Notes: generated from the letters alone by a model not told the origin. A stretch of DNA of 64,000 nt from Nitrospirota bacterium (GCA_963840455.1 CAWIYV010000014.1:288001-352000), one strand, 5' to 3'. Counted from the stretch's first letter, positions 1-64,000 are shown. Numbers and translations: made by a program.

Positions 1-867
1 CTGGGCATCCTCATTCCAAGGCTCGGTGCCCGGTCCGGGGCGGCGGTGTTCATCGTCCTCTTTGCAGTCTTCTCGGGGTTCGTCTATTATCTGTTCATCG
101 CCAAGGGCATCTGGTTCAGCTGGATCTATCCCGCGTCTGCGCTCTTCTTCGGCTATACGAGCCAGACGGCCTACCGGTTCTTCACCGAGGAGCGGCGCGC
201 CCGGGACATCCGGAAGATGTTCTCCAGCTACGTGTCCAAGCGCATCGTCGATGAGCTGATCCGGGACCCGAACAAGGCCAAGCTCGGCGGTGACCGCAAG
301 GAGATCACGGTGCTCTTCTCGGACATCCGGGGGTTCACCAATTTCTCCGAAAAGCACGAGCCCGAGGACGTGGTCTCCCTGTTGAACGAATACCTGGGGG
401 CCATGACGAACATCGTCTTCGAGCATGACGGCACGCTGGACAAGTTCGTAGGCGACGCGATCATGGCGCTCTGGGGAGCGCCGGTCGGCCAGCCGGACCA
501 TGCCGAGCGGGCATGCAGGTGTTCGCTGGTCATGATCAAGAAGCTCAAGGAGCTGCAGGCCAAGTGGACCGCCGAGGGCAAGTACGCCATCGACATCGGC
601 ATCGGCATCAACACCGGCGACATGGTGGTGGGGAACATGGGGGCCGAGGGCAAGAAGATGGACTACACCGTCATCGGCGACAATGTGAACCTCGGGGCGC
701 GCTTAGAGGGCTTGACAAGAAAGTACAATAATCATATTATCATATCGGAATTTACCTACGAAAAGGTCAAGAATATCGTGAAGGTGAACGAGCTCGGCTC
801 CGTTACCGTCAAGGGCAAGGAGAAACCCGTAGTGATCTATGACCTGGTCGGGCTCCAGGGAGAGTAA
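1..867 (+). CDS. Class III adenylate/guanylate cyclase, membrane-anchored (probably CHASE2-type); 5'-truncated by the window
   Basis: Frame is open from base 1. TM helices, then LFSDIRGFT, DKFVGDAIMA, GINTG and YTVIGDNVNLGARLE cyclase motifs. Confidence 0.9.
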   Translation: MGILIPRLGARSGAAVFIVLFAVFSGFVYYLFIAKGIWFSWIYPASALFFGYTSQTAYRFFTEERRARDIRKMFSSYVSKRIVDELIRDPNKAKLGGDRKEITVLFSDIRGFTNFSEKHEPEDVVSLLNEYLGAMTNIVFEHDGTLDKFVGDAIMALWGAPVGQPDHAERACRCSLVMIKKLKELQAKWTAEGKYAIDIGIGINTGDMVVGNMGAEGKKMDYTVIGDNVNLGARLEGLTRKYNNHIIISEFTYEKVKNIVKVNELGSVTVKGKEKPVVIYDLVGLQGE

Positions 868-917
868 GACGCGGCTTTTCGGAAGCGCGTCGTGAACACC
901 GTATCCAGGGAGGGTGC

Positions 918-1685
918 ATGAAGGTCAAGGTACTGGGGTGCTCGGGGTCTGAGACGATCGGGCATATGCCGCCCGGCTTTCTCGTGAACGACCGGGTGAT
1001 GCTGGACGCGGGCACCATCAGCGCGGCCCTCAGCATCAAAGGGCAGAGCAAGATCACCGATATCTTCATCAGCCACGCCCATCTGGACCACATCAAGGGC
1101 ATCCTGTTCCTGGCGGACAACATCATCGGCCGCGTCAAGCGGCCCATCAACATCCGGGCACTCCCCAAGGTCATCGATGCCATCAAGAAGCATCTGATGA
1201 ACGGGCTGATCTGGCCGGACTTCACGAAGATCCCGACGCCGAAGAACCCCGTGCTGGCCTACAAGCCCTTCCCGGCCGGGAAAACCATCGACCTGGACGG
1301 CCTCAAGGTCATGGCGATCCCCATGAACCACCCGGTCCCGGCCGTGGGCTTCCTCGTGAGCGACGGGAGGTCGTCATTCATCTACAGCGCGGACACGGGG
1401 CCGAACGAGGACCTGTGGGCCGAGGCGAAGAAGGTGAAGAACCTGAAAGGGATCATCGTGGACACGTCATTTCCGAACAGCATGGATTTCGTCGCGGGAC
1501 TCAGCGGTCATTTCACCCCGGCGCAGCTCCACGCGGACCTCACCAAGGCAAAGGTGCGGAACAGCGTTCCCATCTACATTTACCACATCAAGCCTGTCCA
1601 CAAGAAGCGGGTGATCAAAGAGCTGAACGCCCTCGGGAGAAAGAACGTCAAGGTCCTGCAGGAAGGGAAAATCTATACGTTTTAA
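918..1685 (+). CDS. Class II cyclic-nucleotide phosphodiesterase (MBL-fold hydrolase)
   Basis: VLGCSG start, DAGT, SHAHLDH metal motif, NGLIWPDF, GHFTP; GGAGG RBS; follows the cyclase. Confidence 0.85.
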   Translation: MKVKVLGCSGSETIGHMPPGFLVNDRVMLDAGTISAALSIKGQSKITDIFISHAHLDHIKGILFLADNIIGRVKRPINIRALPKVIDAIKKHLMNGLIWPDFTKIPTPKNPVLAYKPFPAGKTIDLDGLKVMAIPMNHPVPAVGFLVSDGRSSFIYSADTGPNEDLWAEAKKVKNLKGIIVDTSFPNSMDFVAGLSGHFTPAQLHADLTKAKVRNSVPIYIYHIKPVHKKRVIKELNALGRKNVKVLQEGKIYTF

Positions 1686-1780
1686 GATACTCACGAGATC
1701 CCAATTTCGAAATCCTGTTGTTGGTTCTGCTGAAGCTCCCGAGGATTTGGTCATTGGGATTTAATATTTGCAGGAGCGAT

Positions 1781-2626
1781 ATGGCCTGGTTCAAGAAAGA
1801 ACGACCCGAAAAGCTGACCTCCGAGACGCCGGCGAAGAAGGTGAAGATCCCGGAAGGCCTGTGGGTCAAGTGCGACAACTGCAAGGAAATCATCTACCGC
1901 AAAGAGGTCGAGAAGAACTACAAGGTCTGTCCGAAGTGCGACTACCACTTCCGCATCACAGCGTCGGAGCGGCTTCCCTTTCTGGTCGACGAGAACACCT
2001 TCCTGGAGGTGGAGGACGGCCTCTCCCCGAAGGACGCCCTGGGCTTCAAGGACTACAAGGAGAAGCTGAAGAGCAGCCGCAAGAAGACCGGCCTCAAGGA
2101 CGCCATCATCTCCGGCGAGGCCAAGATCGGCGGCCGTCCCGTCCAGCTCGTGGTGATGGACTTCAATTTCATGGGCGGCAGCATGGGCTCCGTGGTGGGC
2201 GAGAAGATCGCCCGGGCCGTGGAACGGGCCATCGAGAAGAGAACGCCGTTCATCTCCGTGGCATCCTCGGGCGGCGCCCGCATGCAGGAGGGCATCCTGT
2301 CGCTCATGCAGATGGCCAAGACCTCGGCGGCCACGGCGCGGCTCGCTTCAGCGGGCCTGCCGTTCATCTCCATCCTGACGGACCCCACCTTCGGCGGCGT
2401 GACCGCAAGCTTCGCCATGCTGGGTGATCTCATCATCGCCGAGCCCAAGAGCCTCATCGGCTTTGCCGGCCCCCGCGTCATCGAGCAGACCATCAAGCAG
2501 CAGCTTCCCGCCGGGTTCCAGCGGGCGGAGTTCCTGCAGGAGCACGGCATGATCGACATGATCGTGAACAGAAAGGACATGCACGCCACGTTGGCAAAGA
2601 TCCTGGAATTCTTCGCCAATGAATGA
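1781..2626 (+). CDS. accD: Acetyl-CoA carboxylase carboxyltransferase beta subunit
   Basis: MAWFKK start after AGGAG RBS. GLWVKC..C...C..C zinc finger, FMGGSMGSVVGEK, SGGARMQEG, GFAGPRVI. Confidence 0.95.
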   Translation: MAWFKKERPEKLTSETPAKKVKIPEGLWVKCDNCKEIIYRKEVEKNYKVCPKCDYHFRITASERLPFLVDENTFLEVEDGLSPKDALGFKDYKEKLKSSRKKTGLKDAIISGEAKIGGRPVQLVVMDFNFMGGSMGSVVGEKIARAVERAIEKRTPFISVASSGGARMQEGILSLMQMAKTSAATARLASAGLPFISILTDPTFGGVTASFAMLGDLIIAEPKSLIGFAGPRVIEQTIKQQLPAGFQRAEFLQEHGMIDMIVNRKDMHATLAKILEFFANE

Positions 2627-2837
2627 ACTGGCAAAAGGCCTTATCCTGCTCGGGGCCGTGCTCATCGCGGTAGGCCTCATCCTCCTGTTTTTCCAGAAGG
2701 TCCCGTTCCTCGGCAAGCTCCCCGGCGATATCCTTATCAAGCGCGAGAATTTTACGTTCTCTTTCCCCCTGGCCACGAGCATCGTCGTGAGCCTCCTTAT
2801 CAGCCTTATCCTCTATCTCATCGGAAAGTTCCGCTGA
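2619..2837 (+). CDS. DUF2905-family small membrane protein
   Basis: LGKLPGDI...F.FPLATSI motif; two TM helices. Confidence 0.85.
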   Translation: MNELAKGLILLGAVLIAVGLILLFFQKVPFLGKLPGDILIKRENFTFSFPLATSIVVSLLISLILYLIGKFR

Positions 2838-2845
2838 CGGAACGC

Positions 2846-4243
2846 ATGACCATGCATGATGCTGAAACGAAACGAACCGCCTTGCTCGTCGCCGTCCTGG
2901 CGTCGTTCCTCACCCCCTTCATGGTCTCGTCCGTGAACGTCGCGCTCCCGGTCATGGGAAGGGAGTTCGGCATGAACGCCGTGCTCCTGAGCTGGGTCCC
3001 CACCTCGTACCTCCTGGCTGCGGCCATGTTCCTTGTGCCCTTCGGAAGGATCGCGGACATTTACGGCCGGAAGCGGATATTCTCCGCGGGCATCATCATC
3101 TACACCATCGCATCGAGCCTCATCGTCCTGTCCAGCACCGTGTCCGCCCTCCTTGCACTGAGGGTGCTGCAGGGATTCGGGAGCGCCATGATCTTCGGTA
3201 CCGGCATCGCCATCGTCACGTCGGTCTTCCCGCCGGCGGAGCGGGGCAGGGTGCTGGGGATCAATGTCTCGGCCGTGTACATCGGACTGTCCCTCGGTCC
3301 CTTCCTCGGTGGATTCCTGACCCAGCAGTTCGGCTGGCGGAGCATCTTCCTGGCGAGCGTGCCTGCCGGGCTCGTGGCCATGTACTTCATCGTGCGGCGG
3401 CTCAAGGGCGAATGGGCCGAGGCGCAAGGCGAACGGTTCGACCTCGGTGGCGCCCTCATCTACGCGGTCAGCCTCGTCGCTGTCATGTACGGGCTGACGG
3501 TCCTGCCCGGCCGGTCGGGCGTCCTGCTGGTCCTGTTCGGGCTGCTCTGGGTCGGCGCGTTCATTGTCTGGGAGCTCAGGGTACCGAGCCCGCTTCTCGA
3601 CATGCGGCTCCTGACGACGAATGTCACGTTCTCGATGTCCAATATCGCGGCGCTGATCAACTACAGCGCCACCTTCGCCGTGACCTTTCTCGTCAGCCTC
3701 TACCTCCAGTACATCAAGGGCTTCACGCCGCGCGAGGCAGGCATGGTCCTGATCGCCCAGCCGATCGTCATGGCGGCCTTTTCGCCGCTCGCGGGCAGGC
3801 TGTCCGATAAAATAGAACCGCGTATCGTGGCGTCCATCGGCATGGCGTTCACGGCCCTGGGCCTGGCCCTCTTCGCCCTCCTGGACGAGCAATCCACCTT
3901 GTGGTTCATCATCACGAACCTGGTCATCATCGGGTTCGGGTTCGCCCTGTTCTCGTCGCCCAATACCAACGCGGTCATGAGCTCCATCGACCGGCGGCAC
4001 TACGGCGTGGGGTCTGCCATGCTCGGGACCATGCGGCTGACCGGCCAGATGCTCAGCATGGGGCTGGTCATGGTGATCTTTGCGCTGTACATCGGCCGGG
4101 TGCAGATCACGCCTGAGTACTACCTGCTCTTCTTGAAGAGCGCGAAGACCACGTTCCTCCTCTCCGCCTTCCTGTGCGGCGCGGGCATCTTTGCATCGCT
4201 CACGCGCGGGAAGGTCCACCATGACGCCGCCGGCCGTTCTTGA
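2846..4243 (+). CDS. MFS transporter (DHA2/EmrB-QacA-like, ~14 TM)
   Basis: GRIADIYGRKR motif A, GLSLGPFLGG, FSSPNTNAVM. Confidence 0.9.
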   Translation: MTMHDAETKRTALLVAVLASFLTPFMVSSVNVALPVMGREFGMNAVLLSWVPTSYLLAAAMFLVPFGRIADIYGRKRIFSAGIIIYTIASSLIVLSSTVSALLALRVLQGFGSAMIFGTGIAIVTSVFPPAERGRVLGINVSAVYIGLSLGPFLGGFLTQQFGWRSIFLASVPAGLVAMYFIVRRLKGEWAEAQGERFDLGGALIYAVSLVAVMYGLTVLPGRSGVLLVLFGLLWVGAFIVWELRVPSPLLDMRLLTTNVTFSMSNIAALINYSATFAVTFLVSLYLQYIKGFTPREAGMVLIAQPIVMAAFSPLAGRLSDKIEPRIVASIGMAFTALGLALFALLDEQSTLWFIITNLVIIGFGFALFSSPNTNAVMSSIDRRHYGVGSAMLGTMRLTGQMLSMGLVMVIFALYIGRVQITPEYYLLFLKSAKTTFLLSAFLCGAGIFASLTRGKVHHDAAGRS

Positions 4244-4268
4244 CAGCCCCGATCCGCTCGGATATAGT
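4240..4268 (+). promoter_or_regulatory. Sigma70-like promoter of the DUF362/polyferredoxin operon
   Basis: TTGACA (4240-4245), 17-bp spacer, TATAGT (4263-4268). Confidence 0.65.
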
Positions 4269-4329
4269 TAAGCAATCGATCGCTCCCCTTCGCTCAGAGC
4301 GCCAAAAACACTTTCCCCGAGGTGATGCC

Positions 4330-5232
4330 ATGGACCGGAGAACATTCCTGAAGACCGCAGCGATCAGCAGCATCGGACTCACCCTTCCCATTGCCGTCGA
4401 TCCGCTGAGCAGCATCGCCGGTGCGGCGATCCATCCCGACCTTGCCGTTGTCCACGGCGCGTCCCCCGAAGCCATCACGAGGGCTGCAATCGATGCTCTT
4501 GGCGGCATCAAGCGGTTCGTCAGCCGCGGCGACGTTGTCGTGGTGAAACCCAACATCGGATGGGACCGTGTGCCCGAGCAGGCCGGTGACACGAACCCCG
4601 AAGTGGTCGCCGCGGTCGTGAAGCTCTGCTACGAAGCAGGAGCGAAGAAGGTCAAGGTTTTCGACCGGCCGGTGAACGACCCCCGCAGGTGCTATGTCCA
4701 AAGCGGCATCGAGCCGGCGGCACGCGCCGTCGACGCCGACGTGACCCACATGGACGAGCGGAAGTTCAAAGAGATGGCCATCAACGGCCTGGCGCTCAAG
4801 ACCTGGCCGCTGTACTCCGAGATCTTCGAGGCCGACAAGGTGATCAACGTCCCCATCGCCAAGCACCACGGTCTTGCCAAGCTCACCCTGTCCATGAAGA
4901 ACTGGATGGGCATGATGGGTGGCTCCCGCAGGATGATCCACCAGAAGCTGGACGAAAGCCTGGTGGACCTGGCCATGAAGGCCAAACCATGCCTCACCAT
5001 CCTCGATGCTGTCCGTATCCTGACCGACAACGGTCCCCAGGGCGGCGACCTGAAGGACGTGAAAAAGCTCGACACGGTCATCGCCGGCGTGGACCAGGTG
5101 GCCATCGACGCTTATGGGGCAACGCTCTTCGGCATGAAGGGCAGCGATCTCGGCTACGTGCGGATCGCTGCGGAACACAAGTTCGGCGTCATGGATCTGA
5201 ACAAGCTGAAGATCACGAAGCTCCAGGTCTGA
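4330..5232 (+). CDS. DUF362 domain protein with Tat signal peptide
   Basis: MDRRTFLK twin-arginine start at 4330 after GAGGTG. VVVKPNIGW, TNPEVV, NVPIAKHH..TLSMKN.MG, DQVAID. Confidence 0.88.
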   Translation: MDRRTFLKTAAISSIGLTLPIAVDPLSSIAGAAIHPDLAVVHGASPEAITRAAIDALGGIKRFVSRGDVVVVKPNIGWDRVPEQAGDTNPEVVAAVVKLCYEAGAKKVKVFDRPVNDPRRCYVQSGIEPAARAVDADVTHMDERKFKEMAINGLALKTWPLYSEIFEADKVINVPIAKHHGLAKLTLSMKNWMGMMGGSRRMIHQKLDESLVDLAMKAKPCLTILDAVRILTDNGPQGGDLKDVKKLDTVIAGVDQVAIDAYGATLFGMKGSDLGYVRIAAEHKFGVMDLNKLKITKLQV

Positions 5233-5259
5233 TCAGCGGCCGGAAGAGGAATACCTGAC

Positions 5260-6153
5260 TTGCCCATTGTCCGCACGCCCGACGAACGGTTTGCAAAGCT
5301 GCCCGGGTTTCCCTTTCCCCCCCGCTATGTCGAGATCGACGGCATGCGGGTCCACTATGTGGACGAAGGAAACGGGGAGATCGTCCTTTGCCTCCACGGC
5401 GTTCCGGCCTGGTCGTTCCTGTACCGCAAGGTGGTCCCGCTGCTGGCAACGCGGTACCGCGTCATCGCCATGGACTTCATCGGCTTCGGCCGGTCGGACA
5501 AGTTCACCGATGCCAAGGACTACTCCTTTCAGCTCCACCACGACACCCTGGTGAAGTTCATCCATACCCTCGGGCTTGACCGGATCACCCTCGTCGGCCT
5601 CGATGGGGGAGCGGACTACGGGTTGTGGGCGGCGATGGACATGCCCGAGCGGTTCTCTCGGCTCGTGATCATGAACACCGACCTGCCGACCGGGGACCGC
5701 CCCCTCAACCCGATGTTCTCCGTATTCAAGCAGTTCGTTGAGATCGAGCCCGATCTGCTGGTCGGGCATATCATCCGCTCCGGGCTTGCGTATGGCAACA
5801 GGCTTTCCGACGAGATCATCGCAGCGTACGAGGCGCCGTTCCCCGACGCCCCCTCCAAGGCGGGCGCCGCGGTATGGGTGCTGCGCTACCCGGCCGCTCC
5901 CGACGCCCCCGGGGCCGAAGCCATGGCCCGAACACGGGAGGCGCTCGCGCAATGGGAGAAACCGGCGCTGGTGCTCTTCTCCGAGGAGGACCCGCTCTAT
6001 GGCAGCCGCCACGGGTTCTTCCGTGCGCTGATCCCGTCGGCCAGGCGGGAACCGGAGATCATCATCCAGAAGGCCGGACATTTTCTTCCAGAAGAGAAGG
6101 GAGAAGAGGTCGCGCGGCACATCCTGGACTTCATGGCCAGGACATCGGGATAA
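5260..6153 (+). CDS. Haloalkane dehalogenase-like alpha/beta hydrolase
   Basis: [57 protein letters not shown]. Confidence 0.85.
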
Positions 6154-6207
6154 GGTCCGGTCGGGTACCCATGCTGTCCGCGCGCAGAACAATCGGGAGG
6201 CTGCACC

Positions 6208-7800
6208 ATGAAATTAGTATCGACCCGGAATATCCGCTGGATCGTACAAGGATCGTTCCTTCTGCTTTTCCTGTTCCTCTTCATCCAGACAGAGTCCAAG
6301 GGGAACGATGAACTGGGCTATCCTGTCCGGCTCTTTCTCGATTTCGACCCCCTCATCCTGGTCACCACGCTCCTGTCCGCCCATGCCGTGGCGAAGGCAT
6401 TCCTGCTCTCCCTCGTCGTGATCGTCCTTTCGATGGTCCTTGGCCGGGTGTTCTGCGGATGGGTCTGCCCGCTCGGGACACTGCACAACATGATCGGCTC
6501 GCTCAGCAAGCGGCGCCCGGCCCGGGACCTCAAGAACTGGCACAGGGTGAAGTATTATATCCTTATCGGCGTCATTGCGTCGGCAGTGTTCACGCTCCAG
6601 CCCGTCGGCATCATGGACCCCATCTCGCTGCTCATCCGGTCATTCTCGCTGAGCGTGTATCCGCTCTTCAATTATGCAGTACGGTCAACGTTCGATACGA
6701 TCTATTCCGTCAACCCTCTCGGCATGGCGGCGGTCTCGGAGCCGGTCTACACCCTTCTGAAGAAGAGCGTGCTGTCCTTCAACCAGGCCATCTACAACCA
6801 GAGCGTATTCGTCGGCATACTGTTCCTCGCGGTCCTCAGCTTGAACCTGGTAGAGAAGCGGTTCTGGTGCCGGTACCTCTGCCCGCTCGGCGCGCTCCTT
6901 GGGCTGATGTCGCGATTCTCGCTCCTCAAGCGGTCGGTGAGCGAGGGTTGCACTGAGTGCGGCGCCTGCGCCACGGTCTGCCAGGGGAATGCCGTGCCGG
7001 ACCAAAAGGGCAAGTGGAAGGACGCGGAATGCTACTATTGCTGGAACTGCGACGACATCTGCCCGAACAATGCCGTCCTGTTCGGGTTCTCCGGGAAGAA
7101 ACAGACTCCGGCCATGGACCTCGGCAGGAGGCGGGTGGTCGTTTCAGCGCTGTCCGGCATCGCAGCGGTGCCGCTCCTGCGGATAACGCCGCTCGGCACG
7201 GCCAATGCCAAGAATCCCAACCTGCTCAGGCCGCCGGGCTCGCTGGAGGAGAAGGAGTTCCTCCGCCGGTGCGTGAAGTGCGGGGAGTGCATGAAGGTCT
7301 GCATCACGAACGGCCTCCAGCCGACGCTCATGGAAGCGGGACTCGAAGGCATCTGGTCGCCCACGCTCGTGCCGCGCATCGGCTACTGCGAATACCGCTG
7401 CACGCTCTGCGGCCAGGTCTGTCCCACGGGCGCGATCAAGAAGCTCTCGCTCCCGGAGAAGGCCAAGATCAAGATCGGGCTTGCGATGATCGATAAAGGC
7501 CGCTGTCTGCCCTGGGCGCACGCGACGCCCTGCATCATGTGCGAGGAGGTCTGCCCCACGCCGAAGAAGGCTGTCTGGTTCGAAAAGGCCGAGGTGCGCG
7601 ACCGCAAGGGGAGGGTCCAGACCCTCCAGCAGCCGCGCGTGGACCTGGAGCTCTGTATCGGCTGCGGCATCTGCGAGGCCAAGTGCCCGGTGCTCGGAAG
7701 GCCCGCGATCACTGTCTCGAGCGTGGGGGAGAGCAGGTCGAAGGAGAACCAGCTGCTGCTATCAGAAAGGCATGACGATGAGCGACGCCATAACTCCTGA
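6208..7800 (+). CDS. Membrane polyferredoxin (NapH/MauN-like TM domain fused to NapG/MauM-like 4Fe-4S domain)
   Basis: GRVFCGWVCPLG, RFWCRYLCPLG, several CxxCxxCxxxCP motifs, LRPPG. Confidence 0.88.
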   Translation: MKLVSTRNIRWIVQGSFLLLFLFLFIQTESKGNDELGYPVRLFLDFDPLILVTTLLSAHAVAKAFLLSLVVIVLSMVLGRVFCGWVCPLGTLHNMIGSLSKRRPARDLKNWHRVKYYILIGVIASAVFTLQPVGIMDPISLLIRSFSLSVYPLFNYAVRSTFDTIYSVNPLGMAAVSEPVYTLLKKSVLSFNQAIYNQSVFVGILFLAVLSLNLVEKRFWCRYLCPLGALLGLMSRFSLLKRSVSEGCTECGACATVCQGNAVPDQKGKWKDAECYYCWNCDDICPNNAVLFGFSGKKQTPAMDLGRRRVVVSALSGIAAVPLLRITPLGTANAKNPNLLRPPGSLEEKEFLRRCVKCGECMKVCITNGLQPTLMEAGLEGIWSPTLVPRIGYCEYRCTLCGQVCPTGAIKKLSLPEKAKIKIGLAMIDKGRCLPWAHATPCIMCEEVCPTPKKAVWFEKAEVRDRKGRVQTLQQPRVDLELCIGCGICEAKCPVLGRPAITVSSVGESRSKENQLLLSERHDDERRHNS

Positions 7801-8098
7801 CGAGTTGGAGAGCATCCTGAAGGACAAGAACCCGCCGCAGGTAGTGGATGTCCGACGGCCCTCCGACCGGCAGAGCGATCCGTCTTCCGTTCCCGGCGCG
7901 ATATGGATGGACCCCGAGAAGGCGGGAGAGTGGGGGAAGGACCTTCGAAACCGCGAGGTCGTGATCTATTGCGTTCGCGGAGGTTCGGTGAGCAGGTCGG
8001 TGCAGGAGACGCTTCGCGAGAAGAACATCAGTGTCCGGTTCATCGAAGGCGGGCTTGAGGCCTGGAAGAAGTCCGGCAAGCCGGTGAATAACCCCTGA
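7772..8098 (+). CDS. Rhodanese-like domain protein
   Basis: VVDVRR, VPGAIW, IYCVRGG, FIEGGLEAWK. Confidence 0.85.
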   Translation: MTMSDAITPDELESILKDKNPPQVVDVRRPSDRQSDPSSVPGAIWMDPEKAGEWGKDLRNREVVIYCVRGGSVSRSVQETLREKNISVRFIEGGLEAWKKSGKPVNNP

Positions 8099-8300
8099 TC
8101 TGCAGCTCGAGAATCTGTCCGCCAAGGTTGAGACATGCAGGGGACTGCTGTAGTGCGCACCAGCTGCATATTTCGGAAATTCCAGAGTGCCTAATTGTGA
8201 GCCCGCCGCTGGCCCGTCGATCCGGCTCACGGTAACGTCTCAGGAGCGGGGAATAGTGGTCTCGTAGCAGGGTAATGAATTATTGTGAAGGCGCGGCCTG

Positions 8301-11300
8301 TTGTTCCAAAACGCAGGCATGAACGAAGGACGTACCGTAATCTTTCCCAGCCCTCTCCTCTCCGGGAAGACCGGCACAGGCAGCAAAACAGGAGCGTATT
8401 CATTGAATTTGAGCACCAAGACCATTTTCGGGAACCTGCCTGATGTGCTAGCGCGCTTGCAGGGAAGAGACCTGGAGGCAAAGTGCGCCGTGTACGAGCC
8501 GCCGCTGCGATCGGAATTGTTCAGCAGCGACCAGATGGAGCAGCATGGCAAGACCCTGGCGGGTCTGCACACGCTCCTTCCGGGCCACGCTCCTGACCGG
8601 CTTCTGATGCGGTTGGCCGAGAATGAAGCCATCCTGACCGGGACCCGCAGCCTCTTGGTAGAAGCGGTCAAGACGGACCGCAGCATTGCGCCGGCGGCTG
8701 AGTGGCTGCTCGATAACTTCTATCTGATCGAAGAACAGATCCACACGGCAAGACGACACTTGCCGAAGGGTTATAGCCGGGAGTTGCCCCGCTTGCTGGA
8801 TGGACCATCTGCCGGGCTGCCGCGCGTGTATGACATCGCTCTGGAGACGATCTCGCACGGCGACGGACGGGTGGACCCGGAAAGTCTCAGCAGTTTTCTT
8901 GCGGCCTACCAGACAGTCGCCGTCCTGAAGCTGGGAGAATTGTGGGCAATCCCCATCATGCTGCGACTGGCATTGATCGAGAATCTCCGGCGCGTCGGGG
9001 CCCGGATCGCTGCCGACAGGATGGACCGAAATCTCGCCATCTATTGGGCGGACCGGATTACCGAGATTGCCGCGAAGGACCCGAAGAGCCTGATCCTGGT
9101 CATTGCGGACATGGCACGCTCAAACCCGCCGCTCAATAGCGCGTTTGTTGCAGAATTTGCACGCCGGCTTCAGGGACAGGGCCCTGCCCTGGCAATGCCG
9201 CTCACCTGGATCGAGCAGCACCTCTCCGAGTGCAACCTGACGATCGATCAGTTGGTACGGTCGGAGAGCCAGCAGCAGGCCGCTGACCAGGTTTCCATCA
9301 GCAACAGCATCGGCAGCCTCCGATTTCTGGGGGCGATGGACTGGCGTGAGTTCGTAGAGAGGATGAGCATTGTCGAGCAGACCCTGCGTGAGGATCCCCG
9401 CGGAACATACAGCAAAATGGATTTTGCTACTCGTGACCGGTACCGTCACGTGGTGGAGAAAATAGCGAAGAGCGGCCGGCTTTCTGAAAGAGAGGTGGCA
9501 ATCAAAGCAATCAGGCTCGCGCGCGAGAGCGCGGCCCATGAAGACGAGTCTCAAGACGGATTCGATCGCGCGGCTCATGTCGGCTTTTACCTGATCGACA
9601 AGGGACTGGCGCAGCTTGAACACCTGGCAGGGGTCCGGTTATCTGTCACCGAGTTCCTTCGAAAGGCGGGTAGCCGTTTTCCCTTGTTCTTCTATCTGGG
9701 CACGATCATGCTGATCACGGTGATTTTCACCGGCGTCTTGCTGGCGAAGGCGAACGCGAACGCTGATGGTTTGCAACCCTGGCTCCTTCTGTTAACGGGC
9801 ATCCTCTCATTGCTGAGTGCGAGTCAGTTGGCAATCGGCGTGGTGAACTGGCTGGCCTCATTGCTGGTGACGCCGCATCCGCTGCCGCGCATGGACTTCT
9901 CCGAAGGAATTCCGGAGGAATCGCGCACCCTCGTGGTGGTCCCAACGTTCCTCACGAACGCTCCCGACATCGAGGATCTGGTCGAGGCGCTGGAGGTCAG
10001 GTTCCTGGCAAATCGTGACAATAACCTGCACTTCGGCCTGCTGACTGATTTTCAGGATGCAACAGAGGAGACACTGGCGGAGGACGAACCTCTGTTACTG
10101 CTTGCCCGCCAGAGGATCGACGAGCTGAATGAAAAGTACAGGAATGCCAACAGCGATACGTTTTTCCTTTTTCACCGCCCGCGCCGATGGAATCCCCGGG
10201 AGCGCCTCTGGATGGGTCACGAGCGCAAGCGGGGAAAACTTGCGGAATTGAATTCCCTTCTGCGCCGCGGCAGCGTCGACGTCTCAGGGGACTCCTTCTC
10301 CCTCGTCGTCGGCAATACCGCGGCGTTGTCGAACGTAAAGTACGTGATCACCCTTGACACGGATACGCAGCTCCCGCGCGACTCGGCGCGGCAGTTCGTG
10401 GGAACCATGGCGCACCCGTTGAATCGTGCGCGGTACGACAAAGAGAGGCAGCGTGTCTCCGAGGGATATGGAATTCTTCAGCCCCGCGTGGCCGTGAGTC
10501 TGCCGGGCACGAACCGGTCGAGGTACGCGCGGCTGTTCGGGAGTGAGCCGGGCATCGATCCGTATACGCGCGCCGTCTCCGACGTCTACCAGGACGTGTT
10601 CGGCGAAGGCTCCTTCATCGGCAAGGGGATCTATGACGTGGATGTGTTCGAACGGGCGCTGAACGAACGCTTTCCCGAGAACCGGATCCTGAGCCACGAT
10701 CTTATCGAAGGGTGTTACGCCCGGGCCGGACTGCTGAGCGATGTAATGGTGTACGAGGAATATCCTTCCCGCTACAGCGCGGACGTGAGCCGCCAGCACC
10801 GCTGGATTCGCGGTGATTGGCAGATTGCGTCGTGGTTGGCGTCGCGCGTTCCCGGACCCGGCACGTTCCGCCAGAGGAATCCGCTCTCCGTACTGTCCCA
10901 ATGGAAGATCTTCGACAATCTTCGTCGCAGTCTCGTGCCTTCAGCGTTGACGCTGATGTTGCTGCTGGGCTGGATGGTCATGCCGCCGCTCTGGTTGTGG
11001 ACCCTGGCGGTGATCGGAATCCTCCTGATTCCACCGTTGGTTGCATCGGTTCTGGAACTGTTCCGGAAGCCGGACGAGGTGCTGCTGAGGCAGCACCTCG
11101 CCGCCTCGGTACGCTCTGCGCGCAGGCGCTTCGCCCAGGCCGTATTTACGCTCGCCTGTCTCCCCTACGAAGCTTTTTTCAGTCTGGATGCTATTTTGCG
11201 CACCGCGTGGCGGATGCTGATCACGCACAAACGACTTCTGGAATGGAGCCCGTCGGGCGATACGGACCTCAATCGCCGCGCGGACCTCATCGCCTCTTGC

Positions 11301-14300
11301 CGGTCGATGTGGATCGCTCCGGTAATCGCCGCTGCAGCGGCGGTCTCCCTGGCGCTTTCGAGGCCTGTCGCGCTGGCCGTGGCCGCGCCCATACTGGCCC
11401 TCTGGTTTGCCTCCCCCGCGGTCGCCTGGTGGATCAGCCGGCCGCTCGCCCTCCCATCGCCCCGGCTTTCGGCCGACCAGACCCTCTTTCTCCGGAAGCT
11501 TTCCCGAAAGACCTGGGCGTTCTTCGAGACCTTCGTCGGCCCGGAAGATCATTGGCTGCCGCCTGATAACTATCAGGAGTATCGCGGTGCTACCGTTGCA
11601 CATCGGACGTCGCCGACCAACATGGGACTTGCGCTACTCGCAAATTTGTCCGCATATGATTTCGGTTACAGTTCAGCCGGACAACTCATAGAGCGCACGG
11701 AGAATGCGCTGCGCACGATGCAAGCCATGGAACGGCACCGGGGCCACTTCTACAACTGGTATGATACGCTGTCTCTGAAACCGCTGCTCCCTCTGTACGT
11801 TTCGTCAGTGGACAGCGGGAACCTCGTTACTCACCTGCTGACATTGCGGCCCGGTCTGCTCGCACTTCCCGACCAAAAGATCCTGAATCCGAGGTTATTT
11901 GACGGCCTCACCGATACCGTAATGATTCTCCTGGACGTTGCGGACGCAATGGCTTCAGAAGGAGTCACCCTTGTCCGACTGGCTCAACTTCGAAAGGACC
12001 TCGATCCCTTACATAATTTCCTTCCAACTACGCTCGCCGCTGCGCGCCTCCGTCTTGGCCAACTGGCTGCATCCGCCGCTGAAGTGGTCGTTAGTCTCGA
12101 TGCCCTCGGTGCGGCTCAGGATAATGACGCTGCGTGGTGGGCACGCGCGTTTGCCGGTCAATGCCGGGCCGCTCTCGATGACCTGATGTTTTTCGATGCG
12201 TCGACAGCAGGCGACAGCGATAAGATCCCGACGCTGCGCGAACTGGCGGGAATTGGCAACCAGCGCGCCCTATCGAGAATTGCGGGCATCGAACGTCTTG
12301 CGCAGCAATTAAGTGAACTCAGCCGTATAGAATATGATTTCCTGTATGACAGGTCACGCCATTTACTGGCTATCGGGTACAATGTCAGTGAGCGCCGGAG
12401 GGACTCAAGTTATTACGATCTGCTGGCTTCGGAAGCGAGGCTCTGCTGTTTCGTAGGAATTGCGCAGGGACAACTGCCGCAAGAGAGCTGGTTCAGCCTG
12501 GGACGTCTGCTCACCACCTCAGGTGGCGAGGCGGTTCTCCTTTCATGGAGCGGCTCGATGTTCGAATACCTTATGCCGCTTTTGGTGATGCCGACGTACG
12601 AACACACGTTGCTCGACCAGACCTATGCGGCGGCGGTGAAGAGACAGATAGAGTACGGGAGGCAGCGCGGCGTACCGTGGGGCATGTCGGAATCAGGCTA
12701 CAACACGGTCGACGTTCATCTCAACTACCAATACCGCGCATTTGGCGTGCCCGGCCTGGGGCTCAAACGCGGTCTTGCCGATGACCTGGTCATTGCGCCC
12801 TACGCCTCTGCGCTTGCGTTGATGGTGGCGCCTGAGGAGGCGTGTCTGAACCTGCAGCGACTCAGCGCTGAAGGCGTTGAGGCCCGGTATGGTTTTTATG
12901 AAGCAGTCGACTATACTCCTTCACGTCAACGACGCGGTCAAGAGAGAGCAGTGGTCCGGTCCTTCATGACCCACCACCAGGGCATGAGCCTCCTCTCGCT
13001 GGCCCACCTGCTTTTGGACCGTCCGATGCAGAAAAGATTCGAGTCGGACCCCTTGTTCCAGGCTACCATGCTCCTTCTCCAGGAGAGGATCCCAAGGGCG
13101 ACGGCCTTCTATCTGGAGACCCCCGAGCTCGCTGGCGTTCGCGCGACTTCCAGCGGGGCAGAAATGCCGGTGCGCGTTTTCAACAGCCCCGACACACCGA
13201 TACCGGAGGTGCAGCTTCTGTCGAACGGCAGATACCACGTAATGGTCACGAACGCGGGCGGCGGCTACAGCCGCTGGAAGGATGTCGCGGTGACACGCTG
13301 GCGCGAGGACAGCACCTGCGACAATTGGGGAACGTTCTGCTACATTCGCGACGCGGCGAGCGGGAAGTTTTGGTCGTCCGCCTATCAGCCGACGCTCAAA
13401 CGGCCGGACACCTACCAAGCGATCTTCTCGGGCGCGCGAGCGGAGTTCCGCCGCCGCGACCATGACATCGATACCCATACCGAGATCGCTGTCTCTCCCG
13501 AGGATGATATTGAGCTGCGCAGGATCACGATCACCAACCGCGGCAGAACACGCAGAGAAATTGAGGTCACAAGCTACGCGGAAGTCGTTCTTGCACCATC
13601 TGCCGCAGACGCGTTGCATCCGGCGTTCGGCAACCTCTTCGTCCAGACGGAGATCCTCCCCCAACGCCAGGCGATCCTCTGCACCCGCCGGCCCCGCTCC
13701 CGCAATGAGCCGGTGCCCTGGATGTTTCACCTGATGGCCGTGCGCGGGGCGAACACCGGGGAAGTTTCCTGCGAGACGGACCGGATGCGGTTCATCGGCC
13801 GCGGAAACACGGTCGCTGATCCGCAAGCGATGAGAAGACCCGCGGCGCTCTCGGACAGCCAGGGCTCCGTGCTCGATCCGATCGTCGCGATCCGGCATCG
13901 GATCACGCTCGATCCGGAAGAATCGGCGGCGATCGATATCGTCTCCGGCGCCTGCGAAACCCGCGACGCCGCTTTAAGCCTTGTCGGAAAATACCAGGAT
14001 CGGCGCCTCGCGGATCGCGCCTTCGACCTGGCGTGGACACACGGACAGGTGGTACTGCAACAGCTCAATGCCACGGAGGCCGATGCGCAACTCTACGGAC
14101 ACCTTGCCGGCAACGTCATCTATGCAAATTCCTCTCTGCGCGCCGACGCGAGCGTTCTCATCAAGAACCGCCGCGGGCAATCCGGCCTGTGGGGCTATTC
14201 CATTTCCGGCGATGTGCCGATCGTGCTGGTGCAGATCGCAGATCCGGCAAACATCGACCTGGTGCGCCAACTCGTGCAGGCCCACGCGTACTGGCACTTG

Positions 14301-17036
14301 AAAGGGCTGGCGGTGGACCTGGTGATCTGGAACGAAGATCACGCAGGTTACCGGCAACTGCTCCAAGAACAAATCATGGGGTTGATTGTCGCAGGCATCG
14401 AAGCCAACGTGACCGATCGGCCGGGCGGCATCTTTTTGAGGCTCGCGGATCAGATATCGGAAGAGGACCGCATTCTGCTGCAAACGGTCGCCCGCGCCGT
14501 CCTCACCGACAGCCGGGGGACGCTGTGGGACCAGATCCACCGTCGCAGACTGGCGGAAGTGCCGGTCCCGCGCTTCACGCCGACCCGAACCCATCGCGCC
14601 GAAGAACCCGCGGCTGCCGAACTGGCCCGCCGTGACCTGATCTTCTTCAACGGACTCGGAGGATTCACGCCTGACGGCCGCGAGTACATCATTACGACCT
14701 CGGCCGGGCAGAAGACTCCGGCGCCATGGGTGAATGTGATGGCAAACCCGCTTTTCGGGACAATTATTTCGGAGAGCGGAGCTGCTTACACCTGGAGCGA
14801 GAACGCCCACGAGTTCCGTCTCACTCCCTGGAACAACGATCCAATAAGCGATTCCGGCGGAGAAGCTTTTTACCTCCGCGATGAAGAAAGCGGCCGTTTC
14901 TGGTCCCCCACACCGCTGCCGGGCAGCGGGACGATGCATTACGTCAGCCGCCACGGGTTCGGTTACAGCGTCTTTGAACATGCGGAGGACGGCATCAGCT
15001 CGGAGGTATGGGTTTACGTTGCATTGGATGCATCTATCAAATTTACGGTATTGAAGGTGAAAAACAGATCCGGCCGTTCGCGCCGGCTCTCGGCCACCGG
15101 TTACGTGGAATGGGTGCTGGGAGATCTGCGGCCGAAAACGGCTATGCAGGTGATCACCGAAATCGACCCTAAAACCGGTGCGATCTTTGCGAGGAACCCG
15201 TATAACTCGGAGTTCGTTGACCGGACCGCGTTCTTTGATGCGGGTGAATCAACCCGGACCGTGACCGGCGACCGGACCGAGTTCCTCGGCCGCAACGGCA
15301 CGCTGCAAAGACCGGCTGCGATGACGCGTGCGCGGCTTTCCGGCAGGATAGGGGCCGGCCTGGACCCGTGCGCCGCTATCCAGGTCCCCTTCGATCTCGC
15401 TGACGGGCAGGAGCGGGAGATTATCTTCAGGCTCGGCGCAGGGAAAAGCTCCGATGACGCACGCAACCTGGTGCGCCGCTTCCGGGAATCCGTTGCCGCG
15501 CGCAGAGCGCTTGAAAAGGTGTGGGCGTACTGGAACCGGACCCTCGGCGCAGTGCAGGTGGAAACGCCCGACCAATCCGTCAACATGCTGGTCAACGGCT
15601 GGCTCCTCTACCAGACCCTGGCATGCCGGCTTTGGGCGCGAAGCGGATACTACCAGTCCGGGGGCGCATTCGGTTTCCGCGACCAGTTGCAGGACGTGAT
15701 GGCGCTCATCTTCTCCGAGCCACGACTCGTGCGCGAGCACCTCCTCCTCTGCGCAGCCCATCAGTTCAGGGAGGGCGATGTCCAGCATTGGTGGCATCCG
15801 CCGACAGGGCGCGGCGTTCGCACACACTGTTCGGACGATTTTCTCTGGCTGCCCCTGGCGACGTGTCGCTACGTTCTGACTACCGGAGACACGGGAGTGC
15901 TGGATGAGACCATCCGCTTCATCGAGGGCCGCCCGATAAACCCGGACGAGGACTCGTATTACGATCTTCACCACGCGTCTGAAGAAACGGCAAGCCTGTA
16001 CGATCACTGTGTGCGGGCCATTCTGAGGGGCCTCAGCCGCGGCGAACACGGCCTGCCGCTCATGGGCTCGGGAGATTGGAACGACGGTATGAACCTGGTG
16101 GGCCAGCACGGCAAGGGTGAAAGCGTCTGGCTCGGCTTTTTCCAGTATGAAGTGCTTGTGCGGTTTTCGGAGATCGCGCGGCTGCACGGCGACCCGTCAT
16201 TCGCCGAACGGTGCCGTGCTGAAGCCAATCTTGTGCGCGGGAATATAGAGGAGCATGGCTGGGATGGCGAGTGGTACCGGCGCGCTTTTTTTGACGACGG
16301 TTCTCCGCTGGGTTCGGCGAGCAATCCCGAATGCCGGATCGATTCCCTTGCGCAAAGCTGGTCTGTTCTCTCCGGCGCCGGCGATGCTGAACGCTCCCGC
16401 ACGGCAATGGAGGCAGTGGATAAGCTTCTTGTCCGACGGGAGCATCGCCTGATCCAGCTTCTCGACCCGCCGTTCGACAAATCGGATTTGAATCCCGGCT
16501 ATATCAAAGGATACGTTCCCGGTGTACGGGAGAACGGCGGGCAGTATACCCATGCGGCGGTCTGGACTGCGATGGCCTTTGCCGCATTGGGCGACAGCGT
16601 CCGCGCGTGGGACCTGCTGGCCATGATCAACCCGATAAATCATGCACGATCGCCCGAAGAAACTGCGATCTACAAAGGAGAACCCTACGTTGTCGCCGCC
16701 GACGTCTATGCGGTCTCTCCGCACATCGGGCGGGGGGGGTGGACCTGGTACACGGGATCGGCCGGGTGGATGTACCGGCTTATCGTGGAATCACTACTGG
16801 GGCTGCGGCTTGATATAGACAAGCTGCGCTTCGAGCCCTGTCTGCCTGCGGAGTGGGATTCGTTCACGGTGCATTATCGGTATCGGGAAACTATCTACCA
16901 TATCATTGTCCGGCAAACGAGCGACAAAGGCGAGGCGAGCATGATTGTCGACGGCGTTGAGCAGAGTGGCAAGAATCTATCGCTTCTTGATGACCGCCGG
17001 GAGCACGCAGTCGTGGTGAGAATTTCAGCGAGGTAG
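8301..17036 (+). CDS. cgs: Cyclic beta-1,2-glucan synthase (Cgs/NdvB-like; GT84 plus C-terminal GH94 phosphorylase). Start codon uncertain.
   Basis: 2911-aa ORF. AAEWLLDNFY, ERKRGKL, TLDTDT, LSHDLIEG, RQHRWIRGDWQ, SWSGSMFEY, QSGGAFGFRDQLQD, GDWNDG, ENGGQYTH, WYTGSAGW. Confidence 0.92.
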   Translation: MFQNAGMNEGRTVIFPSPLLSGKTGTGSKTGAYSLNLSTKTIFGNLPDVLARLQGRDLEAKCAVYEPPLRSELFSSDQMEQHGKTLAGLHTLLPGHAPDRLLMRLAENEAILTGTRSLLVEAVKTDRSIAPAAEWLLDNFYLIEEQIHTARRHLPKGYSRELPRLLDGPSAGLPRVYDIALETISHGDGRVDPESLSSFLAAYQTVAVLKLGELWAIPIMLRLALIENLRRVGARIAADRMDRNLAIYWADRITEIAAKDPKSLILVIADMARSNPPLNSAFVAEFARRLQGQGPALAMPLTWIEQHLSECNLTIDQLVRSESQQQAADQVSISNSIGSLRFLGAMDWREFVERMSIVEQTLREDPRGTYSKMDFATRDRYRHVVEKIAKSGRLSEREVAIKAIRLARESAAHEDESQDGFDRAAHVGFYLIDKGLAQLEHLAGVRLSVTEFLRKAGSRFPLFFYLGTIMLITVIFTGVLLAKANANADGLQPWLLLLTGILSLLSASQLAIGVVNWLASLLVTPHPLPRMDFSEGIPEESRTLVVVPTFLTNAPDIEDLVEALEVRFLANRDNNLHFGLLTDFQDATEETLAEDEPLLLLARQRIDELNEKYRNANSDTFFLFHRPRRWNPRERLWMGHERKRGKLAELNSLLRRGSVDVSGDSFSLVVGNTAALSNVKYVITLDTDTQLPRDSARQFVGTMAHPLNRARYDKERQRVSEGYGILQPRVAVSLPGTNRSRYARLFGSEPGIDPYTRAVSDVYQDVFGEGSFIGKGIYDVDVFERALNERFPENRILSHDLIEGCYARAGLLSDVMVYEEYPSRYSADVSRQHRWIRGDWQIASWLASRVPGPGTFRQRNPLSVLSQWKIFDNLRRSLVPSALTLMLLLGWMVMPPLWLWTLAVIGILLIPPLVASVLELFRKPDEVLLRQHLAASVRSARRRFAQAVFTLACLPYEAFFSLDAILRTAWRMLITHKRLLEWSPSGDTDLNRRADLIASCRSMWIAPVIAAAAAVSLALSRPVALAVAAPILALWFASPAVAWWISRPLALPSPRLSADQTLFLRKLSRKTWAFFETFVGPEDHWLPPDNYQEYRGATVAHRTSPTNMGLALLANLSAYDFGYSSAGQLIERTENALRTMQAMERHRGHFYNWYDTLSLKPLLPLYVSSVDSGNLVTHLLTLRPGLLALPDQKILNPRLFDGLTDTVMILLDVADAMASEGVTLVRLAQLRKDLDPLHNFLPTTLAAARLRLGQLAASAAEVVVSLDALGAAQDNDAAWWARAFAGQCRAALDDLMFFDASTAGDSDKIPTLRELAGIGNQRALSRIAGIERLAQQLSELSRIEYDFLYDRSRHLLAIGYNVSERRRDSSYYDLLASEARLCCFVGIAQGQLPQESWFSLGRLLTTSGGEAVLLSWSGSMFEYLMPLLVMPTYEHTLLDQTYAAAVKRQIEYGRQRGVPWGMSESGYNTVDVHLNYQYRAFGVPGLGLKRGLADDLVIAPYASALALMVAPEEACLNLQRLSAEGVEARYGFYEAVDYTPSRQRRGQERAVVRSFMTHHQGMSLLSLAHLLLDRPMQKRFESDPLFQATMLLLQERIPRATAFYLETPELAGVRATSSGAEMPVRVFNSPDTPIPEVQLLSNGRYHVMVTNAGGGYSRWKDVAVTRWREDSTCDNWGTFCYIRDAASGKFWSSAYQPTLKRPDTYQAIFSGARAEFRRRDHDIDTHTEIAVSPEDDIELRRITITNRGRTRREIEVTSYAEVVLAPSAADALHPAFGNLFVQTEILPQRQAILCTRRPRSRNEPVPWMFHLMAVRGANTGEVSCETDRMRFIGRGNTVADPQAMRRPAALSDSQGSVLDPIVAIRHRITLDPEESAAIDIVSGACETRDAALSLVGKYQDRRLADRAFDLAWTHGQVVLQQLNATEADAQLYGHLAGNVIYANSSLRADASVLIKNRRGQSGLWGYSISGDVPIVLVQIADPANIDLVRQLVQAHAYWHLKGLAVDLVIWNEDHAGYRQLLQEQIMGLIVAGIEANVTDRPGGIFLRLADQISEEDRILLQTVARAVLTDSRGTLWDQIHRRRLAEVPVPRFTPTRTHRAEEPAAAELARRDLIFFNGLGGFTPDGREYIITTSAGQKTPAPWVNVMANPLFGTIISESGAAYTWSENAHEFRLTPWNNDPISDSGGEAFYLRDEESGRFWSPTPLPGSGTMHYVSRHGFGYSVFEHAEDGISSEVWVYVALDASIKFTVLKVKNRSGRSRRLSATGYVEWVLGDLRPKTAMQVITEIDPKTGAIFARNPYNSEFVDRTAFFDAGESTRTVTGDRTEFLGRNGTLQRPAAMTRARLSGRIGAGLDPCAAIQVPFDLADGQEREIIFRLGAGKSSDDARNLVRRFRESVAARRALEKVWAYWNRTLGAVQVETPDQSVNMLVNGWLLYQTLACRLWARSGYYQSGGAFGFRDQLQDVMALIFSEPRLVREHLLLCAAHQFREGDVQHWWHPPTGRGVRTHCSDDFLWLPLATCRYVLTTGDTGVLDETIRFIEGRPINPDEDSYYDLHHASEETASLYDHCVRAILRGLSRGEHGLPLMGSGDWNDGMNLVGQHGKGESVWLGFFQYEVLVRFSEIARLHGDPSFAERCRAEANLVRGNIEEHGWDGEWYRRAFFDDGSPLGSASNPECRIDSLAQSWSVLSGAGDAERSRTAMEAVDKLLVRREHRLIQLLDPPFDKSDLNPGYIKGYVPGVRENGGQYTHAAVWTAMAFAALGDSVRAWDLLAMINPINHARSPEETAIYKGEPYVVAADVYAVSPHIGRGGWTWYTGSAGWMYRLIVESLLGLRLDIDKLRFEPCLPAEWDSFTVHYRYRETIYHIIVRQTSDKGEASMIVDGVEQSGKNLSLLDDRREHAVVVRISAR

Positions 17037-17132
17037 GTTCTTGCTTTGCGGATTTACCGTTACATAACACCAGAACTGACAGGCCGATCATGTGCATGCA
17101 GACTGCAAGTAACGATTCGCGCTATGTGCAAA

Positions 17133-17209
17133 TTGAAGTTCCCTGCAGCAAGCTGCAGGGAATCCTAGGTCCTCAAGGACAATCATTATCCTAAGCGCTC
17201 GCTAACCCC
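17133..17209 (+). mobile_element. Partial copy of the ~115-bp double-hairpin MITE, overlapping the ald 3' end
   Basis: TTGAAGTTCCCTGCAGCAAGCTGCAGGGAATC...TATCCTAAGCGCTCGCTAACCCC matches the reverse complement of 18403-18519. Confidence 0.75.
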
Positions 17210-18295
17210 CTGCACTCGCTGTCCCGTCGCCTTTTTCAGCGCCTCGTTCGTGATCTTGCCCCGGTAGGTGTTCAAGCTGCTCCGTATCTCCGCGTTCTCC
17301 CCGATCGCCTTCTCTATCCCCTTGTTCGCGAGGAGCTTCACATAGGGCAGCGTGGCGTTCGTGAGCGCGAGCGTGGACGTGCGCGGGTAGGCGCCGGGCA
17401 TGTTCGCTACGCAGTAGTGGATGATGCCGTCCACCTCGAACACGGGGTCGTCGTGCGTCGTCGGGTGCGATGTCTCGACGCATCCGCCCTGGTCCACGGA
17501 CACGTCCACGATCACGGAGCCGCGCTTCATCGTCTTCAGCATGTTCCGGGATACGAGGATGGGAGTCCTGCCGCCGGGCACGAGGATCGCGCCGATGACG
17601 ATATCGGCGTCCCTGATCTCTTCCTCGACCGCGTGGGCGGAGAGGGGGAGGGTCCGCACGCGGCCCTTGAACTGCTCGTCGATCCGCTGCAGCCCGGCGG
17701 GGTTCCGGTTGATCACCACGGTCTCCATGCCCAGCCCCATGGCCACGCGAGCGGCATTGGTCCCCACAACGCCGGCGCCGAGAACGACGATCTTTCCGGG
17801 CAGGACGCCCGAGACCCCGGTCGGCAGGATGCCTGAGCCGCCCTTGAAACGCTGAAGATAAAAGGCAGCCATGAGCGGCGCCATGCGGCCGGCGACCTCG
17901 CTCATGGGAGCGAGCAGGGGGAGCCGCCGGTCCTTCTCCAGGGTCTCGTATGCCAGGCCGGTGATCTTCTTGGTGAGCAGGACCTTTGTCAGCTCTGGGT
18001 TCGGCGCGAGGTGGAGATAGGTGAAGAGTGCGACATCCTCACGGAGCATTGCATACTCCGATGGAAGCGGCTCCTTCACTTTGACGATCAGTTCGGCCCT
18101 GTTGAAGACGGCCTCCCGCGCTGCCGTCTGGCCGCCGGCACGCTGGTATTCGTCGTCTAGAAAACCGCTCCCGAGGCCGGCCCCGGCCTCCAGGAGCACC
18201 TGATGACCGTCCCGCGCGAGTTCACGCGCTCCCGTGGGCGTGAGGCCTACACGGAACTCCTCGGTCTTGATCTCTTTCGGAACGCCGATGATCAT
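17186..18295 (-). CDS. ald: Alanine dehydrogenase
   Basis: MIIGVPKEIK..E.RV, KVKEP, FTYLHLA, LLAPMSEVAGR, GAGVVG, DVSVDQGGC, HYCVANMPGA. Confidence 0.95.
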   Translation of the reverse strand: MIIGVPKEIKTEEFRVGLTPTGARELARDGHQVLLEAGAGLGSGFLDDEYQRAGGQTAAREAVFNRAELIVKVKEPLPSEYAMLREDVALFTYLHLAPNPELTKVLLTKKITGLAYETLEKDRRLPLLAPMSEVAGRMAPLMAAFYLQRFKGGSGILPTGVSGVLPGKIVVLGAGVVGTNAARVAMGLGMETVVINRNPAGLQRIDEQFKGRVRTLPLSAHAVEEEIRDADIVIGAILVPGGRTPILVSRNMLKTMKRGSVIVDVSVDQGGCVETSHPTTHDDPVFEVDGIIHYCVANMPGAYPRTSTLALTNATLPYVKLLANKGIEKAIGENAEIRSSLNTYRGKITNEALKKATGQRVQGVSERLG

Positions 18296-18366
18296 GGTCC
18301 TTCCTCCTGCCTTAAGTATAGCATTTGCCGATACCGGACCGTTCTCGGGAATACCACGATAAGGTC

Positions 18367-18395
18367 TTGACTCCCCATTTGATTTTCGGTATTAT
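18367..18395 (+). promoter_or_regulatory. Sigma70-like promoter reading into a MITE copy and the DUF4337 gene
   Basis: TTGACT (18367-18372), 17-bp spacer, TATTAT (18390-18395). Confidence 0.55.
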
Positions 18396-18402
18396 TTGCC
18401 GC

Positions 18403-18519
18403 TGAATCCAGGAGCGAGCGCATTCCCCGTAGCTTGCTGCGGGGTTAGCGAGCGATTAGAATAAAGATTATTACCTTGAGGATCGAAGATTCCCTGCAGC
18501 TTGCCGCAGGGAGCTTCAA
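18403..18519 (-). mobile_element. Full copy of the ~117-bp double-hairpin MITE (IS200/IS605-like non-autonomous element)
   Basis: Two GC hairpins (CCCCGTAGCTTGCTGCGGGG and CCCTGCAGCTTGCCGCAGGG). Near-identical copy at 26757-26873. Confidence 0.8.
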
Positions 18520-18548
18520 CAACAATCCATCCATTCAACGGAGGACGT

Positions 18549-19085
18549 ATGGCGGAAGAAAAGAAGGAACCGTGGCTCAACTATCTCGCATTGACAACCG
18601 TGATCTTCGCGGTGTGCGCTACGCTCTCGACCCTGAAGGGCGGCGGGTTCTCGACCCGGGCGGTGATGTCCCAGTCCCAGGCATCGGACCAGTGGGCCTA
18701 TTACCAGGCGAAGAGCATCAAGGGATACGTCTATGAACTTCAGAAGGAGAAGTTCGAGCTGGACCTGATGGCAAACAAAGGCCTGTCCCGGACGCTTGCC
18801 GCGGACTATGAAAAACGGATAGGGGCCTATACGGAGAAAATCGAGCGGTATGAGAAGGAGAAGGAGGAGATCAAGAAAAAGGCCGAGGACCTCGAGACGC
18901 GGCGCGATGATTCGCAGCAGCATTCCGGGGCCTTCGGCTTGGCGGCCATGTTCCTGCAGATCGCGATCCTGCTCTCCTCGATCGCGGCCCTCATGAAGAA
19001 GAAACTGTTCTGGTTCATCGGCATGGGCGCGGGCTGCTTCGGCCTGCTGTACTTCTTCAACGGGTTCTTCCTGTTCATGAAATAA
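18549..19085 (+). CDS. DUF4337-family membrane protein
   Basis: ASDQWAYYQAKSIK, coiled coil, LQIAILLSSIAAL; ATG after GGAGG. Confidence 0.85.
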   Translation: MAEEKKEPWLNYLALTTVIFAVCATLSTLKGGGFSTRAVMSQSQASDQWAYYQAKSIKGYVYELQKEKFELDLMANKGLSRTLAADYEKRIGAYTEKIERYEKEKEEIKKKAEDLETRRDDSQQHSGAFGLAAMFLQIAILLSSIAALMKKKLFWFIGMGAGCFGLLYFFNGFFLFMK

Positions 19086-19105
19086 TGTCTCGTCTCACCG
19101 GGACT

Positions 19106-19140
19106 CAGGAGCGAGCGCAGTCCCCGCAGTCTGCTGCGGG
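19106..19140 (-). repeat. Half copy of the MITE (one hairpin)
   Basis: CAGGAGCGAGCGCAGTCCCCGCAGTCTGCTGCGGG matches the start of 18403-18519. Confidence 0.65.
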
Positions 19141-19151
19141 AGCATCAGCAC

Positions 19152-19189
19152 GGAAAAGGCGGTCCAATGACCGCCTTTTCCATTTTTTT
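19152..19189 (+). terminator. Rho-independent terminator
   Basis: 13-bp perfect stem GGAAAAGGCGGTC/GACCGCCTTTTCC, CAAT loop, T-tract. Confidence 0.8.
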
Positions 19190-19308
19190 AGCCCGGGCAC
19201 GGTCTGTTTCGTTCCATCCGATTCTGGTATATAATATATCCATATATTTGTGCTATGGCCTTCTCCGGCGGGGCTGTGAGTTTCGATGATGGATGAGGGG
19301 GAGTTTGC

Positions 19309-20049
19309 ATGAAGCAGAGCCCATGGCAGGTCATCCTGGCAATCACGCTCATGGCGGCCGCGTCGCTGCTCTATTACCTCCAGATCGCCATCTTCCATGC
19401 AGAGCGGGATACGTTCTTCTACCTCTTCCAGGACCTTGCCTTTGTCCCCATCCAGGTCCTGCTCGTGACCTTCATCGTCGACCGGTTTCTGCGCATCCGC
19501 GAGCGTAGGGCGTTGCTGAAGAAGCTGAACATGGTCATCGGAGCGTTCTTCAGCGAGGTGGGCACGAAGCTGCTGAAACACTTTGTCGTCTACGATACCG
19601 ATGCCGGATCGCTCGGCGCAAAGCTCATCGTGACCGGGGCGTGGACGGATGAACAGTTCGACAGCGCGGTCCAGGACCTGAAGGCACACCGGGTCGCCAT
19701 GGACTGCACGCGGGGCGACCTGGCCGAGCTCAAACACTTCGTGACCGCACGCCGGGGCTTTCTGCTCCGTCTTCTCGAGAACCAGAACCTCCTCGAACAC
19801 GAGACCTTCACCGAGCTCCTGTGGGCAGTGTTCCACCTCATGGAGGAACTGGATTCGCGCGAGGACGTCCGGGCGCTGCCGCGGCTCGACTGCGACCATA
19901 TCGCCGGTGACATCAAGCGCGCCTATGTGATCCTGCTGATCGAATGGCTGTCCTATATGCGGCATCTTAAGAACGAGTACCCCTATCTGTTCTCGCTGGC
20001 GGTCAGGACCAATCCCTTCGATCCGAGGGCCTCGGTCGAGGTGAAGTAG
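19309..20049 (+). CDS. Conserved hypothetical protein (2 TM plus soluble domain)
   Basis: DLAFVPIQVLLVT, KLNMVIGAFFSEVG, LLENQNLLEHE.FT, YPYLFSLA.RTNPF; genome-like codon usage. Confidence 0.75.
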   Translation: MKQSPWQVILAITLMAAASLLYYLQIAIFHAERDTFFYLFQDLAFVPIQVLLVTFIVDRFLRIRERRALLKKLNMVIGAFFSEVGTKLLKHFVVYDTDAGSLGAKLIVTGAWTDEQFDSAVQDLKAHRVAMDCTRGDLAELKHFVTARRGFLLRLLENQNLLEHETFTELLWAVFHLMEELDSREDVRALPRLDCDHIAGDIKRAYVILLIEWLSYMRHLKNEYPYLFSLAVRTNPFDPRASVEVK

Positions 20050-20072
20050 TTCAGGGGAAGGAGCGTGCCACG

Positions 20073-20927
20073 ATGCAGGTGATCGAGTTCCTCCAGCGTC
20101 AGTCCAAGCGATGCATCGTGTCGGCGGGGGTCGTCCAGGTCCTTGTCCTCTGGATCATCGACTATGTTACCGGCCCTGATTTTTCCTTCGTGGTGTTCTA
20201 CCTTTTCCCCGTTTTTCTCGTCACCTGGTTCGCGGGCAAACAAGCGGGCATCGCTATATCACTGATGAGCGGCATCGCCTGGTTCGTGGCCGACGTGCTC
20301 ACCGCGCCGGCCGACGTCACTGTCGCGATCCCTTACCTCAATCTCGTGACCAAACTCGGTTTCTTCCTCGTCGTGAACTTTACGATCTCGTCACTGAAGG
20401 TCTCATTGGAGCGGGAGCGGGAGATGGCGAGGACGGACTACCTGACCCGGGTGGCAAACTCCCGCTATTTTGCCGAGATCGCGTCCAACGAAATCAAGCG
20501 GGCGGGCAGGTACCTCCATCCCTTCACGGTCGCCTATCTCGATATCGACGATTTTAAATCGGTGAACGACCGGTGGGGGCACAGCACGGGCGATCAACTT
20601 CTCGCGCTGGTCGCGGACACGATCAGGAACAATATTCGCGCCACTGACTCGATCGCCAGGCTCGGAGGGGACGAATTCGTGTTCTTGCTGCCGGAGACCG
20701 GCTATGACGCGGCCTCCGTGGTCATACAGAAGGTCCACCAGAGCCTGCTGGCCGCCATGGGCAGGAAGGGATGGCCGGTGACGTTCAGCATCGGCGTCGT
20801 GACCTTCCGCACACCGCCGGACTCTGTGGACGGCATGATCAGGGTCGCGGACGCGTTCATGTATTCCGTGAAGCACTCGGGGAAGAACAGGATCCAGCAC
20901 CAGGAGATCGAGTACCAGGCAGCGTGA
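20073..20927 (+). CDS. Membrane-bound diguanylate cyclase (GGDEF)
   Basis: N-terminal TM helices; D.LT...N, LDIDDFK.VND, RxxD I-site (RATD), RLGGDEF. Confidence 0.9.
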   Translation: MQVIEFLQRQSKRCIVSAGVVQVLVLWIIDYVTGPDFSFVVFYLFPVFLVTWFAGKQAGIAISLMSGIAWFVADVLTAPADVTVAIPYLNLVTKLGFFLVVNFTISSLKVSLEREREMARTDYLTRVANSRYFAEIASNEIKRAGRYLHPFTVAYLDIDDFKSVNDRWGHSTGDQLLALVADTIRNNIRATDSIARLGGDEFVFLLPETGYDAASVVIQKVHQSLLAAMGRKGWPVTFSIGVVTFRTPPDSVDGMIRVADAFMYSVKHSGKNRIQHQEIEYQAA

Positions 20928-21005
20928 TCATGCCGCCTGGTACCCGATGTTCGTTCGGCGGGGAGCTACGCGGACCGGTCAGGTCGAACAACCGGCCCCG
21001 TAATG

Positions 21006-22199
21006 CTAGTTCTTGAAGATTACCGGATAGCCCTTCGACAAGGTGTCCATGCTTTTTTGTACGAACGCTGTTGCTGTACGCGCTTTCACGATAATGACCA
21101 GTACCTCGCCGACCGGGTGTCTGACGCCTGTAGACGGGTTCGGTTGGCTCATCACGATGAACCGGTCTCCGGGGTCAACGCCGTCCTCTTTTCCTTTATC
21201 CAGATAGACAATGTCCGATTGTCCGCTGATGGACTTCCGATCCGGCACCTCGAGGATGTAGCCGGTGAGGTTCTTTGCCTGTGTTTTCTGCTTGGACGGG
21301 TAGATCAGCGTCGGCTCCTGGTAGGGGGCAAGCATGTTCCCTCTCATGGCGGCATCGAAGGATTGCGTGATACGGGCTGTATAGACGCCCCGTTCCTTTG
21401 TCCCCGTGACCTTCGCGACCCCGTTGATCTTGTATAGCTTTCCGTAGTCGCGGTGGGTGATCGGGTGTTTTACCTTGCGGACCTCCTCGAAGATCAGGAA
21501 CCGGTCCCCAATGTTGACCGCTTCACGGGAGCGGACAACGATGTAAACTTCATAGTCAGCCCCGATGATGTTGCCTACCTCGTTCTTGCGGGCAGGGTCT
21601 ACCACGGAGTCCTGCAGGTAGTCCTGGCTGGACTCCTCGCTGACGAATCCCGCGCTGAGCATGGCATATTTGTCAATGACCGGTCTGTCGGCCTCTTCGG
21701 GCAGAATGAGCTTGCCGCCCCGATCCGGTTCTGCAGACTCGGCCGGTTTTTGCCGGAAGAAAGACGGGATTCCCGTCTCTACCGGCGGAGCGGCAGCCGC
21801 CGGCTTCTCTATGGCCTTTTCCTGGACAGGTGTCGCTTCCTCCGGTGCGTTCATTGCCCGTTCTACCGGCGCGAGGCTCGGGATGACCAGGGCATTGCCG
21901 GGATAGATAAGGTCGGGGTCGTTGATGGATGGATTCGATTTCCAGATGAGCGGCCAGAGGAAGGGATCGCGGTAGAAGGCATTCGCGATGTCCCAGAGCG
22001 TATCGCCCTGCCGGATCTCGTATCGTCCCGTTTGCTCAGACGCTGGCGACTGCGTACCTGCGGCGGCCGGCTGCTGGGGAGGCGCCGGCGTGACCGCTGC
22101 CGGCTCCTGGAGCCACGCTGTTGCGGGGAACATCGCGATGACAAGAAGGATAAGAGCGCTCCGTATTGCTCGGACTGACGGGTTCGACCTGCTGGTCAT
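21006..22199 (-). CDS. LysM peptidoglycan-binding exported protein
   Basis: Signal peptide; YEIRQGDTLWDIA...WPLIW..N..I.DPDLIYPG; C-terminal VYLDKG..DGV..G. Confidence 0.88.
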   Translation of the reverse strand: MTSRSNPSVRAIRSALILLVIAMFPATAWLQEPAAVTPAPPQQPAAAGTQSPASEQTGRYEIRQGDTLWDIANAFYRDPFLWPLIWKSNPSINDPDLIYPGNALVIPSLAPVERAMNAPEEATPVQEKAIEKPAAAAPPVETGIPSFFRQKPAESAEPDRGGKLILPEEADRPVIDKYAMLSAGFVSEESSQDYLQDSVVDPARKNEVGNIIGADYEVYIVVRSREAVNIGDRFLIFEEVRKVKHPITHRDYGKLYKINGVAKVTGTKERGVYTARITQSFDAAMRGNMLAPYQEPTLIYPSKQKTQAKNLTGYILEVPDRKSISGQSDIVYLDKGKEDGVDPGDRFIVMSQPNPSTGVRHPVGEVLVIIVKARTATAFVQKSMDTLSKGYPVIFKN

Positions 22200-22212
22200 G
22201 GTACCTGCCTCC

Positions 22213-22581
22213 TTACGGCTGGCTTTTTACTACGGGCTTTTTTTCTTTTTCTTCGCCTTTTATTTTTCCGGTTTCTTCTCCGGCGCGACCTGCTGTGCGG
22301 ATGCGGGTTTTGAGATGATCAGGGGCGCCGGCGGGGGAGCGGTGCATTGTTCTTCCAGCGTCTTGACCTTGGTGGAGAGCGCTTGAACGATGGTAGATTG
22401 ATCGTCCACTTTTCTCCGGGTATCGTTCTGGTCCTTCTGAAGTTCGAGCAATTGTTTCTGCAGGATCGAGATCTATTCTTTGACGGGATCGACCGGCGGG
22501 GCGTGTCGCCGGAGCGCACGCGGCAAACATGAACACGGTAGGCGCCAGCAAGTTCGCTGAGACGCGCTGGGTATCTGTCAT
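22213..22581 (-). pseudogene. Disrupted lipoprotein/coiled-coil gene (pseudogene or sequence errors)
   Basis: Lipobox-like FAACAP. After a frame change: PPVDPVKE*ISILQKQLLELQK... with an internal TAG. A further frame change precedes the Lys-rich tail. Confidence 0.45.
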
Positions 22582-22725
22582 CCTTCTCCCTTGCCGACCG
22601 TCGATCTCGGCATATCTGCATATCATATATTTCGTTAAAGATAGCCGAGAAACCTCTTGTTTGTCAAGAGAAATTCAAAAGCAAGCCTTGCTTTTGAAAG
22701 ACCTTTTTGGTATCCTGCACCTGCC

Positions 22726-24894
22726 ATGAACACCACCGAACGAGCGGGGAACACGGGCCTCAAGGGCATCATCACTGTGACCGTTCTCCTGCTGCTTTCC
22801 GCGGCTGCCATCCTTCTCCAGATCAAGTACCGCGGGTTCGAGGGGCCGCTCTCGGACAACCTTCTCATCCTCATCCTCATCAACGCGAATTTTCTGCTGC
22901 TTGCCGCGGTCATCTTCCTGATCGGACGGAGCCTCTGGAAGCTTTCCGTGGAGCGAAGGAGCAAGGTCCTCGGCGCAAAATTCCGCACCAAACTGGTCAC
23001 TGCATTCGTCAGTCTCTCGTTCATCCCCACCATCCTGCTTTTCATCATTGGAAGCGGCATGTATACCCGGGGTATCGAGCGGCTTTTCAGCCTCCGGCTC
23101 GAGTCCGCGCTCCAGGGCTCGGTCTCGGTCTCCCAGTCCTATTACGACCGCTTGAAAAGCCAGGCCCTCGCCTTCGGGCGGCAGATCAGCCGGCAGATCG
23201 CCGATGAGCGGATGGCATCCCGCTTTGACGTGCCGGTGCTCAGAGAATATCTCGGGAAAAAGGCGGCAGAATACGGGATCGGTGCCGTCGAGCTCTTCGG
23301 CGAAGGACGGACGTCTATTGCCCGTGCCGTTACCGATCAGTTCCCCGGCAGGACCTTCATCGCGACGCCGGCAGAAGTCATCGCCCGCGCCTTTGCTTCC
23401 GAGGAAATGACGATGGTAAGCGACCTGGGCAAGAAAGGGGAGATCATCCGGGCCGTGGTGCCGCTGTATCCGGAGGACACGAACGGTCGCATCGCCGGGG
23501 CCGTGGCAGTAAGCTACTTTATCCCTTCGAGCCTCGCTCATAAAGTGGATGAGATCCAGGCGGGCTATGCCGAATATCGTTCCTCCTTCAAGAGCAAGCA
23601 GCTCCTGAAGATGTCCTACCGGTTGGGTTTTCTCGCCGTCATGCTGACACTGCTGCTCGCGGCCATCTGGGTCGCCCTCCGTGTTGCGGCGGGCATCACG
23701 GTGCCGATCCGCAAGCTGGCGGAGGGGACCGAGGAAGTGGCTCGGGGCAATCTGGAATACCGGATCGAGGACCAGTCCGGTGACGAGGTCGGGATGCTCG
23801 TGGCGTCGTTCAACCGGATGACCGCTGACCTCAAGGACTCCCGTGAGCGGCTCCAGCAGGAGGCCACCAACCGGGAGATCATCCTGACCAATATCGATGC
23901 CGGCGTCGTATCCATGGACCGCGCCGGAAGGATCACGACCATCAATCCGGCGGCGTCGCATATTCTGGGCATCCAGGCCGGGGACGTGATCGGTAAACGG
24001 TACGACGAGGCCTTCGGGTTCATCGACCTGGGGCCCATCCGGAACCTCTTCCGGAAATTGGAAGAGGGGCACGGGAGCGCCGAGGAGGAGCTTTCGCTCA
24101 TCGTACGGGGGCGGACGCTGATCCTTCGGATGCGTGTTTCGACGATCGGAGACGCTTCGGGAGCGTTCCTGGGGTCCGTCATCACCTTCGACGACCTGAC
24201 GGAGCTCCTCCGGGCCAAGCAGGCCGAGACCTGGCAGGATGTGGCGCGGAAGATCGCCCATGAGGTGAAGAATCCCCTGACCCCCATCAAGCTTTCCGCC
24301 GAGCGGCTCCGGAAAAAATATCTCGAGAAGGCGCCGGACTTCGACCGGATATTCGACGAGTCGAGCCAGACGATCATCCAGCAGGTGGACGGGCTGAAGG
24401 GCCTTCTGGACGAGTTCGCCGAGTTCGCCCGCATGCCCCGACCCAATCCCGTTCCCCAGCGGCTCGAACCCGTGATCGACAGCGTGATCCAGCTTTACGC
24501 CGCCGCTCACAAGGAGGTGCGGTTCACGAAGGATATCCCGGCGGACCTTCCCGACCTTCCCCTTGATCAGGAGCAGATGAAACGGGTCTTCATCAATCTC
24601 TTCAAGAACGCCATCGAGGTCCTGGAGGGAGGCGGGGATATCCGGGTTACCGCGCGGTCCGCGGTCAACGACGGCATGGTGCGGATCGAGGTTGCCGACA
24701 GCGGCCCGGGGATATCGGTGGAGGATGTGTCGCGGCTCTTCGAACCCTATTTTTCACGGAAAAAGAAGGGCGGAGGGCTCGGTCTCGCCATCGTCGAGCG
24801 GATCATCGCTGACCACAACGGCTCGATCCACGCCGAGCAGAATCAGCCCCACGGCGCCCGGTTCATCATGGAGCTGCCATTGAAAAGATCGTAG
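22726..24894 (+). CDS. NtrY-like sensor histidine kinase (TM-HAMP-PAS-HisKA-HATPase)
   Basis: GAKFRTKL, DEVG.L..SFN.M, WQDVARKIAHEVKNPLTPIKLSAERL, ADSGPG, GLGLAIV. Confidence 0.88.
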   Translation: MNTTERAGNTGLKGIITVTVLLLLSAAAILLQIKYRGFEGPLSDNLLILILINANFLLLAAVIFLIGRSLWKLSVERRSKVLGAKFRTKLVTAFVSLSFIPTILLFIIGSGMYTRGIERLFSLRLESALQGSVSVSQSYYDRLKSQALAFGRQISRQIADERMASRFDVPVLREYLGKKAAEYGIGAVELFGEGRTSIARAVTDQFPGRTFIATPAEVIARAFASEEMTMVSDLGKKGEIIRAVVPLYPEDTNGRIAGAVAVSYFIPSSLAHKVDEIQAGYAEYRSSFKSKQLLKMSYRLGFLAVMLTLLLAAIWVALRVAAGITVPIRKLAEGTEEVARGNLEYRIEDQSGDEVGMLVASFNRMTADLKDSRERLQQEATNREIILTNIDAGVVSMDRAGRITTINPAASHILGIQAGDVIGKRYDEAFGFIDLGPIRNLFRKLEEGHGSAEEELSLIVRGRTLILRMRVSTIGDASGAFLGSVITFDDLTELLRAKQAETWQDVARKIAHEVKNPLTPIKLSAERLRKKYLEKAPDFDRIFDESSQTIIQQVDGLKGLLDEFAEFARMPRPNPVPQRLEPVIDSVIQLYAAAHKEVRFTKDIPADLPDLPLDQEQMKRVFINLFKNAIEVLEGGGDIRVTARSAVNDGMVRIEVADSGPGISVEDVSRLFEPYFSRKKKGGGLGLAIVERIIADHNGSIHAEQNQPHGARFIMELPLKRS

Positions 24895-24978
24895 CACCAA
24901 TGCGGAGCGCGGAGTATCCGGTCCTGCCGCTTTCGTTCCTGTTCCACACGTCACACTTATCGTGAAGGAGGTTTTCGC

Positions 24979-25350
24979 TTGGATACTGCATCGATCGTTC
25001 TCCTGAGCCTGTTCGGGCTGTTCCTGCTGGTCAGGCTCTTCGGCTACCTCGGCCGTCTCGGGATCAAACAGATCACGGCACGGGAACTGGACCAGATGAA
25101 GGGCATGACCATGCTCGATACCCGTACGGACAAGGAGTACAAACAGGGGCATATTCCCGGCGCCATCCATATCGAACTGAGCGACGTGGGGAACAAAGCG
25201 AAGAAGCTCCGAAAGGACAAGGACCTGGTTGTTTACTGTCAGAACGGGAACCGGAGCATCTGGGCCATCAAGCGTCTCATGGGCATGGGATTCACCAGCC
25301 TCTACAATCTCAAGGGCGGCTATAGTGCCTGGAAGAGAATACATCGCTGA
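24979..25350 (+). CDS. Membrane-anchored rhodanese domain protein
   Basis: N-terminal TM; GHIPGAIHI, YCQNGNRS, NLKGGY.AW; TTG start after AAGGAGG. Confidence 0.85.
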   Translation: MDTASIVLLSLFGLFLLVRLFGYLGRLGIKQITARELDQMKGMTMLDTRTDKEYKQGHIPGAIHIELSDVGNKAKKLRKDKDLVVYCQNGNRSIWAIKRLMGMGFTSLYNLKGGYSAWKRIHR

Positions 25351-25978
25351 TCTCAAGAGGGATTACCGGGCCAAGAAGCGCGCCATCGAAAAACGGCTCT
25401 CCGAGTTCCGTGCCGTCTACGACCGGGGTGACGAAGCGATCTTCGAGGAGCTTTGCTTCTGCATCCTGACCGCGGGCAGCAGCGCCCGCATGGGCATGCT
25501 CACCATCGCTGCGCTCCGCGATATCCTCCTGACGGGAAGCGAAAAGGAACTGCAGCAGCGGGCAGGGAAACACCGGGTGCGGTTCTGGCGCCTGCGGCCG
25601 TCGTACATCCATTGTACCCGCGAGCACCTGAAGGAGACCTGCAGCCTGCGGCTCAGGGACCTGCTGGAGTCCTTTGATGACCCGATCGCGCGCAGGGATT
25701 TCCTGGCGAAGAACAAGGCGATCAAGGGCCTGGGTTATAAAGAGTCGAGCCACTTCCTGCGGAACATCGGCTTCCGGGGCTACGCGATCCTGGACAAGCA
25801 CATCGTGAACAGCCTCCGGGAGATGGGCGTGATCGGCAAACGGCTCAAGCCGACCAGCCGGAAAGGCTACCTGGCCATCGAGAAGAAACTTGCCCGTTTC
25901 GCCGAAGATATTGGCATCGACATGGACCACCTGGACCTCCTGCTGTGGTCGAGGAAGACGGGTGAGATATTGAAGTAG
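25325..25978 (+). CDS. ogg: N-glycosylase/DNA lyase (Ogg2-type 8-oxoguanine DNA glycosylase)
   Basis: FEELCFCILTA, KGLGYKESSHFLRNIG (HhH), AILDKHI, LDLLLWS..TGEILK C-terminus. GTG start assumed. Confidence 0.85.
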   Translation: MPGREYIADLKRDYRAKKRAIEKRLSEFRAVYDRGDEAIFEELCFCILTAGSSARMGMLTIAALRDILLTGSEKELQQRAGKHRVRFWRLRPSYIHCTREHLKETCSLRLRDLLESFDDPIARRDFLAKNKAIKGLGYKESSHFLRNIGFRGYAILDKHIVNSLREMGVIGKRLKPTSRKGYLAIEKKLARFAEDIGIDMDHLDLLLWSRKTGEILK

Positions 25979-25980
25979 AA

Positions 25981-26020
25981 CAGTAGAGGGTAGGTAGTAG
26001 GTAGTATATGGTAGGTAGGG
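25981..26020 (+). repeat. Left heptamer array (AGTAGGT-like) of the four-helix-bundle module
   Basis: CAGTAGAGGGTAGGTAGTAGGTAGTATATGGTAGGTAGG; inverted partner at 26410-26440. Confidence 0.7.
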
Positions 26021-26041
26021 AAGAGCAAAAGGGGATCAAAC

Positions 26042-26404
26042 ATGCGGCAAAAGGCCGAGAAATTTGAAGACCTGGAAGTGTGGCAGAAGGCGCACGGGTT
26101 GGTCCTCGAAACGTATAAAATTACCAAGATGTTTCCGAACGATGAAAAGTTCGGTTTAGTGTCGCAGATGCGGAGAGCTGCCGTGTCGGTCGCAGCGAAT
26201 ATAGCGGAAGGCTTCAAGAAGCGGGGAGTCAGGGATAAAGCGAATTTCTACAACATCGCCCAGGGGTCCTCGGAAGAGTTGCGATACTATTTTACATTGG
26301 CGAAGGACCTCGGGTATATAAGCACAAATGATCATTTCATGCAGGAGATCGAGGCCGTCGGCAAGATGCTCAGTAGCTTGATGAGCGCGATATTAGCACG
26401 ATAA
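26042..26404 (+). CDS. Four-helix-bundle protein (23S rRNA IVS/S23-like, TIGR02436-type)
   Basis: FEDLEVWQKAH, FP.DEKFGLVSQMRRAAVSV.ANIAEG, IAQGS..EL.Y...LA.DLGY; lower GC than flanks. Confidence 0.92.
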   Translation: MRQKAEKFEDLEVWQKAHGLVLETYKITKMFPNDEKFGLVSQMRRAAVSVAANIAEGFKKRGVRDKANFYNIAQGSSEELRYYFTLAKDLGYISTNDHFMQEIEAVGKMLSSLMSAILAR

Positions 26405-26409
26405 TTTCC

Positions 26410-26440
26410 CCCTATGCTGCCTACCACCTACTGTCTACTC
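26410..26440 (-). repeat. Right (inverted) heptamer array of the four-helix-bundle module
   Basis: CCTATGCTGCCTACCACCTACTGTCTACTC; its reverse complement resembles the left array. Confidence 0.65.
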
Positions 26441-26462
26441 CGGCTTTTCATGAGAAAAGCCA

Positions 26463-26759
26463 ATGTCTGACAAGGGCCTGAAAAAAGCCGTCATCATTGG
26501 CGCGGCGCTCGGCGCTGTCGTGACTCTCGGCGCTGCCATCTCGATGGATTATGTGCTGTCCAGCTCCCTGCAGGGTACGTGGCGGGACGCGGCGGTCAAG
26601 GACGTGACGAAGATGTTCGGCCCGTCCTGCGGCCAGAACTGGTTCGCCGTCACCTTGGTCCTTGTGGTGGTCATGGGATTCCTTGCCGGATTCGGCGCCA
26701 TGCTCGGCGCCATCGCCGGGACCATCATGAACCGTTTCTTCAAGCTCATCTTGAAATGA
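26463..26759 (+). CDS. Hypothetical small membrane protein
   Basis: 98 aa, 2-3 hydrophobic segments, genome-like codon usage; its TGA stop is the first bases of a MITE copy. Confidence 0.7.
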   Translation: MSDKGLKKAVIIGAALGAVVTLGAAISMDYVLSSSLQGTWRDAAVKDVTKMFGPSCGQNWFAVTLVLVVVMGFLAGFGAMLGAIAGTIMNRFFKLILK

Positions 26760-26873
26760 ATCCAGGAGTGAGCTCATTCCCCGTAGCTTGCTGCGGGGTT
26801 AGCGAACGATTAGAATAAATAGTTCTACCTTGAGGATCGAAGATTCCCTGCAGCTTGCTGCAGGGAGCTTCAA
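26757..26873 (-). mobile_element. Full copy of the ~117-bp double-hairpin MITE
   Basis: Colinear with 18403-18519, with few substitutions. Confidence 0.8.
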
Positions 26874-27122
26874 TCCTGCCTGATTCAGGACTTTTTTCAT
26901 AACAGCAACCGTTACTTTTTCATTCCTACCACTGATTCCGTCAGATCTTCCACTTATATCTTCTCAAGTTCAGGTCCTGTCTGGAAGTGTATGCTTCAAC
27001 CAGTAGACTAGCATTGTAATGGATGGCAGATTTTCACCATCTACAAGGCTGCAATTTCAGTCAGACGCAACTATCATCGAATACTGGTTGAAACATGCAC
27101 AGGAAAGAGCACCTCCCTATTC

Positions 27123-27584
27123 TTACTTTGTAGACCAACTCAGCCCGTCTCCTAATTCCAACTTGAGAGCGAGGAGCGATTGATTGATGTCATGAATAAA
27201 TGCAATCAGAGACCCGATCAGCGCCGCCAGGCAGCCCATAAACAGGAGGAGAATCAACCAGCCCGCATCCCAACGCAATAACGCGGCAAAAAACAAGCTG
27301 ATGATCAGCAAGGCCGCCAACAACACGCTGAGCAAAGCCAGGATGATGGCCCGGCGAAGGAGATAAGCGCGTCTGTGTAAAATCTGCAGTTGCGCTTCCG
27401 TCCGGTTATGATCCGCCTGAGCCTCGGCGCGCAGTGCGAGCTGCAGCTCGCGGGCACGGTCGATCACGCGGCCGAAACGGTTGGTCATGCTCAGGAGTAG
27501 CAAACCTACCCCAGAGATCAAGATCACCGGGCCGATCGCAATTTGCAGCACCGGTATAAGTTCAGACACGGAGGGAATGGACAT
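27123..27584 (-). CDS. DUF2721-family membrane protein
   Basis: IAIGPVILISGVGLLLLSMTNRFGRVIDRAR motif. Confidence 0.85.
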   Translation of the reverse strand: MSIPSVSELIPVLQIAIGPVILISGVGLLLLSMTNRFGRVIDRARELQLALRAEAQADHNRTEAQLQILHRRAYLLRRAIILALLSVLLAALLIISLFFAALLRWDAGWLILLLFMGCLAALIGSLIAFIHDINQSLLALKLELGDGLSWSTK

Positions 27585-27736
27585 ACCCGCCTCTTTTCAG
27601 TCAGTTCAGCAAACCAACAAGATATCGGTTCGAAATACCGTAGCATAGACCAAATGCAGGGTCAATGAATTTGAAAAAAAACATGACTTATCAAGCTGAA
27701 TTAATGAGACTTTGACCGAAAGACCAATATCCAATT

Positions 27737-27895
27737 TATGGAATAGTAAACAAAATAAATTAATATGCAGATATGGAATAGCTTATAAGAGGAGTTTCGA
27801 TGCAACCTATTCCGGATGACCTTCTGACGTAGTTTAATTCGGTTTTGAGCAGAAGGTGTCCCATCCTCATTGCGTGATGACTATCGGAATGGTCC
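27737..27895 (+). pseudogene. Possible decayed integron-integrase 5' end with upstream direct repeats
   Basis: TATGGAATAG twice (27737, 27772), AAGAGGAG RBS, ATG at 27800, MQPIPDDLLT*FNSVL, then VPSSLRDDYR after frame shifts. Confidence 0.3.
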
Positions 27896-28043
27896 GTTGA
27901 GAATCAGGCCTGGAAAGCTGGAATGTTGACCCCCTTCAGCCTGTAGCCTGCACTGTGTGGTGATCTGGCCCGACACTCGTCTTCAGGAAGTATATCGTGC
28001 TGCAAATTTCAATCCGTATTCTACACTAAATTCCATAAGGACT

Positions 28044-28457
28044 TTAAGTATCTAGGAGGGTGTCGTCAACTTCAGACCTGGTGTCGTTCTCGTCCGCCGT
28101 CTTCTCTCCTTCTAACCGCTCGTATTGTTCGCCGTTCAAAGCCGCGCCGCACTGAAGGCAGTACTCTATGCCCGTCCGGAGGGAGCGGACCTTACCCAAC
28201 TCGCTTCCGAAGTGCCGGCATCGATAGGTCATCGCTAACCTCGCGCCCCTTTGCTGGTTCAACAGTCGGATAGGGACCGACATGGTGGATCCACAGACGC
28301 AGCGCCGCATTTCCAGATCTTCGAAGAACTGAAGGCGCTTCCCCTCATGATACCCGGACTGAACACCATCATGAGTCAGTGCCGTCCAGGCGTCGCGGGA
28401 GTAGGATTTGCCGCAGGAGCAGGTTATCGGAAAGTCGAAGGGGCAATTCGGGTGCAT
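28044..28457 (-). CDS. Hypothetical Cys-rich (zinc-ribbon-like) protein
   Basis: CSCGKSY, RRCVCGST, CRH, YCLQCG; GGGAA upstream; candidate promoter at 28588-28617. Confidence 0.55.
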   Translation of the reverse strand: MHPNCPFDFPITCSCGKSYSRDAWTALTHDGVQSGYHEGKRLQFFEDLEMRRCVCGSTMSVPIRLLNQQRGARLAMTYRCRHFGSELGKVRSLRTGIEYCLQCGAALNGEQYERLEGEKTADENDTRSEVDDTLLDT

Positions 28458-28587
28458 GGGCGCGTTTCCCTGACGGACAGGGCTTCCAGCAGCGTGTCCG
28501 GTGCAATAGCAGCTCGCTTATTATCCCTGATACAGATAAGTCGGTAGTGAGATGTATCCGACAGGAACAGCTTCAGTCTATGAGATT

Positions 28588-28645
28588 ATTACAACACGAT
28601 GGAGGCTTCACTGTCAATACCCCGAAAATACCCGTATAGGGGTAT
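28588..28645 (-). promoter_or_regulatory. Promoter with adjacent CsoR/RcnR-like operator palindrome
   Basis: Minus-strand TTGACA (28617-28612), 18-bp spacer, TGTAAT; ATACCCGTATAGGGGTAT at 28628-28645. Confidence 0.4.
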
Positions 28646-28898
28646 TCCGGAAGCATCCATAGGTAACGAGGCAGGTTACAACGGCTAACGAGGATCAGAC
28701 CTGGAATACTGGAATGTTCAAATATTCAGTTTGTAATATGTACCCTCTGTCTGCTTGGATAGCGTCACAGGTACAGGAAGTCCCTCTGTCCATAAGCACC
28801 TTCTGCAAACCCATTACAGCCTGGGAAACGGGGATCCGCAAGCAGCAATGCCAAACTACGCCCATGACAGAGTAAACATGCGTTGTGGTACAGCTGGC

Positions 28899-29963
28899 CT
28901 ATTGCTTGGCGCGCAGATATTGGACCGGCCAGGGAATATCGACCTTCAGGGCCTTCGCCGCTTCCAGGGGCCAGTAAGGATTGCGAAGCATCGCTCGCGC
29001 GAGAAAGACCACGTCAGCAAGACCGGTAGCCACAATCTGCTCAGCCTGTGCCGGGTCGGTGATGAATCCGACCGTGCCCGTTGCGATCCCCGCTTCCTTG
29101 CGAATAGCTGCGGCAAAAGGTGTCTGGAATCCGGGACCGGCAGGGATGACCGCATCCGGCACCAGTCCCCCTGATGAGCAGTCGATGAGGTCGATGCCCT
29201 GTTCCTTCAGCCGCCGGCAGAGCTCTACGGACTGCTCCAGGTCCCAGCCTCCTTCCGCCCAGTCCGTGGCCGATATGCGCACGAAGACCGGAAGGTCCTG
29301 AGGCCAGATGTCCCGAACTGCGCGGGTGATGCTCAGGGGAAAACGCATGCGGTTCTCAAGACCACCGCCATACTCATCCTTCCGAAGATTCGAGAGTGGC
29401 GAGAGGAACTCATGCAGCAGGTATCCATGCGCGAGATGGACCTCGATGACCTGGAATCCTGCGGCCCGTGCACGCCGGGCTGCAGCTTCGAACTGACTCC
29501 GGACGGCTTCCAGGTCTGCTGCTGTTGCTTCACGAGGCACAGGGTGGCCATGGGCAAAAGGCAGCGGGCTCGGCGCGATCGGCTGCCAGCCCCGCTGGTC
29601 CGGTCCCAGCGGTCCGCCGCCCTGCCAGGGCCGGTCCGTGGAGGCCTTGCGCCCGGCATGGGCGAGCTGGATGCCTGCTGCCGCGCCCTGCTCGCGGATG
29701 AAACGCGCGATCGGTGCGAACGCTTCGGCATGGGCGTCACTCCAGATGCCGCTGTCGTCGGGGCTGATCCGGCCCTCAGGGCTAACGGCCGTTGCTTCGA
29801 CCATCACCAGGCCCGCGCCTCCCACAGCACGGGATCCCAGGTGGACCAGATGCCAGTCACTGGGATAACCGTCGAGACTCGAATATTGACACATAGGGGA
29901 TACGAAGATACGGTTGCGAAACGTCAACGTGCGAAGCTGCAAAAGGGAAAACAAACGGCTCAT
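28899..29963 (-). CDS. NADH:flavin oxidoreductase (Old Yellow Enzyme, YqjM/NamA-like)
   Basis: NRIFVSPMCQYS, EATAVSPEGRIS, QLAHAGRKAS, HLAHGYLLHEFLSP, RISATDW. Confidence 0.92.
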   Translation of the reverse strand: MSRLFSLLQLRTLTFRNRIFVSPMCQYSSLDGYPSDWHLVHLGSRAVGGAGLVMVEATAVSPEGRISPDDSGIWSDAHAEAFAPIARFIREQGAAAGIQLAHAGRKASTDRPWQGGGPLGPDQRGWQPIAPSPLPFAHGHPVPREATAADLEAVRSQFEAAARRARAAGFQVIEVHLAHGYLLHEFLSPLSNLRKDEYGGGLENRMRFPLSITRAVRDIWPQDLPVFVRISATDWAEGGWDLEQSVELCRRLKEQGIDLIDCSSGGLVPDAVIPAGPGFQTPFAAAIRKEAGIATGTVGFITDPAQAEQIVATGLADVVFLARAMLRNPYWPLEAAKALKVDIPWPVQYLRAKQ

Positions 29964-30137
29964 AAACAGTTTCTCCAAGATGGGGTGTCAAATACAGAAT
30001 GAAACATTACGTGTTGCACCGAATAGAACCTATATAGCACAATTAAACGTAGGAGGAAGTAGCTATTTTCCAAAAACTATATCATAAAACGCACGCTACA
30101 AGATATTTGTGGGATTACCTAATTAGGCAATCTACCT

Positions 30138-30200
30138 TGGAAGGTTTCGCCGGATGGGGTGGAAGGTTTCCGTCGGATCAGTTTGTAGGATTTACGGGAT
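30138..30200 (+). repeat. ~22-bp period repeats resembling an IS21-family end remnant
   Basis: TGGAAGGTTTCGCCGGAT and TGGAAGGTTTCCGTCGGAT, plus a degenerate third unit. Confidence 0.4.
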
Positions 30201-30211
30201 TGAGCACGAAA

Positions 30212-30260
30212 CTACCTTGAGGATCGAAGATTCCCCGTAGCTTGCTGCGGGAAGCTTCGA
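30212..30260 (-). mobile_element. Half copy of the MITE
   Basis: CTACCTTGAGGATCGAAGATTCCCCGTAGCTTGCTGCGGGAAGCTTC. Confidence 0.75.
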
Positions 30261-30361
30261 TCAAATGAAAAGGAAGCCTTCACAGCCGGTCCTTTACGGT
30301 TCGATCCTGTCTATCTCATGCTTTTTTGTCCCCAAGCCCAGTCGCTCGGCCTCCCCTGATC

Positions 30362-31840
30362 TCAGGGCAGCCCTTTTTCGATCCGGTAGCGCCTGACGGT
30401 AACCTTGCGAACACGGTCCGCTTCGAGACCTTTCAGTTCCCCGACGCGATGGATCTTCATCATGTTCGTACTTCCGGCGACGCCGATGGGGACCCCCGCG
30501 GTGATCACGATCAGGTCGCGTTTTCGCGCCAGGTCCTTCTCGAGCATGATCGCCTCCACGCTCCTGATCATGTCATCGGTGGTCTTCTTTGTCTTCAGGA
30601 TGACCGGGATCACGCCCCAGTAGAGCGAGACCTTTCGCGCCACCCGCTCGAAGGGCGTAGGGGCGATGATGTCGGCGGCAGGCCGGTGCTTCGATACGAG
30701 GAGCGCGGTGCTGCCGGACTGGGTGAAGGTGACGATAGCGCGCACGTGCTGCTCGGCCGCGGCTCGGCAGGCCGCGTGGGCAACGCTCTCGTCAAGACCG
30801 CCGATGTGCTTGTCCGGCGGAATGGGGTCGAGGGAGGTCTCCGCCTGCACTGCGATGCGCGCCATGACCGATATGGCCTGGACAGGATGCTTCCCGACCG
30901 CCGTCTCGCCGGAGAGCATGACGCAGTCTGTCCCGTCCAGGATGGCGTTTGCCACGTCCGACGCCTCGGCCCGCGTGGGCTGGGGGTTCTCGATCATGCT
31001 TTCCAGCATCTGGGTGGCGGTGATGACCGGCTTTTCGGCGTCGTTGCAGGCGCGGATGATCAGTTTCTGGAGCAGCGGCACCTGCTCGGGCGACATCTCC
31101 ACGCCGAGGTCCCCCCGCGCGACCATGATGCCGTCGGCCGCCTGGATGATCTCATTGAGATTTCGAATGGCCTCGGGTTTCTCGATCTTTGCGATGATCG
31201 GGATATCCGCGCCGGCCTTCCGGATGAATGACCTCGTTGCCTCGATATCCGATGCGGAGCGGACAAAGGACAGTGCGATATAATCCACGCCCCGCCCGAT
31301 GCCGAACAGGATGTCCTGCCGGTCCTTCGGGGAGAGAGAAGGGAGGATTAGGTTCGCTCCCGGCAGGTTCACCCCTTTGTGGCTTTTCAGCGTGCCGCCG
31401 CGGATGACCTTGCACTGAAGTCCGCTGCCGCTCCTCCGAATGACCCTGAGCTCGAGCCTTCCATCGTCGAACAGCACGGTATCGCCTGGTCTCAGGTCCT
31501 TCGCAAGGCGGGGATAGGTAATGGAGATCAAGCTGCTCGTGCCAACGACCTTTTTTGCCGTGAGCGTCATGATAGCTCCCCGTTTCAGCGCCACGCCGTC
31601 ATTCTGCATGTTCCCGACCCGGAGCTTCGGTCCCTGGAGGTCCTGGATGATGGCGATGGGCTTGCCCGCCGATATCGACGCCTGCCGGATGAGCCGGATG
31701 CGGGTGATGTGGTCCTTCCGCTCGCCGTGGGAGAAATTTAGCCGCGCTGCATCCATGCCCGCATGGATGAGCTTCGCGATAACAGCTGGAGAACTGGACG
31801 CCGGGCCGATGGTGGCGATGATCTTGGTGCGTTTGGGCAT
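30362..31840 (-). CDS. pyk: Pyruvate kinase
   Basis: RTKIIATIGP, ARLNFSHG, DLQGPKLR, IAKIEKPEA, MVARGDLG, ATQMLESM, MLSGETA. Confidence 0.97.
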   Translation of the reverse strand: MPKRTKIIATIGPASSSPAVIAKLIHAGMDAARLNFSHGERKDHITRIRLIRQASISAGKPIAIIQDLQGPKLRVGNMQNDGVALKRGAIMTLTAKKVVGTSSLISITYPRLAKDLRPGDTVLFDDGRLELRVIRRSGSGLQCKVIRGGTLKSHKGVNLPGANLILPSLSPKDRQDILFGIGRGVDYIALSFVRSASDIEATRSFIRKAGADIPIIAKIEKPEAIRNLNEIIQAADGIMVARGDLGVEMSPEQVPLLQKLIIRACNDAEKPVITATQMLESMIENPQPTRAEASDVANAILDGTDCVMLSGETAVGKHPVQAISVMARIAVQAETSLDPIPPDKHIGGLDESVAHAACRAAAEQHVRAIVTFTQSGSTALLVSKHRPAADIIAPTPFERVARKVSLYWGVIPVILKTKKTTDDMIRSVEAIMLEKDLARKRDLIVITAGVPIGVAGSTNMMKIHRVGELKGLEADRVRKVTVRRYRIEKGLP

Positions 31841-31856
31841 GGTGTACCTCTTAGAT

Positions 31857-31981
31857 TCAGTAAACAGTATACGGTAGACAGTAAACGGGGGAAGCAAAGG
31901 AAGCCTTAGTCAGCACGCGGGAAACAAGTTTCCGCATTTGTTCCTCTCCCTGTCTACCGTTTACCGACTGCTGTTTACTGA
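31857..31981. repeat. Gene-less inverted heptamer array pair (CAGTAAA-type)
   Basis: TCAGTAAACAGTATACGGTAGACAGTAAACGG ... CTGTCTACCGTTTACCGACTGCTGTTTACTGA. Confidence 0.75.
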
Positions 31982-31982
31982 T

Positions 31983-33107
31983 TTATGGTTCTATGGTGAT
32001 CAGTTCATACTGCTTCGTTCCCAGACCCAGACGCTCGCACTCATCGATCTGGAGCTGCAGGGGACGGGGGTTGAGCTTCGCCAGGATATCGTCTCCCGGC
32101 CTCAGCTTCGCGTCCTCTGCCGCCGACTGGGGCAGGGGAGTCGCCTGCCGAAGCATGTCCACCGACGCCTGCTCGATGGCCACAAGGTCGTCGGAGACCA
32201 TAATGCCCTGATCCTGGACGACCGGCACGTCGGCCACGGGCATGCAGTCGCATTCGGGCTGGACCTGGAAGAGGAAGTTGACGTAGACCACCTTGCCCTT
32301 GTTGAAGGTGGAAAGCACTGCCGCGGCTGACTCGGCCATGCTCTTCATGAACGTCTCGTCGTCCTGTGGCAGCGTCAGCGCGCCTTCCTGGCAGACGCGC
32401 GAGCATCTGCCGCAGTGCCAGCAGGTCTCCCCGTCATAGGTGAACTCGTTGTCCTTGAACTCAATGGAGTCGAGCGGGCAGATCTCTGCGCACTGCTGGC
32501 AGCGGGTGCAGAGATCGCCGTTCCAGACGAGCCCCTTCTCGCCGTGGCAATGCATGCCGCCCCGGCCCTTCTGCCACCCCTGGTCGCGGTGCCTGCCGCT
32601 GACGCAGCCCATGGCCAGGTTCTTGATGGCGCCGGCATAGCCCGAGTTGATATGGCCCTTGGTGTGTGAACAGACCACCATGGCAGGCGCGTCATGGATG
32701 ACCGATGCCACGGCGATATCGCCGAGCAGGGGGCCGGCCTTCGTCAGGATGCTGTCCTTCCCGTACAACCCGTCGGCCAGCACCAGCGGCGCGCCGCAGG
32801 AGAGGTGGTTCAGGCCGTTCTGGTTCGCCACCTCGAGGTAATCGAGCCCCTTGATGCGCACCGTGTCGGTCACGAAGGGCTTGGCGCCGGTCCTGTTGAC
32901 CGCCTCCACGACCTTCCGAAGCATCACTGCAGGGATGATGCGGAACGCGCCCGGCGAGCCCCAGTGGGTCTTGACCGCGACCCAGTCATCCTTCGACAGC
33001 CGTTTTTTCAGGTCGAGCTTCTCGAGCAGCGCTTCGAGCTTGCCCGGCACGCTATTCTCGTAGTTCCAGCGGAGGGTGCGGGCGGTGGAAAAGTAGACTA
33101 GTGACAT
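31983..33107 (-). CDS. DUF362 domain protein with inserted 2x[4Fe-4S] ferredoxin
   Basis: VAVKTHWG, PFVTDT, SHTKGH..SGYAGAIKNLAMGC, two CxxCxxCxxxC motifs, PECDC, D.VAIEQAS. Confidence 0.88.
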   Translation of the reverse strand: MSLVYFSTARTLRWNYENSVPGKLEALLEKLDLKKRLSKDDWVAVKTHWGSPGAFRIIPAVMLRKVVEAVNRTGAKPFVTDTVRIKGLDYLEVANQNGLNHLSCGAPLVLADGLYGKDSILTKAGPLLGDIAVASVIHDAPAMVVCSHTKGHINSGYAGAIKNLAMGCVSGRHRDQGWQKGRGGMHCHGEKGLVWNGDLCTRCQQCAEICPLDSIEFKDNEFTYDGETCWHCGRCSRVCQEGALTLPQDDETFMKSMAESAAAVLSTFNKGKVVYVNFLFQVQPECDCMPVADVPVVQDQGIMVSDDLVAIEQASVDMLRQATPLPQSAAEDAKLRPGDDILAKLNPRPLQLQIDECERLGLGTKQYELITIEP

Positions 33108-33108
33108 A

Positions 33109-33948
33109 TCAACCCTCTTCCTTGATCATCAGTCCGATCTTGTAGATCTCTTTTTTCGGCATGCCGAGGTCGTGAGCGGCCACGGCGATCGCCTCCTTCT
33201 TGGGCAACCCCCGGTGCAGGATAAGGTTCTTGAGATACTCCTCGGGCGAGATGTTCACCCGGTCCGCTCCCGATGCAGTTGCCTCAACGATGATCGTGAA
33301 TTCGCCTTTCATGCTGCCCGCTTCGAGCTGCCTCCTGACATCAGGGATGCGACCCCGGAGGACCTGCTCGTGGACCTTGGTCAGTTCGCGGGTAAGGACC
33401 GCTTTCCGGTCGCCCAGGACCGTCTGCATGTCCTCGAGCGCCTGCATGATCCGGTGGGGGGCTTCGTAGAAAATGAGGGTGCGCTCTTCCTTGGCGAGCT
33501 CGGTGAGCCGTTTCATCCTGGCAGTATGCTTGCTCGGCAAAAATCCCTCGAACACGAACCGGTCCGTGGGCAGCCCGGACACGGACAGCGCGGCGATGGC
33601 AGCGGTTGCGCCGGGAATGGGGACCACGGGGACCTTCTGGTCTATGGCAAGGTTGATAAGGAAGTAGCCCGGGTCCGAAATGCCAGGTGTCCCTGCGTCG
33701 GAAACAAGCGCGATGCTCTTCCCTTCGAGAAGGCGGGAGACCAGGACCGGGGCCTTCTCTTCCTTGTTGTGGTCGTGGTAGCTCGTCAGCGGTGTGTGGA
33801 TATCGAACTTGGAGAGCAGTTTCTGGGTGTGGCGCGTGTCCTCAGCGGCGATGGCGTCCGCTTCTTTCAGGACGCGGATTGCCCGGAGGGTGATGTCCTC
33901 GAGGTTGCCGATGGGTGTGGCGACGATATAAAGAACACCAAGTGGCAT
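33109..33948 (-). CDS. rsmI: 16S rRNA (cytidine1402-2'-O)-methyltransferase
   Basis: LYIVATPIGNLEDIT, AAEDTRHT, SDAGTPGISDPG, FEGFLP, YEAPHR, RELTK.HE. Confidence 0.96.
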   Translation of the reverse strand: MPLGVLYIVATPIGNLEDITLRAIRVLKEADAIAAEDTRHTQKLLSKFDIHTPLTSYHDHNKEEKAPVLVSRLLEGKSIALVSDAGTPGISDPGYFLINLAIDQKVPVVPIPGATAAIAALSVSGLPTDRFVFEGFLPSKHTARMKRLTELAKEERTLIFYEAPHRIMQALEDMQTVLGDRKAVLTRELTKVHEQVLRGRIPDVRRQLEAGSMKGEFTIIVEATASGADRVNISPEEYLKNLILHRGLPKKEAIAVAAHDLGMPKKEIYKIGLMIKEEG

Positions 33949-33965
33949 AGGATTCAAGACCTTTT

Positions 33966-34078
33966 ACCGCGAGGGCGCGAAGAGCGCGAGGACTGCAAAG
34001 GCAAGGACATTTTGTGTTATTAACACCAGAAACAAGACGTTGACCTGTTTCCCCCTGCGTCCCTCGCGCCTTCGCGGT
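33966..34078. repeat. Inverted 9-mer-period repeat pair (ACCGCGAAGGCGCGAAG family)
   Basis: Arms at 33966-33991 and 34054-34078; near-identical single arm at 49957-49982. Confidence 0.7.
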
Positions 34079-34092
34079 GAGAACATTCCCTG

Positions 34093-35802
34093 CTAGTAGC
34101 TTCTGTACCGGTTCGTGATCGGGAACCTTCTGTCCTTCCCCAGCCCCCGCGGCGTGATCTTGACGCCCGGCGGCGCCTGTCTGCGCTTGTACTCGCTGGA
34201 ATCCACGAGCCGGATCACCTTCTCCACCGTCTTTCGGTCGAAGCCCATCTTCAGGATCTCGCGGAAGTCCTTATTGTCCTCTACATAGGCCTTCAGGATG
34301 GGGTCCAGCACGGGATAGAGGGGCAGGGAATCGCTGTCCTTCTGGTTCGGCCGCAGCTCGGCGGTCGGCGCCTTGGTCATGACCCGCTTCGGGATGATCG
34401 TCCTCCCTTCCAGGCGGTTCACGCACCGGCAGATGTCGTACACGAGGGTCTTGGGTACGTCCTTGATCACAGCGAACCCGCCTGCCATATCGCCGTAGAG
34501 CGTTGCGTAGCCCACGGACATCTCGCTCTTGTTCCCCGTGGTCAGCACGAGCCAGCCGAACTTGTTCGAGAGCGCCATGAGCAGATTTCCGCGGATGCGC
34601 GCCTGCAGGTTCTCCTCGGTCACGTCCTGCTTTGTCCGGGCGAACTCACAGCGCAGCGTATTGAGGTAGGAATCGAAGGTCTGCTGGATGGAGATCTCGA
34701 GGAAATGGATGCCGAGATTCTTCGCGAGCCCCAGGGCATCCTCGCGGCTCTCCCGGGAGCTGAACTGGGAAGGCATGAACACGCCGACCACGTTCTTGCT
34801 GCCGATCGCTTCCACGGCAACGGCCGCAACCAGGGAGGAATCGACGCCGCCGGACAGGCCTATCACCGCGGACTTGAACCCGGTCTTTTGGACATAATCA
34901 CGCGTGCCGAGCACGAGCGCCTGGTAGACCTCCTCACAGACAGGAAGGGGCCGGCTGGACTGCCGCGCGGAGACTGCCTTCCTTTTCGGCGCCGGCCGCT
35001 CGGAAAGGACGATGCGGTCGATGGATTCGAAATGCTGTGTCTTCGCTGGGCCGACCGCGGCCTTCCTGTCCGGGACCTTGAGGTCGGTGATCAGGAGGTC
35101 TTCCTCGAACTGCCGTCCCGATACGAGCAGTCTGCCTTTTCCGTCGATGACCATGCTCTGACCGTCGAAGACCAGCTCATCCTGGCCGCCCACAGCATTG
35201 GTGTAGGACACGATGACGTTGCTCTCTCTCGCCCGTTCAGCGAGCATCTTGAGCCGTTCTTTGCCCTTTCCTTTGTGGTAAGGAGAGGCATTGATGTTGA
35301 TAATCACCTCGGCGCCTGCCAGGGCAAGGGAGCGCGTGGGTCCTTCGCTGAACCAGATGTCCTCGCAGATGTTCACGCCGAGCTTTATTCCCCACAAGGT
35401 GATGAGGGGATAGCGGTTCCCGGGACGGAAATAGCGGTACTCGTCGAAGACACCGTAGTTCGGCAGCAGGATCTTGTGGTACACAGATGCCAGGCTCCCA
35501 TTGTGGAGGATTGCCGCTGCGTTGTACAGCCGCTCCTTCTTGTCGACAAACCCGACAACAGCGGTGATGCCCCTGGTCGCCCGTTGGATGTCCTTGAGCG
35601 TCCTCAGGTTGTCATTCACGAACTGCGGCTTGAGCAGCAGGTCCTCGGGGGGATAGCCGGTCACGGCGAGCTCGGGGAAGGCCACGATGTCGGCCCCGGC
35701 CTTCCGGGCGCGGCCGATCGTTTCGATGATCCGGTCCCGATTGCCGGCGAGGTCGCCGACCGTGGGGTTGATCTGTGCCATGGCAATGCGAAGGGTTCTC
35801 AT
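34093..35802 (-). CDS. nadE: Glutamine-dependent NAD+ synthetase
   Basis: Nitrilase domain (FPELAVTGYPPEDL, NICEDIW), GLSGGVDS, ENLQARIRG, TGNKSE, TAELRPNQ.D.DSLP. Confidence 0.96.
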   Translation of the reverse strand: MRTLRIAMAQINPTVGDLAGNRDRIIETIGRARKAGADIVAFPELAVTGYPPEDLLLKPQFVNDNLRTLKDIQRATRGITAVVGFVDKKERLYNAAAILHNGSLASVYHKILLPNYGVFDEYRYFRPGNRYPLITLWGIKLGVNICEDIWFSEGPTRSLALAGAEVIININASPYHKGKGKERLKMLAERARESNVIVSYTNAVGGQDELVFDGQSMVIDGKGRLLVSGRQFEEDLLITDLKVPDRKAAVGPAKTQHFESIDRIVLSERPAPKRKAVSARQSSRPLPVCEEVYQALVLGTRDYVQKTGFKSAVIGLSGGVDSSLVAAVAVEAIGSKNVVGVFMPSQFSSRESREDALGLAKNLGIHFLEISIQQTFDSYLNTLRCEFARTKQDVTEENLQARIRGNLLMALSNKFGWLVLTTGNKSEMSVGYATLYGDMAGGFAVIKDVPKTLVYDICRCVNRLEGRTIIPKRVMTKAPTAELRPNQKDSDSLPLYPVLDPILKAYVEDNKDFREILKMGFDRKTVEKVIRLVDSSEYKRRQAPPGVKITPRGLGKDRRFPITNRYRSY

Positions 35803-35942
35803 AAACTCGCGCGCAGATGAATATTCTCTATGCCATTATCTCGCAACGACACGAAGACACAAAGACCGAATGCTATCTTTCGCAGGGGCGCAGAGAGCGC
35901 AGAGAAAATCGTTCGTTTTACTACGGTTGCTATAGGCAATGT

Positions 35943-37106
35943 TTATTGATGGAGCGAACGTTTCGCGGACTCCATGACTTCCTTTACAGGCACTTTTTTC
36001 ACATCGGCGATCCGCCGGCAGTCATCATACTCCGGTGTGACGGTCATGATCTCATCGCCCCGTCTGCTGATCTTGACGCGGACTGTTCCGTAGGAGGTCT
36101 CCACCTGCCGGACCTCGCGCTGGAGCTTCTTCCTGCCCGTTTCACGGATACGGACGCCGATGCTGGTCGTTTCCCGGAAGAGCGTGTCCAGCACCGCGTC
36201 GCTGCTCTTGCGGTCGCACAGGACGGATAGGAGGATGCCGGGCCTGCCCTTTTTCATGATGATGGGCGTGAGATAGGCGTCCTGCGCACCCTGCGCGAGA
36301 AGCTTTTCGATCACGTGGTCGTAGAGCTGAGGATTCATATCATCGATGTTCGTCTCGATCAGCGTTGACGTGTCCTCGTCGTAAACGGGGAGGAGCTCCC
36401 CGATCATCAAACGAAGCACGTTCGGCTGGCCGGAGAAGTCCTTGTTCCCTGCGCCATGGGCGATCCTGTTGACCTTCATCTGCGGCAACAGCCCGAACGA
36501 TGCCGCGAGCGTGCTGATGATTGCAGCCCCCGTCGGGGTTGTGAGCTCGAAGGCTATGGATGATGAGTAGAGCGGGATGTTCCTGAGCAGTTCAACAGTG
36601 GCAGGTGCGGGAACGGGCAGTTTCCCATGGGCCATATGGACCGTGCCCGAACCTACATTGACCGGAGAACCAATGATCTCGGTGATACCGAGGTGCTCGA
36701 GCCCGATGACCGAACCGACAATGTCCACCAAGGCGTCCACCGCGCCGACCTCGTGGAAGTGGACCCGGTCGGGGGTAGTGCCGTGGACCTTCGCTTCGAC
36801 CTCGGCCAGCCGATGGAAGATGGCCAGGCTCTTCTGTTGAATTACAGGGGAGAGGGACGAGCCATTGATGATGCGGCTGATGTCAGCAAGGTGGCGGGCA
36901 GGCTGTTCCTTCTTATCCAGGACGACATGGACCTTTGTGGCCGAGATGCCCGACCGCCTTACCTTCTCGCTCGAGAGCGTATAACCGGTGAGGTCAAGCT
37001 TCGCGAGCTCCGCGCGCAGAACCTCAAGGGGAAACCCTGCGTCCACGAGGGCGCCCAGGGTCATATCGCCGGAGATGCCGGAAAAACAGTCGAAGTAGGC
37101 TAGCAT
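35943..37106 (-). CDS. larC: Nickel-pincer cofactor Ni insertase
   Basis: YFDCFSGISGDM.LGAL, HFHEVGAVD, ELTTPTGAA, ETNIDDMNP, MKKGRPG, ETTSIGVR, PEYDDC. Confidence 0.93.
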   Translation of the reverse strand: MLAYFDCFSGISGDMTLGALVDAGFPLEVLRAELAKLDLTGYTLSSEKVRRSGISATKVHVVLDKKEQPARHLADISRIINGSSLSPVIQQKSLAIFHRLAEVEAKVHGTTPDRVHFHEVGAVDALVDIVGSVIGLEHLGITEIIGSPVNVGSGTVHMAHGKLPVPAPATVELLRNIPLYSSSIAFELTTPTGAAIISTLAASFGLLPQMKVNRIAHGAGNKDFSGQPNVLRLMIGELLPVYDEDTSTLIETNIDDMNPQLYDHVIEKLLAQGAQDAYLTPIIMKKGRPGILLSVLCDRKSSDAVLDTLFRETTSIGVRIRETGRKKLQREVRQVETSYGTVRVKISRRGDEIMTVTPEYDDCRRIADVKKVPVKEVMESAKRSLHQ

Positions 37107-37116
37107 TATAACACCA

Positions 37117-37195
37117 TTCAACGTTCAAGATTTAAGGTAAAAGGATCAACGTTCAATATCCATTCTTTAAACCTTGAACGTTCAACCTTAGAATT
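37117..37195. repeat. Gene-less inverted heptamer arrays (TTCAACG-type)
   Basis: TTCAACG TTCAAGA TTTAAGG ... ATCAACG TTCAA, then CTTTAAAC CTTGAAC GTTCAAC CTTAGAA. Confidence 0.6.
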
Positions 37196-37198
37196 CCG

Positions 37199-37954
37199 TT
37201 ATTTCTCTCCCAGCAGGTTTATCCTATGCGCCAGGACTCCGGCGCCGAAGCCGTTGTCGATGTTCATGACCGCGATGCCCGAGGAGCAGGAGTTCAGCAT
37301 GGTGAGGAGCGGGGCAAGTCCCTGGAACCCTGCGCCGTAGCCGATGCTTGTCGGCACAGCGATGATCGGCCTGTCAACCAGCCCGCCCACGACAGACGGT
37401 AGGGCGCCGTCCATGCCCGCGACCACGACGATGACGCGCGCGGAATCAAGAATGGTCTTCTTGCTCAGGATGCGGTGGATGCCTGCCACGCCCACATCAT
37501 ACACGGTCTGGACCGTACTGCCCAGTGTCCCGGCGGTCACTGCGGCCTCTTCGGCAATGGGAATATCGGAGGTCCCTGCGGTGAGAACAAGGACGACCCC
37601 TGCGGTCAGGTCCTTCTTATTGTGTTCAATAACGATCGCCCGCGATGACTTATAATAGACCGCGCGGCGGTCCAGTTTTTTTACCGCCTTGAACACGGCG
37701 TCAGATGCCCGGGTGGCAAGGATATCGCTGCCCGCCTTCAGCATGCGTTTGGTGATGCCGGTGATCTGCCCGATGGTCTTGCCCTCGCAGTAGATCACCT
37801 CGGGCATGCCGTGGCGCAGGCCCCGGTGGTGGTCGATGTGGGCGTAGGCCACGTCCTCGAAGGGGAGGTGCTTCAATCGGCCAAGGGCCGCCTGCACGGT
37901 GATCCTTCCGGACCGGACCTGTTCAAGCAATTTGGTAATATCGGATGGGTTCAT
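37199..37954 (-). CDS. larB: Nickel-pincer cofactor NaAD carboxylase/hydrolase
   Basis: DHHR..R.G.PEVIYCEGKT, AGTSDIPIAEEA, DVGVAGIHR, AGMDGALPSVVGGL, PTSIGYG, NIDNGFGA. Confidence 0.95.
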   Translation of the reverse strand: MNPSDITKLLEQVRSGRITVQAALGRLKHLPFEDVAYAHIDHHRGLRHGMPEVIYCEGKTIGQITGITKRMLKAGSDILATRASDAVFKAVKKLDRRAVYYKSSRAIVIEHNKKDLTAGVVLVLTAGTSDIPIAEEAAVTAGTLGSTVQTVYDVGVAGIHRILSKKTILDSARVIVVVAGMDGALPSVVGGLVDRPIIAVPTSIGYGAGFQGLAPLLTMLNSCSSGIAVMNIDNGFGAGVLAHRINLLGEK

Positions 37955-38064
37955 AATTTGAATTTTCGAGCGAACAACATGGTTATAACCACGTATCCCG
38001 CCGTGCGGGAAACAGGGAATATTTATGGTTTCATACTATAATTGGCATTATATGACTTTCCTAT

Positions 38065-38148
38065 CGTCATTTCCGCAGGTATTTTGAGCGGATCCAGTCT
38101 CGATCTTCTTAAACAATGGATCCCCGATAAAGGCCTGCGGGGATGACG
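38065..38148. repeat. GTCATxCCCG...GGATGAC palindromic element
   Basis: CGTCATTTCCGCAGG / CCTGCGGGGATGACG outer inverted repeat; inner GGATCCA / TGGATCC. Confidence 0.65.
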
Positions 38149-38258
38149 TTCGGTGTATTTACAAATAATTTCGAGACCATTCATAACAGAGAATGAAGTG
38201 CAATTCTGTTCTCAAGTCTTAACCGTGTGCGACGAGATCGCCCGTGATCAGACCATCG

Positions 38259-39398
38259 TTAGTTATAATATTTCTTTTTCCGCGGCACCGGCTGGTCGCC
38301 GCACACCTCGATGACCTCTTTCGCCTTTGGCTTTAGCCTGGCGATCTCCGGCCGGTCGTTCTTCTTTGTGTACATCAGGAGCCGCTTCATGTAGCCCACG
38401 GCCAGCCGGCAGTTCCCGCCTGCCTTGTGGGTGAGGCCCGTCTGGAAGAGCATCTGAGGCTGGTTGGGCCGCTTGTGTTCGATGACGCGGAACTCCCTGA
38501 GCGCCTCCTGGAGCTTTCCCTGCTCCCGGAGGACGATGCCGAGCCGCAGGTGCAGCAGGGCATTGTTCGGCGCGCGCTGGAGCGCCGCGCGCAGCTCCGT
38601 CTCAGCGGCGGTGTTGTCGTGCTGCTGGTGATGGATCGAGGCGAGCAGGATACGGGCGCGCACGTTGCCCGGGTCCCGGGCGATGGCCTTTTGGAGGGCA
38701 GCGGTCGACGCGTCTATGTCTGCTGCCGGTATCTCCTGGCGGCTTTCCCCTCCGCCGTAGAAATCGATCCGGGGAGAGAGCCGCACCCAGGCCCGGTTCG
38801 TGTCATCCATGCTTTCTTCGGTGGTGAGCACCGAGTCGAGCTTCTTGCGCGTCTCCGCTGCCTTTGCCTTGTCCTGCTCCGCGGCAAGCCGCTTCTGCAG
38901 GGCGTCACGCTCCTTCCGGAGCGCTTCCTTCTCCTTCGCCGCTGATTCGAGCTGTTCCCGTAGCTCCTCGCTCTCCCGGTAGCGATCGATCTGTTGAACC
39001 AGCACATCCGTGTCCACGCGGCACCGGGCCTTGATGTAGAGCGCGGGATGGTCAAGGGTGCCGCGCGTCTCGTCGGCAATGACCTCGGTCTCGACGATAC
39101 CGGCCGTGTAGGCCGTGACCTGGTCCTTGGTGAGCCGGTATTCTTTCACCTGGGTGATGCTCGCCACATAGGTGCCGGCACGTTCCAGTGCTTTCCACTG
39201 CGCCTCCTGGGTCGCGATGCGCCGGCCGTCCACCTTGCTGTCGCTGTCGCCCATGATATAGGTGCTGTCCGCTTCGATGACCTTCACCTCGGCACGGGCG
39301 GAGTGCCAGGGCAGAACTGCAACACTAATTGCAAGCAGGATGAATGAAAACCATTTATACAAGGTCGTTTTTTCCCAATTCCGCATTCCGAGCACCAC
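38259..39398 (-). CDS. Exported TPR-repeat protein with coiled coil (start uncertain)
   Basis: Signal-like segment, ALERAGTYVAS.T.V domain, coiled coil, C-terminal TPRs. Confidence 0.75.
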   Translation of the reverse strand: MVLGMRNWEKTTLYKWFSFILLAISVAVLPWHSARAEVKVIEADSTYIMGDSDSKVDGRRIATQEAQWKALERAGTYVASITQVKEYRLTKDQVTAYTAGIVETEVIADETRGTLDHPALYIKARCRVDTDVLVQQIDRYRESEELREQLESAAKEKEALRKERDALQKRLAAEQDKAKAAETRKKLDSVLTTEESMDDTNRAWVRLSPRIDFYGGGESRQEIPAADIDASTAALQKAIARDPGNVRARILLASIHHQQHDNTAAETELRAALQRAPNNALLHLRLGIVLREQGKLQEALREFRVIEHKRPNQPQMLFQTGLTHKAGGNCRLAVGYMKRLLMYTKKNDRPEIARLKPKAKEVIEVCGDQPVPRKKKYYN

Positions 39399-39427
39399 AC
39401 CCTGAACCCTGTACCCTCTGTACTGCT

Positions 39428-40429
39428 CTACTCCCCCTTAAGCGCCCTGCTCATCAGGTCCTTCAGGGCGAGCCGCGGGTCCTTGCCCTCGTAGATGATG
39501 CGGTAGACCTCGTCGACCACGGGCATCTCGACGGAATGCTTCCGGGCAAGCTCGCGCGTGGCCTTGGCGGTCTTGACGCCCTCGGCAACAGTCGGGAGGC
39601 CTTTCATGATGTCCTCGAACAGCTCTCCTTTCCCGAGTCTGACGCCCAGGGTGCGGTTCCGGGAAAGGCCGCCGGTGCAGGTGAGCACGAGGTCGCCCAT
39701 GCCTGCGAGGCCAGAGAAGGTGAGGGGATTGGCGCCCATGGCAACGCCGAGGCGGGTCATTTCGGCGAGGCCGCGGGTCAGGAGCGCCGCCATGGTGTTG
39801 TACCCGTAGCCGAGGCCTTCCAGCACTCCTGCGGCGATGGCGATCACGTTCTTGACCGAGCCGCCGAGCTCCACGCCGATGACGTCGGGATTGGTATAGA
39901 CGCGGAAATAGGGCGCGCTCATGAGCTGCTGCGCCCGCCTGCCCGCCTCGGGGTCGTACGACGCGAGAGCAACGGCCGTGGGCATCTTCTGGGCCACTTC
40001 CTTGGCGAAGCTGGGGCCTGAGAGGAAGCAGAGACGACCATGGAACTTCGGGGGGAGCGTTTCCCGGAACACGTCCGACAGGGGCATGAGGGTCTCGGTC
40101 TCGATGCCTTTCGATGCGCTCACGATGACCGCGTTATTGTCGAGGAAGGGCGCCATGTGGGCCGATATTGCCCGGGCTGTGTGCGACGGGACCACGGACA
40201 GGATGAAGGGCCGTTCCCGGACCGCTCTATCCAGGGCGGCATTGACCGAGATGTTCGCGGGGAGCGTGAATCCCGGGAGGTAGACGCGGTTCTCTCGCGT
40301 GCGCTGGGTCTCCTCCGCAAGGTCCTTCTCGTACATCCAGAGGGTCACGTCATGGCCCCTGTCCGCCAGAAGGAGCGCCAGCGCCGTGCCCCATGCGCCG
40401 GCGCCGATAATACCTATTTTTTCAGCCAT
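39428..40429 (-). CDS. gpsA: NAD(P)H-dependent glycerol-3-phosphate dehydrogenase
   Basis: GAGAWGTALA, SKGIE, LSGPSFA.EV, GVELGG..KNVIAI, GDLVLTC, SRNR. Confidence 0.97.
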   Translation of the reverse strand: MAEKIGIIGAGAWGTALALLLADRGHDVTLWMYEKDLAEETQRTRENRVYLPGFTLPANISVNAALDRAVRERPFILSVVPSHTARAISAHMAPFLDNNAVIVSASKGIETETLMPLSDVFRETLPPKFHGRLCFLSGPSFAKEVAQKMPTAVALASYDPEAGRRAQQLMSAPYFRVYTNPDVIGVELGGSVKNVIAIAAGVLEGLGYGYNTMAALLTRGLAEMTRLGVAMGANPLTFSGLAGMGDLVLTCTGGLSRNRTLGVRLGKGELFEDIMKGLPTVAEGVKTAKATRELARKHSVEMPVVDEVYRIIYEGKDPRLALKDLMSRALKGE

Positions 40430-40437
40430 ACGTATCG

Positions 40438-40519
40438 ATTATAGAGGGATTGCCTATGAGTGTCAAAAGAATTGTCCAAACCGCCTTCTTTTGACAGGGT
40501 GCCTGTTTTATGATAGTTT
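40438..40519. promoter_or_regulatory. Back-to-back sigma70 promoters for gpsA and glgC
   Basis: Minus strand: TTGACA (40466-40461), 17 bp, TATAAT (40443-40438). Plus strand: TTGACA (40491-40496), 17 bp, TAGTTT. Confidence 0.65.
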
Positions 40520-40559
40520 ACTATCAAGAGCAGAGACTTTGGGGAAGGCGGGAACGGGC

Positions 40560-41792
40560 ATGTACACAGCGGGCAACATCACGAAGAACACCCTGGCAAT
40601 GGTGCTGGCTGGCGGCAAGGGCGAGCGCTTGAGCCCCATCACCATGCGACGGCCCAAGCCGGCCGTGCCCTTCGGCGGGAAATACAAGATCATCGACTTC
40701 GCTTTGAGCAACCTCTTCAACTCCGGCATCCGGAAGGCCTATATCCTCACCCAATACCATGCCTACTCGCTGAACAAGCACATCAAGGAATCATGGAGCA
40801 AATGGACCGGCCTCGGCGAGTTCTACGACGCCATCTCGCCCGAGACCAGCAGCATGAACGAACGCTGGTTCCAGGGCACGGCCGACGCCATCCATCAGAA
40901 CCTGCGGTTCATCGAGTCAACGGACGCCGACTTCATCGCCATCTTCGGCGGGGACCACATCTACAAGATGGATATCTCCCAGATGGTCGAATACCATCGG
41001 AGGAACAAGGCGGACCTGACCATCGCGGTGCTCGAGGTGCCAAAGGAGGAGGCGAGCCGGTTCGGCATCATGACCGTGGACGACAACTTTCGGGTGCAGG
41101 CATTCGAGGAGAAGCCCGCGTGCCCGGTCACCATCCCGGGGCGGCCGACCTGCTGCTCTTCCATGGGGAACTACATCTTCTCGAAGGGCAAGCTCATGGA
41201 CCTGCTGATGAAAGGCAAGAAGCGGTACGAGGACCTGGACTTCGGCAAACACATCATTCCCATGATGCTCGAGGCAGGGGACAAGGTCTTTGCCTACAGC
41301 TTCTTCGACAATACCGTGCCGGGCATGGAGCCCCACGAGCGGGGGTACTGGCGCGATGTGGGCGCCATCGATACCTACTACGAGGCGAACATGGACCTCA
41401 TCAGCGTCACGCCCCAGCTGAACCTGTACAACTACCAGTGGCCCATCCTGACCAACCAGGGAAACCTCCCGCCGGCCAAGACCGTCTTCGATCAGGAAGA
41501 GCGGCGCGGACACAACCTCGATTCCCTGGTCTGCGGCGGCTGCGTCACCAGCGGCAGCGTCGTGCGCCGGTCCATCCTGGGGCCGTCGTGCCGCGTGAAC
41601 AGCTATGCCCTGGTGGAGGACTCCATCCTCTTCGACAGCGTCCAGATCGGCAGAAAGGCCAGGATCCGTAAGGCCATCGTCGACGAGAGCATTGTCATCC
41701 CCGAAGGCATGGAGATCGGCTACGACCACGAAGCGGACCGCGAACGCGGCTGCCTGATCACCGAGGCAGGCATCGTGGTGGTGACGAAGTAA
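40560..41792 (+). CDS. glgC: Glucose-1-phosphate adenylyltransferase
   Basis: LAGGKGERL, KPAVPFGGKY.IIDF, GTADAI, GDHIYKMD, FEEKP, DFGKHIIP, YWRDVG. Confidence 0.96.
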   Translation: MYTAGNITKNTLAMVLAGGKGERLSPITMRRPKPAVPFGGKYKIIDFALSNLFNSGIRKAYILTQYHAYSLNKHIKESWSKWTGLGEFYDAISPETSSMNERWFQGTADAIHQNLRFIESTDADFIAIFGGDHIYKMDISQMVEYHRRNKADLTIAVLEVPKEEASRFGIMTVDDNFRVQAFEEKPACPVTIPGRPTCCSSMGNYIFSKGKLMDLLMKGKKRYEDLDFGKHIIPMMLEAGDKVFAYSFFDNTVPGMEPHERGYWRDVGAIDTYYEANMDLISVTPQLNLYNYQWPILTNQGNLPPAKTVFDQEERRGHNLDSLVCGGCVTSGSVVRRSILGPSCRVNSYALVEDSILFDSVQIGRKARIRKAIVDESIVIPEGMEIGYDHEADRERGCLITEAGIVVVTK

Positions 41793-41795
41793 GGA

Positions 41796-41941
41796 GTAAC
41801 CTCACCCAACCTCCTGGATGAATGACCACTCCCTGAACATCCCCTAGAGTACGGAAGCAACCCCACCCAGCCTCCCCGTAATCTAGGGGGAGGGGTGAAG
41901 ACTATCCCTCTTAGTGTGTAAGAGGAGGCAAGGGGAGTTAC
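41796..41941. repeat. C-rich/G-rich palindromic element between convergent genes
   Basis: GTAACCTCACCCAACCTCCT ... AGGAGGCAAGGGGAGTTAC; inner CCTCCCC-N-GGGGGAGG hairpin. Confidence 0.55.
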
Positions 41942-42507
41942 TTCATCCACGCCCGTCCGATCATCTTCCTGTAGCCCCAGCACAACATTCCCCCCACCCC
42001 GCCGCCGAGCAGAGCCCCCGCAAGGATGTCCGAGGGATAGTGCACGCCCAGATAGGGCCGAGAGAGGGCTACCATGACCGCGAGAACCAGGGGGAAGAGC
42101 CGCCACAAGGCCGGCAGGAACGGCCGCGTCAGCAGGCTGAGCGGCACCGCGTAAGCGAAGGACGTGACCGCGTGGCTTGAGGGCAGGGAAAAGGATGCGG
42201 AGCAGTCGACCAGCAGCCGGACGCCCTCGAGGGCGTGGCAGGGGCGGGGCCTGGCAATGAGCACCTTGAGCCAATAGTTCAGCGTTTCGGCGAGAACAAT
42301 AGCGAGCACGGCGATGAGGACGGCGAAGACCGCGTCACGGCCGTAAGACCGTCCAGCAGGCGTCCTCGCGCGCGAACCTGCGTAGAGCGCATACAGCGCC
42401 AGGGGAATGACGAGCAGGTAGCCCTGGTGCGTCAATGCAGGCATGAGCACGTCGAACAGCGGGTTCGCCATGCCGCGGTTGATGAGGAAGAAGAGCTGCG
42501 TGTCCAT
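41938..42507 (-). CDS. PAP2-family phosphatase
   Basis: K...ARPRP, SLPSSHA, SRPYLGVHYPSD. Confidence 0.9.
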   Translation of the reverse strand: MDTQLFFLINRGMANPLFDVLMPALTHQGYLLVIPLALYALYAGSRARTPAGRSYGRDAVFAVLIAVLAIVLAETLNYWLKVLIARPRPCHALEGVRLLVDCSASFSLPSSHAVTSFAYAVPLSLLTRPFLPALWRLFPLVLAVMVALSRPYLGVHYPSDILAGALLGGGVGGMLCWGYRKMIGRAWMK

Positions 42508-42598
42508 GGTCGTTCAGTCCCTATTATACGGTTCTTCGGTCCGCCGGTCACATTCTTTTTGATTTGACCGGAACTTCGGAAAAAAGGTATGATCCTGC

Positions 42599-44296
42599 AT
42601 GTTCGCATGGCACGGAAAAATGCTCGTCGTGGACCTCTCCGCGGGCAGGGTGCGGATCGAGGACATCCCTGAGGAAACGCTGCGGACCTGGCTCGGCGGC
42701 AGGGGGCTGGGCGTCCATCTCATGAAGGACTTCATCACCCTCGACCCCTTTGACGAGCGGATGCCCCTGATCTTTGCCGTGGGCCCGCTCTGCGGCACTC
42801 CTGCGCCTACCTCGTCCCGCATGTCCGTGGTCTCCCGTTCGCCGCTTACGGGCACCATCTTCGACTCCTCGGTGGGCGGCACGTTCCCGCTCAAGCTCAA
42901 GCAGGCGGGCTTCGACGCCGTCATGGTCACTGGCAGGGCGCAGGACCCGGTCTACCTCGATATCAGCAGCGGCCGGGCCGTCATCAAGGAGGCCTCGTGG
43001 CTCTGGGGGCAGGGGTGCATCGAGGTGAACAAGCGCCTCGAAGGCGACGGCGAGGTGGCCAGCATCGGCCCGGCCGGCGAACGGCTGGTCAAGATGGCGA
43101 ACATCATGGTCGGCGGCGCGAACTCCGTGGGCAGGGGCGGCATGGGCGCCTTGATGGGCGCGAAAATGCTCAAAGCCATCACCGTCTCTGGCGGATCGAA
43201 GAAACCGCCGGTTGCGGACCAGGAGCTCTTCACAAGGGCCTATGACGATGTGATGCGGCTGCTGCGGGCCTCGCCCGTGGTCATGGGCGAGTTGGGCCTG
43301 ACCGAGTACGGCACATCGGCGCTCGTGGACATCGTGGATCAGCGCCGGATGGCGCCGACGGAGAACTTCCGGAAGACCTGGTATTCGCAGGCCCATCTCT
43401 ACTCCGGGCCGAGCCTCAAGAAGGCTTTCGGCTTCAAGAAGGAAGGCTGCGCAGTCTGCCCCATCCAGTGCAAGAAATTGACGACCTGCGGCAAGCCCAT
43501 CCCGGAGTACGAGACGCTGTCGCACTTCGGCGCCTTGAACGCCAACCCCGATGCGGAATCCATCATCCGCGCCAACATCCTGTGCAACAACTTGGGCCTC
43601 GACACCATCTCGACGGCCGCCACCATCGCTGCCTACGGTGAGGCGCGGGGCGAGTTCCTCATTTCCGACGACATCCTCGACATGGTGCGGAAGATCGCCT
43701 ACCGCGAAGGGGAGGGGGACAAGCTGGCCGAAGGCTCGAAGCGGTACTGCGCGTCCATCGGCAAACCCGGCCTGTCCATGAGCGTCAAAGGCCTCGAGAT
43801 GCCTGCCTACGATCCGCGGGGCTCCTACGGCATGGCCCTGGCCTACGGCACCTCGAACCGCGGCGCCTGCCATCTGCGCGCCTACCCCATCAGCCAGGAG
43901 ATACTGCGAAAGCCCGTGGCAACGGACCGGTTCAGCTTCGACGGCAAGGCGCGGCTCATCAAGGTCTCCGAGGACACCAACGCCATCGTCGACTCCCTCT
44001 CGGTCTGCAAGTTCGCCTTCCTCGGCGCGTCGATCGAGGAATACGCCCAGCTGCTTGCCGGCGCGACCGGCATCTCCTATACCGGGCAGGGGCTGATGAA
44101 GACCGGCGAGGTGATCATCAGCCTGGAGCGGGCGTACAACGAGCGGAACGGGTTCACGCACGCCGACGACCTTCTGCCGGAGCGGTTCTTCACCGAGGCG
44201 GGCACGCCAGGAGAGGGCATCGAGGTCCCTCCGGTAGACAAGAAGCGGTATCTCGAGGAGATGGAGCGGTATTATAGGATCAGGGGGAAGGAGTAA
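42599..44296 (+). CDS. Aldehyde:ferredoxin oxidoreductase family (W/Mo-pterin) protein
   Basis: LGGRGLG, SPLTG, IGPAGE, GRGGMGA.MG.K.LKAI, C..CPIQC, PEYET, GLDTIS, VKGLEMPAYDPRG, NRGACH. Confidence 0.92.
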   Translation: MFAWHGKMLVVDLSAGRVRIEDIPEETLRTWLGGRGLGVHLMKDFITLDPFDERMPLIFAVGPLCGTPAPTSSRMSVVSRSPLTGTIFDSSVGGTFPLKLKQAGFDAVMVTGRAQDPVYLDISSGRAVIKEASWLWGQGCIEVNKRLEGDGEVASIGPAGERLVKMANIMVGGANSVGRGGMGALMGAKMLKAITVSGGSKKPPVADQELFTRAYDDVMRLLRASPVVMGELGLTEYGTSALVDIVDQRRMAPTENFRKTWYSQAHLYSGPSLKKAFGFKKEGCAVCPIQCKKLTTCGKPIPEYETLSHFGALNANPDAESIIRANILCNNLGLDTISTAATIAAYGEARGEFLISDDILDMVRKIAYREGEGDKLAEGSKRYCASIGKPGLSMSVKGLEMPAYDPRGSYGMALAYGTSNRGACHLRAYPISQEILRKPVATDRFSFDGKARLIKVSEDTNAIVDSLSVCKFAFLGASIEEYAQLLAGATGISYTGQGLMKTGEVIISLERAYNERNGFTHADDLLPERFFTEAGTPGEGIEVPPVDKKRYLEEMERYYRIRGKE

Positions 44297-44315
44297 GGAA
44301 ACAGGGGACAGAGTC

Positions 44316-44534
44316 CTACTTCAAGGCGGGCCACGTTGTCGTCCATTTCAGGAAGAGCATAACCCACGGCGTTGCATGCATGAAGAGGTCGAACCAGTCC
44401 ACCGGGCGCTTGAGCGTGCCGTTCTTCAGCATAACCAGTTTTTCCCAGAGGTGGGGCGGATTGTAGGGCGCGAGGCCCAGGGTCAGACACAGAAAGATGA
44501 ACATTGCCCAAGGCTGTTCAGCAATGAATTGCAT
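44316..44534 (-). CDS. Small conserved membrane protein
   Basis: LGLAPY.PPHLWEKL.ML..G.L.RP.DWFDL..H..P motif; GGAGG RBS. Confidence 0.7.
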   Translation of the reverse strand: MQFIAEQPWAMFIFLCLTLGLAPYNPPHLWEKLVMLKNGTLKRPVDWFDLFMHATPWVMLFLKWTTTWPALK

Positions 44535-44606
44535 ACGGTCCTCCTCTTTCTCATTATAGCGCAAGGGGGAGAAATTATCCCAACGCCGTGGAAGGCGAAA
44601 AATATT

Positions 44607-45047
44607 ATGAACTCCAAGGATATCGAGTCGACCCTGGCCGTTTTCCTGGACGGTTTTTCCTGAGCACAAGCCATCCTGTCGACTTACGGCGGGCGGTCCG
44701 GTCTGGACCGCGAAACAGCGCTCAAGGTCGCCGGGGCCTTTGGCGCGGGCATGGCGAGGACCGGCGAGACCTGCGGGTCCGTGACCGGGGCGCTCATGGT
44801 CATCGGGCTGAGCCATGCCAAGACGCGGAAGGACGATGACGACTCCCGCGAGCGGACGTATGCCCTGGCGCAGGAGTTCATGGACGCCTTCCGGGACCGA
44901 AACGGGTCTATCCTCTGCCGGGAACTGCTTGGCGTCGACGTGAGCACGCCGGAAGGCATCGCCGCGGTGCGGGAACGGGACCTCTTCAGAACGGCTTGTC
45001 CGAAGTTCGTGAAGGATGCGGGGGAGATACTGGAAGAGATACTGTAG
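44607..45047 (+). CDS. C-GCAxxG-C-C family redox selenoprotein (Sec codon at 44661-44663)
   Basis: FLDGFS-TGA-AQAI is in frame with AFGAGMA..GETCGSVTG...GSILCREL...C. TGA sits at the first conserved Cys (GFNCAQ). SECIS-like hairpin downstream. Confidence 0.85.
44693..44711 (+). promoter_or_regulatory. SECIS-like hairpin
   Basis: GCGGTCC-GGTCT-GGACCGC; loop begins 36 nt after the TGA. Confidence 0.7.
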
Positions 45048-45065
45048 AGGGTCCGGATTACAACA

Positions 45066-45516
45066 TTGAAGCTCGCTGCAGCAAGCTGCAGTGAATCTTC
45101 GATCCTTAGGATAATACACTCATCCTAATCATTCTCTAAATCCGCAGCAAGCCGCGGAGAATGCGCTCGCTCCTGGATTTAAGCTCCCTGAAGATTACTG
45201 CATGGAGCTTCGATCCTCAGGGTAGAACATTTATCCTAATCGCTCGCTGGTCCCGCAGCAAGCCGCGGGGAATGCGCTCGCTCCTGGATTTAAGCTCCCT
45301 GAAAATTACTGCATGGAGCTTCGATCCTCAGGGTAGAACGAATTATCCTAATCGCTCGCTGGTCCCGCATTAAGCCGCGGAGACTGCGCTCGCTCCTGGA
45401 TTTAAGCTCCCTGAAGATTACTGCATGGAGCTTCGATCCTCAGGGTAGAACGAATTATCCTAATCGCTCGCTGGCCCCGCATTAAGCCGCGGAGACTGCG
45501 CTCGCTCCTGGATTTA
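45066..45516 (+). repeat. Head-to-tail array of four ~112-bp MITE units
   Basis: Junction TTTA at 45178, 45289, 45401, 45513; periods 112/111/112/112; homologous to the dispersed MITE. Confidence 0.9.
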
Positions 45517-46236
45517 CTTCGAATTTTGTTTTCCATCCCTGGCACCGAGGGCCTTCAGGAATTCCTTGCTGGTCACGACTGTCGCCTGCCACGGGAAGAC
45601 CTTGTCCATCAAAACCCGGTTCACTTCCGGATCGCCGTCCGTGCAGAGATCCGAGACGACCACGAGTGAATAATCCATATCGGCGGCCCAGCGGACCGTG
45701 GAAAGGACGACCCCGCTCGTGGAAATTCCGAATAATGCCAGCGTGTTGATGTTTTTAGATCGCAGTACTGCTTCCAAGTCAGTCGTCGAAAAAGCACCGA
45801 CTCGTCTCTTGGTGACCACGATGTCGCCCGGCTGCGGCGCGACCTTCGCGTCTATCTCGGCCCCGGGCGTGCCTTCAAGAAGGCGGCCCGATTCCTTCAG
45901 GTCTCGGAAGAGCTTATTCTGTAAATTGACGTCAGGGTAGCCTTCGCGGAAGCGAACGACGACGTAGATTATGGGGAGCTTTGCCTGCCGCGCTTCCTTG
46001 AGCACGACGCTTGCTCTTTCCAATAAGGCTGCCCGGGCATCCTGAGGTATTGTGTTCACGATATCATTCTCATAGTCCATGATCAGCACGGCTGTCCTGG
46101 ACTTGTTAACGGAAAACGCCGGCTCGATAAGAACAGCCATCCTTCCCGGGGGGGCCTCCTTGTCGAGAGCGAAGACCGCACTTCCGGTCAGGGCCAGAAG
46201 CGCAACGAACAATGATATATTAATAATTATTCTCAT
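45514..46236 (-). CDS. Isochorismatase-like (cysteine hydrolase family) protein with N-terminal signal peptide
   Basis: TAVLIMDYEN, VVTKRRVGAF..TDL, GISTSGVVLST, D.C.D.D. Confidence 0.85.
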   Translation of the reverse strand: MRIIINISLFVALLALTGSAVFALDKEAPPGRMAVLIEPAFSVNKSRTAVLIMDYENDIVNTIPQDARAALLERASVVLKEARQAKLPIIYVVVRFREGYPDVNLQNKLFRDLKESGRLLEGTPGAEIDAKVAPQPGDIVVTKRRVGAFSTTDLEAVLRSKNINTLALFGISTSGVVLSTVRWAADMDYSLVVVSDLCTDGDPEVNRVLMDKVFPWQATVVTSKEFLKALGARDGKQNSK

Positions 46237-46644
46237 GAGACCCGCCTCCTCAGTCAGATAGGATCAAACAAAAAGCGAAACAAAGGTGATCCACGAAATC
46301 ACCACGACACCAAGAGAAAATCATCACTTCTAAGAAATATTATAACAATGGGCTGCCTGCTTCGCGGGTTAAGCAGCTGGTCGGGTAAATATACGTTTGA
46401 CTGCAACATGCGCTCTATCCATCAGGCGTAAAAGATCCTTCTTCCGAGATTCACTGCGAATCGCCCAGCGGCTCCAGGATGACCAATGATTTGCCTGAAG
46501 GTTCAATGAAATATGATATTCCTTTTCGTATGCATGAAGGGGTAGGGGAGAGATGTTGTCTTGCTTCGACCCCGTAGGCCCAGAAAAGCGTTGTTCAGTT
46601 CCATGAATAACCGCGATACGACTTTGCCTCTCTTCGTCCATTCA

Positions 46645-47154
46645 TCAAAATGAATTGATGTTGAGCTCCGGCAGCGGCAGGTCCCCCTTCGCTGCTACGG
46701 GGATGTTGAATGTCGCCAATTTCACGTTGATCTTGAACACGGCATTCAACGTAAACGGGATCGTTTTTTGTCCGCGTATGACGGCCTCTGCCAGGATTTC
46801 TGCGGATTTAAACGCCTTGATATAATTAATTTCAGCTGGCAGCCGTATCTCGGATTTGGAGTTCGGTTTTGCCGAAAATTTTACGTCCTTGCCCTGCGCG
46901 GTGCTCTGGCCCTTCAGGAATAGTTCGTAGTCCGCTGATATATTGTCAAGACCGAGCGGGTTCGGGTTATTGAGGATAAATATAAATTCCACTTCAGCCT
47001 TATCAGGCGCTATACGCTTCACTTCAAACCGGTCATAAGTAATTTCCGGCGTCTTGAGGTTCGAAGAAAGCGACTCAAGCGACGATTCTCCAAAAGCAAT
47101 TTGTGCAGAAAGAAAAAATAAAATCAATGGTATCGTAAACAAACGGCATCTCAT
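46645..47154 (-). CDS. LEA type 2 / WHy domain exported protein
   Basis: Signal peptide; P.I......, NPNPLGL....YEL; AT-rich; GGAAGG RBS. Confidence 0.7.
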   Translation of the reverse strand: MRCRLFTIPLILFFLSAQIAFGESSLESLSSNLKTPEITYDRFEVKRIAPDKAEVEFIFILNNPNPLGLDNISADYELFLKGQSTAQGKDVKFSAKPNSKSEIRLPAEINYIKAFKSAEILAEAVIRGQKTIPFTLNAVFKINVKLATFNIPVAAKGDLPLPELNINSF

Positions 47155-47218
47155 TTTCACCTTCCTTCCCGGGAATGCACGGCGAAACGGTCTCAATTCG
47201 CCCCACGAGGAGCGGCAT

Positions 47219-47281
47219 GGATAACGCGCGGGTGAGACGCGCGTCCCTTGCGCGTCGGACTCGACCCGCTGGGTGTTCTAC
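47219..47281 (-). mobile_element. attC-like site downstream of rsgA
   Basis: GTAGAAC-ACCCA-GCGGGTCGAGTCCGACGCGC-AAGGGA-CGCGCGTCTCACCCGC-GC-GTTATCC: imperfect palindrome with bulged bases, overlapping the stop codon. Confidence 0.6.
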
Positions 47282-48348
47282 TGGTTACCTTTTTTGTGAT
47301 GTTTCATTTCTGACTTGATGAACTGTCCGAATTTTTTGTCCCTTCTGCGTTTTTCAACATAGGATAGCTCATTGTACTCAGATTCTTTCATCAGCTTCAA
47401 ATAGCTCTGGTATCGATCCGCGCGCAATGTGCCATTTTCAATGGCGGCCAGGAGTGCGCAGCCGACTTCCTGAGTATGGGTGCAATTTGCAAACCGGCAG
47501 GTTTTTGAAAGGTTCCAAATGTCAGCGAAGCTTTCCTCGAGCCCTGAGCTGACGCCGATGTTCCCTAATTCCCTCATTCCAGGGGTGTCGATCACCATCG
47601 CCCCTTGCTCAAGGACGATTAGCTGGCGCTGCGCCGTCGTGTGTTTGCCCTTCCCGTCGCTTGCACGGACTGTGTTTGTCTCAAATGAATCGCGGCCTAT
47701 GATATGGTTCAAAAGCGTTGTTTTGCCTACTCCGGAAGACCCAACCAGACAATACGTCCTGCCCGGATCCAGTAATTGTCGCACTTGATCCACTCCAATG
47801 CCGGTCACGTTGCTGAGGGGAAGGACTTTGCATTTGATGTTAGCTTGACGCACCTCTGACATTCTTTGTTCCAGTTTCTCTGCGCTGACCAAATCGCTTT
47901 TTGTCAAGAGGAGTATCGGTTCAATGTTCCCTTCGTTTACCATAACGAGGTAGCGCTCCAGCCTGCGCAGATTGAAATCAAAATCACAGGCTTGCACGAT
48001 CAAGGCGGAATCTATGTTGACTGCGATCATCTGGTAGTCGATTTTCTTACCGGGCGTTTTCCTTCGTAAAAATGATTTCCGTGAGAGAAGGCCATGAATG
48101 ATAGCAAACGTATCAGCGTTGTGGTACTGGACAAGCGCCCAATCACCTACCGAAGGAAGGTCTATGCTCGAATCAGCAGAGTAAACGAAACTACCTGCCA
48201 GTTCAGCGAAAACTTCGCTGTTTTCATTTCTTACGAGGTAGCTATCCCTGTGGACCGCAGTCACGCGAGCCACGTTGCAGTCGGGTCTCTGCGCCTCCGA
48301 TCTTTTGTCTTGAAACCACTGATCAAATCCGAGAGTTCTCAGTTCCAT
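47278..48348 (-). CDS. rsgA: Ribosome small subunit-dependent GTPase A homolog
   Basis: PSVGDW, LRRLERYL, LTKSDL, GSSGVGKTTL, GKHTT, IDTPGMRE, CRF.NCTH..E.GC; lower GC. Confidence 0.9.
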   Translation of the reverse strand: MELRTLGFDQWFQDKRSEAQRPDCNVARVTAVHRDSYLVRNENSEVFAELAGSFVYSADSSIDLPSVGDWALVQYHNADTFAIIHGLLSRKSFLRRKTPGKKIDYQMIAVNIDSALIVQACDFDFNLRRLERYLVMVNEGNIEPILLLTKSDLVSAEKLEQRMSEVRQANIKCKVLPLSNVTGIGVDQVRQLLDPGRTYCLVGSSGVGKTTLLNHIIGRDSFETNTVRASDGKGKHTTAQRQLIVLEQGAMVIDTPGMRELGNIGVSSGLEESFADIWNLSKTCRFANCTHTQEVGCALLAAIENGTLRADRYQSYLKLMKESEYNELSYVEKRRRDKKFGQFIKSEMKHHKKGNQ

Positions 48349-48408
48349 ATTACGTTAAGCGGTCATATCCGCTTGGACTGCTGGTTGGCGTAGAGCGTAG
48401 TTTGCAGG

Positions 48409-48464
48409 AGCCAACGACTAGATCCCACGCCGCGAAGCGGTCGGCGTGGAGCGACAGGTTATGC
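48409..48464 (-). mobile_element. attC-like site downstream of the DUF3788 gene
   Basis: GCATAAC-CTGTCGCTCCACGCCGACCGCTTCGCGGCGTGGGATCTAGTC-GTTGGCT; the R'' box contains the stop codon. Confidence 0.65.
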
Positions 48465-48911
48465 ACCGTTGCCATTCTTGGGTTTGCGTTTAATTGCAAG
48501 GAGCTTCCATACGTCTTCTACAACCTTGTCGCTGTTTATAGTAAGGAGTACCCATTTCCCGTCATGATATGTTGTTGCCTTGTCATATTCCTTTTGGGTA
48601 TATGTTGACAGGCTATCTCGAATAGCTTCTGCCTTTGCCCGCTCTTCGGCACCGAAAACAATGAGTAGCGCGAAGCGATTCTTCTCAGGGATTAATGTGC
48701 AAAACGATTTGCTCTTTTTATACCGAAGGGACCACCCATGTTTCTTCCCGCCAAAGAGCCACTCTGGGACAAAGACGTTGGGGTAGTTTAGCTCAAGCAG
48801 ATAAGTTACATGCTTCCAGTATTTGTAAGCTTCTTTACCAATCCACTTCGCGATCTCGGGATCACTCGGCGGTTTATCTCGTTGTGTGATCCGACTATTC
48901 GGTCCGTTCAT
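48459..48911 (-). CDS. DUF3788-family protein
   Basis: W.FGGKK.GW.L.YKK.KSFCTL.P, ..YHDGKW; AT-rich. Confidence 0.8.
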   Translation of the reverse strand: MNGPNSRITQRDKPPSDPEIAKWIGKEAYKYWKHVTYLLELNYPNVFVPEWLFGGKKHGWSLRYKKSKSFCTLIPEKNRFALLIVFGAEERAKAEAIRDSLSTYTQKEYDKATTYHDGKWVLLTINSDKVVEDVWKLLAIKRKPKNGNGA

Positions 48912-48989
48912 ATATCCCTTTGCATAATGCCAATCTATTGCCGAACGCAACCGATCCTCGCCGTGCAGGCGGACAAATGGACGGTATTG

Positions 48990-49940
48990 CTACACGTGGT
49001 TCCGGAGCATGAGTTCCAGGGGGTGAGGATTCAGGTAGACCTGCCGGCTGAGATACGCCTCCTTGTATTTCCGTACGTAATGCTTCAGCAGGGTGATGGG
49101 CACGATGAGCGGCACCAGCCCGTCGTGATAACTCACGATCACTTCCAGCAGTTCCTTCTTTTCCTCCGCTGATATCTTATCCTTGAAGTACCCCGCCATG
49201 TGCTGCAGCACGTTGGTGTTCTTCTTCGGCGTGGCGAGGAGCTGCAGCCCTTCCATCAGCGCTTCCAGATAGTCCGCATGAAGCCTGTCACGCCGTGCGC
49301 TCTTCCCGGCGGCCACCATCTTCCCGAGGGCCGTATAGTGTTTCTGGCTGTGCGCCATGACCAGGTACTTGTGGTCCGTATGGAAAGCCACCAGGCCGCC
49401 GAGGGAACCATCGTTCCTTATATACTCCTGCCACCACCGGTACACGAATACCCGCTCGATGAAGTTCTCCCGAAGGCCCGGGTCATGCATCCTTCCTTCG
49501 TCCTCGACCGGGAGCAGGGGGAACCGCTTCATGAACGCATGGGCGAAGATCCCCGATCCGGCGGTGTTCGGCATACCTGCATCGGTATAGATCTTGACGC
49601 CCCGCATGCCCGAGCTCGGAGAACGGCTCTTGAACACGAAGCCGCAGAGCTCTTCCTTTTCCAGCTCCGTGGTCCGCTTCTTCGCCCACCGCTTCATCCT
49701 CGCCGTATGGTCCACGCCGGTCCGGATCGTGACAAGCCGCGGGTCCTCTGGATCGCCGACCAGGTGCATGGCCTCTCGCGGGATGGGCAGACCGCATTCC
49801 ACCTCGGGACAGACGGGCACCCAGTCCACATACTGCCCGAGCGTATCTACAAGGAAATGGTCGAGCTTGTGGCCGCCGTCGTAACGGACATTGTTGCCAA
49901 GAAGGCAGGAGCTGATGCCGAGGGTGATCTTGTTCATCAT
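48990..49940 (-). CDS. YbgA-like DUF523+DUF1722 protein
   Basis: GISSCLLG..VRYDGGHK, VCPEVECGL..PRE, KSRSPSSG, EDEGR, FH...KY..MAH, YLNPHP.EL.LRN. Confidence 0.9.
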   Translation of the reverse strand: MMNKITLGISSCLLGNNVRYDGGHKLDHFLVDTLGQYVDWVPVCPEVECGLPIPREAMHLVGDPEDPRLVTIRTGVDHTARMKRWAKKRTTELEKEELCGFVFKSRSPSSGMRGVKIYTDAGMPNTAGSGIFAHAFMKRFPLLPVEDEGRMHDPGLRENFIERVFVYRWWQEYIRNDGSLGGLVAFHTDHKYLVMAHSQKHYTALGKMVAAGKSARRDRLHADYLEALMEGLQLLATPKKNTNVLQHMAGYFKDKISAEEKKELLEVIVSYHDGLVPLIVPITLLKHYVRKYKEAYLSRQVYLNPHPLELMLRNHV

Positions 49941-50008
49941 AGTTTGTTCATTTCACCCTCGCGCTCTTCGCGCCTTCGCGGTTGGATGGTTATTCCGGCT
50001 TGCTAGAT

Positions 50009-50440
50009 TTAGACCGACGTCTCTGCCGCTTTTTTCAGGTCATTCAGCATACCCGTGGTCAGCTCCCGCACCGTGCTCTCGGGGAAGCTGAATCCGCCGA
50101 ACAAGAGCGGCAGGCCCCGGAAGGTCTCACGGCTCGTCACGAGCACGCCGTTCGCGGCCTGCTGGAACAGGAACTCGTGGCGCGAGAAGATGCCGAACTT
50201 GGTGCCCGTCCAAACGACCTTCTCCCGGGGGATAACTTCCTCGATCTTCGGCTCGATCATGATCGGGACGGAGAAGGGGCGGAGGCAGAAGGTGAACTTC
50301 TCACCCTCTTCGAGGCGTCCGGAATCCGAAGCTGCCTTGCTCGCCACGGTGTTCCAATCGGCCCAACAGGTGAGGTCCGTGAAGGTCTTCCAGATCTTCT
50401 TGAGCTCGGCGTTGATCAGTACGGACTCTTCGATGACCAT
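50009..50440 (-). CDS. SRPBCC/START-like (polyketide cyclase 2) protein
   Basis: I.A....IW..FTD...W..WN, VVW.G, HEF, ETFRG, LKKAAE. Confidence 0.75.
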   Translation of the reverse strand: MVIEESVLINAELKKIWKTFTDLTCWADWNTVASKAASDSGRLEEGEKFTFCLRPFSVPIMIEPKIEEVIPREKVVWTGTKFGIFSRHEFLFQQAANGVLVTSRETFRGLPLLFGGFSFPESTVRELTTGMLNDLKKAAETSV

Positions 50441-50441
50441 A

Positions 50442-51410
50442 TTAGAACCCCGTGACGCCCGGGCCGTCCGTCTCCTCGGCAAAGGCGGTCAGGACGGCAT
50501 CCTTGAAGGGCGTTTTGGTGATAGGCACATACTGGTCGATGCGGTTGTCCTTGCAGACGACCTCGTTCCGAAGCCCCTCGATGAGCGGATGGGCGATGCC
50601 CGAGGGCACGGGCGTCACCAGGTCGACCCAGTAGGCTGAGAGCATCGGCGTCAGCACGGGTACGCGGACGATGAACCGTTTCGCCAGGCCTCGGGCTTCG
50701 GCGTACTTCTGCATCATCTCCACGTAGGTGAAGATATCGCTCCCGCCGACGTCGAAGTCCTGGCCAGCGGTCTCCGGTTTCAGCAGACAGCCGACGAGAT
50801 AAGCGAGCACATCTTTGATGGCGATGGGCTGGATGCGCGTCTCGACCCACTTGGGTGTGATCATGATCGGCAGGCGCTCTACCAGGTAGCGCAGCATCTC
50901 GTAGGACGCGCCGCCGGCGCCAATGATGATGGCTGCGCGCAGGACCGTTGCCGAGGGCTTCCCCGATGATATGATCTTCGCGATCTCAGCGCGGCTCCTG
51001 AGGTGTTCGGAGAGGGTGTCCTTGGTCTCGCCAAGCCCGCCAAGGTAGATGACGCGCTTCAGGCCTTCTGCGCCGGCCGCTGCAATGAAGTTCTTTGCCG
51101 CGATCCGGTCCTTTTCGGCATATTCCTCGTTCTTGAACAGGGTCTTCCCGCCCATAGAGTGGACGAGGTAGTAAGCCGTGTGAATGCCGCGGAGAGCTTC
51201 AGCGAGCCCGGCATTCGTCACGAGGTCACTCTGCACCACCTCGATGTCCGCCCCCTTGATGATGAGCGGGGTGGCCTTCGCAAGTTCGCGCACCAGCAGG
51301 CGCAGCCTGATGTTCTTCTTCACCAGCTCCGGGATGAGGCGCTTGCCGACAAAACCCGTGGCGCCGATGATCAGGACGCGGTCCGATGAGGTGAGAGCGG
51401 GCGGGACCAT
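50442..51410 (-). CDS. NAD(P)-binding NmrA/YbjT-like atypical SDR
   Basis: GATGFVG, AYYLVHSM, IYLGGLG, LSEHLRSR, LRAAIIIG.G.ASYEM, QPIAI.DV. Confidence 0.88.
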   Translation of the reverse strand: MVPPALTSSDRVLIIGATGFVGKRLIPELVKKNIRLRLLVRELAKATPLIIKGADIEVVQSDLVTNAGLAEALRGIHTAYYLVHSMGGKTLFKNEEYAEKDRIAAKNFIAAAGAEGLKRVIYLGGLGETKDTLSEHLRSRAEIAKIISSGKPSATVLRAAIIIGAGGASYEMLRYLVERLPIMITPKWVETRIQPIAIKDVLAYLVGCLLKPETAGQDFDVGGSDIFTYVEMMQKYAEARGLAKRFIVRVPVLTPMLSAYWVDLVTPVPSGIAHPLIEGLRNEVVCKDNRIDQYVPITKTPFKDAVLTAFAEETDGPGVTGF

Positions 51411-51454
51411 GGTTAAGATTAGCATAGCAGCAGGGTATTATCAAGGAACGCGGT

Positions 51455-51517
51455 CGGAGAATAATTACTTCAACCTTGAGGATCGAAGCTCCATGCAGTT
51501 TGCTGCAGGAAACTTCA
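51455..51517 (-). mobile_element. Half copy of the MITE (array-type variant) in a divergent promoter region
   Basis: ACCTTGAGGATCGAAGCTCCATGCAG...AACTTCA; followed by extended -10 TGCTATAAT (51527-51535). Confidence 0.65.
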
Positions 51518-51584
51518 TTGCCGGCATGCTATAATGGTTCCAAGTTACACGATCCGTCTGGCCCCGAAAGGATGAGTAATAATT

Positions 51585-52370
51585 ATGCAGGATGCAGTGC
51601 TCGTGGCAACTTCAGCGGTCCTTGTCTACATGCTTATCTGGTTCATCGTATCGCTTGTACTGAAGCGGAACGATGTGGCAGATATTGCCTGGGGAGGCGG
51701 TTTCATCGTGGCAGCATTTGCCGCTTTCGTATATCATGGCGCCGCGACGCCGCGAGCGCTTCTCGTCTTAGCGCTCGTGACTGTTTGGGGCCTTAGGCTG
51801 GCGTTGCACATCGGCCTGCGGAACCGGGGCAAGGCTGAGGACGCAAGATACCGGATGTGGCGTGAGGAGTGGGGGAAGCATGCCACTCTCCGCTCCTTCT
51901 TCCAAATATACCTCCTGCAGGGGATGCTGCTGGTAATCATCTCCATCCCCGTGTTGAAGGCCGTCACCACGCCGGCCGGCAGCCTCACGGCGTTTGATGT
52001 CTTTGGCATGCTCGTCTGGGTCGCAGGCTTCCTGTTCGAGGCATTCGCCGACTGGCAGCTTCTGCAGTTCAAGAAGGAACCGGGCAACAAAGGCCGGATC
52101 ATCACGACCGGGCTCTGGCGGTTCAGCCGGCACCCGAACTACTTCGGAGAGGTGACGATCTGGTGGGGCATTTACCTCATTGCCCTTGCTGTCCCCGGCG
52201 GGTGGATGACCGTTATCGGGCCCATGACAATCACGGCCCTGATCCTCGGTGTGTCCGGCATCCCGATGCTCGAGAAGAAGTATGAGGGAAATAGGGAATT
52301 CGATGAGTATAAGCGCCGCACCAGTGCGTTCTTCCCGCTGCCGCCGAAGACATTAACGATAGCATCATAA
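51585..52370 (+). CDS. DUF1295 (steroid 5-alpha-reductase-like) membrane protein
   Basis: D.AW, WGLRL..HI, EDARY, E..ADWQL, GLWRFSRHPNYFGE, YKRRTSAFFP. Confidence 0.9.
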   Translation: MQDAVLVATSAVLVYMLIWFIVSLVLKRNDVADIAWGGGFIVAAFAAFVYHGAATPRALLVLALVTVWGLRLALHIGLRNRGKAEDARYRMWREEWGKHATLRSFFQIYLLQGMLLVIISIPVLKAVTTPAGSLTAFDVFGMLVWVAGFLFEAFADWQLLQFKKEPGNKGRIITTGLWRFSRHPNYFGEVTIWWGIYLIALAVPGGWMTVIGPMTITALILGVSGIPMLEKKYEGNREFDEYKRRTSAFFPLPPKTLTIAS

Positions 52371-52458
52371 GAAGCTTATTGAAAGTCGATCAAGCAGTTC
52401 TCCCGGCCTCTGCGGTGAAAGGTTGAGACTTTACGTTGTTGCATACGAGGAGGTCCTC

Positions 52459-52875
52459 ATGTGGCATTCCTTCAAGGTATTCCTGTTCCTCCCGCCGCTG
52501 CTATTCGCCCTCGACTATATCTGGCTCGGCATCTTCGCTTCGAGCCTGTACAGGAAGGACCTGGGAGGTTTCCTCCGCGTCTCGGGCGACGCCATGCAGC
52601 CCATCGTCTGGGCGGCGCTGGTCGTCTACATCGCAATCCCGGCGGGCATCGTGCTGTTCGCCCTGCCCCGGGTCTCGCAGGATAACCTTGTTCCGTCGAG
52701 CCTCTTCTGGGGCGGGCTCTTCGGCCTCGTGGTGTACACCATCTACGACATGACGAACTACTCGCTGCTGCGCGACTGGCCGCTCCGGGTGTCGCTTATC
52801 GACATCTGTTGGGGCGTCTTCCTGAACGCTGTCGGGACGCTCGCCGCGGCATATCTCGACCGGTGGCTGAAGTGA
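52459..52875 (+). CDS. DUF2177-family membrane protein
   Basis: LDYIWL, G..VY..YD.TN...L..WP....IDI.WG. Confidence 0.88.
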   Translation: MWHSFKVFLFLPPLLFALDYIWLGIFASSLYRKDLGGFLRVSGDAMQPIVWAALVVYIAIPAGIVLFALPRVSQDNLVPSSLFWGGLFGLVVYTIYDMTNYSLLRDWPLRVSLIDICWGVFLNAVGTLAAAYLDRWLK

Positions 52876-53471
52876 TGCTTGTCCTTCGATCGGGCGCGCC
52901 CGTTCTCCGGCACGTGCTCGTCGCCTTGGTCCTCGCGGGGACGATTCTCGTGCCCGCGCCGTCGCCTGCGGACCCCCGCGCTCAGTTTCCACCTGAGGCT
53001 GAGGTCCATGGCCAGGCGCTGCCGCTCAGGGGAACGGGCCGGCTTGTCTGGATGAAGCTCGTCACGTTCTACGACGCGGCGCTTTATCTCCCCGGGGACG
53101 CGGCGGGGAAGGACGCGCTGAAGGACGCTCCGAAACGGATCGAGCTCCGTTACCATATCTCCATCAAAGGAGAGAAATTCGGCGAGTCAGCGGAGCCGTT
53201 CCTCAAGAAGAACGTGCCAGCCGAGGTGTTGGCGGTGATCAGGCAACGGATCGAGCAGTTGAACCGGCTCTATCAGGACGTGAAGGAGGGGGACCGGTAC
53301 GCCCTCGACTACGCGCCCGGGAAGGGCACGACGCTCAGCCTGAACGGCAGCCCGCTCGGAACGATCGAGGGGGCTGATTTCGCCGCAGCCTACTTCGCCA
53401 TCTGGCTCGGGTCAAAGCCCATCAGCGATACGATGCGGGATGAACTCACGGGAACAACTACGAGGAATTGA
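52875..53471 (+). CDS. Chalcone isomerase-like (fatty-acid-binding) exported protein
   Basis: L.LRG.G, YDAALYL, DVKEGD.Y, I.G..FA..YF.IWLG..P....R..L. Confidence 0.85.
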   Translation: MLVLRSGAPVLRHVLVALVLAGTILVPAPSPADPRAQFPPEAEVHGQALPLRGTGRLVWMKLVTFYDAALYLPGDAAGKDALKDAPKRIELRYHISIKGEKFGESAEPFLKKNVPAEVLAVIRQRIEQLNRLYQDVKEGDRYALDYAPGKGTTLSLNGSPLGTIEGADFAAAYFAIWLGSKPISDTMRDELTGTTTRN

Positions 53472-53472
53472 C

Positions 53473-54717
53473 ATGCGAATAGCGATCATCGGCGGCGGCA
53501 TCTCCGGGCTCGTCTCTGCCTACCTCCTGCACGGGGACCACGAGGTCACGGTCTTCGAGGCGAACGGCTACATCGGCGGCCACACGCACACCGTCGACGT
53601 GGAGCGGGAGGGGAGACGCTACGCCGTGGACACGGGCTTCATCGTCTTCAACGAGGTCACCTATCCCAACTTTGTGAAGCTCATCAACCGGCTCGGCGTT
53701 GCCTATCAGCCATCGCAGATGAACTTCAGCTGCAAGTCCGAACCCGAGGGCAGGGAATATAGCGCCCATAGCCTGAACACAATCTTCGGCCAGCGCAGGA
53801 ACCTGCTCGATCCGTCCTTCTACGCCATGGTCCGAGACATCCTTCGACTCAAAGGTGAGTTCACACGGCTGATCGAGGTTGCCGGTGATGACCGTCCCCT
53901 GGTGTCTTACCTGCGCTCCCGGGGATACTCAAAACGGTTTCTTGATTTTTTCATTGTCCCCATGGCCGCGGCCATCTGGTCCGCCGACCCGGGGAGGGTA
54001 GAGGACTTTCCGCTCCGCACCTTCGCCCGGTTCTTTCTGAACCACGGCATCCTGGAGGTCAAGAATCCCTTCGAGTGGAAGGTCATCACCGGCGGATCTG
54101 CCCGCTACGTTGAGAAACTGACCGCATCCTTCCGTGAGCACATCCGTCTGCGGACGCAGGTCAGGTCCATTCGGCGCCACGCAGACCATGTCGAGATCTT
54201 TCCGGTCAGCGGTCCTGCCGAGCGGTTCGACCACGTGGTGCTGGCCTGCCACAGCGACCAGGCCCTCGCGATGCTCGCGGACCCGTCGTCCGCGGAGCGC
54301 GAAGTGCTCGGCGCGATACCGTACCAGGAGAACCTGACGGTCCTGCACACCGACATTGCGGTCCTACCGAAACGGCGGAACCTCTGGGCGAGCTGGAACT
54401 ATCTGATCCCAAGAACGGGAATGGGCCGCGCGGTGCTCACCTACAATATGAACATCCTCCAGTCGATCATGTCACCCGAGGAGTTCTGCGTCACCCTCAA
54501 CCTGCCGGACGGCATCGAGGAGCGAAAGAAGATCGGCACGTACCGCTACCACCATCCGCAATACACGATGGCGGCACCGGCGGCGCAGCAGCGCCACGGC
54601 GAGATCAGCGGCAGGAACCGGACGCACTACTGCGGCGCCTATTGGAACTATGGGTTCCACGAGGACGGGGTGAAGAGCGCCCTGGCGGCGTGCAGGTACT
54701 TCGGGAAAAGCCTATGA
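53473..54717 (+). CDS. FAD-dependent oxidoreductase (COG2907 / UfaD-like)
   Basis: IAIIGGGISGL, GGHTHT, VDTGFIVFN..TYPNF, FF.NHG, WASWNY, TYNMN.LQ, YHHP, GAYW.YGFHEDG. Confidence 0.9.
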   Translation: MRIAIIGGGISGLVSAYLLHGDHEVTVFEANGYIGGHTHTVDVEREGRRYAVDTGFIVFNEVTYPNFVKLINRLGVAYQPSQMNFSCKSEPEGREYSAHSLNTIFGQRRNLLDPSFYAMVRDILRLKGEFTRLIEVAGDDRPLVSYLRSRGYSKRFLDFFIVPMAAAIWSADPGRVEDFPLRTFARFFLNHGILEVKNPFEWKVITGGSARYVEKLTASFREHIRLRTQVRSIRRHADHVEIFPVSGPAERFDHVVLACHSDQALAMLADPSSAEREVLGAIPYQENLTVLHTDIAVLPKRRNLWASWNYLIPRTGMGRAVLTYNMNILQSIMSPEEFCVTLNLPDGIEERKKIGTYRYHHPQYTMAAPAAQQRHGEISGRNRTHYCGAYWNYGFHEDGVKSALAACRYFGKSL

Positions 54718-54726
54718 TTGTTATTT

Positions 54727-54861
54727 ACCGTGAGGGCGCTAAGGACGCGAAGGTTCGAATGTTGTAGGGGCGGCCTTGCGTGGCCGCCCTGATCAGGGTA
54801 ACCACATAGGGTTACCCCTACGGGAAATGAATTCCTTCTGGCTTTGAGAGCCTTAGCGGTT
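54727..54861. repeat. Nested element: GTAG-REP pair inside a 9-mer-type inverted repeat
   Basis: REPs at 54764-54789 (GTAGGGGCGGCC..GGCCGCCC) and 54795-54821 (inverted); outer arms ACCGTGAGGGCGCTAAGG / GAGAGCCTTAGCGGT. Confidence 0.7.
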
Positions 54862-54894
54862 CAATTATTTTGAATGAGCAGTCGAGGTTATTTC

Positions 54895-55638
54895 ATGAAC
54901 AGCTGCATCTATGAAGGCGAGGTCCGCCACGCCCGGTACCGGCCGAAGGAGAACAGCTTCCGCACTTCGGTCTTCTTCCTCTCCCTGGACCTGGTTGAGC
55001 TGGACACCGTGTTCAACGGCCGGTGGTTCTGGTCAGCAAGGGGATTTAATCTCGCGTACCTTCGGCGAAAGGACCATTTCGGCGACCCGTCGGTGACCAT
55101 CGACGAGGCGGTGAGGGCGCTCGTTCAGCAGAGGACCGGTAGACAACCCGCGGGACCGGTCAGAATGATGACGCATCTCCGTTACCTGGGCCACAACTTC
55201 AATCCCGCGACCTTCTACTACTGCTACGATGCCGCAGGCAGCCGGGTCGAGACCATCGTGGTGGAGGTGCACAACACGCCATGGGGCGAGGTCCATTGCT
55301 ATGTCGTGGATGAACGTGATAATATCGGCACGCGGGAGCAGAAGCGGTTCCGGCTGAAGAAGGACTTCACCGTGTCTCCGTTCATGCCCATGGACCTGGA
55401 CTACGAGTGGACCTTCACGGAGCCGGGAACCACGGTGAACGTGCACATGGAGGACTTCGACAAGGAAGGCAGGATATTTGAGGCCGAACTGATGGCTAAT
55501 CGGCGGGAGATCACGGGCAGTTCACTAGCCCGCATGTGGCTCAAGTATCCCCTGGTGACGCTCAAGGTGATCGCCGGCATCTACTGGCAGGCGTTCCGGC
55601 TCTGGAGAAAGGGCGTGCCGTTCTACGGCCACGCGTAA
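54895..55638 (+). CDS. DUF1365 protein (UfaO-like)
   Basis: IYEG.V.HAR..P..N.F, LRYLG.NFNP.TFYYC, EVHNTPWGE, K.F.VSPF, IYWQA.RLW.KG.P. Confidence 0.92.
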   Translation: MNSCIYEGEVRHARYRPKENSFRTSVFFLSLDLVELDTVFNGRWFWSARGFNLAYLRRKDHFGDPSVTIDEAVRALVQQRTGRQPAGPVRMMTHLRYLGHNFNPATFYYCYDAAGSRVETIVVEVHNTPWGEVHCYVVDERDNIGTREQKRFRLKKDFTVSPFMPMDLDYEWTFTEPGTTVNVHMEDFDKEGRIFEAELMANRREITGSSLARMWLKYPLVTLKVIAGIYWQAFRLWRKGVPFYGHA

Positions 55639-55670
55639 GACCAAAGGACAAAGCACAAGCGCAGTTGGTT

Positions 55671-55746
55671 ACGGATGGACACGGATCACACGGATAGATA
55701 GTATCGCATGGATCCACATGCTTCCTTTTATCTTTGTCCATCCGTG
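55671..55746. repeat. 9-mer-period inverted repeat (CACGGAT-type)
   Basis: ACGGATGGACACGGATCACACGGAT ... GTCCATCCGTG. Confidence 0.55.
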
Positions 55747-55786
55747 GTGCAATTCGTTCAGACGTACATTTTAGAGAGGTCGATCC

Positions 55787-57070
55787 ATGAACGGTTCGGT
55801 CATTCCTTCCCGCTCTACACCCGGCACGCGCATCGTGCCGGTCGGACTTGCGGGCAAGCTCACGGGGTTCGCCCGTAGGGCGGTGTTCTCCCATCTCAGG
55901 AAGATCGAGCGGGGCTCGGTCACCGTCATAGAGGGAAACGATCGCCGGGCCTTCGGCAGGCAGGACGGCCTTGCCGCCACGATCACGGTCCACGATCCCG
56001 CGTTCTACACCGACATGGCCTTCGGCGGTAGCATCGGCGCTGGCGAGGCGTACATGGCGGGGTTCTGGTCGGTCGACGACCTGACCACGCTCGTCAGGAT
56101 CATCGTGCTGAACCGGCGCGTGCTGACGGACATTGAGGGGGGGCTGGCGGCCTTCCTGCAGCCCCTGCACTGGCTGATGCACGCGTTCCGGAAAAATACC
56201 CAGGCGGGCAGCAGGAAGAACATATCCGCCCACTACGACCTGGGGAACGACTTCTACAGCCTCTGGCTCGACTCCACCATGACCTATTCGTGCAACATTT
56301 TCGAGGCTGACGGCGCGACGCTCGAGGAGGCGGCGACGGAGAAATACGACCGCATCTGCAGAAAGCTGGCCCTGAGCCGCAAGGACCACGTCCTCGAGAT
56401 CGGTACGGGCTGGGGCGGATTCGCGGTCCACGCAGTCAAGCGCTACGGATGCAGGGTCACGACCACGACCATCTCGCAACAGCAGCACGACTGGGCAAAG
56501 GAGCTGTTCGCGCGGGAAGGGGTCGCCGACCGCGTGGAGCTTTTGTTCGAGGACTACCGGGACCTCACGGGGAAATACGACAAGCTTGTGTCCATCGAGA
56601 TGATCGAGGCAGTGGGGCATCACTTCCTCGACACCTACCTTAAGGTCTGCGCGGACCGGCTGAAGGACGAAGGCATCATGGCGCTCCAGGCCATCACCAT
56701 CGCGGACCAGGCCTATGAGGCGCAGATCAGGTCGGTCGATTTCATCCGGCGATACATCTTCCCCGGCGGGTTCATACCGTCCATCACGGCCATAACCCGG
56801 TCCCTGGCAAAAGTGACCGATCTGCGGCTCTTCCACCTCGAGGACCTGACGCCGCACTACGCCCGGACGCTCCAGGTCTGGCGGGACCGGTTCTTCGCGA
56901 ACATTGATGCGGTCCGGAAGCTCGGCTATCCCGAGACCTTTATCAGGATGTGGGAGTACTACCTCTGCTACTGCGAGGGAGCGTTCCGGGAGCGGTACAT
57001 CGGCAGTGCGCAGATGGTCCTCACCAAGCCCGATTGCCAGAGCGACTCGCTCCTGCCGAAGCTTTTGTGA
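55787..57070 (+). CDS. cfa: Cyclopropane-fatty-acyl-phospholipid synthase family methyltransferase (UfaM-like)
   Basis: NISAHYDLGNDF, LD.TMTYSC, LEIGTGWG, DYRDL, SIEMIEAVG, YIFPGG, RMWEYYL.YCE. Confidence 0.92.
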   Translation: MNGSVIPSRSTPGTRIVPVGLAGKLTGFARRAVFSHLRKIERGSVTVIEGNDRRAFGRQDGLAATITVHDPAFYTDMAFGGSIGAGEAYMAGFWSVDDLTTLVRIIVLNRRVLTDIEGGLAAFLQPLHWLMHAFRKNTQAGSRKNISAHYDLGNDFYSLWLDSTMTYSCNIFEADGATLEEAATEKYDRICRKLALSRKDHVLEIGTGWGGFAVHAVKRYGCRVTTTTISQQQHDWAKELFAREGVADRVELLFEDYRDLTGKYDKLVSIEMIEAVGHHFLDTYLKVCADRLKDEGIMALQAITIADQAYEAQIRSVDFIRRYIFPGGFIPSITAITRSLAKVTDLRLFHLEDLTPHYARTLQVWRDRFFANIDAVRKLGYPETFIRMWEYYLCYCEGAFRERYIGSAQMVLTKPDCQSDSLLPKLL

Positions 57071-57175
57071 CACGGAAAGCATGCAAGCGCAGGGTCTGAA
57101 CGCCGTTCAACTATTCAACAGAGCGATGGATGAATAAAGGTTTCCGATCAAGATAAGATCGTAATAGGTCATTCT

Positions 57176-57257
57176 CACGCAGAGATCACGAAGGACACAA
57201 AGAAAATAAGGAATGATCCTAAAATGAACTTCTCCGAGCCTTCGCGGCTTTGTGTGA
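57176..57257. repeat. 9-mer-period inverted repeat
   Basis: CACGCAGAGATCACGAAGGACACAAAG ... CCTTCGCGGCTTTGTGTGA. Confidence 0.55.
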
Positions 57258-57296
57258 AAAAAGATCATCAATCAACGCAGAAAAGGAGATCTCGTC

Positions 57297-57695
57297 ATGA
57301 CGATACAAGAATATTTTAATGGCAAATCGGGGACCGGCGTATTGTCCACCGCAGATTCGACGGGCAAGGTGGACGCGGCGATCTACTCGACGCCGCACGT
57401 GATGGACGATGGGACTGTGGCGTTCATCATGCGGGAGCGCCTGACGCACGAGAACCTTCGGTCGAATCCGTATGCCGTTTATCTCTTTATGGAGGACGCG
57501 CCCGGCCACAAGGGGATCCGGATCTTCCTGAAGAAGACCAGGGAGGACGACAACGCCGGGCTGATCGCGAGCATGACCCGGCGGCACTTGAGTCCCGAGC
57601 TCGACGCGCAGAAGGGCCCAAAGCACCTCGTTTACTTTACCGTCGAAAAAGTACTCCCGCTCATCGGTAGCGGCGCGGCGCCGGTGACCCTGTGA
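57297..57695 (+). CDS. Pyridoxamine 5'-phosphate oxidase-like FMN-binding protein
   Basis: GVLSTAD..G.VD.A.Y..PH, R.TH.NL..NP.A.YLF.E, G.R. Confidence 0.8.
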   Translation: MTIQEYFNGKSGTGVLSTADSTGKVDAAIYSTPHVMDDGTVAFIMRERLTHENLRSNPYAVYLFMEDAPGHKGIRIFLKKTREDDNAGLIASMTRRHLSPELDAQKGPKHLVYFTVEKVLPLIGSGAAPVTL

Positions 57696-57771
57696 TGTCG
57701 CGGGGCAGGGGCCGCGGGCATGCGGGCAGGCAGAGGACCCGCCGAACTGAGAACACCTGTGGGAGAAATCC

Positions 57772-58344
57772 ATGAAGGCTTGGTATATGAACAGCGCGGG
57801 AGCGACGGCAGCACTGAGTTCCGTTATGGTCCTCGCGTCCGTACTGGTGTATGGCTGCGGCGCCAAGCTGCCGCCGCTCAAGACGGTCGACCGTGTCGAC
57901 ATCCCGCGCTTCATGGGGGACTGGTACGTGATCGCCAGCATCCCGACGTTCATCGAGAAGGGGGCGCATAACGCCGTCGAGTCCTACCGGCTCGATAAGG
58001 ACGGGACGATCGCCACGACCTTCACCTTCCACAAGGATGCTTTTGATGGTCCGCTCAAGACGTATACGCCCCGGGGATTCATCCAGGACAAGGCAAGCAA
58101 CGCGGTCTGGGGGATGCGCTTTGTTTGGCCCATCAAGGCGGAGTACCTCATCACGCACCTGAACGACAGCTACACGCAGACCGTCATCGGCCGGAATAAG
58201 CGGGACTATGTCTGGATCATGGCGCGCACTCCCGCCATTCCCGAGGAAGACTACGCCAGACTGGTCGCTGAGCTTGCCGTGCAGGGATACGATACCGCGC
58301 GGCTTCAGAAGGTGCCCCAGCGGTGGCCGGAGAAGCGGGAGTGA
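57772..58344 (+). CDS. blc: Lipocalin lipoprotein (Blc-like)
   Basis: Lipobox VYGC; VD..RFMG.WY.IA, WP.KA.Y, RDYVWIMARTP. Confidence 0.88.
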   Translation: MKAWYMNSAGATAALSSVMVLASVLVYGCGAKLPPLKTVDRVDIPRFMGDWYVIASIPTFIEKGAHNAVESYRLDKDGTIATTFTFHKDAFDGPLKTYTPRGFIQDKASNAVWGMRFVWPIKAEYLITHLNDSYTQTVIGRNKRDYVWIMARTPAIPEEDYARLVAELAVQGYDTARLQKVPQRWPEKRE

Positions 58345-58372
58345 ACAATGGAGAACGTTAAGCGATAGCCCT

Positions 58373-58510
58373 CTATCAGGATGCTGAAAAACTAATTTCG
58401 CAGGCTAAAGCCTGCGGCTACCAAATCGAAGCGTATTGATTTCTCTCAAGGTAGCCGCACCCTTTAGGGTGCGTTTTCAGCATTTTAAGCCTTTTTCAAC
58501 AGCCTGTTAG
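58373..58510. mobile_element. TIR-bounded MITE containing a GTAG-REP pair
   Basis: 19-bp TIR CTATCAGGATGCTGAAAAA / TTTTTCAACAGCCTGTTAG (3 mismatches); inner REPs at 58399-58421 and 58451-58473. Confidence 0.7.
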
Positions 58511-58573
58511 GCGATTGCTATTATTTCAGGACTTCCCTGAGGAGTGCTGGTGTTGTTCCCCGAAAGGACAGGC

Positions 58574-59224
58574 ATGAAAAGCCGGAACGTTCTATTCAAT
58601 CTCTATCTAATTTTCTGTGCGTTGTTCTTCGTAACTACGGGAGAGGTCATGGCACTTGAAGAGGCGAAATACACCGTGATCATGAGAGAGGGGAGCTTTG
58701 AACTGAGGCAGTACGAGCCGCATATCGTTGCCGAGACCATGGTTGAAGGGGACTATGACAAAGCGGGGAACGAAGGCTTTCGCCGGCTGTTCAAGTATAT
58801 TTCCGGGGAGAATCAGAAAAAGCAGTCCATTGCCATGACGACGCCGGTATCACAAGAGGGGGGGCCGGAGAAGATAGCCATGACGGCACCGGTCAGTCAG
58901 GAACAAACAGGCGGCCAATGGCGGATCGCATTTGTGATGCCGTCGGAATATACGCTGGACACGCTGCCGCAGCCTGTGGACCCGAAGGTCCTTCTCAAAC
59001 AGGTCCCCGCCCGCCGCATGGCGGCCATAACATACTCCGGGACATGGAGCAAGGAGAGGTATGAGGAGCATAAGGCGTTGCTGGAAGCATTCATACAAAG
59101 GAAGAAATTGCGACCCCTTGGCGATCCCGTCCTCGCGCGCTATAATTCGCCCTTTACGCTTTGGTTCCTCAGGCGTAATGAAGTGTTGATCCCGGTACAA
59201 GGGACTGATGAGGATCGCAAATAA
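58574..59224 (+). CDS. SOUL family heme-binding protein
   Basis: FELRQY, GFRRLF.YI.G.N, IAMTAPV, FVMPS, LP.P.D, ARYN.P.....RRNEV. Confidence 0.9.
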   Translation: MKSRNVLFNLYLIFCALFFVTTGEVMALEEAKYTVIMREGSFELRQYEPHIVAETMVEGDYDKAGNEGFRRLFKYISGENQKKQSIAMTTPVSQEGGPEKIAMTAPVSQEQTGGQWRIAFVMPSEYTLDTLPQPVDPKVLLKQVPARRMAAITYSGTWSKERYEEHKALLEAFIQRKKLRPLGDPVLARYNSPFTLWFLRRNEVLIPVQGTDEDRK

Positions 59225-59290
59225 GTTGCTGCTGCGGGCGATAGGTGAAGCAGGTCACGATGGTAATTTTTCAACAGCGGGGGTGGGGAA

Positions 59291-59618
59291 ATGGTCGAGC
59301 CAGTAAGAGTATCTCCGGAAGAGACGAGGAAGAGAGTTCTCTCCGGCGCGGTGCTCCTTAGTCTGCGCGTATGACGATGACGAAAAGTTCAAACGAAATC
59401 AGCTGGAAGGCGCGATCTCATTCAAGGAATTCAAAATGAGATCCGGTTCGTTAGCAAAGGACCAGGAGATCATCTTCTATTGCGCCTGACAACAGGAGGC
59501 CAGTGCCGCCCGTCGGGCGGCAGAATATTTGGAACAAGGATTTACGAACGTCACGGTCCTCGGCGGAGGCGTCGAGGGTTGGATGCAAGCGGGGTATCCT
59601 CTTGCGCAAGGTCATTAA
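59291..59618 (+). CDS. Rhodanese-related selenoprotein (CxU; Sec codon 59487-59489) with a +1 frameshift near 59360
   Basis: MVEPVRVSPEE...AVLL, then +1 frame VCAYDDDEKF...LEGAIS...EIIFYCA-TGA-QQEASAARRA..GF.NV.VLGGGVEGW..AGYP. Hairpin follows the TGA. Confidence 0.75.
59504..59522 (+). promoter_or_regulatory. SECIS-like hairpin
   Basis: TGCCGCC-CGTCG-GGCGGCA; loop about 21 nt after the TGA. Confidence 0.65.
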
Positions 59619-60123
59619 TTTCATCGTTTTCCAGGCGGCCTGGTTCGCCGCGGTGCTCGGCGCGGCGAACGGCATGCCGTGGCTCGGCGTCATCGCGGTC
59701 CCGCTCGCCCTTGCCCTGCACCTCGCCCTGTCGCCGGACTGGCGGCCGGAGCTGCTGCTTGCGTTGGTTGCCGCGGGCACGGGATTTGTGTTCGACTCGG
59801 TCCTCGTCGCCGCCGGCTCATTCTCGCCGATCCCCTACGTATTTCCCGCGCCCTTCAGCTCCTTGTGGATGGTCATGCTCTGGGTCAATCTCGCCACGAC
59901 GATGAATGTTTCTATGGGCTGGCTCCGCGGCCGGTACGTGCTCGGTCTTGTCTTCGGAGCGATCGGCGGTCCCCTGGCCTATTACAGCGGTGCAAAGCTC
60001 GGCGCCATGACCCGGCTGCCTGATCCCCGCGGTCTCCTGGGCATCGGTATCGCCTGGGCCATTGCGTTCCCGCTCTTGCTTGCCGTGAACGAACGTCTGC
60101 AAAAACAGGCGAAAGGAATGTGA
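59602..60123 (+). CDS. DUF2878-family membrane protein
   Basis: NF..FQ..WF..V, W...LW...A, GA.GGPL.Y..G..LGA; TTG start overlaps the rhodanese 3' end. Confidence 0.85.
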   Translation: MRKVINFIVFQAAWFAAVLGAANGMPWLGVIAVPLALALHLALSPDWRPELLLALVAAGTGFVFDSVLVAAGSFSPIPYVFPAPFSSLWMVMLWVNLATTMNVSMGWLRGRYVLGLVFGAIGGPLAYYSGAKLGAMTRLPDPRGLLGIGIAWAIAFPLLLAVNERLQKQAKGM

Positions 60124-60127
60124 AAAG

Positions 60128-60628
60128 GTGAGCAGCAGGAGAACATCCAGTACCACAGGCGCCGTTCCGGCGACGACAACCAGGGGAACGGTTTCCGTTC
60201 TGGCGCGACTCGGGCGTTTCGACCGGACCCAGCGCCACGCCGTGCTGGCCACAGCGTCGAATGATCGGCCCCATGCAAGCCTCGTTGCGTTTGCGCTTAC
60301 ACCCGATCGGCATGGACTGCTGTTCGCAACACCGAAGAGAACAACAAAATTCCGGAACATGATCCAGAACAGCCGCGTATCGCTGGTGATCGATAACCGG
60401 GAAAACAGCCGCGCGGACTACCTTGGGGCAGAAGCGTTCACGATCTTTGGCAGGGCGCGGGAAGTGCGGCGGAAGCAAGCAAGGACGAGGTATTCGTCGC
60501 TTCTGTCGCGCAAACATCCCGATCTTGCGGAATTTGTCAGCGCCCCGACCACGGCCCTGATCCTCGTGAAGATCGATCGCTGCCTCCATATCGGAAGGTT
60601 CCAGACCATAACGGAGTGGAAAGCGTAA
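60128..60628 (+). CDS. Pyridoxamine 5'-phosphate oxidase family protein
   Basis: AVLAT, PHASLVAF, FATP..T.KF.N...N..VSL.IDNR.N. Confidence 0.8.
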   Translation: MSSRRTSSTTGAVPATTTRGTVSVLARLGRFDRTQRHAVLATASNDRPHASLVAFALTPDRHGLLFATPKRTTKFRNMIQNSRVSLVIDNRENSRADYLGAEAFTIFGRAREVRRKQARTRYSSLLSRKHPDLAEFVSAPTTALILVKIDRCLHIGRFQTITEWKA

Positions 60629-60680
60629 CGATAGTACCTATTTTTTTTAGTACGCCAGACCCGTCACTAAGGAGGCTTCT

Positions 60681-61253
60681 ATGAGCAAGATCACGATCGA
60701 GAAGAACGCGTTCTGCCTGCCCTGGACCCAGACGCTGCTGGGAACGCACGTGAACGGAAAGGTCAACTTCATGGCCCTGGACTGGCTCACGCGGGTCAAC
60801 TACCAGCCTGCCATGCTCGGCATCTGCGTGAACAGGGGCCATGCTTCGAACGCCGCCATCCGGCAGACCGGCGAGTTCAGCGTCAACATCCCCACTGTGG
60901 ACATGGTCGCCGTGACGGACTACTGCGGGATCGTCTCGGCTGCCAAGACGGACAAGTCGAAGCTCTTCGAGGTGTTTTACGGCGAGCTCAAGTCCGCACC
61001 GCTCATCACAGCATGTCCCCTGAACATCGAGTGCAGGCTTGCCCAGACCCTGGACCTGCCCACGAACACCCTGTTCATCGGCGAGATCAAGAACATCTAC
61101 AGCGAAGAGAAATATCTCGAGAACGGCAAGCCGGACGTAAAGAAGGTGCGTCCCTTCCTCCTGACCATGCCCGACAACCGGTTCTGGGCCGTTGGAGAGC
61201 AGGTGGGGAATGCATGGAAGGATGGGGTGAGGTACAAGGAGCAGAAAAAATAG
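60681..61253 (+). CDS. Flavin reductase-like protein (flavoredoxin family)
   Basis: GKVNFM, GEFSVNIP, DYCG.VS....DKS, APLI..CP..IEC, FIGEI. Confidence 0.88.
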   Translation: MSKITIEKNAFCLPWTQTLLGTHVNGKVNFMALDWLTRVNYQPAMLGICVNRGHASNAAIRQTGEFSVNIPTVDMVAVTDYCGIVSAAKTDKSKLFEVFYGELKSAPLITACPLNIECRLAQTLDLPTNTLFIGEIKNIYSEEKYLENGKPDVKKVRPFLLTMPDNRFWAVGEQVGNAWKDGVRYKEQKK

Positions 61254-61410
61254 TCAGCAAGGGGTGGCCGACAGGGCTGGGCAAGAGCATCCCGTGCATT
61301 GCCGGATCCGGGTACATGCCGTCCCCTGGACCCGGGGGCGTATGGAGCATCACGTTCGTCATGGCATGCAGACAACATGAGCCTATAGTTCGGCCGGAAG
61401 GAGACCTGGA

Positions 61411-62628
61411 ATGAACACGGCTATCGTGATCGTGGGAGGCGGATTCGGGGGTCTGGAAGCAGCCTTTACCGTCAAGAGCCTCGCAGGCGATGGGGTCACC
61501 ATCACCCTCATCGATCGTGACGGTTTCCACTCCTTCGTCCCTTCAATCCACGAGATCAGCTCCGGCAAGATCACCAGCCGGAGCATCCAGATCCCCCTCG
61601 AGACGATGCTGGCGCCCGCAGGCATCCGTTTTGTCCGCGATTCGGTCATGGCTATCGATCATGAGAACCGACGGGTGAAGGCTGCGTCGGGGGATTTGAA
61701 CTATGACTACCTTGTTCTGGCGGCGGGCGCGGAGAACCATTTTTTCGGAGTGCCCGGCGCGGAGGAGCACTCCTTTCGCTTCCGCACGCCGGAGGACGCG
61801 GAAAGGATCCGCGCACATCTTGTCCGTCTGCTCGCGGAAGAACGGAAGGACGTCCACCTGGTCCTGGCAGGAGGCGGCACTGAAGGGGTCGAGGTCGCGG
61901 GCGAACTCCTGGACCTGATCAAGGACAGCGGGCGCGAGTACGGTCCGGAGGGGGGATCGGTCGCGATAACGCTGGTCGAGGCGCAGCAGCAGCTCCTTCC
62001 CGGGTTCCCGCCCGAGGCGCGCGCCTTCGCGGAGAAGTACCTGCGGGAACAGGGCGTCACGATCATCACCGGCCAGCGCATCACGGCGGTGCGCGAAGGC
62101 TCGCTCGTGCTCGCGGCCGGCACGGAGCTTCCCCAGTCCATGCTGATCTGGACCGGCGGCATCAAGCCCTCGCCAGTCATCGCCGACCTGTCCCTGCCGA
62201 AAGACCCGGCAGGCTGGCTCATCGTGAACGACAGGCTCCATTCGCCGGGAGACGAGCGTCTCTATGCCGTCGGGGACATTGTGGCGATCCAGGGCGCTGA
62301 CGGCACCGTTCCGCTCCAACGGCTCGCGTACCACGCCCAGGACCAGGGAGCGGTGGCGGGCATCAACATTGCCAATCATCTGCGCGGCAAAGGCTTGATG
62401 CGGTATGAGCCGAAGTACAAGCCTCAGCTCATCTCCATCGGGCGGGACACGGGGATCTATGCCGAGGGGGACGTATTCAAGGCGGGGTCGTGGGTGGTTA
62501 CGCTGAAGAAGGCCGTGGAAAGAAAGCATCTGATGTCCTCACTTACCCGGCCCCTGCTCTCAGGCATCTCGCGGCGGGTCCCGGGTCTCGACCTGTTCAA
62601 GCGCCTGGTGCTGAAACTGCCGTTCTGA
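61411..62628 (+). CDS. NAD(P)/FAD-dependent oxidoreductase (NDH-2-like)
   Basis: IVGGGFGGL, YDYLVLAAG...FFGVPGA, GGG.EGVE.AGEL, IWTGG, YAVGD. Confidence 0.85.
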   Translation: MNTAIVIVGGGFGGLEAAFTVKSLAGDGVTITLIDRDGFHSFVPSIHEISSGKITSRSIQIPLETMLAPAGIRFVRDSVMAIDHENRRVKAASGDLNYDYLVLAAGAENHFFGVPGAEEHSFRFRTPEDAERIRAHLVRLLAEERKDVHLVLAGGGTEGVEVAGELLDLIKDSGREYGPEGGSVAITLVEAQQQLLPGFPPEARAFAEKYLREQGVTIITGQRITAVREGSLVLAAGTELPQSMLIWTGGIKPSPVIADLSLPKDPAGWLIVNDRLHSPGDERLYAVGDIVAIQGADGTVPLQRLAYHAQDQGAVAGINIANHLRGKGLMRYEPKYKPQLISIGRDTGIYAEGDVFKAGSWVVTLKKAVERKHLMSSLTRPLLSGISRRVPGLDLFKRLVLKLPF

Positions 62629-62781
62629 AGGCGCGGCGGCCATCCCTGGCAACGGTCATGATCGTTACCTTCGACCTGTTGATTCCGGATGTCCGCCTGA
62701 AGACCATCTGATCGCTGCGGCAGAACGGGCCGCACTGAAGAACGGGCGGGGGAACTTGTCCCGAAGGAAAAGGGGTAATGC

Positions 62782-62955
62782 ATGATGAAGACATGGATTG
62801 CCGGTCTGGTTCTCACGGTGCCGGTCCTGTTCTTCGGGCCGACTTCGGTCTTTGCCGAATATGTGATCAACCTGCAGGGCGCCGCGGTCTTTACGGAAAA
62901 GAACGACATCCGCATCCCCGGGGACAGCGGCACGAAGTTCTCACTTACATCCCTC
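62782..62955 (+). pseudogene. 5' fragment of an exported/outer-membrane protein gene
   Basis: Signal peptide ending VFA, then NDIRIPGDSGTKFSL; sequence loses coding character afterwards. Confidence 0.45.
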
Positions 62956-63046
62956 AGCCGAAGTTCAAAGAGCCAAAACAGAAGACGGAATGATACTGCT
63001 TGCCGGCCGATAAGGCATGTTCCGCTCGTACACCAAGGGAGACGCT

Positions 63047-64000
63047 TTGCCGACAAATACACCTGAACGATTTGACATCCGGGCGTATCAGCAAGACAGC
63101 AGCGATGTGCTACAGACCCTCGCCACGTCGGAGCAGGGGCTGTCATCTTCGGAGGTCCGGAAACGGCTGGCCGAGTACGGCCCGAATCGCCTCGGCGAGG
63201 AGGACCGGATCAGCAAGCTGCGGATCCTGGCCGGCCAGTTCACCAGCCCGTTGATCTACATCCTCCTCATCGCCGCCGTGGTGACCGCCCTGCTCGAGGA
63301 GTACGTGGACTCCGGCGTCATCCTGACGGTCGTGGTCCTGAACGCGGCGATCGGCTTCTTCCAGGAATACCGGGCCGAGGAGAGCGTCCGGGCGCTGAAG
63401 AAGCTGGTGGTGCCGAAAGCGCGGGTGGTCCGGGACGGCAGGGAGCACGAGATCGACAGCGCGGACCTGGTGCCCGGCGACATCGTCCTGCTCGCCTCGG
63501 GCGTCAAGGTGCCGGCGGACATCCGGCTCGTGAAGGCGCTGGAGCTCAAGACCGACGAGTCCATGCTGACCGGCGAGTCTCTGCCCGCGCAGAAGAACGT
63601 GGCGGCCATTGCCGAACCGAATCTGCCTCCCGGCGACCAGCGGAACATGGCCTTCCTGGGGACCGTCGTCGTGAACGGGCGGGGCCGCGGCGTCGTGGTC
63701 GCCACGGGCGCCCGCTCCGTCCTCGGCAGCATCGCCCGCGAGATGCGGGAGGCGGAAACGGCGCCGGCGCCGCTGCAGGAGAAGTTCCACCGCTTCTCGG
63801 CCATGATCGGGTACGTGGTGCTGGCCGCGTCGTGCGTCCTCTTCGGCATAGGGCTGCTGGTCGGCGAGTCAGTAAAGGACATGTTCATGACCGCCGTGGC
63901 CGCGGCCGTCGCCACCATCCCCGAGGGCCTGCCCGCCGTGCTCACCATCGCGCTCGCGCTTGGCGTGCGGAACATGGCGCGCCGGAATGCCATCGTCCGG
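63047..64000 (+). CDS. Cation-transporting P-type ATPase (type II, Ca2+-like); 3'-truncated by the window
   Basis: GLS..EV..RL..YGPN.L, LVPGDIV, VPADIRL, DESMLTGES, RNMAF.GT, IPEGLP; TTG after AAGGGAG (alternative ATG at 63017). Confidence 0.92.
   Translation, partial: MPTNTPERFDIRAYQQDSSDVLQTLATSEQGLSSSEVRKRLAEYGPNRLGEEDRISKLRILAGQFTSPLIYILLIAAVVTALLEEYVDSGVILTVVVLNAAIGFFQEYRAEESVRALKKLVVPKARVVRDGREHEIDSADLVPGDIVLLASGVKVPADIRLVKALELKTDESMLTGESLPAQKNVAAIAEPNLPPGDQRNMAFLGTVVVNGRGRGVVVATGARSVLGSIAREMREAETAPAPLQEKFHRFSAMIGYVVLAASCVLFGIGLLVGESVKDMFMTAVAAAVATIPEGLPAVLTIALALGVRNMARRNAIVR

What the first reader, a model, noticed from the sequence alone, without database searches (positions are those of the whole stretch)
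31983..37954. Candidate new nickel-pincer (NPN) enzyme: DUF362-ferredoxin with a LarA-like H-x9-K motif in the larB-larC-nadE run
Seen: larB, larC, nadE, rsmI, DUF362-2x[4Fe-4S] and pyk are co-oriented with short gaps; no larA or larE is in the window. The DUF362 protein has HINSGYAGAIK (~32622-32654). Established: in L. plantarum LarA, His174 is catalytic and Lys184 tethers NPN; as I recall the segment reads HFFAGFSGGRK, the same H-x3-G-aromatic-x-G-x2-K pattern. Many genomes have larBC(E) without larA, implying unknown NPN users. Inference: DUF362 proteins may be LarA-fold NPN enzymes whose Fe-S clusters turn hydride transfer into net oxidoreduction (e.g. 2-hydroxyacid/pyruvate, given pyk), or may help insert sulfur. 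Caveat: the H/K motif is general to DUF362 and the linkage could be incidental.
Basis: partly seen in the sequence, partly recalled or inferred. Interest (0 to 1): 0.7.

Follow-up and report, generated by a model that had tools for sequence, protein, structure and literature searches.

The report
LarA-like DUF362 ferredoxin protein beside larBC
A gene of unknown function next to nickel-cofactor genes does share lactate racemase's fold and cofactor-holding residues, but it sits there only in close relatives, so nickel-pincer use remains an untested idea.

Summary
larB, larC, nadE, rsmI, a DUF362 protein with an inserted 2x[4Fe-4S] ferredoxin domain, and pyk lie co-oriented on the minus strand. 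The window has no larA or larE. HINSGYAGAIK sits at 32622-32654.

All Foldseek hits listed through rank 17 (13 rows) are LarA-family structures. A profile-profile alignment (E 4.6e-6) puts H152, K162 and H186 on LarA His174, Lys184 (cofactor tether) and His200 (nickel ligand). All three are kept in 111 of 119 family members, mostly with LarA's spacings. The homology itself is in print: Pfam clan CL0471, and DUF362 served as outgroup for a LarA tree.

The gene-context argument fails. Among orthologue loci with at least 6 kb upstream, larB and larC are present in 9 of 13 close relatives (73-97% identity) and in 0 of 36 distant ones (62-68%). Mobile elements interrupt the run in some relatives, and pyk linkage is equally shallow. 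LarA's Asp72, Arg75 and His108 are not kept, and the family has its own invariant Cys-Asp-Cys.

Best reading: an ordinary DUF362-ferredoxin oxidoreductase with an unidentified cofactor. Nickel-pincer use is open, at roughly 0.2-0.25. Other non-LarA pincer enzymes were published in 2026.

The parts
37199..37954 (-). larB (nickel-pincer cofactor biosynthesis, carboxylase/hydrolase acting on NaAD)
   Evidence: NF033503 283 bits against a cut-off of 175; PF00731
35943..37121 (-). larC (nickel insertion), with LarC1 and LarC2 in one ORF
   Evidence: PF01969 505 bits; TIGR00299 217.8 bits and NF052512 159.9 bits
34093..35802 (-). nadE, glutamine-dependent NAD+ synthetase (nitrilase domain plus PP-loop domain). 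It uses NaAD, the same substrate as LarB.
   Evidence: NF010588 744 bits. The only LarE-like signal in the window is its PP-loop segment.
33109..33957 (-). rsmI, 16S rRNA C1402 2'-O-methyltransferase. Its stop codon lies 1 base from the DUF362 start codon.
   Evidence: TIGR00096 287 bits; coordinates
31983..33107 (-). DUF362 protein (374 aa) with a nested 2x[4Fe-4S] ferredoxin domain; LarA-like fold
   Evidence: PF04015 127 bits and Fer4 families. AF2 pLDDT 96.5. The Foldseek rows listed through rank 17 (13 rows) are all LarA-family structures.
32622..32666 (-). HTKGHINSGYAGAIK: H148, H152 (aligned to LarA His174) and K162 (aligned to LarA Lys184)
   Evidence: Translation; hhalign. Conservation: H148 115/119, H152 114/119, K162 116/119.
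32550..32552 (-). H186, aligned to the LarA nickel ligand His200. The window protein has an 8-residue insert before it.
   Evidence: H186 is kept in 117/119. The K-to-H spacing is 16 in 107 of the 116 sequences that have both.
32964..32972 (-). K46-T-H48, a family-specific conserved strand end that aligns to LarA Ile69-Ser71
   Evidence: K46 118/119 and H48 113/119; alignment
32370..32528 (-). Ferredoxin insert, residues about 194-246, with two CxxCxxCxxxC motifs
   Evidence: Fer4 hits. Of the eight Cys, C200, C210, C229 and C235 are invariant and C203, C206, C232 and C239 are kept in at least 90%.
32244..32252 (-). C286-D287-C288, nearly invariant in the ferredoxin-bearing subfamily and absent from the second DUF362
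   Evidence: Translation. 117, 116 and 116 of 119.
30362..31897 (-). pyk, pyruvate kinase. The real start is probably residue 20 of the ORF; that is my reading of the sequence.
   Evidence: TIGR01064 574 bits

Best explanation
The gene at 31983-33107 encodes a typical member of the ferredoxin-bearing branch of the DUF362 family, from an uncultured Nitrospirota bacterium.

Shown: it has the two-lobed LarA-like fold, with a 2x[4Fe-4S] ferredoxin domain inserted between the lobes. Its N-terminal lobe is homologous to the LarA N-terminal domain. It keeps the equivalents of LarA Arg109, His174, Lys184 and His200.

Inferred: it is a ferredoxin-coupled oxidoreductase. Electrons pass through the two clusters to or from a prosthetic group or metal held in the inter-lobe cleft. 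That cleft would be lined by K46/H48, R84, H148/H152, K162 and H186, and probably C286-D287-C288. The identity of that group is not established. I rate something other than the nickel-pincer nucleotide as more likely than the pincer itself.

The gene's position after larB-larC-nadE-rsmI is a lineage-specific gene order and not a functional lar cluster. The older, recurrent neighbours are nadE and rsmI, which are housekeeping genes. larB-larC joined upstream of nadE only in the window's own subclade. There, the link that makes biochemical sense is larB with nadE, since both use NaAD (established knowledge, also stated in PMC13524815 section 6).
For: Family and fold. PF04015 plus Fer4. AF2 model pLDDT 96.5, pTM 0.94. 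In the Foldseek search of the PDB, 18 matches had E <= 0.001, and all 13 rows listed through rank 17 are LarA-family entries (6c1w, 9q3k, 8ezf, 9eia, 2yjg, 9eid, 7s91, 8ezh, 4nar, 5huq, 9q3j, 6d6z), E 4.6e-6 to 5.7e-4.

Residue mapping. hhalign of 119 DUF362-Fer4 proteins against 10 LarA homologues gave probability 86%, E 4.6e-6 over 161 columns. It pairs H152 with His174, K162 with Lys184, H186 with His200 and R84 with Arg109. One relative, P0194, scores on Pfam Lar_N exactly at its cut-off (23.3 bits) over this same segment.

Own signature. K46 118/119, H48 113/119, H148 115/119, C286 117/119, D287 116/119, C288 116/119.

Context. Of the 80 orthologue loci from genome contigs, 49 have at least 6 kb upstream. 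larB and larC are present in 9 of the 13 with 73-97% identity and in 0 of the 36 with 62-68% identity. nadE and rsmI are present in 9 of 13 and 10 of 36. Four close relatives with a full 10 kb upstream (L014, L015, L018, L019) lack the whole set. In relatives the run is split by an IS integrase (L010), a Vsr-Dcm-Eco29kI restriction-modification system (L017), and GIY-YIG and PD-(D/E)XK nuclease genes. Other neighbours of the orthologues are varied housekeeping genes: a PUA-SAM methyltransferase in 16 of 73 loci, ArgJ in 12 of 73, Crp in 12 of 73.

No LarA or LarE was found in the window or in the 80 loci.
Against: - The very residues that in LarA tether the cofactor and bind nickel are kept, with LarA's spacings: H-to-K of 10 in 107 of 111 and K-to-H of 16 in 107 of 116. 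No other role for them is known, which favours the pincer reading.
- The 72% identity split was chosen after seeing the gap in the identity distribution.
- 77 of the 80 loci carry Nitrospirota-type record names, so the synteny test is phylogenetically narrow. It also says nothing about lar genes elsewhere in those genomes.
- rsmI and the DUF362 gene are 1 base apart here, so co-transcription with the upstream genes is possible.
- I could not inspect model coordinates, so placing the conserved residues in one cleft is an inference.
- TM-scores to LarA are low (0.30-0.41). I attribute this to the inserted domain and lobe orientation, but did not show it.
Confidence: 0.6

Rival explanations
1. 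The DUF362-ferredoxin protein binds the nickel-pincer nucleotide made by LarB, LarC and an unlinked LarE, tethered at K162 with nickel ligated by H186. It couples hydride transfer at the pincer to one-electron transfer through the two [4Fe-4S] clusters, giving net ferredoxin-dependent oxidation or reduction of a substrate.
For: - The His-Lys-His triad aligns in register with LarA His174/Lys184/His200. All three are present in 111 of 119 family members, with LarA's spacings.
- LarA-like fold.
- K184 and H200 are two of the three residues named as contacting the cofactor in LarA (PMC7583248, passage read).
- About 15% of genomes are reported to have larB, larE and larC without larA (PMC11796402, passage read).
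- In this subclade the gene follows larB-larC in 9 of 13 loci.
- One 2.63-Mb Acetoanaerobium record has larB-larC, no LarA hit and a DUF362-Fer4 gene, though the two lie 820 kb apart.
Against: - 0 of 36 more distant orthologue loci have larB or larC within 10 kb.
- LarA Asp72, Thr74 and Arg75 align to W49, S51 and P52, and His108 has no histidine counterpart.
- The C-terminal halves show no profile similarity.
- The family has its own invariant K46, H48, H148 and Cys-Asp-Cys.
- No larE is in the window or in the 80 loci.
- No fusion with a Lar domain was seen among the long relatives. Four of the long forms have unassigned N-terminal extensions, and the single hit among proteins over 655 aa carries a peptidase C11 domain. 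This is weak evidence.
- DUF362-CBM9-dockerin proteins are reported (PMC5742341, passages read). I infer these are extracellular and hard to load with a cofactor made in the cytoplasm. I did not check whether they keep the triad.
- A published search of 2,108 LarC neighbourhoods lacking LarA highlighted NAD(P)H-type oxidoreductases (PMC13524815, sections 6 and 18). That study set LarA-like proteins aside, so it is not a fair test.
Confidence: 0.22
2. The protein helps make the cofactor by inserting sulfur, standing in for the LarE that is missing from the window.
For: No larE in the window. Fe-S clusters and a conserved Cys-Asp-Cys are present. Some LarE forms are said to carry a [4Fe-4S] cluster (PMC11796402, passage read).
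Against: The protein has no PP-loop or ATP-binding domain. It does not travel with larB-larC outside the close subclade. larE may simply lie elsewhere in the genome.
Confidence: 0.03
3. Its function is tied to pyridine-nucleotide metabolism through nadE and not through lar. For example, it could act on or bind a nicotinate-derived molecule other than the nickel pincer.
For: nadE-rsmI is the neighbour pair that recurs in both close (9 of 13) and distant (10 of 36) orthologue loci. In three distant loci (L052, L069, L074) the rsmI match ends 36-38 bases before the DUF362 match. The LarA fold holds a nicotinate-derived cofactor.
Against: rsmI, which lies between them, is unrelated to NAD. 26 of 36 distant loci lack the pair. 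Conserved order of housekeeping genes needs no shared function.
Confidence: 0.05
4. It is an electron carrier or redox sensor with no catalytic centre of its own.
For: The only cofactor sites certain from sequence are the two ferredoxin clusters.
Against: About 25 non-ferredoxin positions are at least 90% conserved, many of them His, Lys, Cys or Asp. Orthologues keep 62-97% identity across the 80 loci. That pattern fits an enzyme active site.
Confidence: 0.07

Closest known systems
LarA / lactate racemase superfamily (Pfam Lar_N PF09861, formerly DUF2088; COG3875): nickel-pincer-dependent 2-hydroxyacid racemases and epimerases
   Same: - Overall fold: all Foldseek rows listed through rank 17.
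- Homologous N-terminal domain: hhalign E 4.6e-6.
- Equivalents of Arg109, His174, Lys184 and His200, and the glycines of H-x3-G-x2-G-x2-K-x4-G.
- The same Pfam clan, CL0471 (PMC11770544 and PMC7955657, passages read).
   Different: - No Lar_N hit for the window protein, even at E <= 10.
- Asp72, Thr74, Arg75 and His108 are not kept.
- The C-terminal lobe is not alignable by profile.
- A ferredoxin domain is inserted.
- It has an extra invariant K46, H48, H148 and Cys-Asp-Cys.
- No evidence of the cofactor. LarA enzymes are redox-neutral isomerases with no Fe-S clusters (recalled).
DUF362 (PF04015) proteins with a nested ferredoxin, named 'uncharacterized Fe-S center protein' by some sources
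   Same: Full-length match at 127 bits. The nested Fer4 architecture is as described for the family in PMC7955657 (passage read). There are 2,704 relatives with E <= 0.001 among the 50%-identity representatives.
   Different: Nothing material. The window protein has an 8-residue insert between K162 and H186 that 107 of 116 relatives lack.
NphT, the aldo-keto-reductase-fold enzyme using the nickel pincer mononucleotide (PMC13524815)
   Same: It is a non-racemase candidate nominated because it lies next to cofactor biosynthesis genes, and it has a Lys/His pair proposed to tether the cofactor and bind nickel.
   Different: NphT has a TIM-barrel fold and experimental proof (+450 Da adduct, 1.3 A structure). 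Its candidates lie in clusters holding LarB, LarC and LarE. Here the fold is LarA-like, larE is absent from the window, the linkage is shallow, and there is no experiment.
The second DUF362 protein of this window (4240-5232, with a Tat signal)
   Same: Same family (PF04015, 176 bits) and the same His-Lys-His triad (hhalign against the ferredoxin-bearing family: probability 96.8%, E 2.1e-10).
   Different: It has no ferredoxin insert and no Cys-Asp-Cys. It carries a twin-arginine signal. It lies in a different gene cluster, with a membrane polyferredoxin and a rhodanese.

Membership tests
LarA superfamily (nickel-pincer racemases/epimerases) | Match to the Lar_N (PF09861) / LarA family models | tested here: not met
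   No Lar_N hit at E <= 0.001 or at E <= 10. NCBIfam gave only ferredoxin-type hits. One distant relative, P0194, reaches the Lar_N cut-off.
LarA superfamily (nickel-pincer racemases/epimerases) | LarA two-lobe fold | tested here: met
   All Foldseek rows listed through rank 17 (13 rows) are LarA-family structures, probability 1.00, E 4.6e-6 to 5.7e-4. TM-scores are only 0.30-0.41.
LarA superfamily (nickel-pincer racemases/epimerases) | Cofactor-tethering Lys184 and nickel-ligand His200 | tested here: met
   K162 and H186 align to them. They are kept in 116/119 and 117/119, with a spacing of 16 in 107 of 116. This is sequence equivalence only; geometry was not checked.
LarA superfamily (nickel-pincer racemases/epimerases) | Two catalytic histidines, His108 and His174 | tested here: inconclusive
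   H152 aligns to His174. His108 falls in a gap of the window protein and at a non-conserved family position. LarA-like enzymes with a single catalytic histidine exist (PDB 9q3k title).
LarA superfamily (nickel-pincer racemases/epimerases) | Asp72/Arg75 and the substrate-binding Tyr294/Gln295/Lys298 | tested here: not met
   Asp72, Thr74 and Arg75 align to W49, S51 and P52. The C-terminal halves have no significant profile match (the greedy extension is unreliable).
LarA superfamily (nickel-pincer racemases/epimerases) | Bound nickel-pincer nucleotide | not testable with these tools
   This needs protein chemistry.
DUF362 (PF04015), ferredoxin-bearing branch | Full-length PF04015 match with a nested 2x[4Fe-4S] domain | tested here: met
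   127 bits against a cut-off of 24, over residues 43-317. Fer4 at 194-246. Of the eight cluster Cys, four are invariant and four are kept in at least 90%.
lar (nickel-pincer biosynthesis/utilisation) gene cluster | larB, larC and larE together | tested here: not met
   larB and larC are present. No larE is in the window or in the 80 related loci.
lar (nickel-pincer biosynthesis/utilisation) gene cluster | Conserved linkage of the candidate user gene with lar genes across lineages | tested here: not met
   9 of 13 close loci against 0 of 36 distant orthologue loci with at least 6 kb upstream. Mobile elements are inserted in the run.

The most novel reading that the evidence does not exclude
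DUF362 proteins as a whole, including this ferredoxin-bearing one and the Tat-exported one in the same window, are a second large branch of enzymes using the nickel pincer or a pincer-like cofactor. The cofactor would be held by the Lys and His inherited from the common ancestor with LarA. In the ferredoxin-bearing branch the pincer would be wired to [4Fe-4S] clusters. That turns LarA-type hydride chemistry into net ferredoxin-dependent oxidoreduction, which would be a new kind of nickel enzyme.
Probability: 0.22. Interest if true: 0.85.

Novelty: new member of a known kind. Interest (0 to 1): 0.42.

Why it matters
If DUF362 proteins used the nickel-pincer cofactor, a large family of unknown function would gain a cofactor and a testable chemistry. 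The family has 2,704 relatives with E <= 0.001 among the 50%-identity representatives for this branch alone. It would also explain part of the roughly 15% of genomes reported to make the cofactor without having LarA (PMC11796402).

The finding I can stand behind is narrower. LarA's tether lysine and nickel histidine are conserved in register across DUF362. I found no paper that says so in the full-text searches. This makes a cheap decisive experiment worth doing.

The window itself adds little to that argument, because its lar linkage is a local accident of gene order.

Tried and rejected
- Sequence searches of the PDB did not reach LarA. I tried the whole protein, which hit only ferredoxins. 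I also tried its first 190 residues, the second DUF362 and a 40-sequence profile of the N-terminal part. Only chance-level hits came back. Fold comparison and profile-profile comparison were needed.
- An AF2 model of residues 1-190 alone, built with a shallow alignment, failed (pLDDT 43). I did not use it for a fold search.
- hhalign of the C-terminal halves gave nothing. The greedy full-length extension is low-confidence, and I do not use its placement of Cys-Asp-Cys.
- hhalign of the shallow alignment of the second DUF362 directly against LarA was not significant.
- The ESM Atlas search with DUF362 clusters excluded gave no usable hit.
- The search for longer fused forms found one protein, DUF362 plus peptidase C11. 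Pfam scans of 16 longer relatives found no Lar domain.
- Promoter and terminator scans of 30000-39600 were no better than shuffles.
- The plasmid collection holds only 4 records with a relative of this protein. That is too few for a co-occurrence test.
- Supplements of PMC13524815: no PF04015 or DUF362 in the files that could be read. One file timed out and eight were too large, so a Pfam co-occurrence table may exist unseen.
Full report
What is there.

The minus strand of 30362-37954 carries six co-oriented genes: larB (37199-37954), larC (35943-37121), nadE (34093-35802), rsmI (33109-33957), a 374-aa DUF362 protein (31983-33107) and pyk (30362-31897). The gaps between them are 77, 140, 135, 1 and 85 bases. 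The assignments are strong. LarB scores 283 bits against a cut-off of 175. LarC scores 505 bits on PF01969 and contains both LarC1 and LarC2. The glutamine-dependent NAD synthetase scores 744 bits and RsmI 287 bits. DUF362 scores 127 bits against a cut-off of 24, with a two-cluster ferredoxin domain nested at residues 194-246. Pyruvate kinase scores 574 bits.

No LarA or LarE family hit appeared in the ORFs of the whole window. A six-frame tblastn with five LarA homologues and one LarE found only the PP-loop of nadE. The motif HINSGYAGAIK is at 32622-32654. Names given to close relatives place the organism in uncultured Nitrospirota.

Is the LarA resemblance real?

Yes. An AlphaFold2 model built on 119 family members is confident (pLDDT 96.5, pTM 0.94). 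Searched against the PDB, every row listed through rank 17 (13 rows) is a LarA-family structure: L. plantarum LarA 5huq/6c1w/8ez*, 2yjg, malate racemase 6d6z/7s91, 9eia/9eid, 4nar and 9q3j/9q3k. E-values run from 4.6e-6 to 5.7e-4. TM-scores are only 0.30-0.41. No closer structure exists in that library, so no DUF362 protein appears to have been solved.

For a residue-level test I needed LarA sequences from a tool. I found lar operons on plasmids by searching with the window's LarC. From there I fetched ten LarA homologues. One is L. plantarum LarA, which matches PDB 6c1w/5huq over residues 3-424 in the same numbering, with one mismatch seen against 6c1w. In their alignment R75, H108, H174, K184 and H200 are invariant, matching the residues named in PMC7583248 (passages read).

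Profile-profile comparison of the DUF362-ferredoxin family with this LarA set gives probability 86% and E 4.6e-6 over 161 columns, covering DUF362 residues 17-195 and LarA residues 40-207. The pairs it produces:
- H152 with His174.
- K162 with Lys184.
- H186 with His200, after an 8-residue insert peculiar to the window's lineage.
- R84 with Arg109.
- The motif glycines G156, G159 and G167 with Gly178, Gly181 and Gly189.

In the family these residues are strongly kept. H152 is present in 114/119, K162 in 116/119, H186 in 117/119, and all three in 111/119. The H-to-K spacing is 10 in 107 of 111, and the K-to-H spacing is 16 in 107 of 116, exactly as in LarA. One relative even scores on Pfam's Lar_N model at its cut-off over this segment.

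The second DUF362 protein of this window (4240-5232) has no ferredoxin and carries a Tat signal, yet it keeps the same triad.

What does not match LarA.

LarA's Asp72, Thr74 and Arg75 align to W49, S51 and P52. Arg75 is one of the three residues said to contact the cofactor. The family instead has a conserved K46-x-H48-x-G50 there. His108 has no histidine counterpart. The C-terminal lobes show no profile similarity. The family has its own nearly invariant H148 and C286-D287-C288; the Cys-Asp-Cys is absent from the ferredoxin-less DUF362. The protein does not meet the Lar_N family model. It works on a LarA-like scaffold, but it is not a member of the LarA family as currently defined.

Does the neighbourhood mean anything?

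I fetched 80 orthologue loci at 62-97% identity. Of these, 77 carry Nitrospirota-type names, two are 'uncultured bacterium' and one is 'Chloroflexota'. I located the window's genes in them by tblastn.

Of the 49 loci with at least 6 kb upstream, larB and larC are present in 9 of the 13 with 73-97% identity. They are present in 0 of the 36 with 62-68% identity. I chose this split after seeing the gap in the identity distribution. nadE and rsmI persist in 9 of 13 and 10 of 36. Four close relatives with a full 10 kb upstream have none of these genes.

pyk lies downstream in 15 of 19 close loci. Among 52 distant loci it appears in only 2, and both are upstream on the other strand. In relatives the run is broken by an IS integrase, a Vsr-Dcm-Eco29kI system, and GIY-YIG and PD-(D/E)XK nuclease genes.

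Across the 73 loci where my script called the ORF (7 were dropped), the commonest neighbours are rsmI (19), pyk (16), a PUA-SAM methyltransferase (16), nadE (13), an unassigned 138-aa protein (13), ArgJ (12) and Crp (12). These are a mixed housekeeping set with no consistent partner.

The linkage to larB-larC is therefore shallow and best read as an accident of gene order. The biochemically sensible link within the run is larB-larC with nadE, since LarB and NadE both consume NaAD. This test is confined to one phylum. It cannot see lar genes elsewhere in those genomes.

What is known.

DUF362 and DUF2088 (LarA N-terminal) already share Pfam clan CL0471, the 'DUF362-like superfamily'. A LarA phylogeny used ten DUF362 sequences as outgroup (PMC11770544, passages and section 4 read; PMC7955657, passages read). 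The latter paper also describes ferredoxin motifs nested in DUF362.

About 15% of genomes are reported to have larB, larE and larC but no larA (PMC11796402, passages read). Two non-LarA users are now published. One is an aldo-keto-reductase-fold hydride transferase, found by mining LarC neighbourhoods that lack LarA. The other is an ornithine cyclodeaminase using a pincer dinucleotide (PMC13524815; abstract and sections 4, 6, 15 and 18 read). That study deliberately looked for proteins unlike LarA.

I found no paper proposing or testing the pincer cofactor in DUF362:
- A search for 'DUF362' returned 14 papers, several of them hits on longer DUF numbers such as DUF3627.
- COG2006, COG2768 and IPR007160 returned 5 papers.
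- PF04015, CL0471 and DUF2088 returned 11 papers.
The readable supplements of PMC13524815 hold no PF04015, but several files could not be read. PMC5742341 (passages read) reports DUF362-CBM9-dockerin proteins. I infer these are extracellular, which sits badly with a cofactor made in the cytoplasm. I did not check their motifs.

Verdict.

The gene is an ordinary member of the ferredoxin-bearing DUF362 family. Most likely it is a ferredoxin-coupled oxidoreductase whose active site lies in the LarA-like cleft, but the prosthetic group there is unknown.

The gene-context argument and the pyruvate guess are not supported. The central claim of nickel-pincer use is untested. I put it at about 0.2-0.25. 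The conserved tether lysine and nickel histidine argue for it. The shallow linkage, the missing Arg75, Asp72 and His108, and the family's own Cys/His signature argue against it.

The experiment is simple: co-express the protein with LarB, LarE and LarC, then measure mass and nickel content.

Noticed in passing
window 2846-8098 (+): A second DUF362 gene cluster, co-oriented with short gaps or overlaps: MFS transporter (2846-4243), DUF362 with a twin-arginine signal (4240-5232; MDRRTFLK begins at ORF residue 31), alpha/beta hydrolase (5260-6153), NapH-like polyferredoxin (6208-7800) and rhodanese (7772-8098). It looks like a periplasmic DUF362 enzyme wired to a membrane Fe-S protein. This DUF362 keeps the His-Lys-His triad but not the Cys-Asp-Cys.
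   Followed up: partly
L010:8559-9425; L017:7461-9747; L009:4725-5018; L002:5623-6003: In related genomes the larB-larC-nadE-rsmI-DUF362 run is interrupted by selfish DNA: an IS integrase, a Vsr-Dcm-Eco29kI restriction-modification system, a GIY-YIG nuclease and a PD-(D/E)XK nuclease.
   Followed up: partly
P0194 (680 aa): A distant DUF362-ferredoxin relative scores on Pfam Lar_N exactly at its gathering cut-off (23.3 bits) over residues 446-498, the His-Lys-His segment. It and three other long forms (P0141, P0149, P0176) have N-terminal extensions of 230-480 aa with no Pfam match.
   Followed up: no
L091 and L092 (NZ_CP154629.1, Acetoanaerobium noterae, 2.63 Mb record filed as a plasmid): larB-larC followed by an amidohydrolase, with no LarA hit on the record. 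A DUF362-ferredoxin gene lies 820 kb away, next to another amidohydrolase and a glycyl-radical enzyme pair. This is one larA-less, larC-positive, DUF362-positive replicon, but the genes are unlinked.
   Followed up: partly
window 35943-37121 (-): LarC is a single uninterrupted ORF containing both LarC1 and LarC2. In L. plantarum the two parts are joined by a frameshift (recalled).
   Followed up: no
window 45514-46236 (-); L015:9125-9877: There is an isochorismatase-family gene in the window, possibly a nicotinamidase; that is my guess. Its homologue sits directly upstream of the DUF362-ferredoxin gene in relative L015, after an OYE flavoenzyme gene like the one at window 28899-29978.
   Followed up: no
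window 8301-17036 (+): A 2,911-aa protein with two GH94 supersandwich stretches, a GH94 catalytic domain and a glucoamylase-like domain.
   Followed up: no
window 26001-28000 and 46001-48000: Two stretches of low G+C (0.50 and 0.49, against about 0.60 elsewhere). The first holds a gene for a 23S rRNA intervening-sequence protein at 26042-26404.
   Followed up: no
L037:7504-8388: In one distant relative, a homologue (63% identity) of the window's second, Tat-type DUF362 lies between rsmI and the ferredoxin-bearing DUF362 gene.
   Followed up: no
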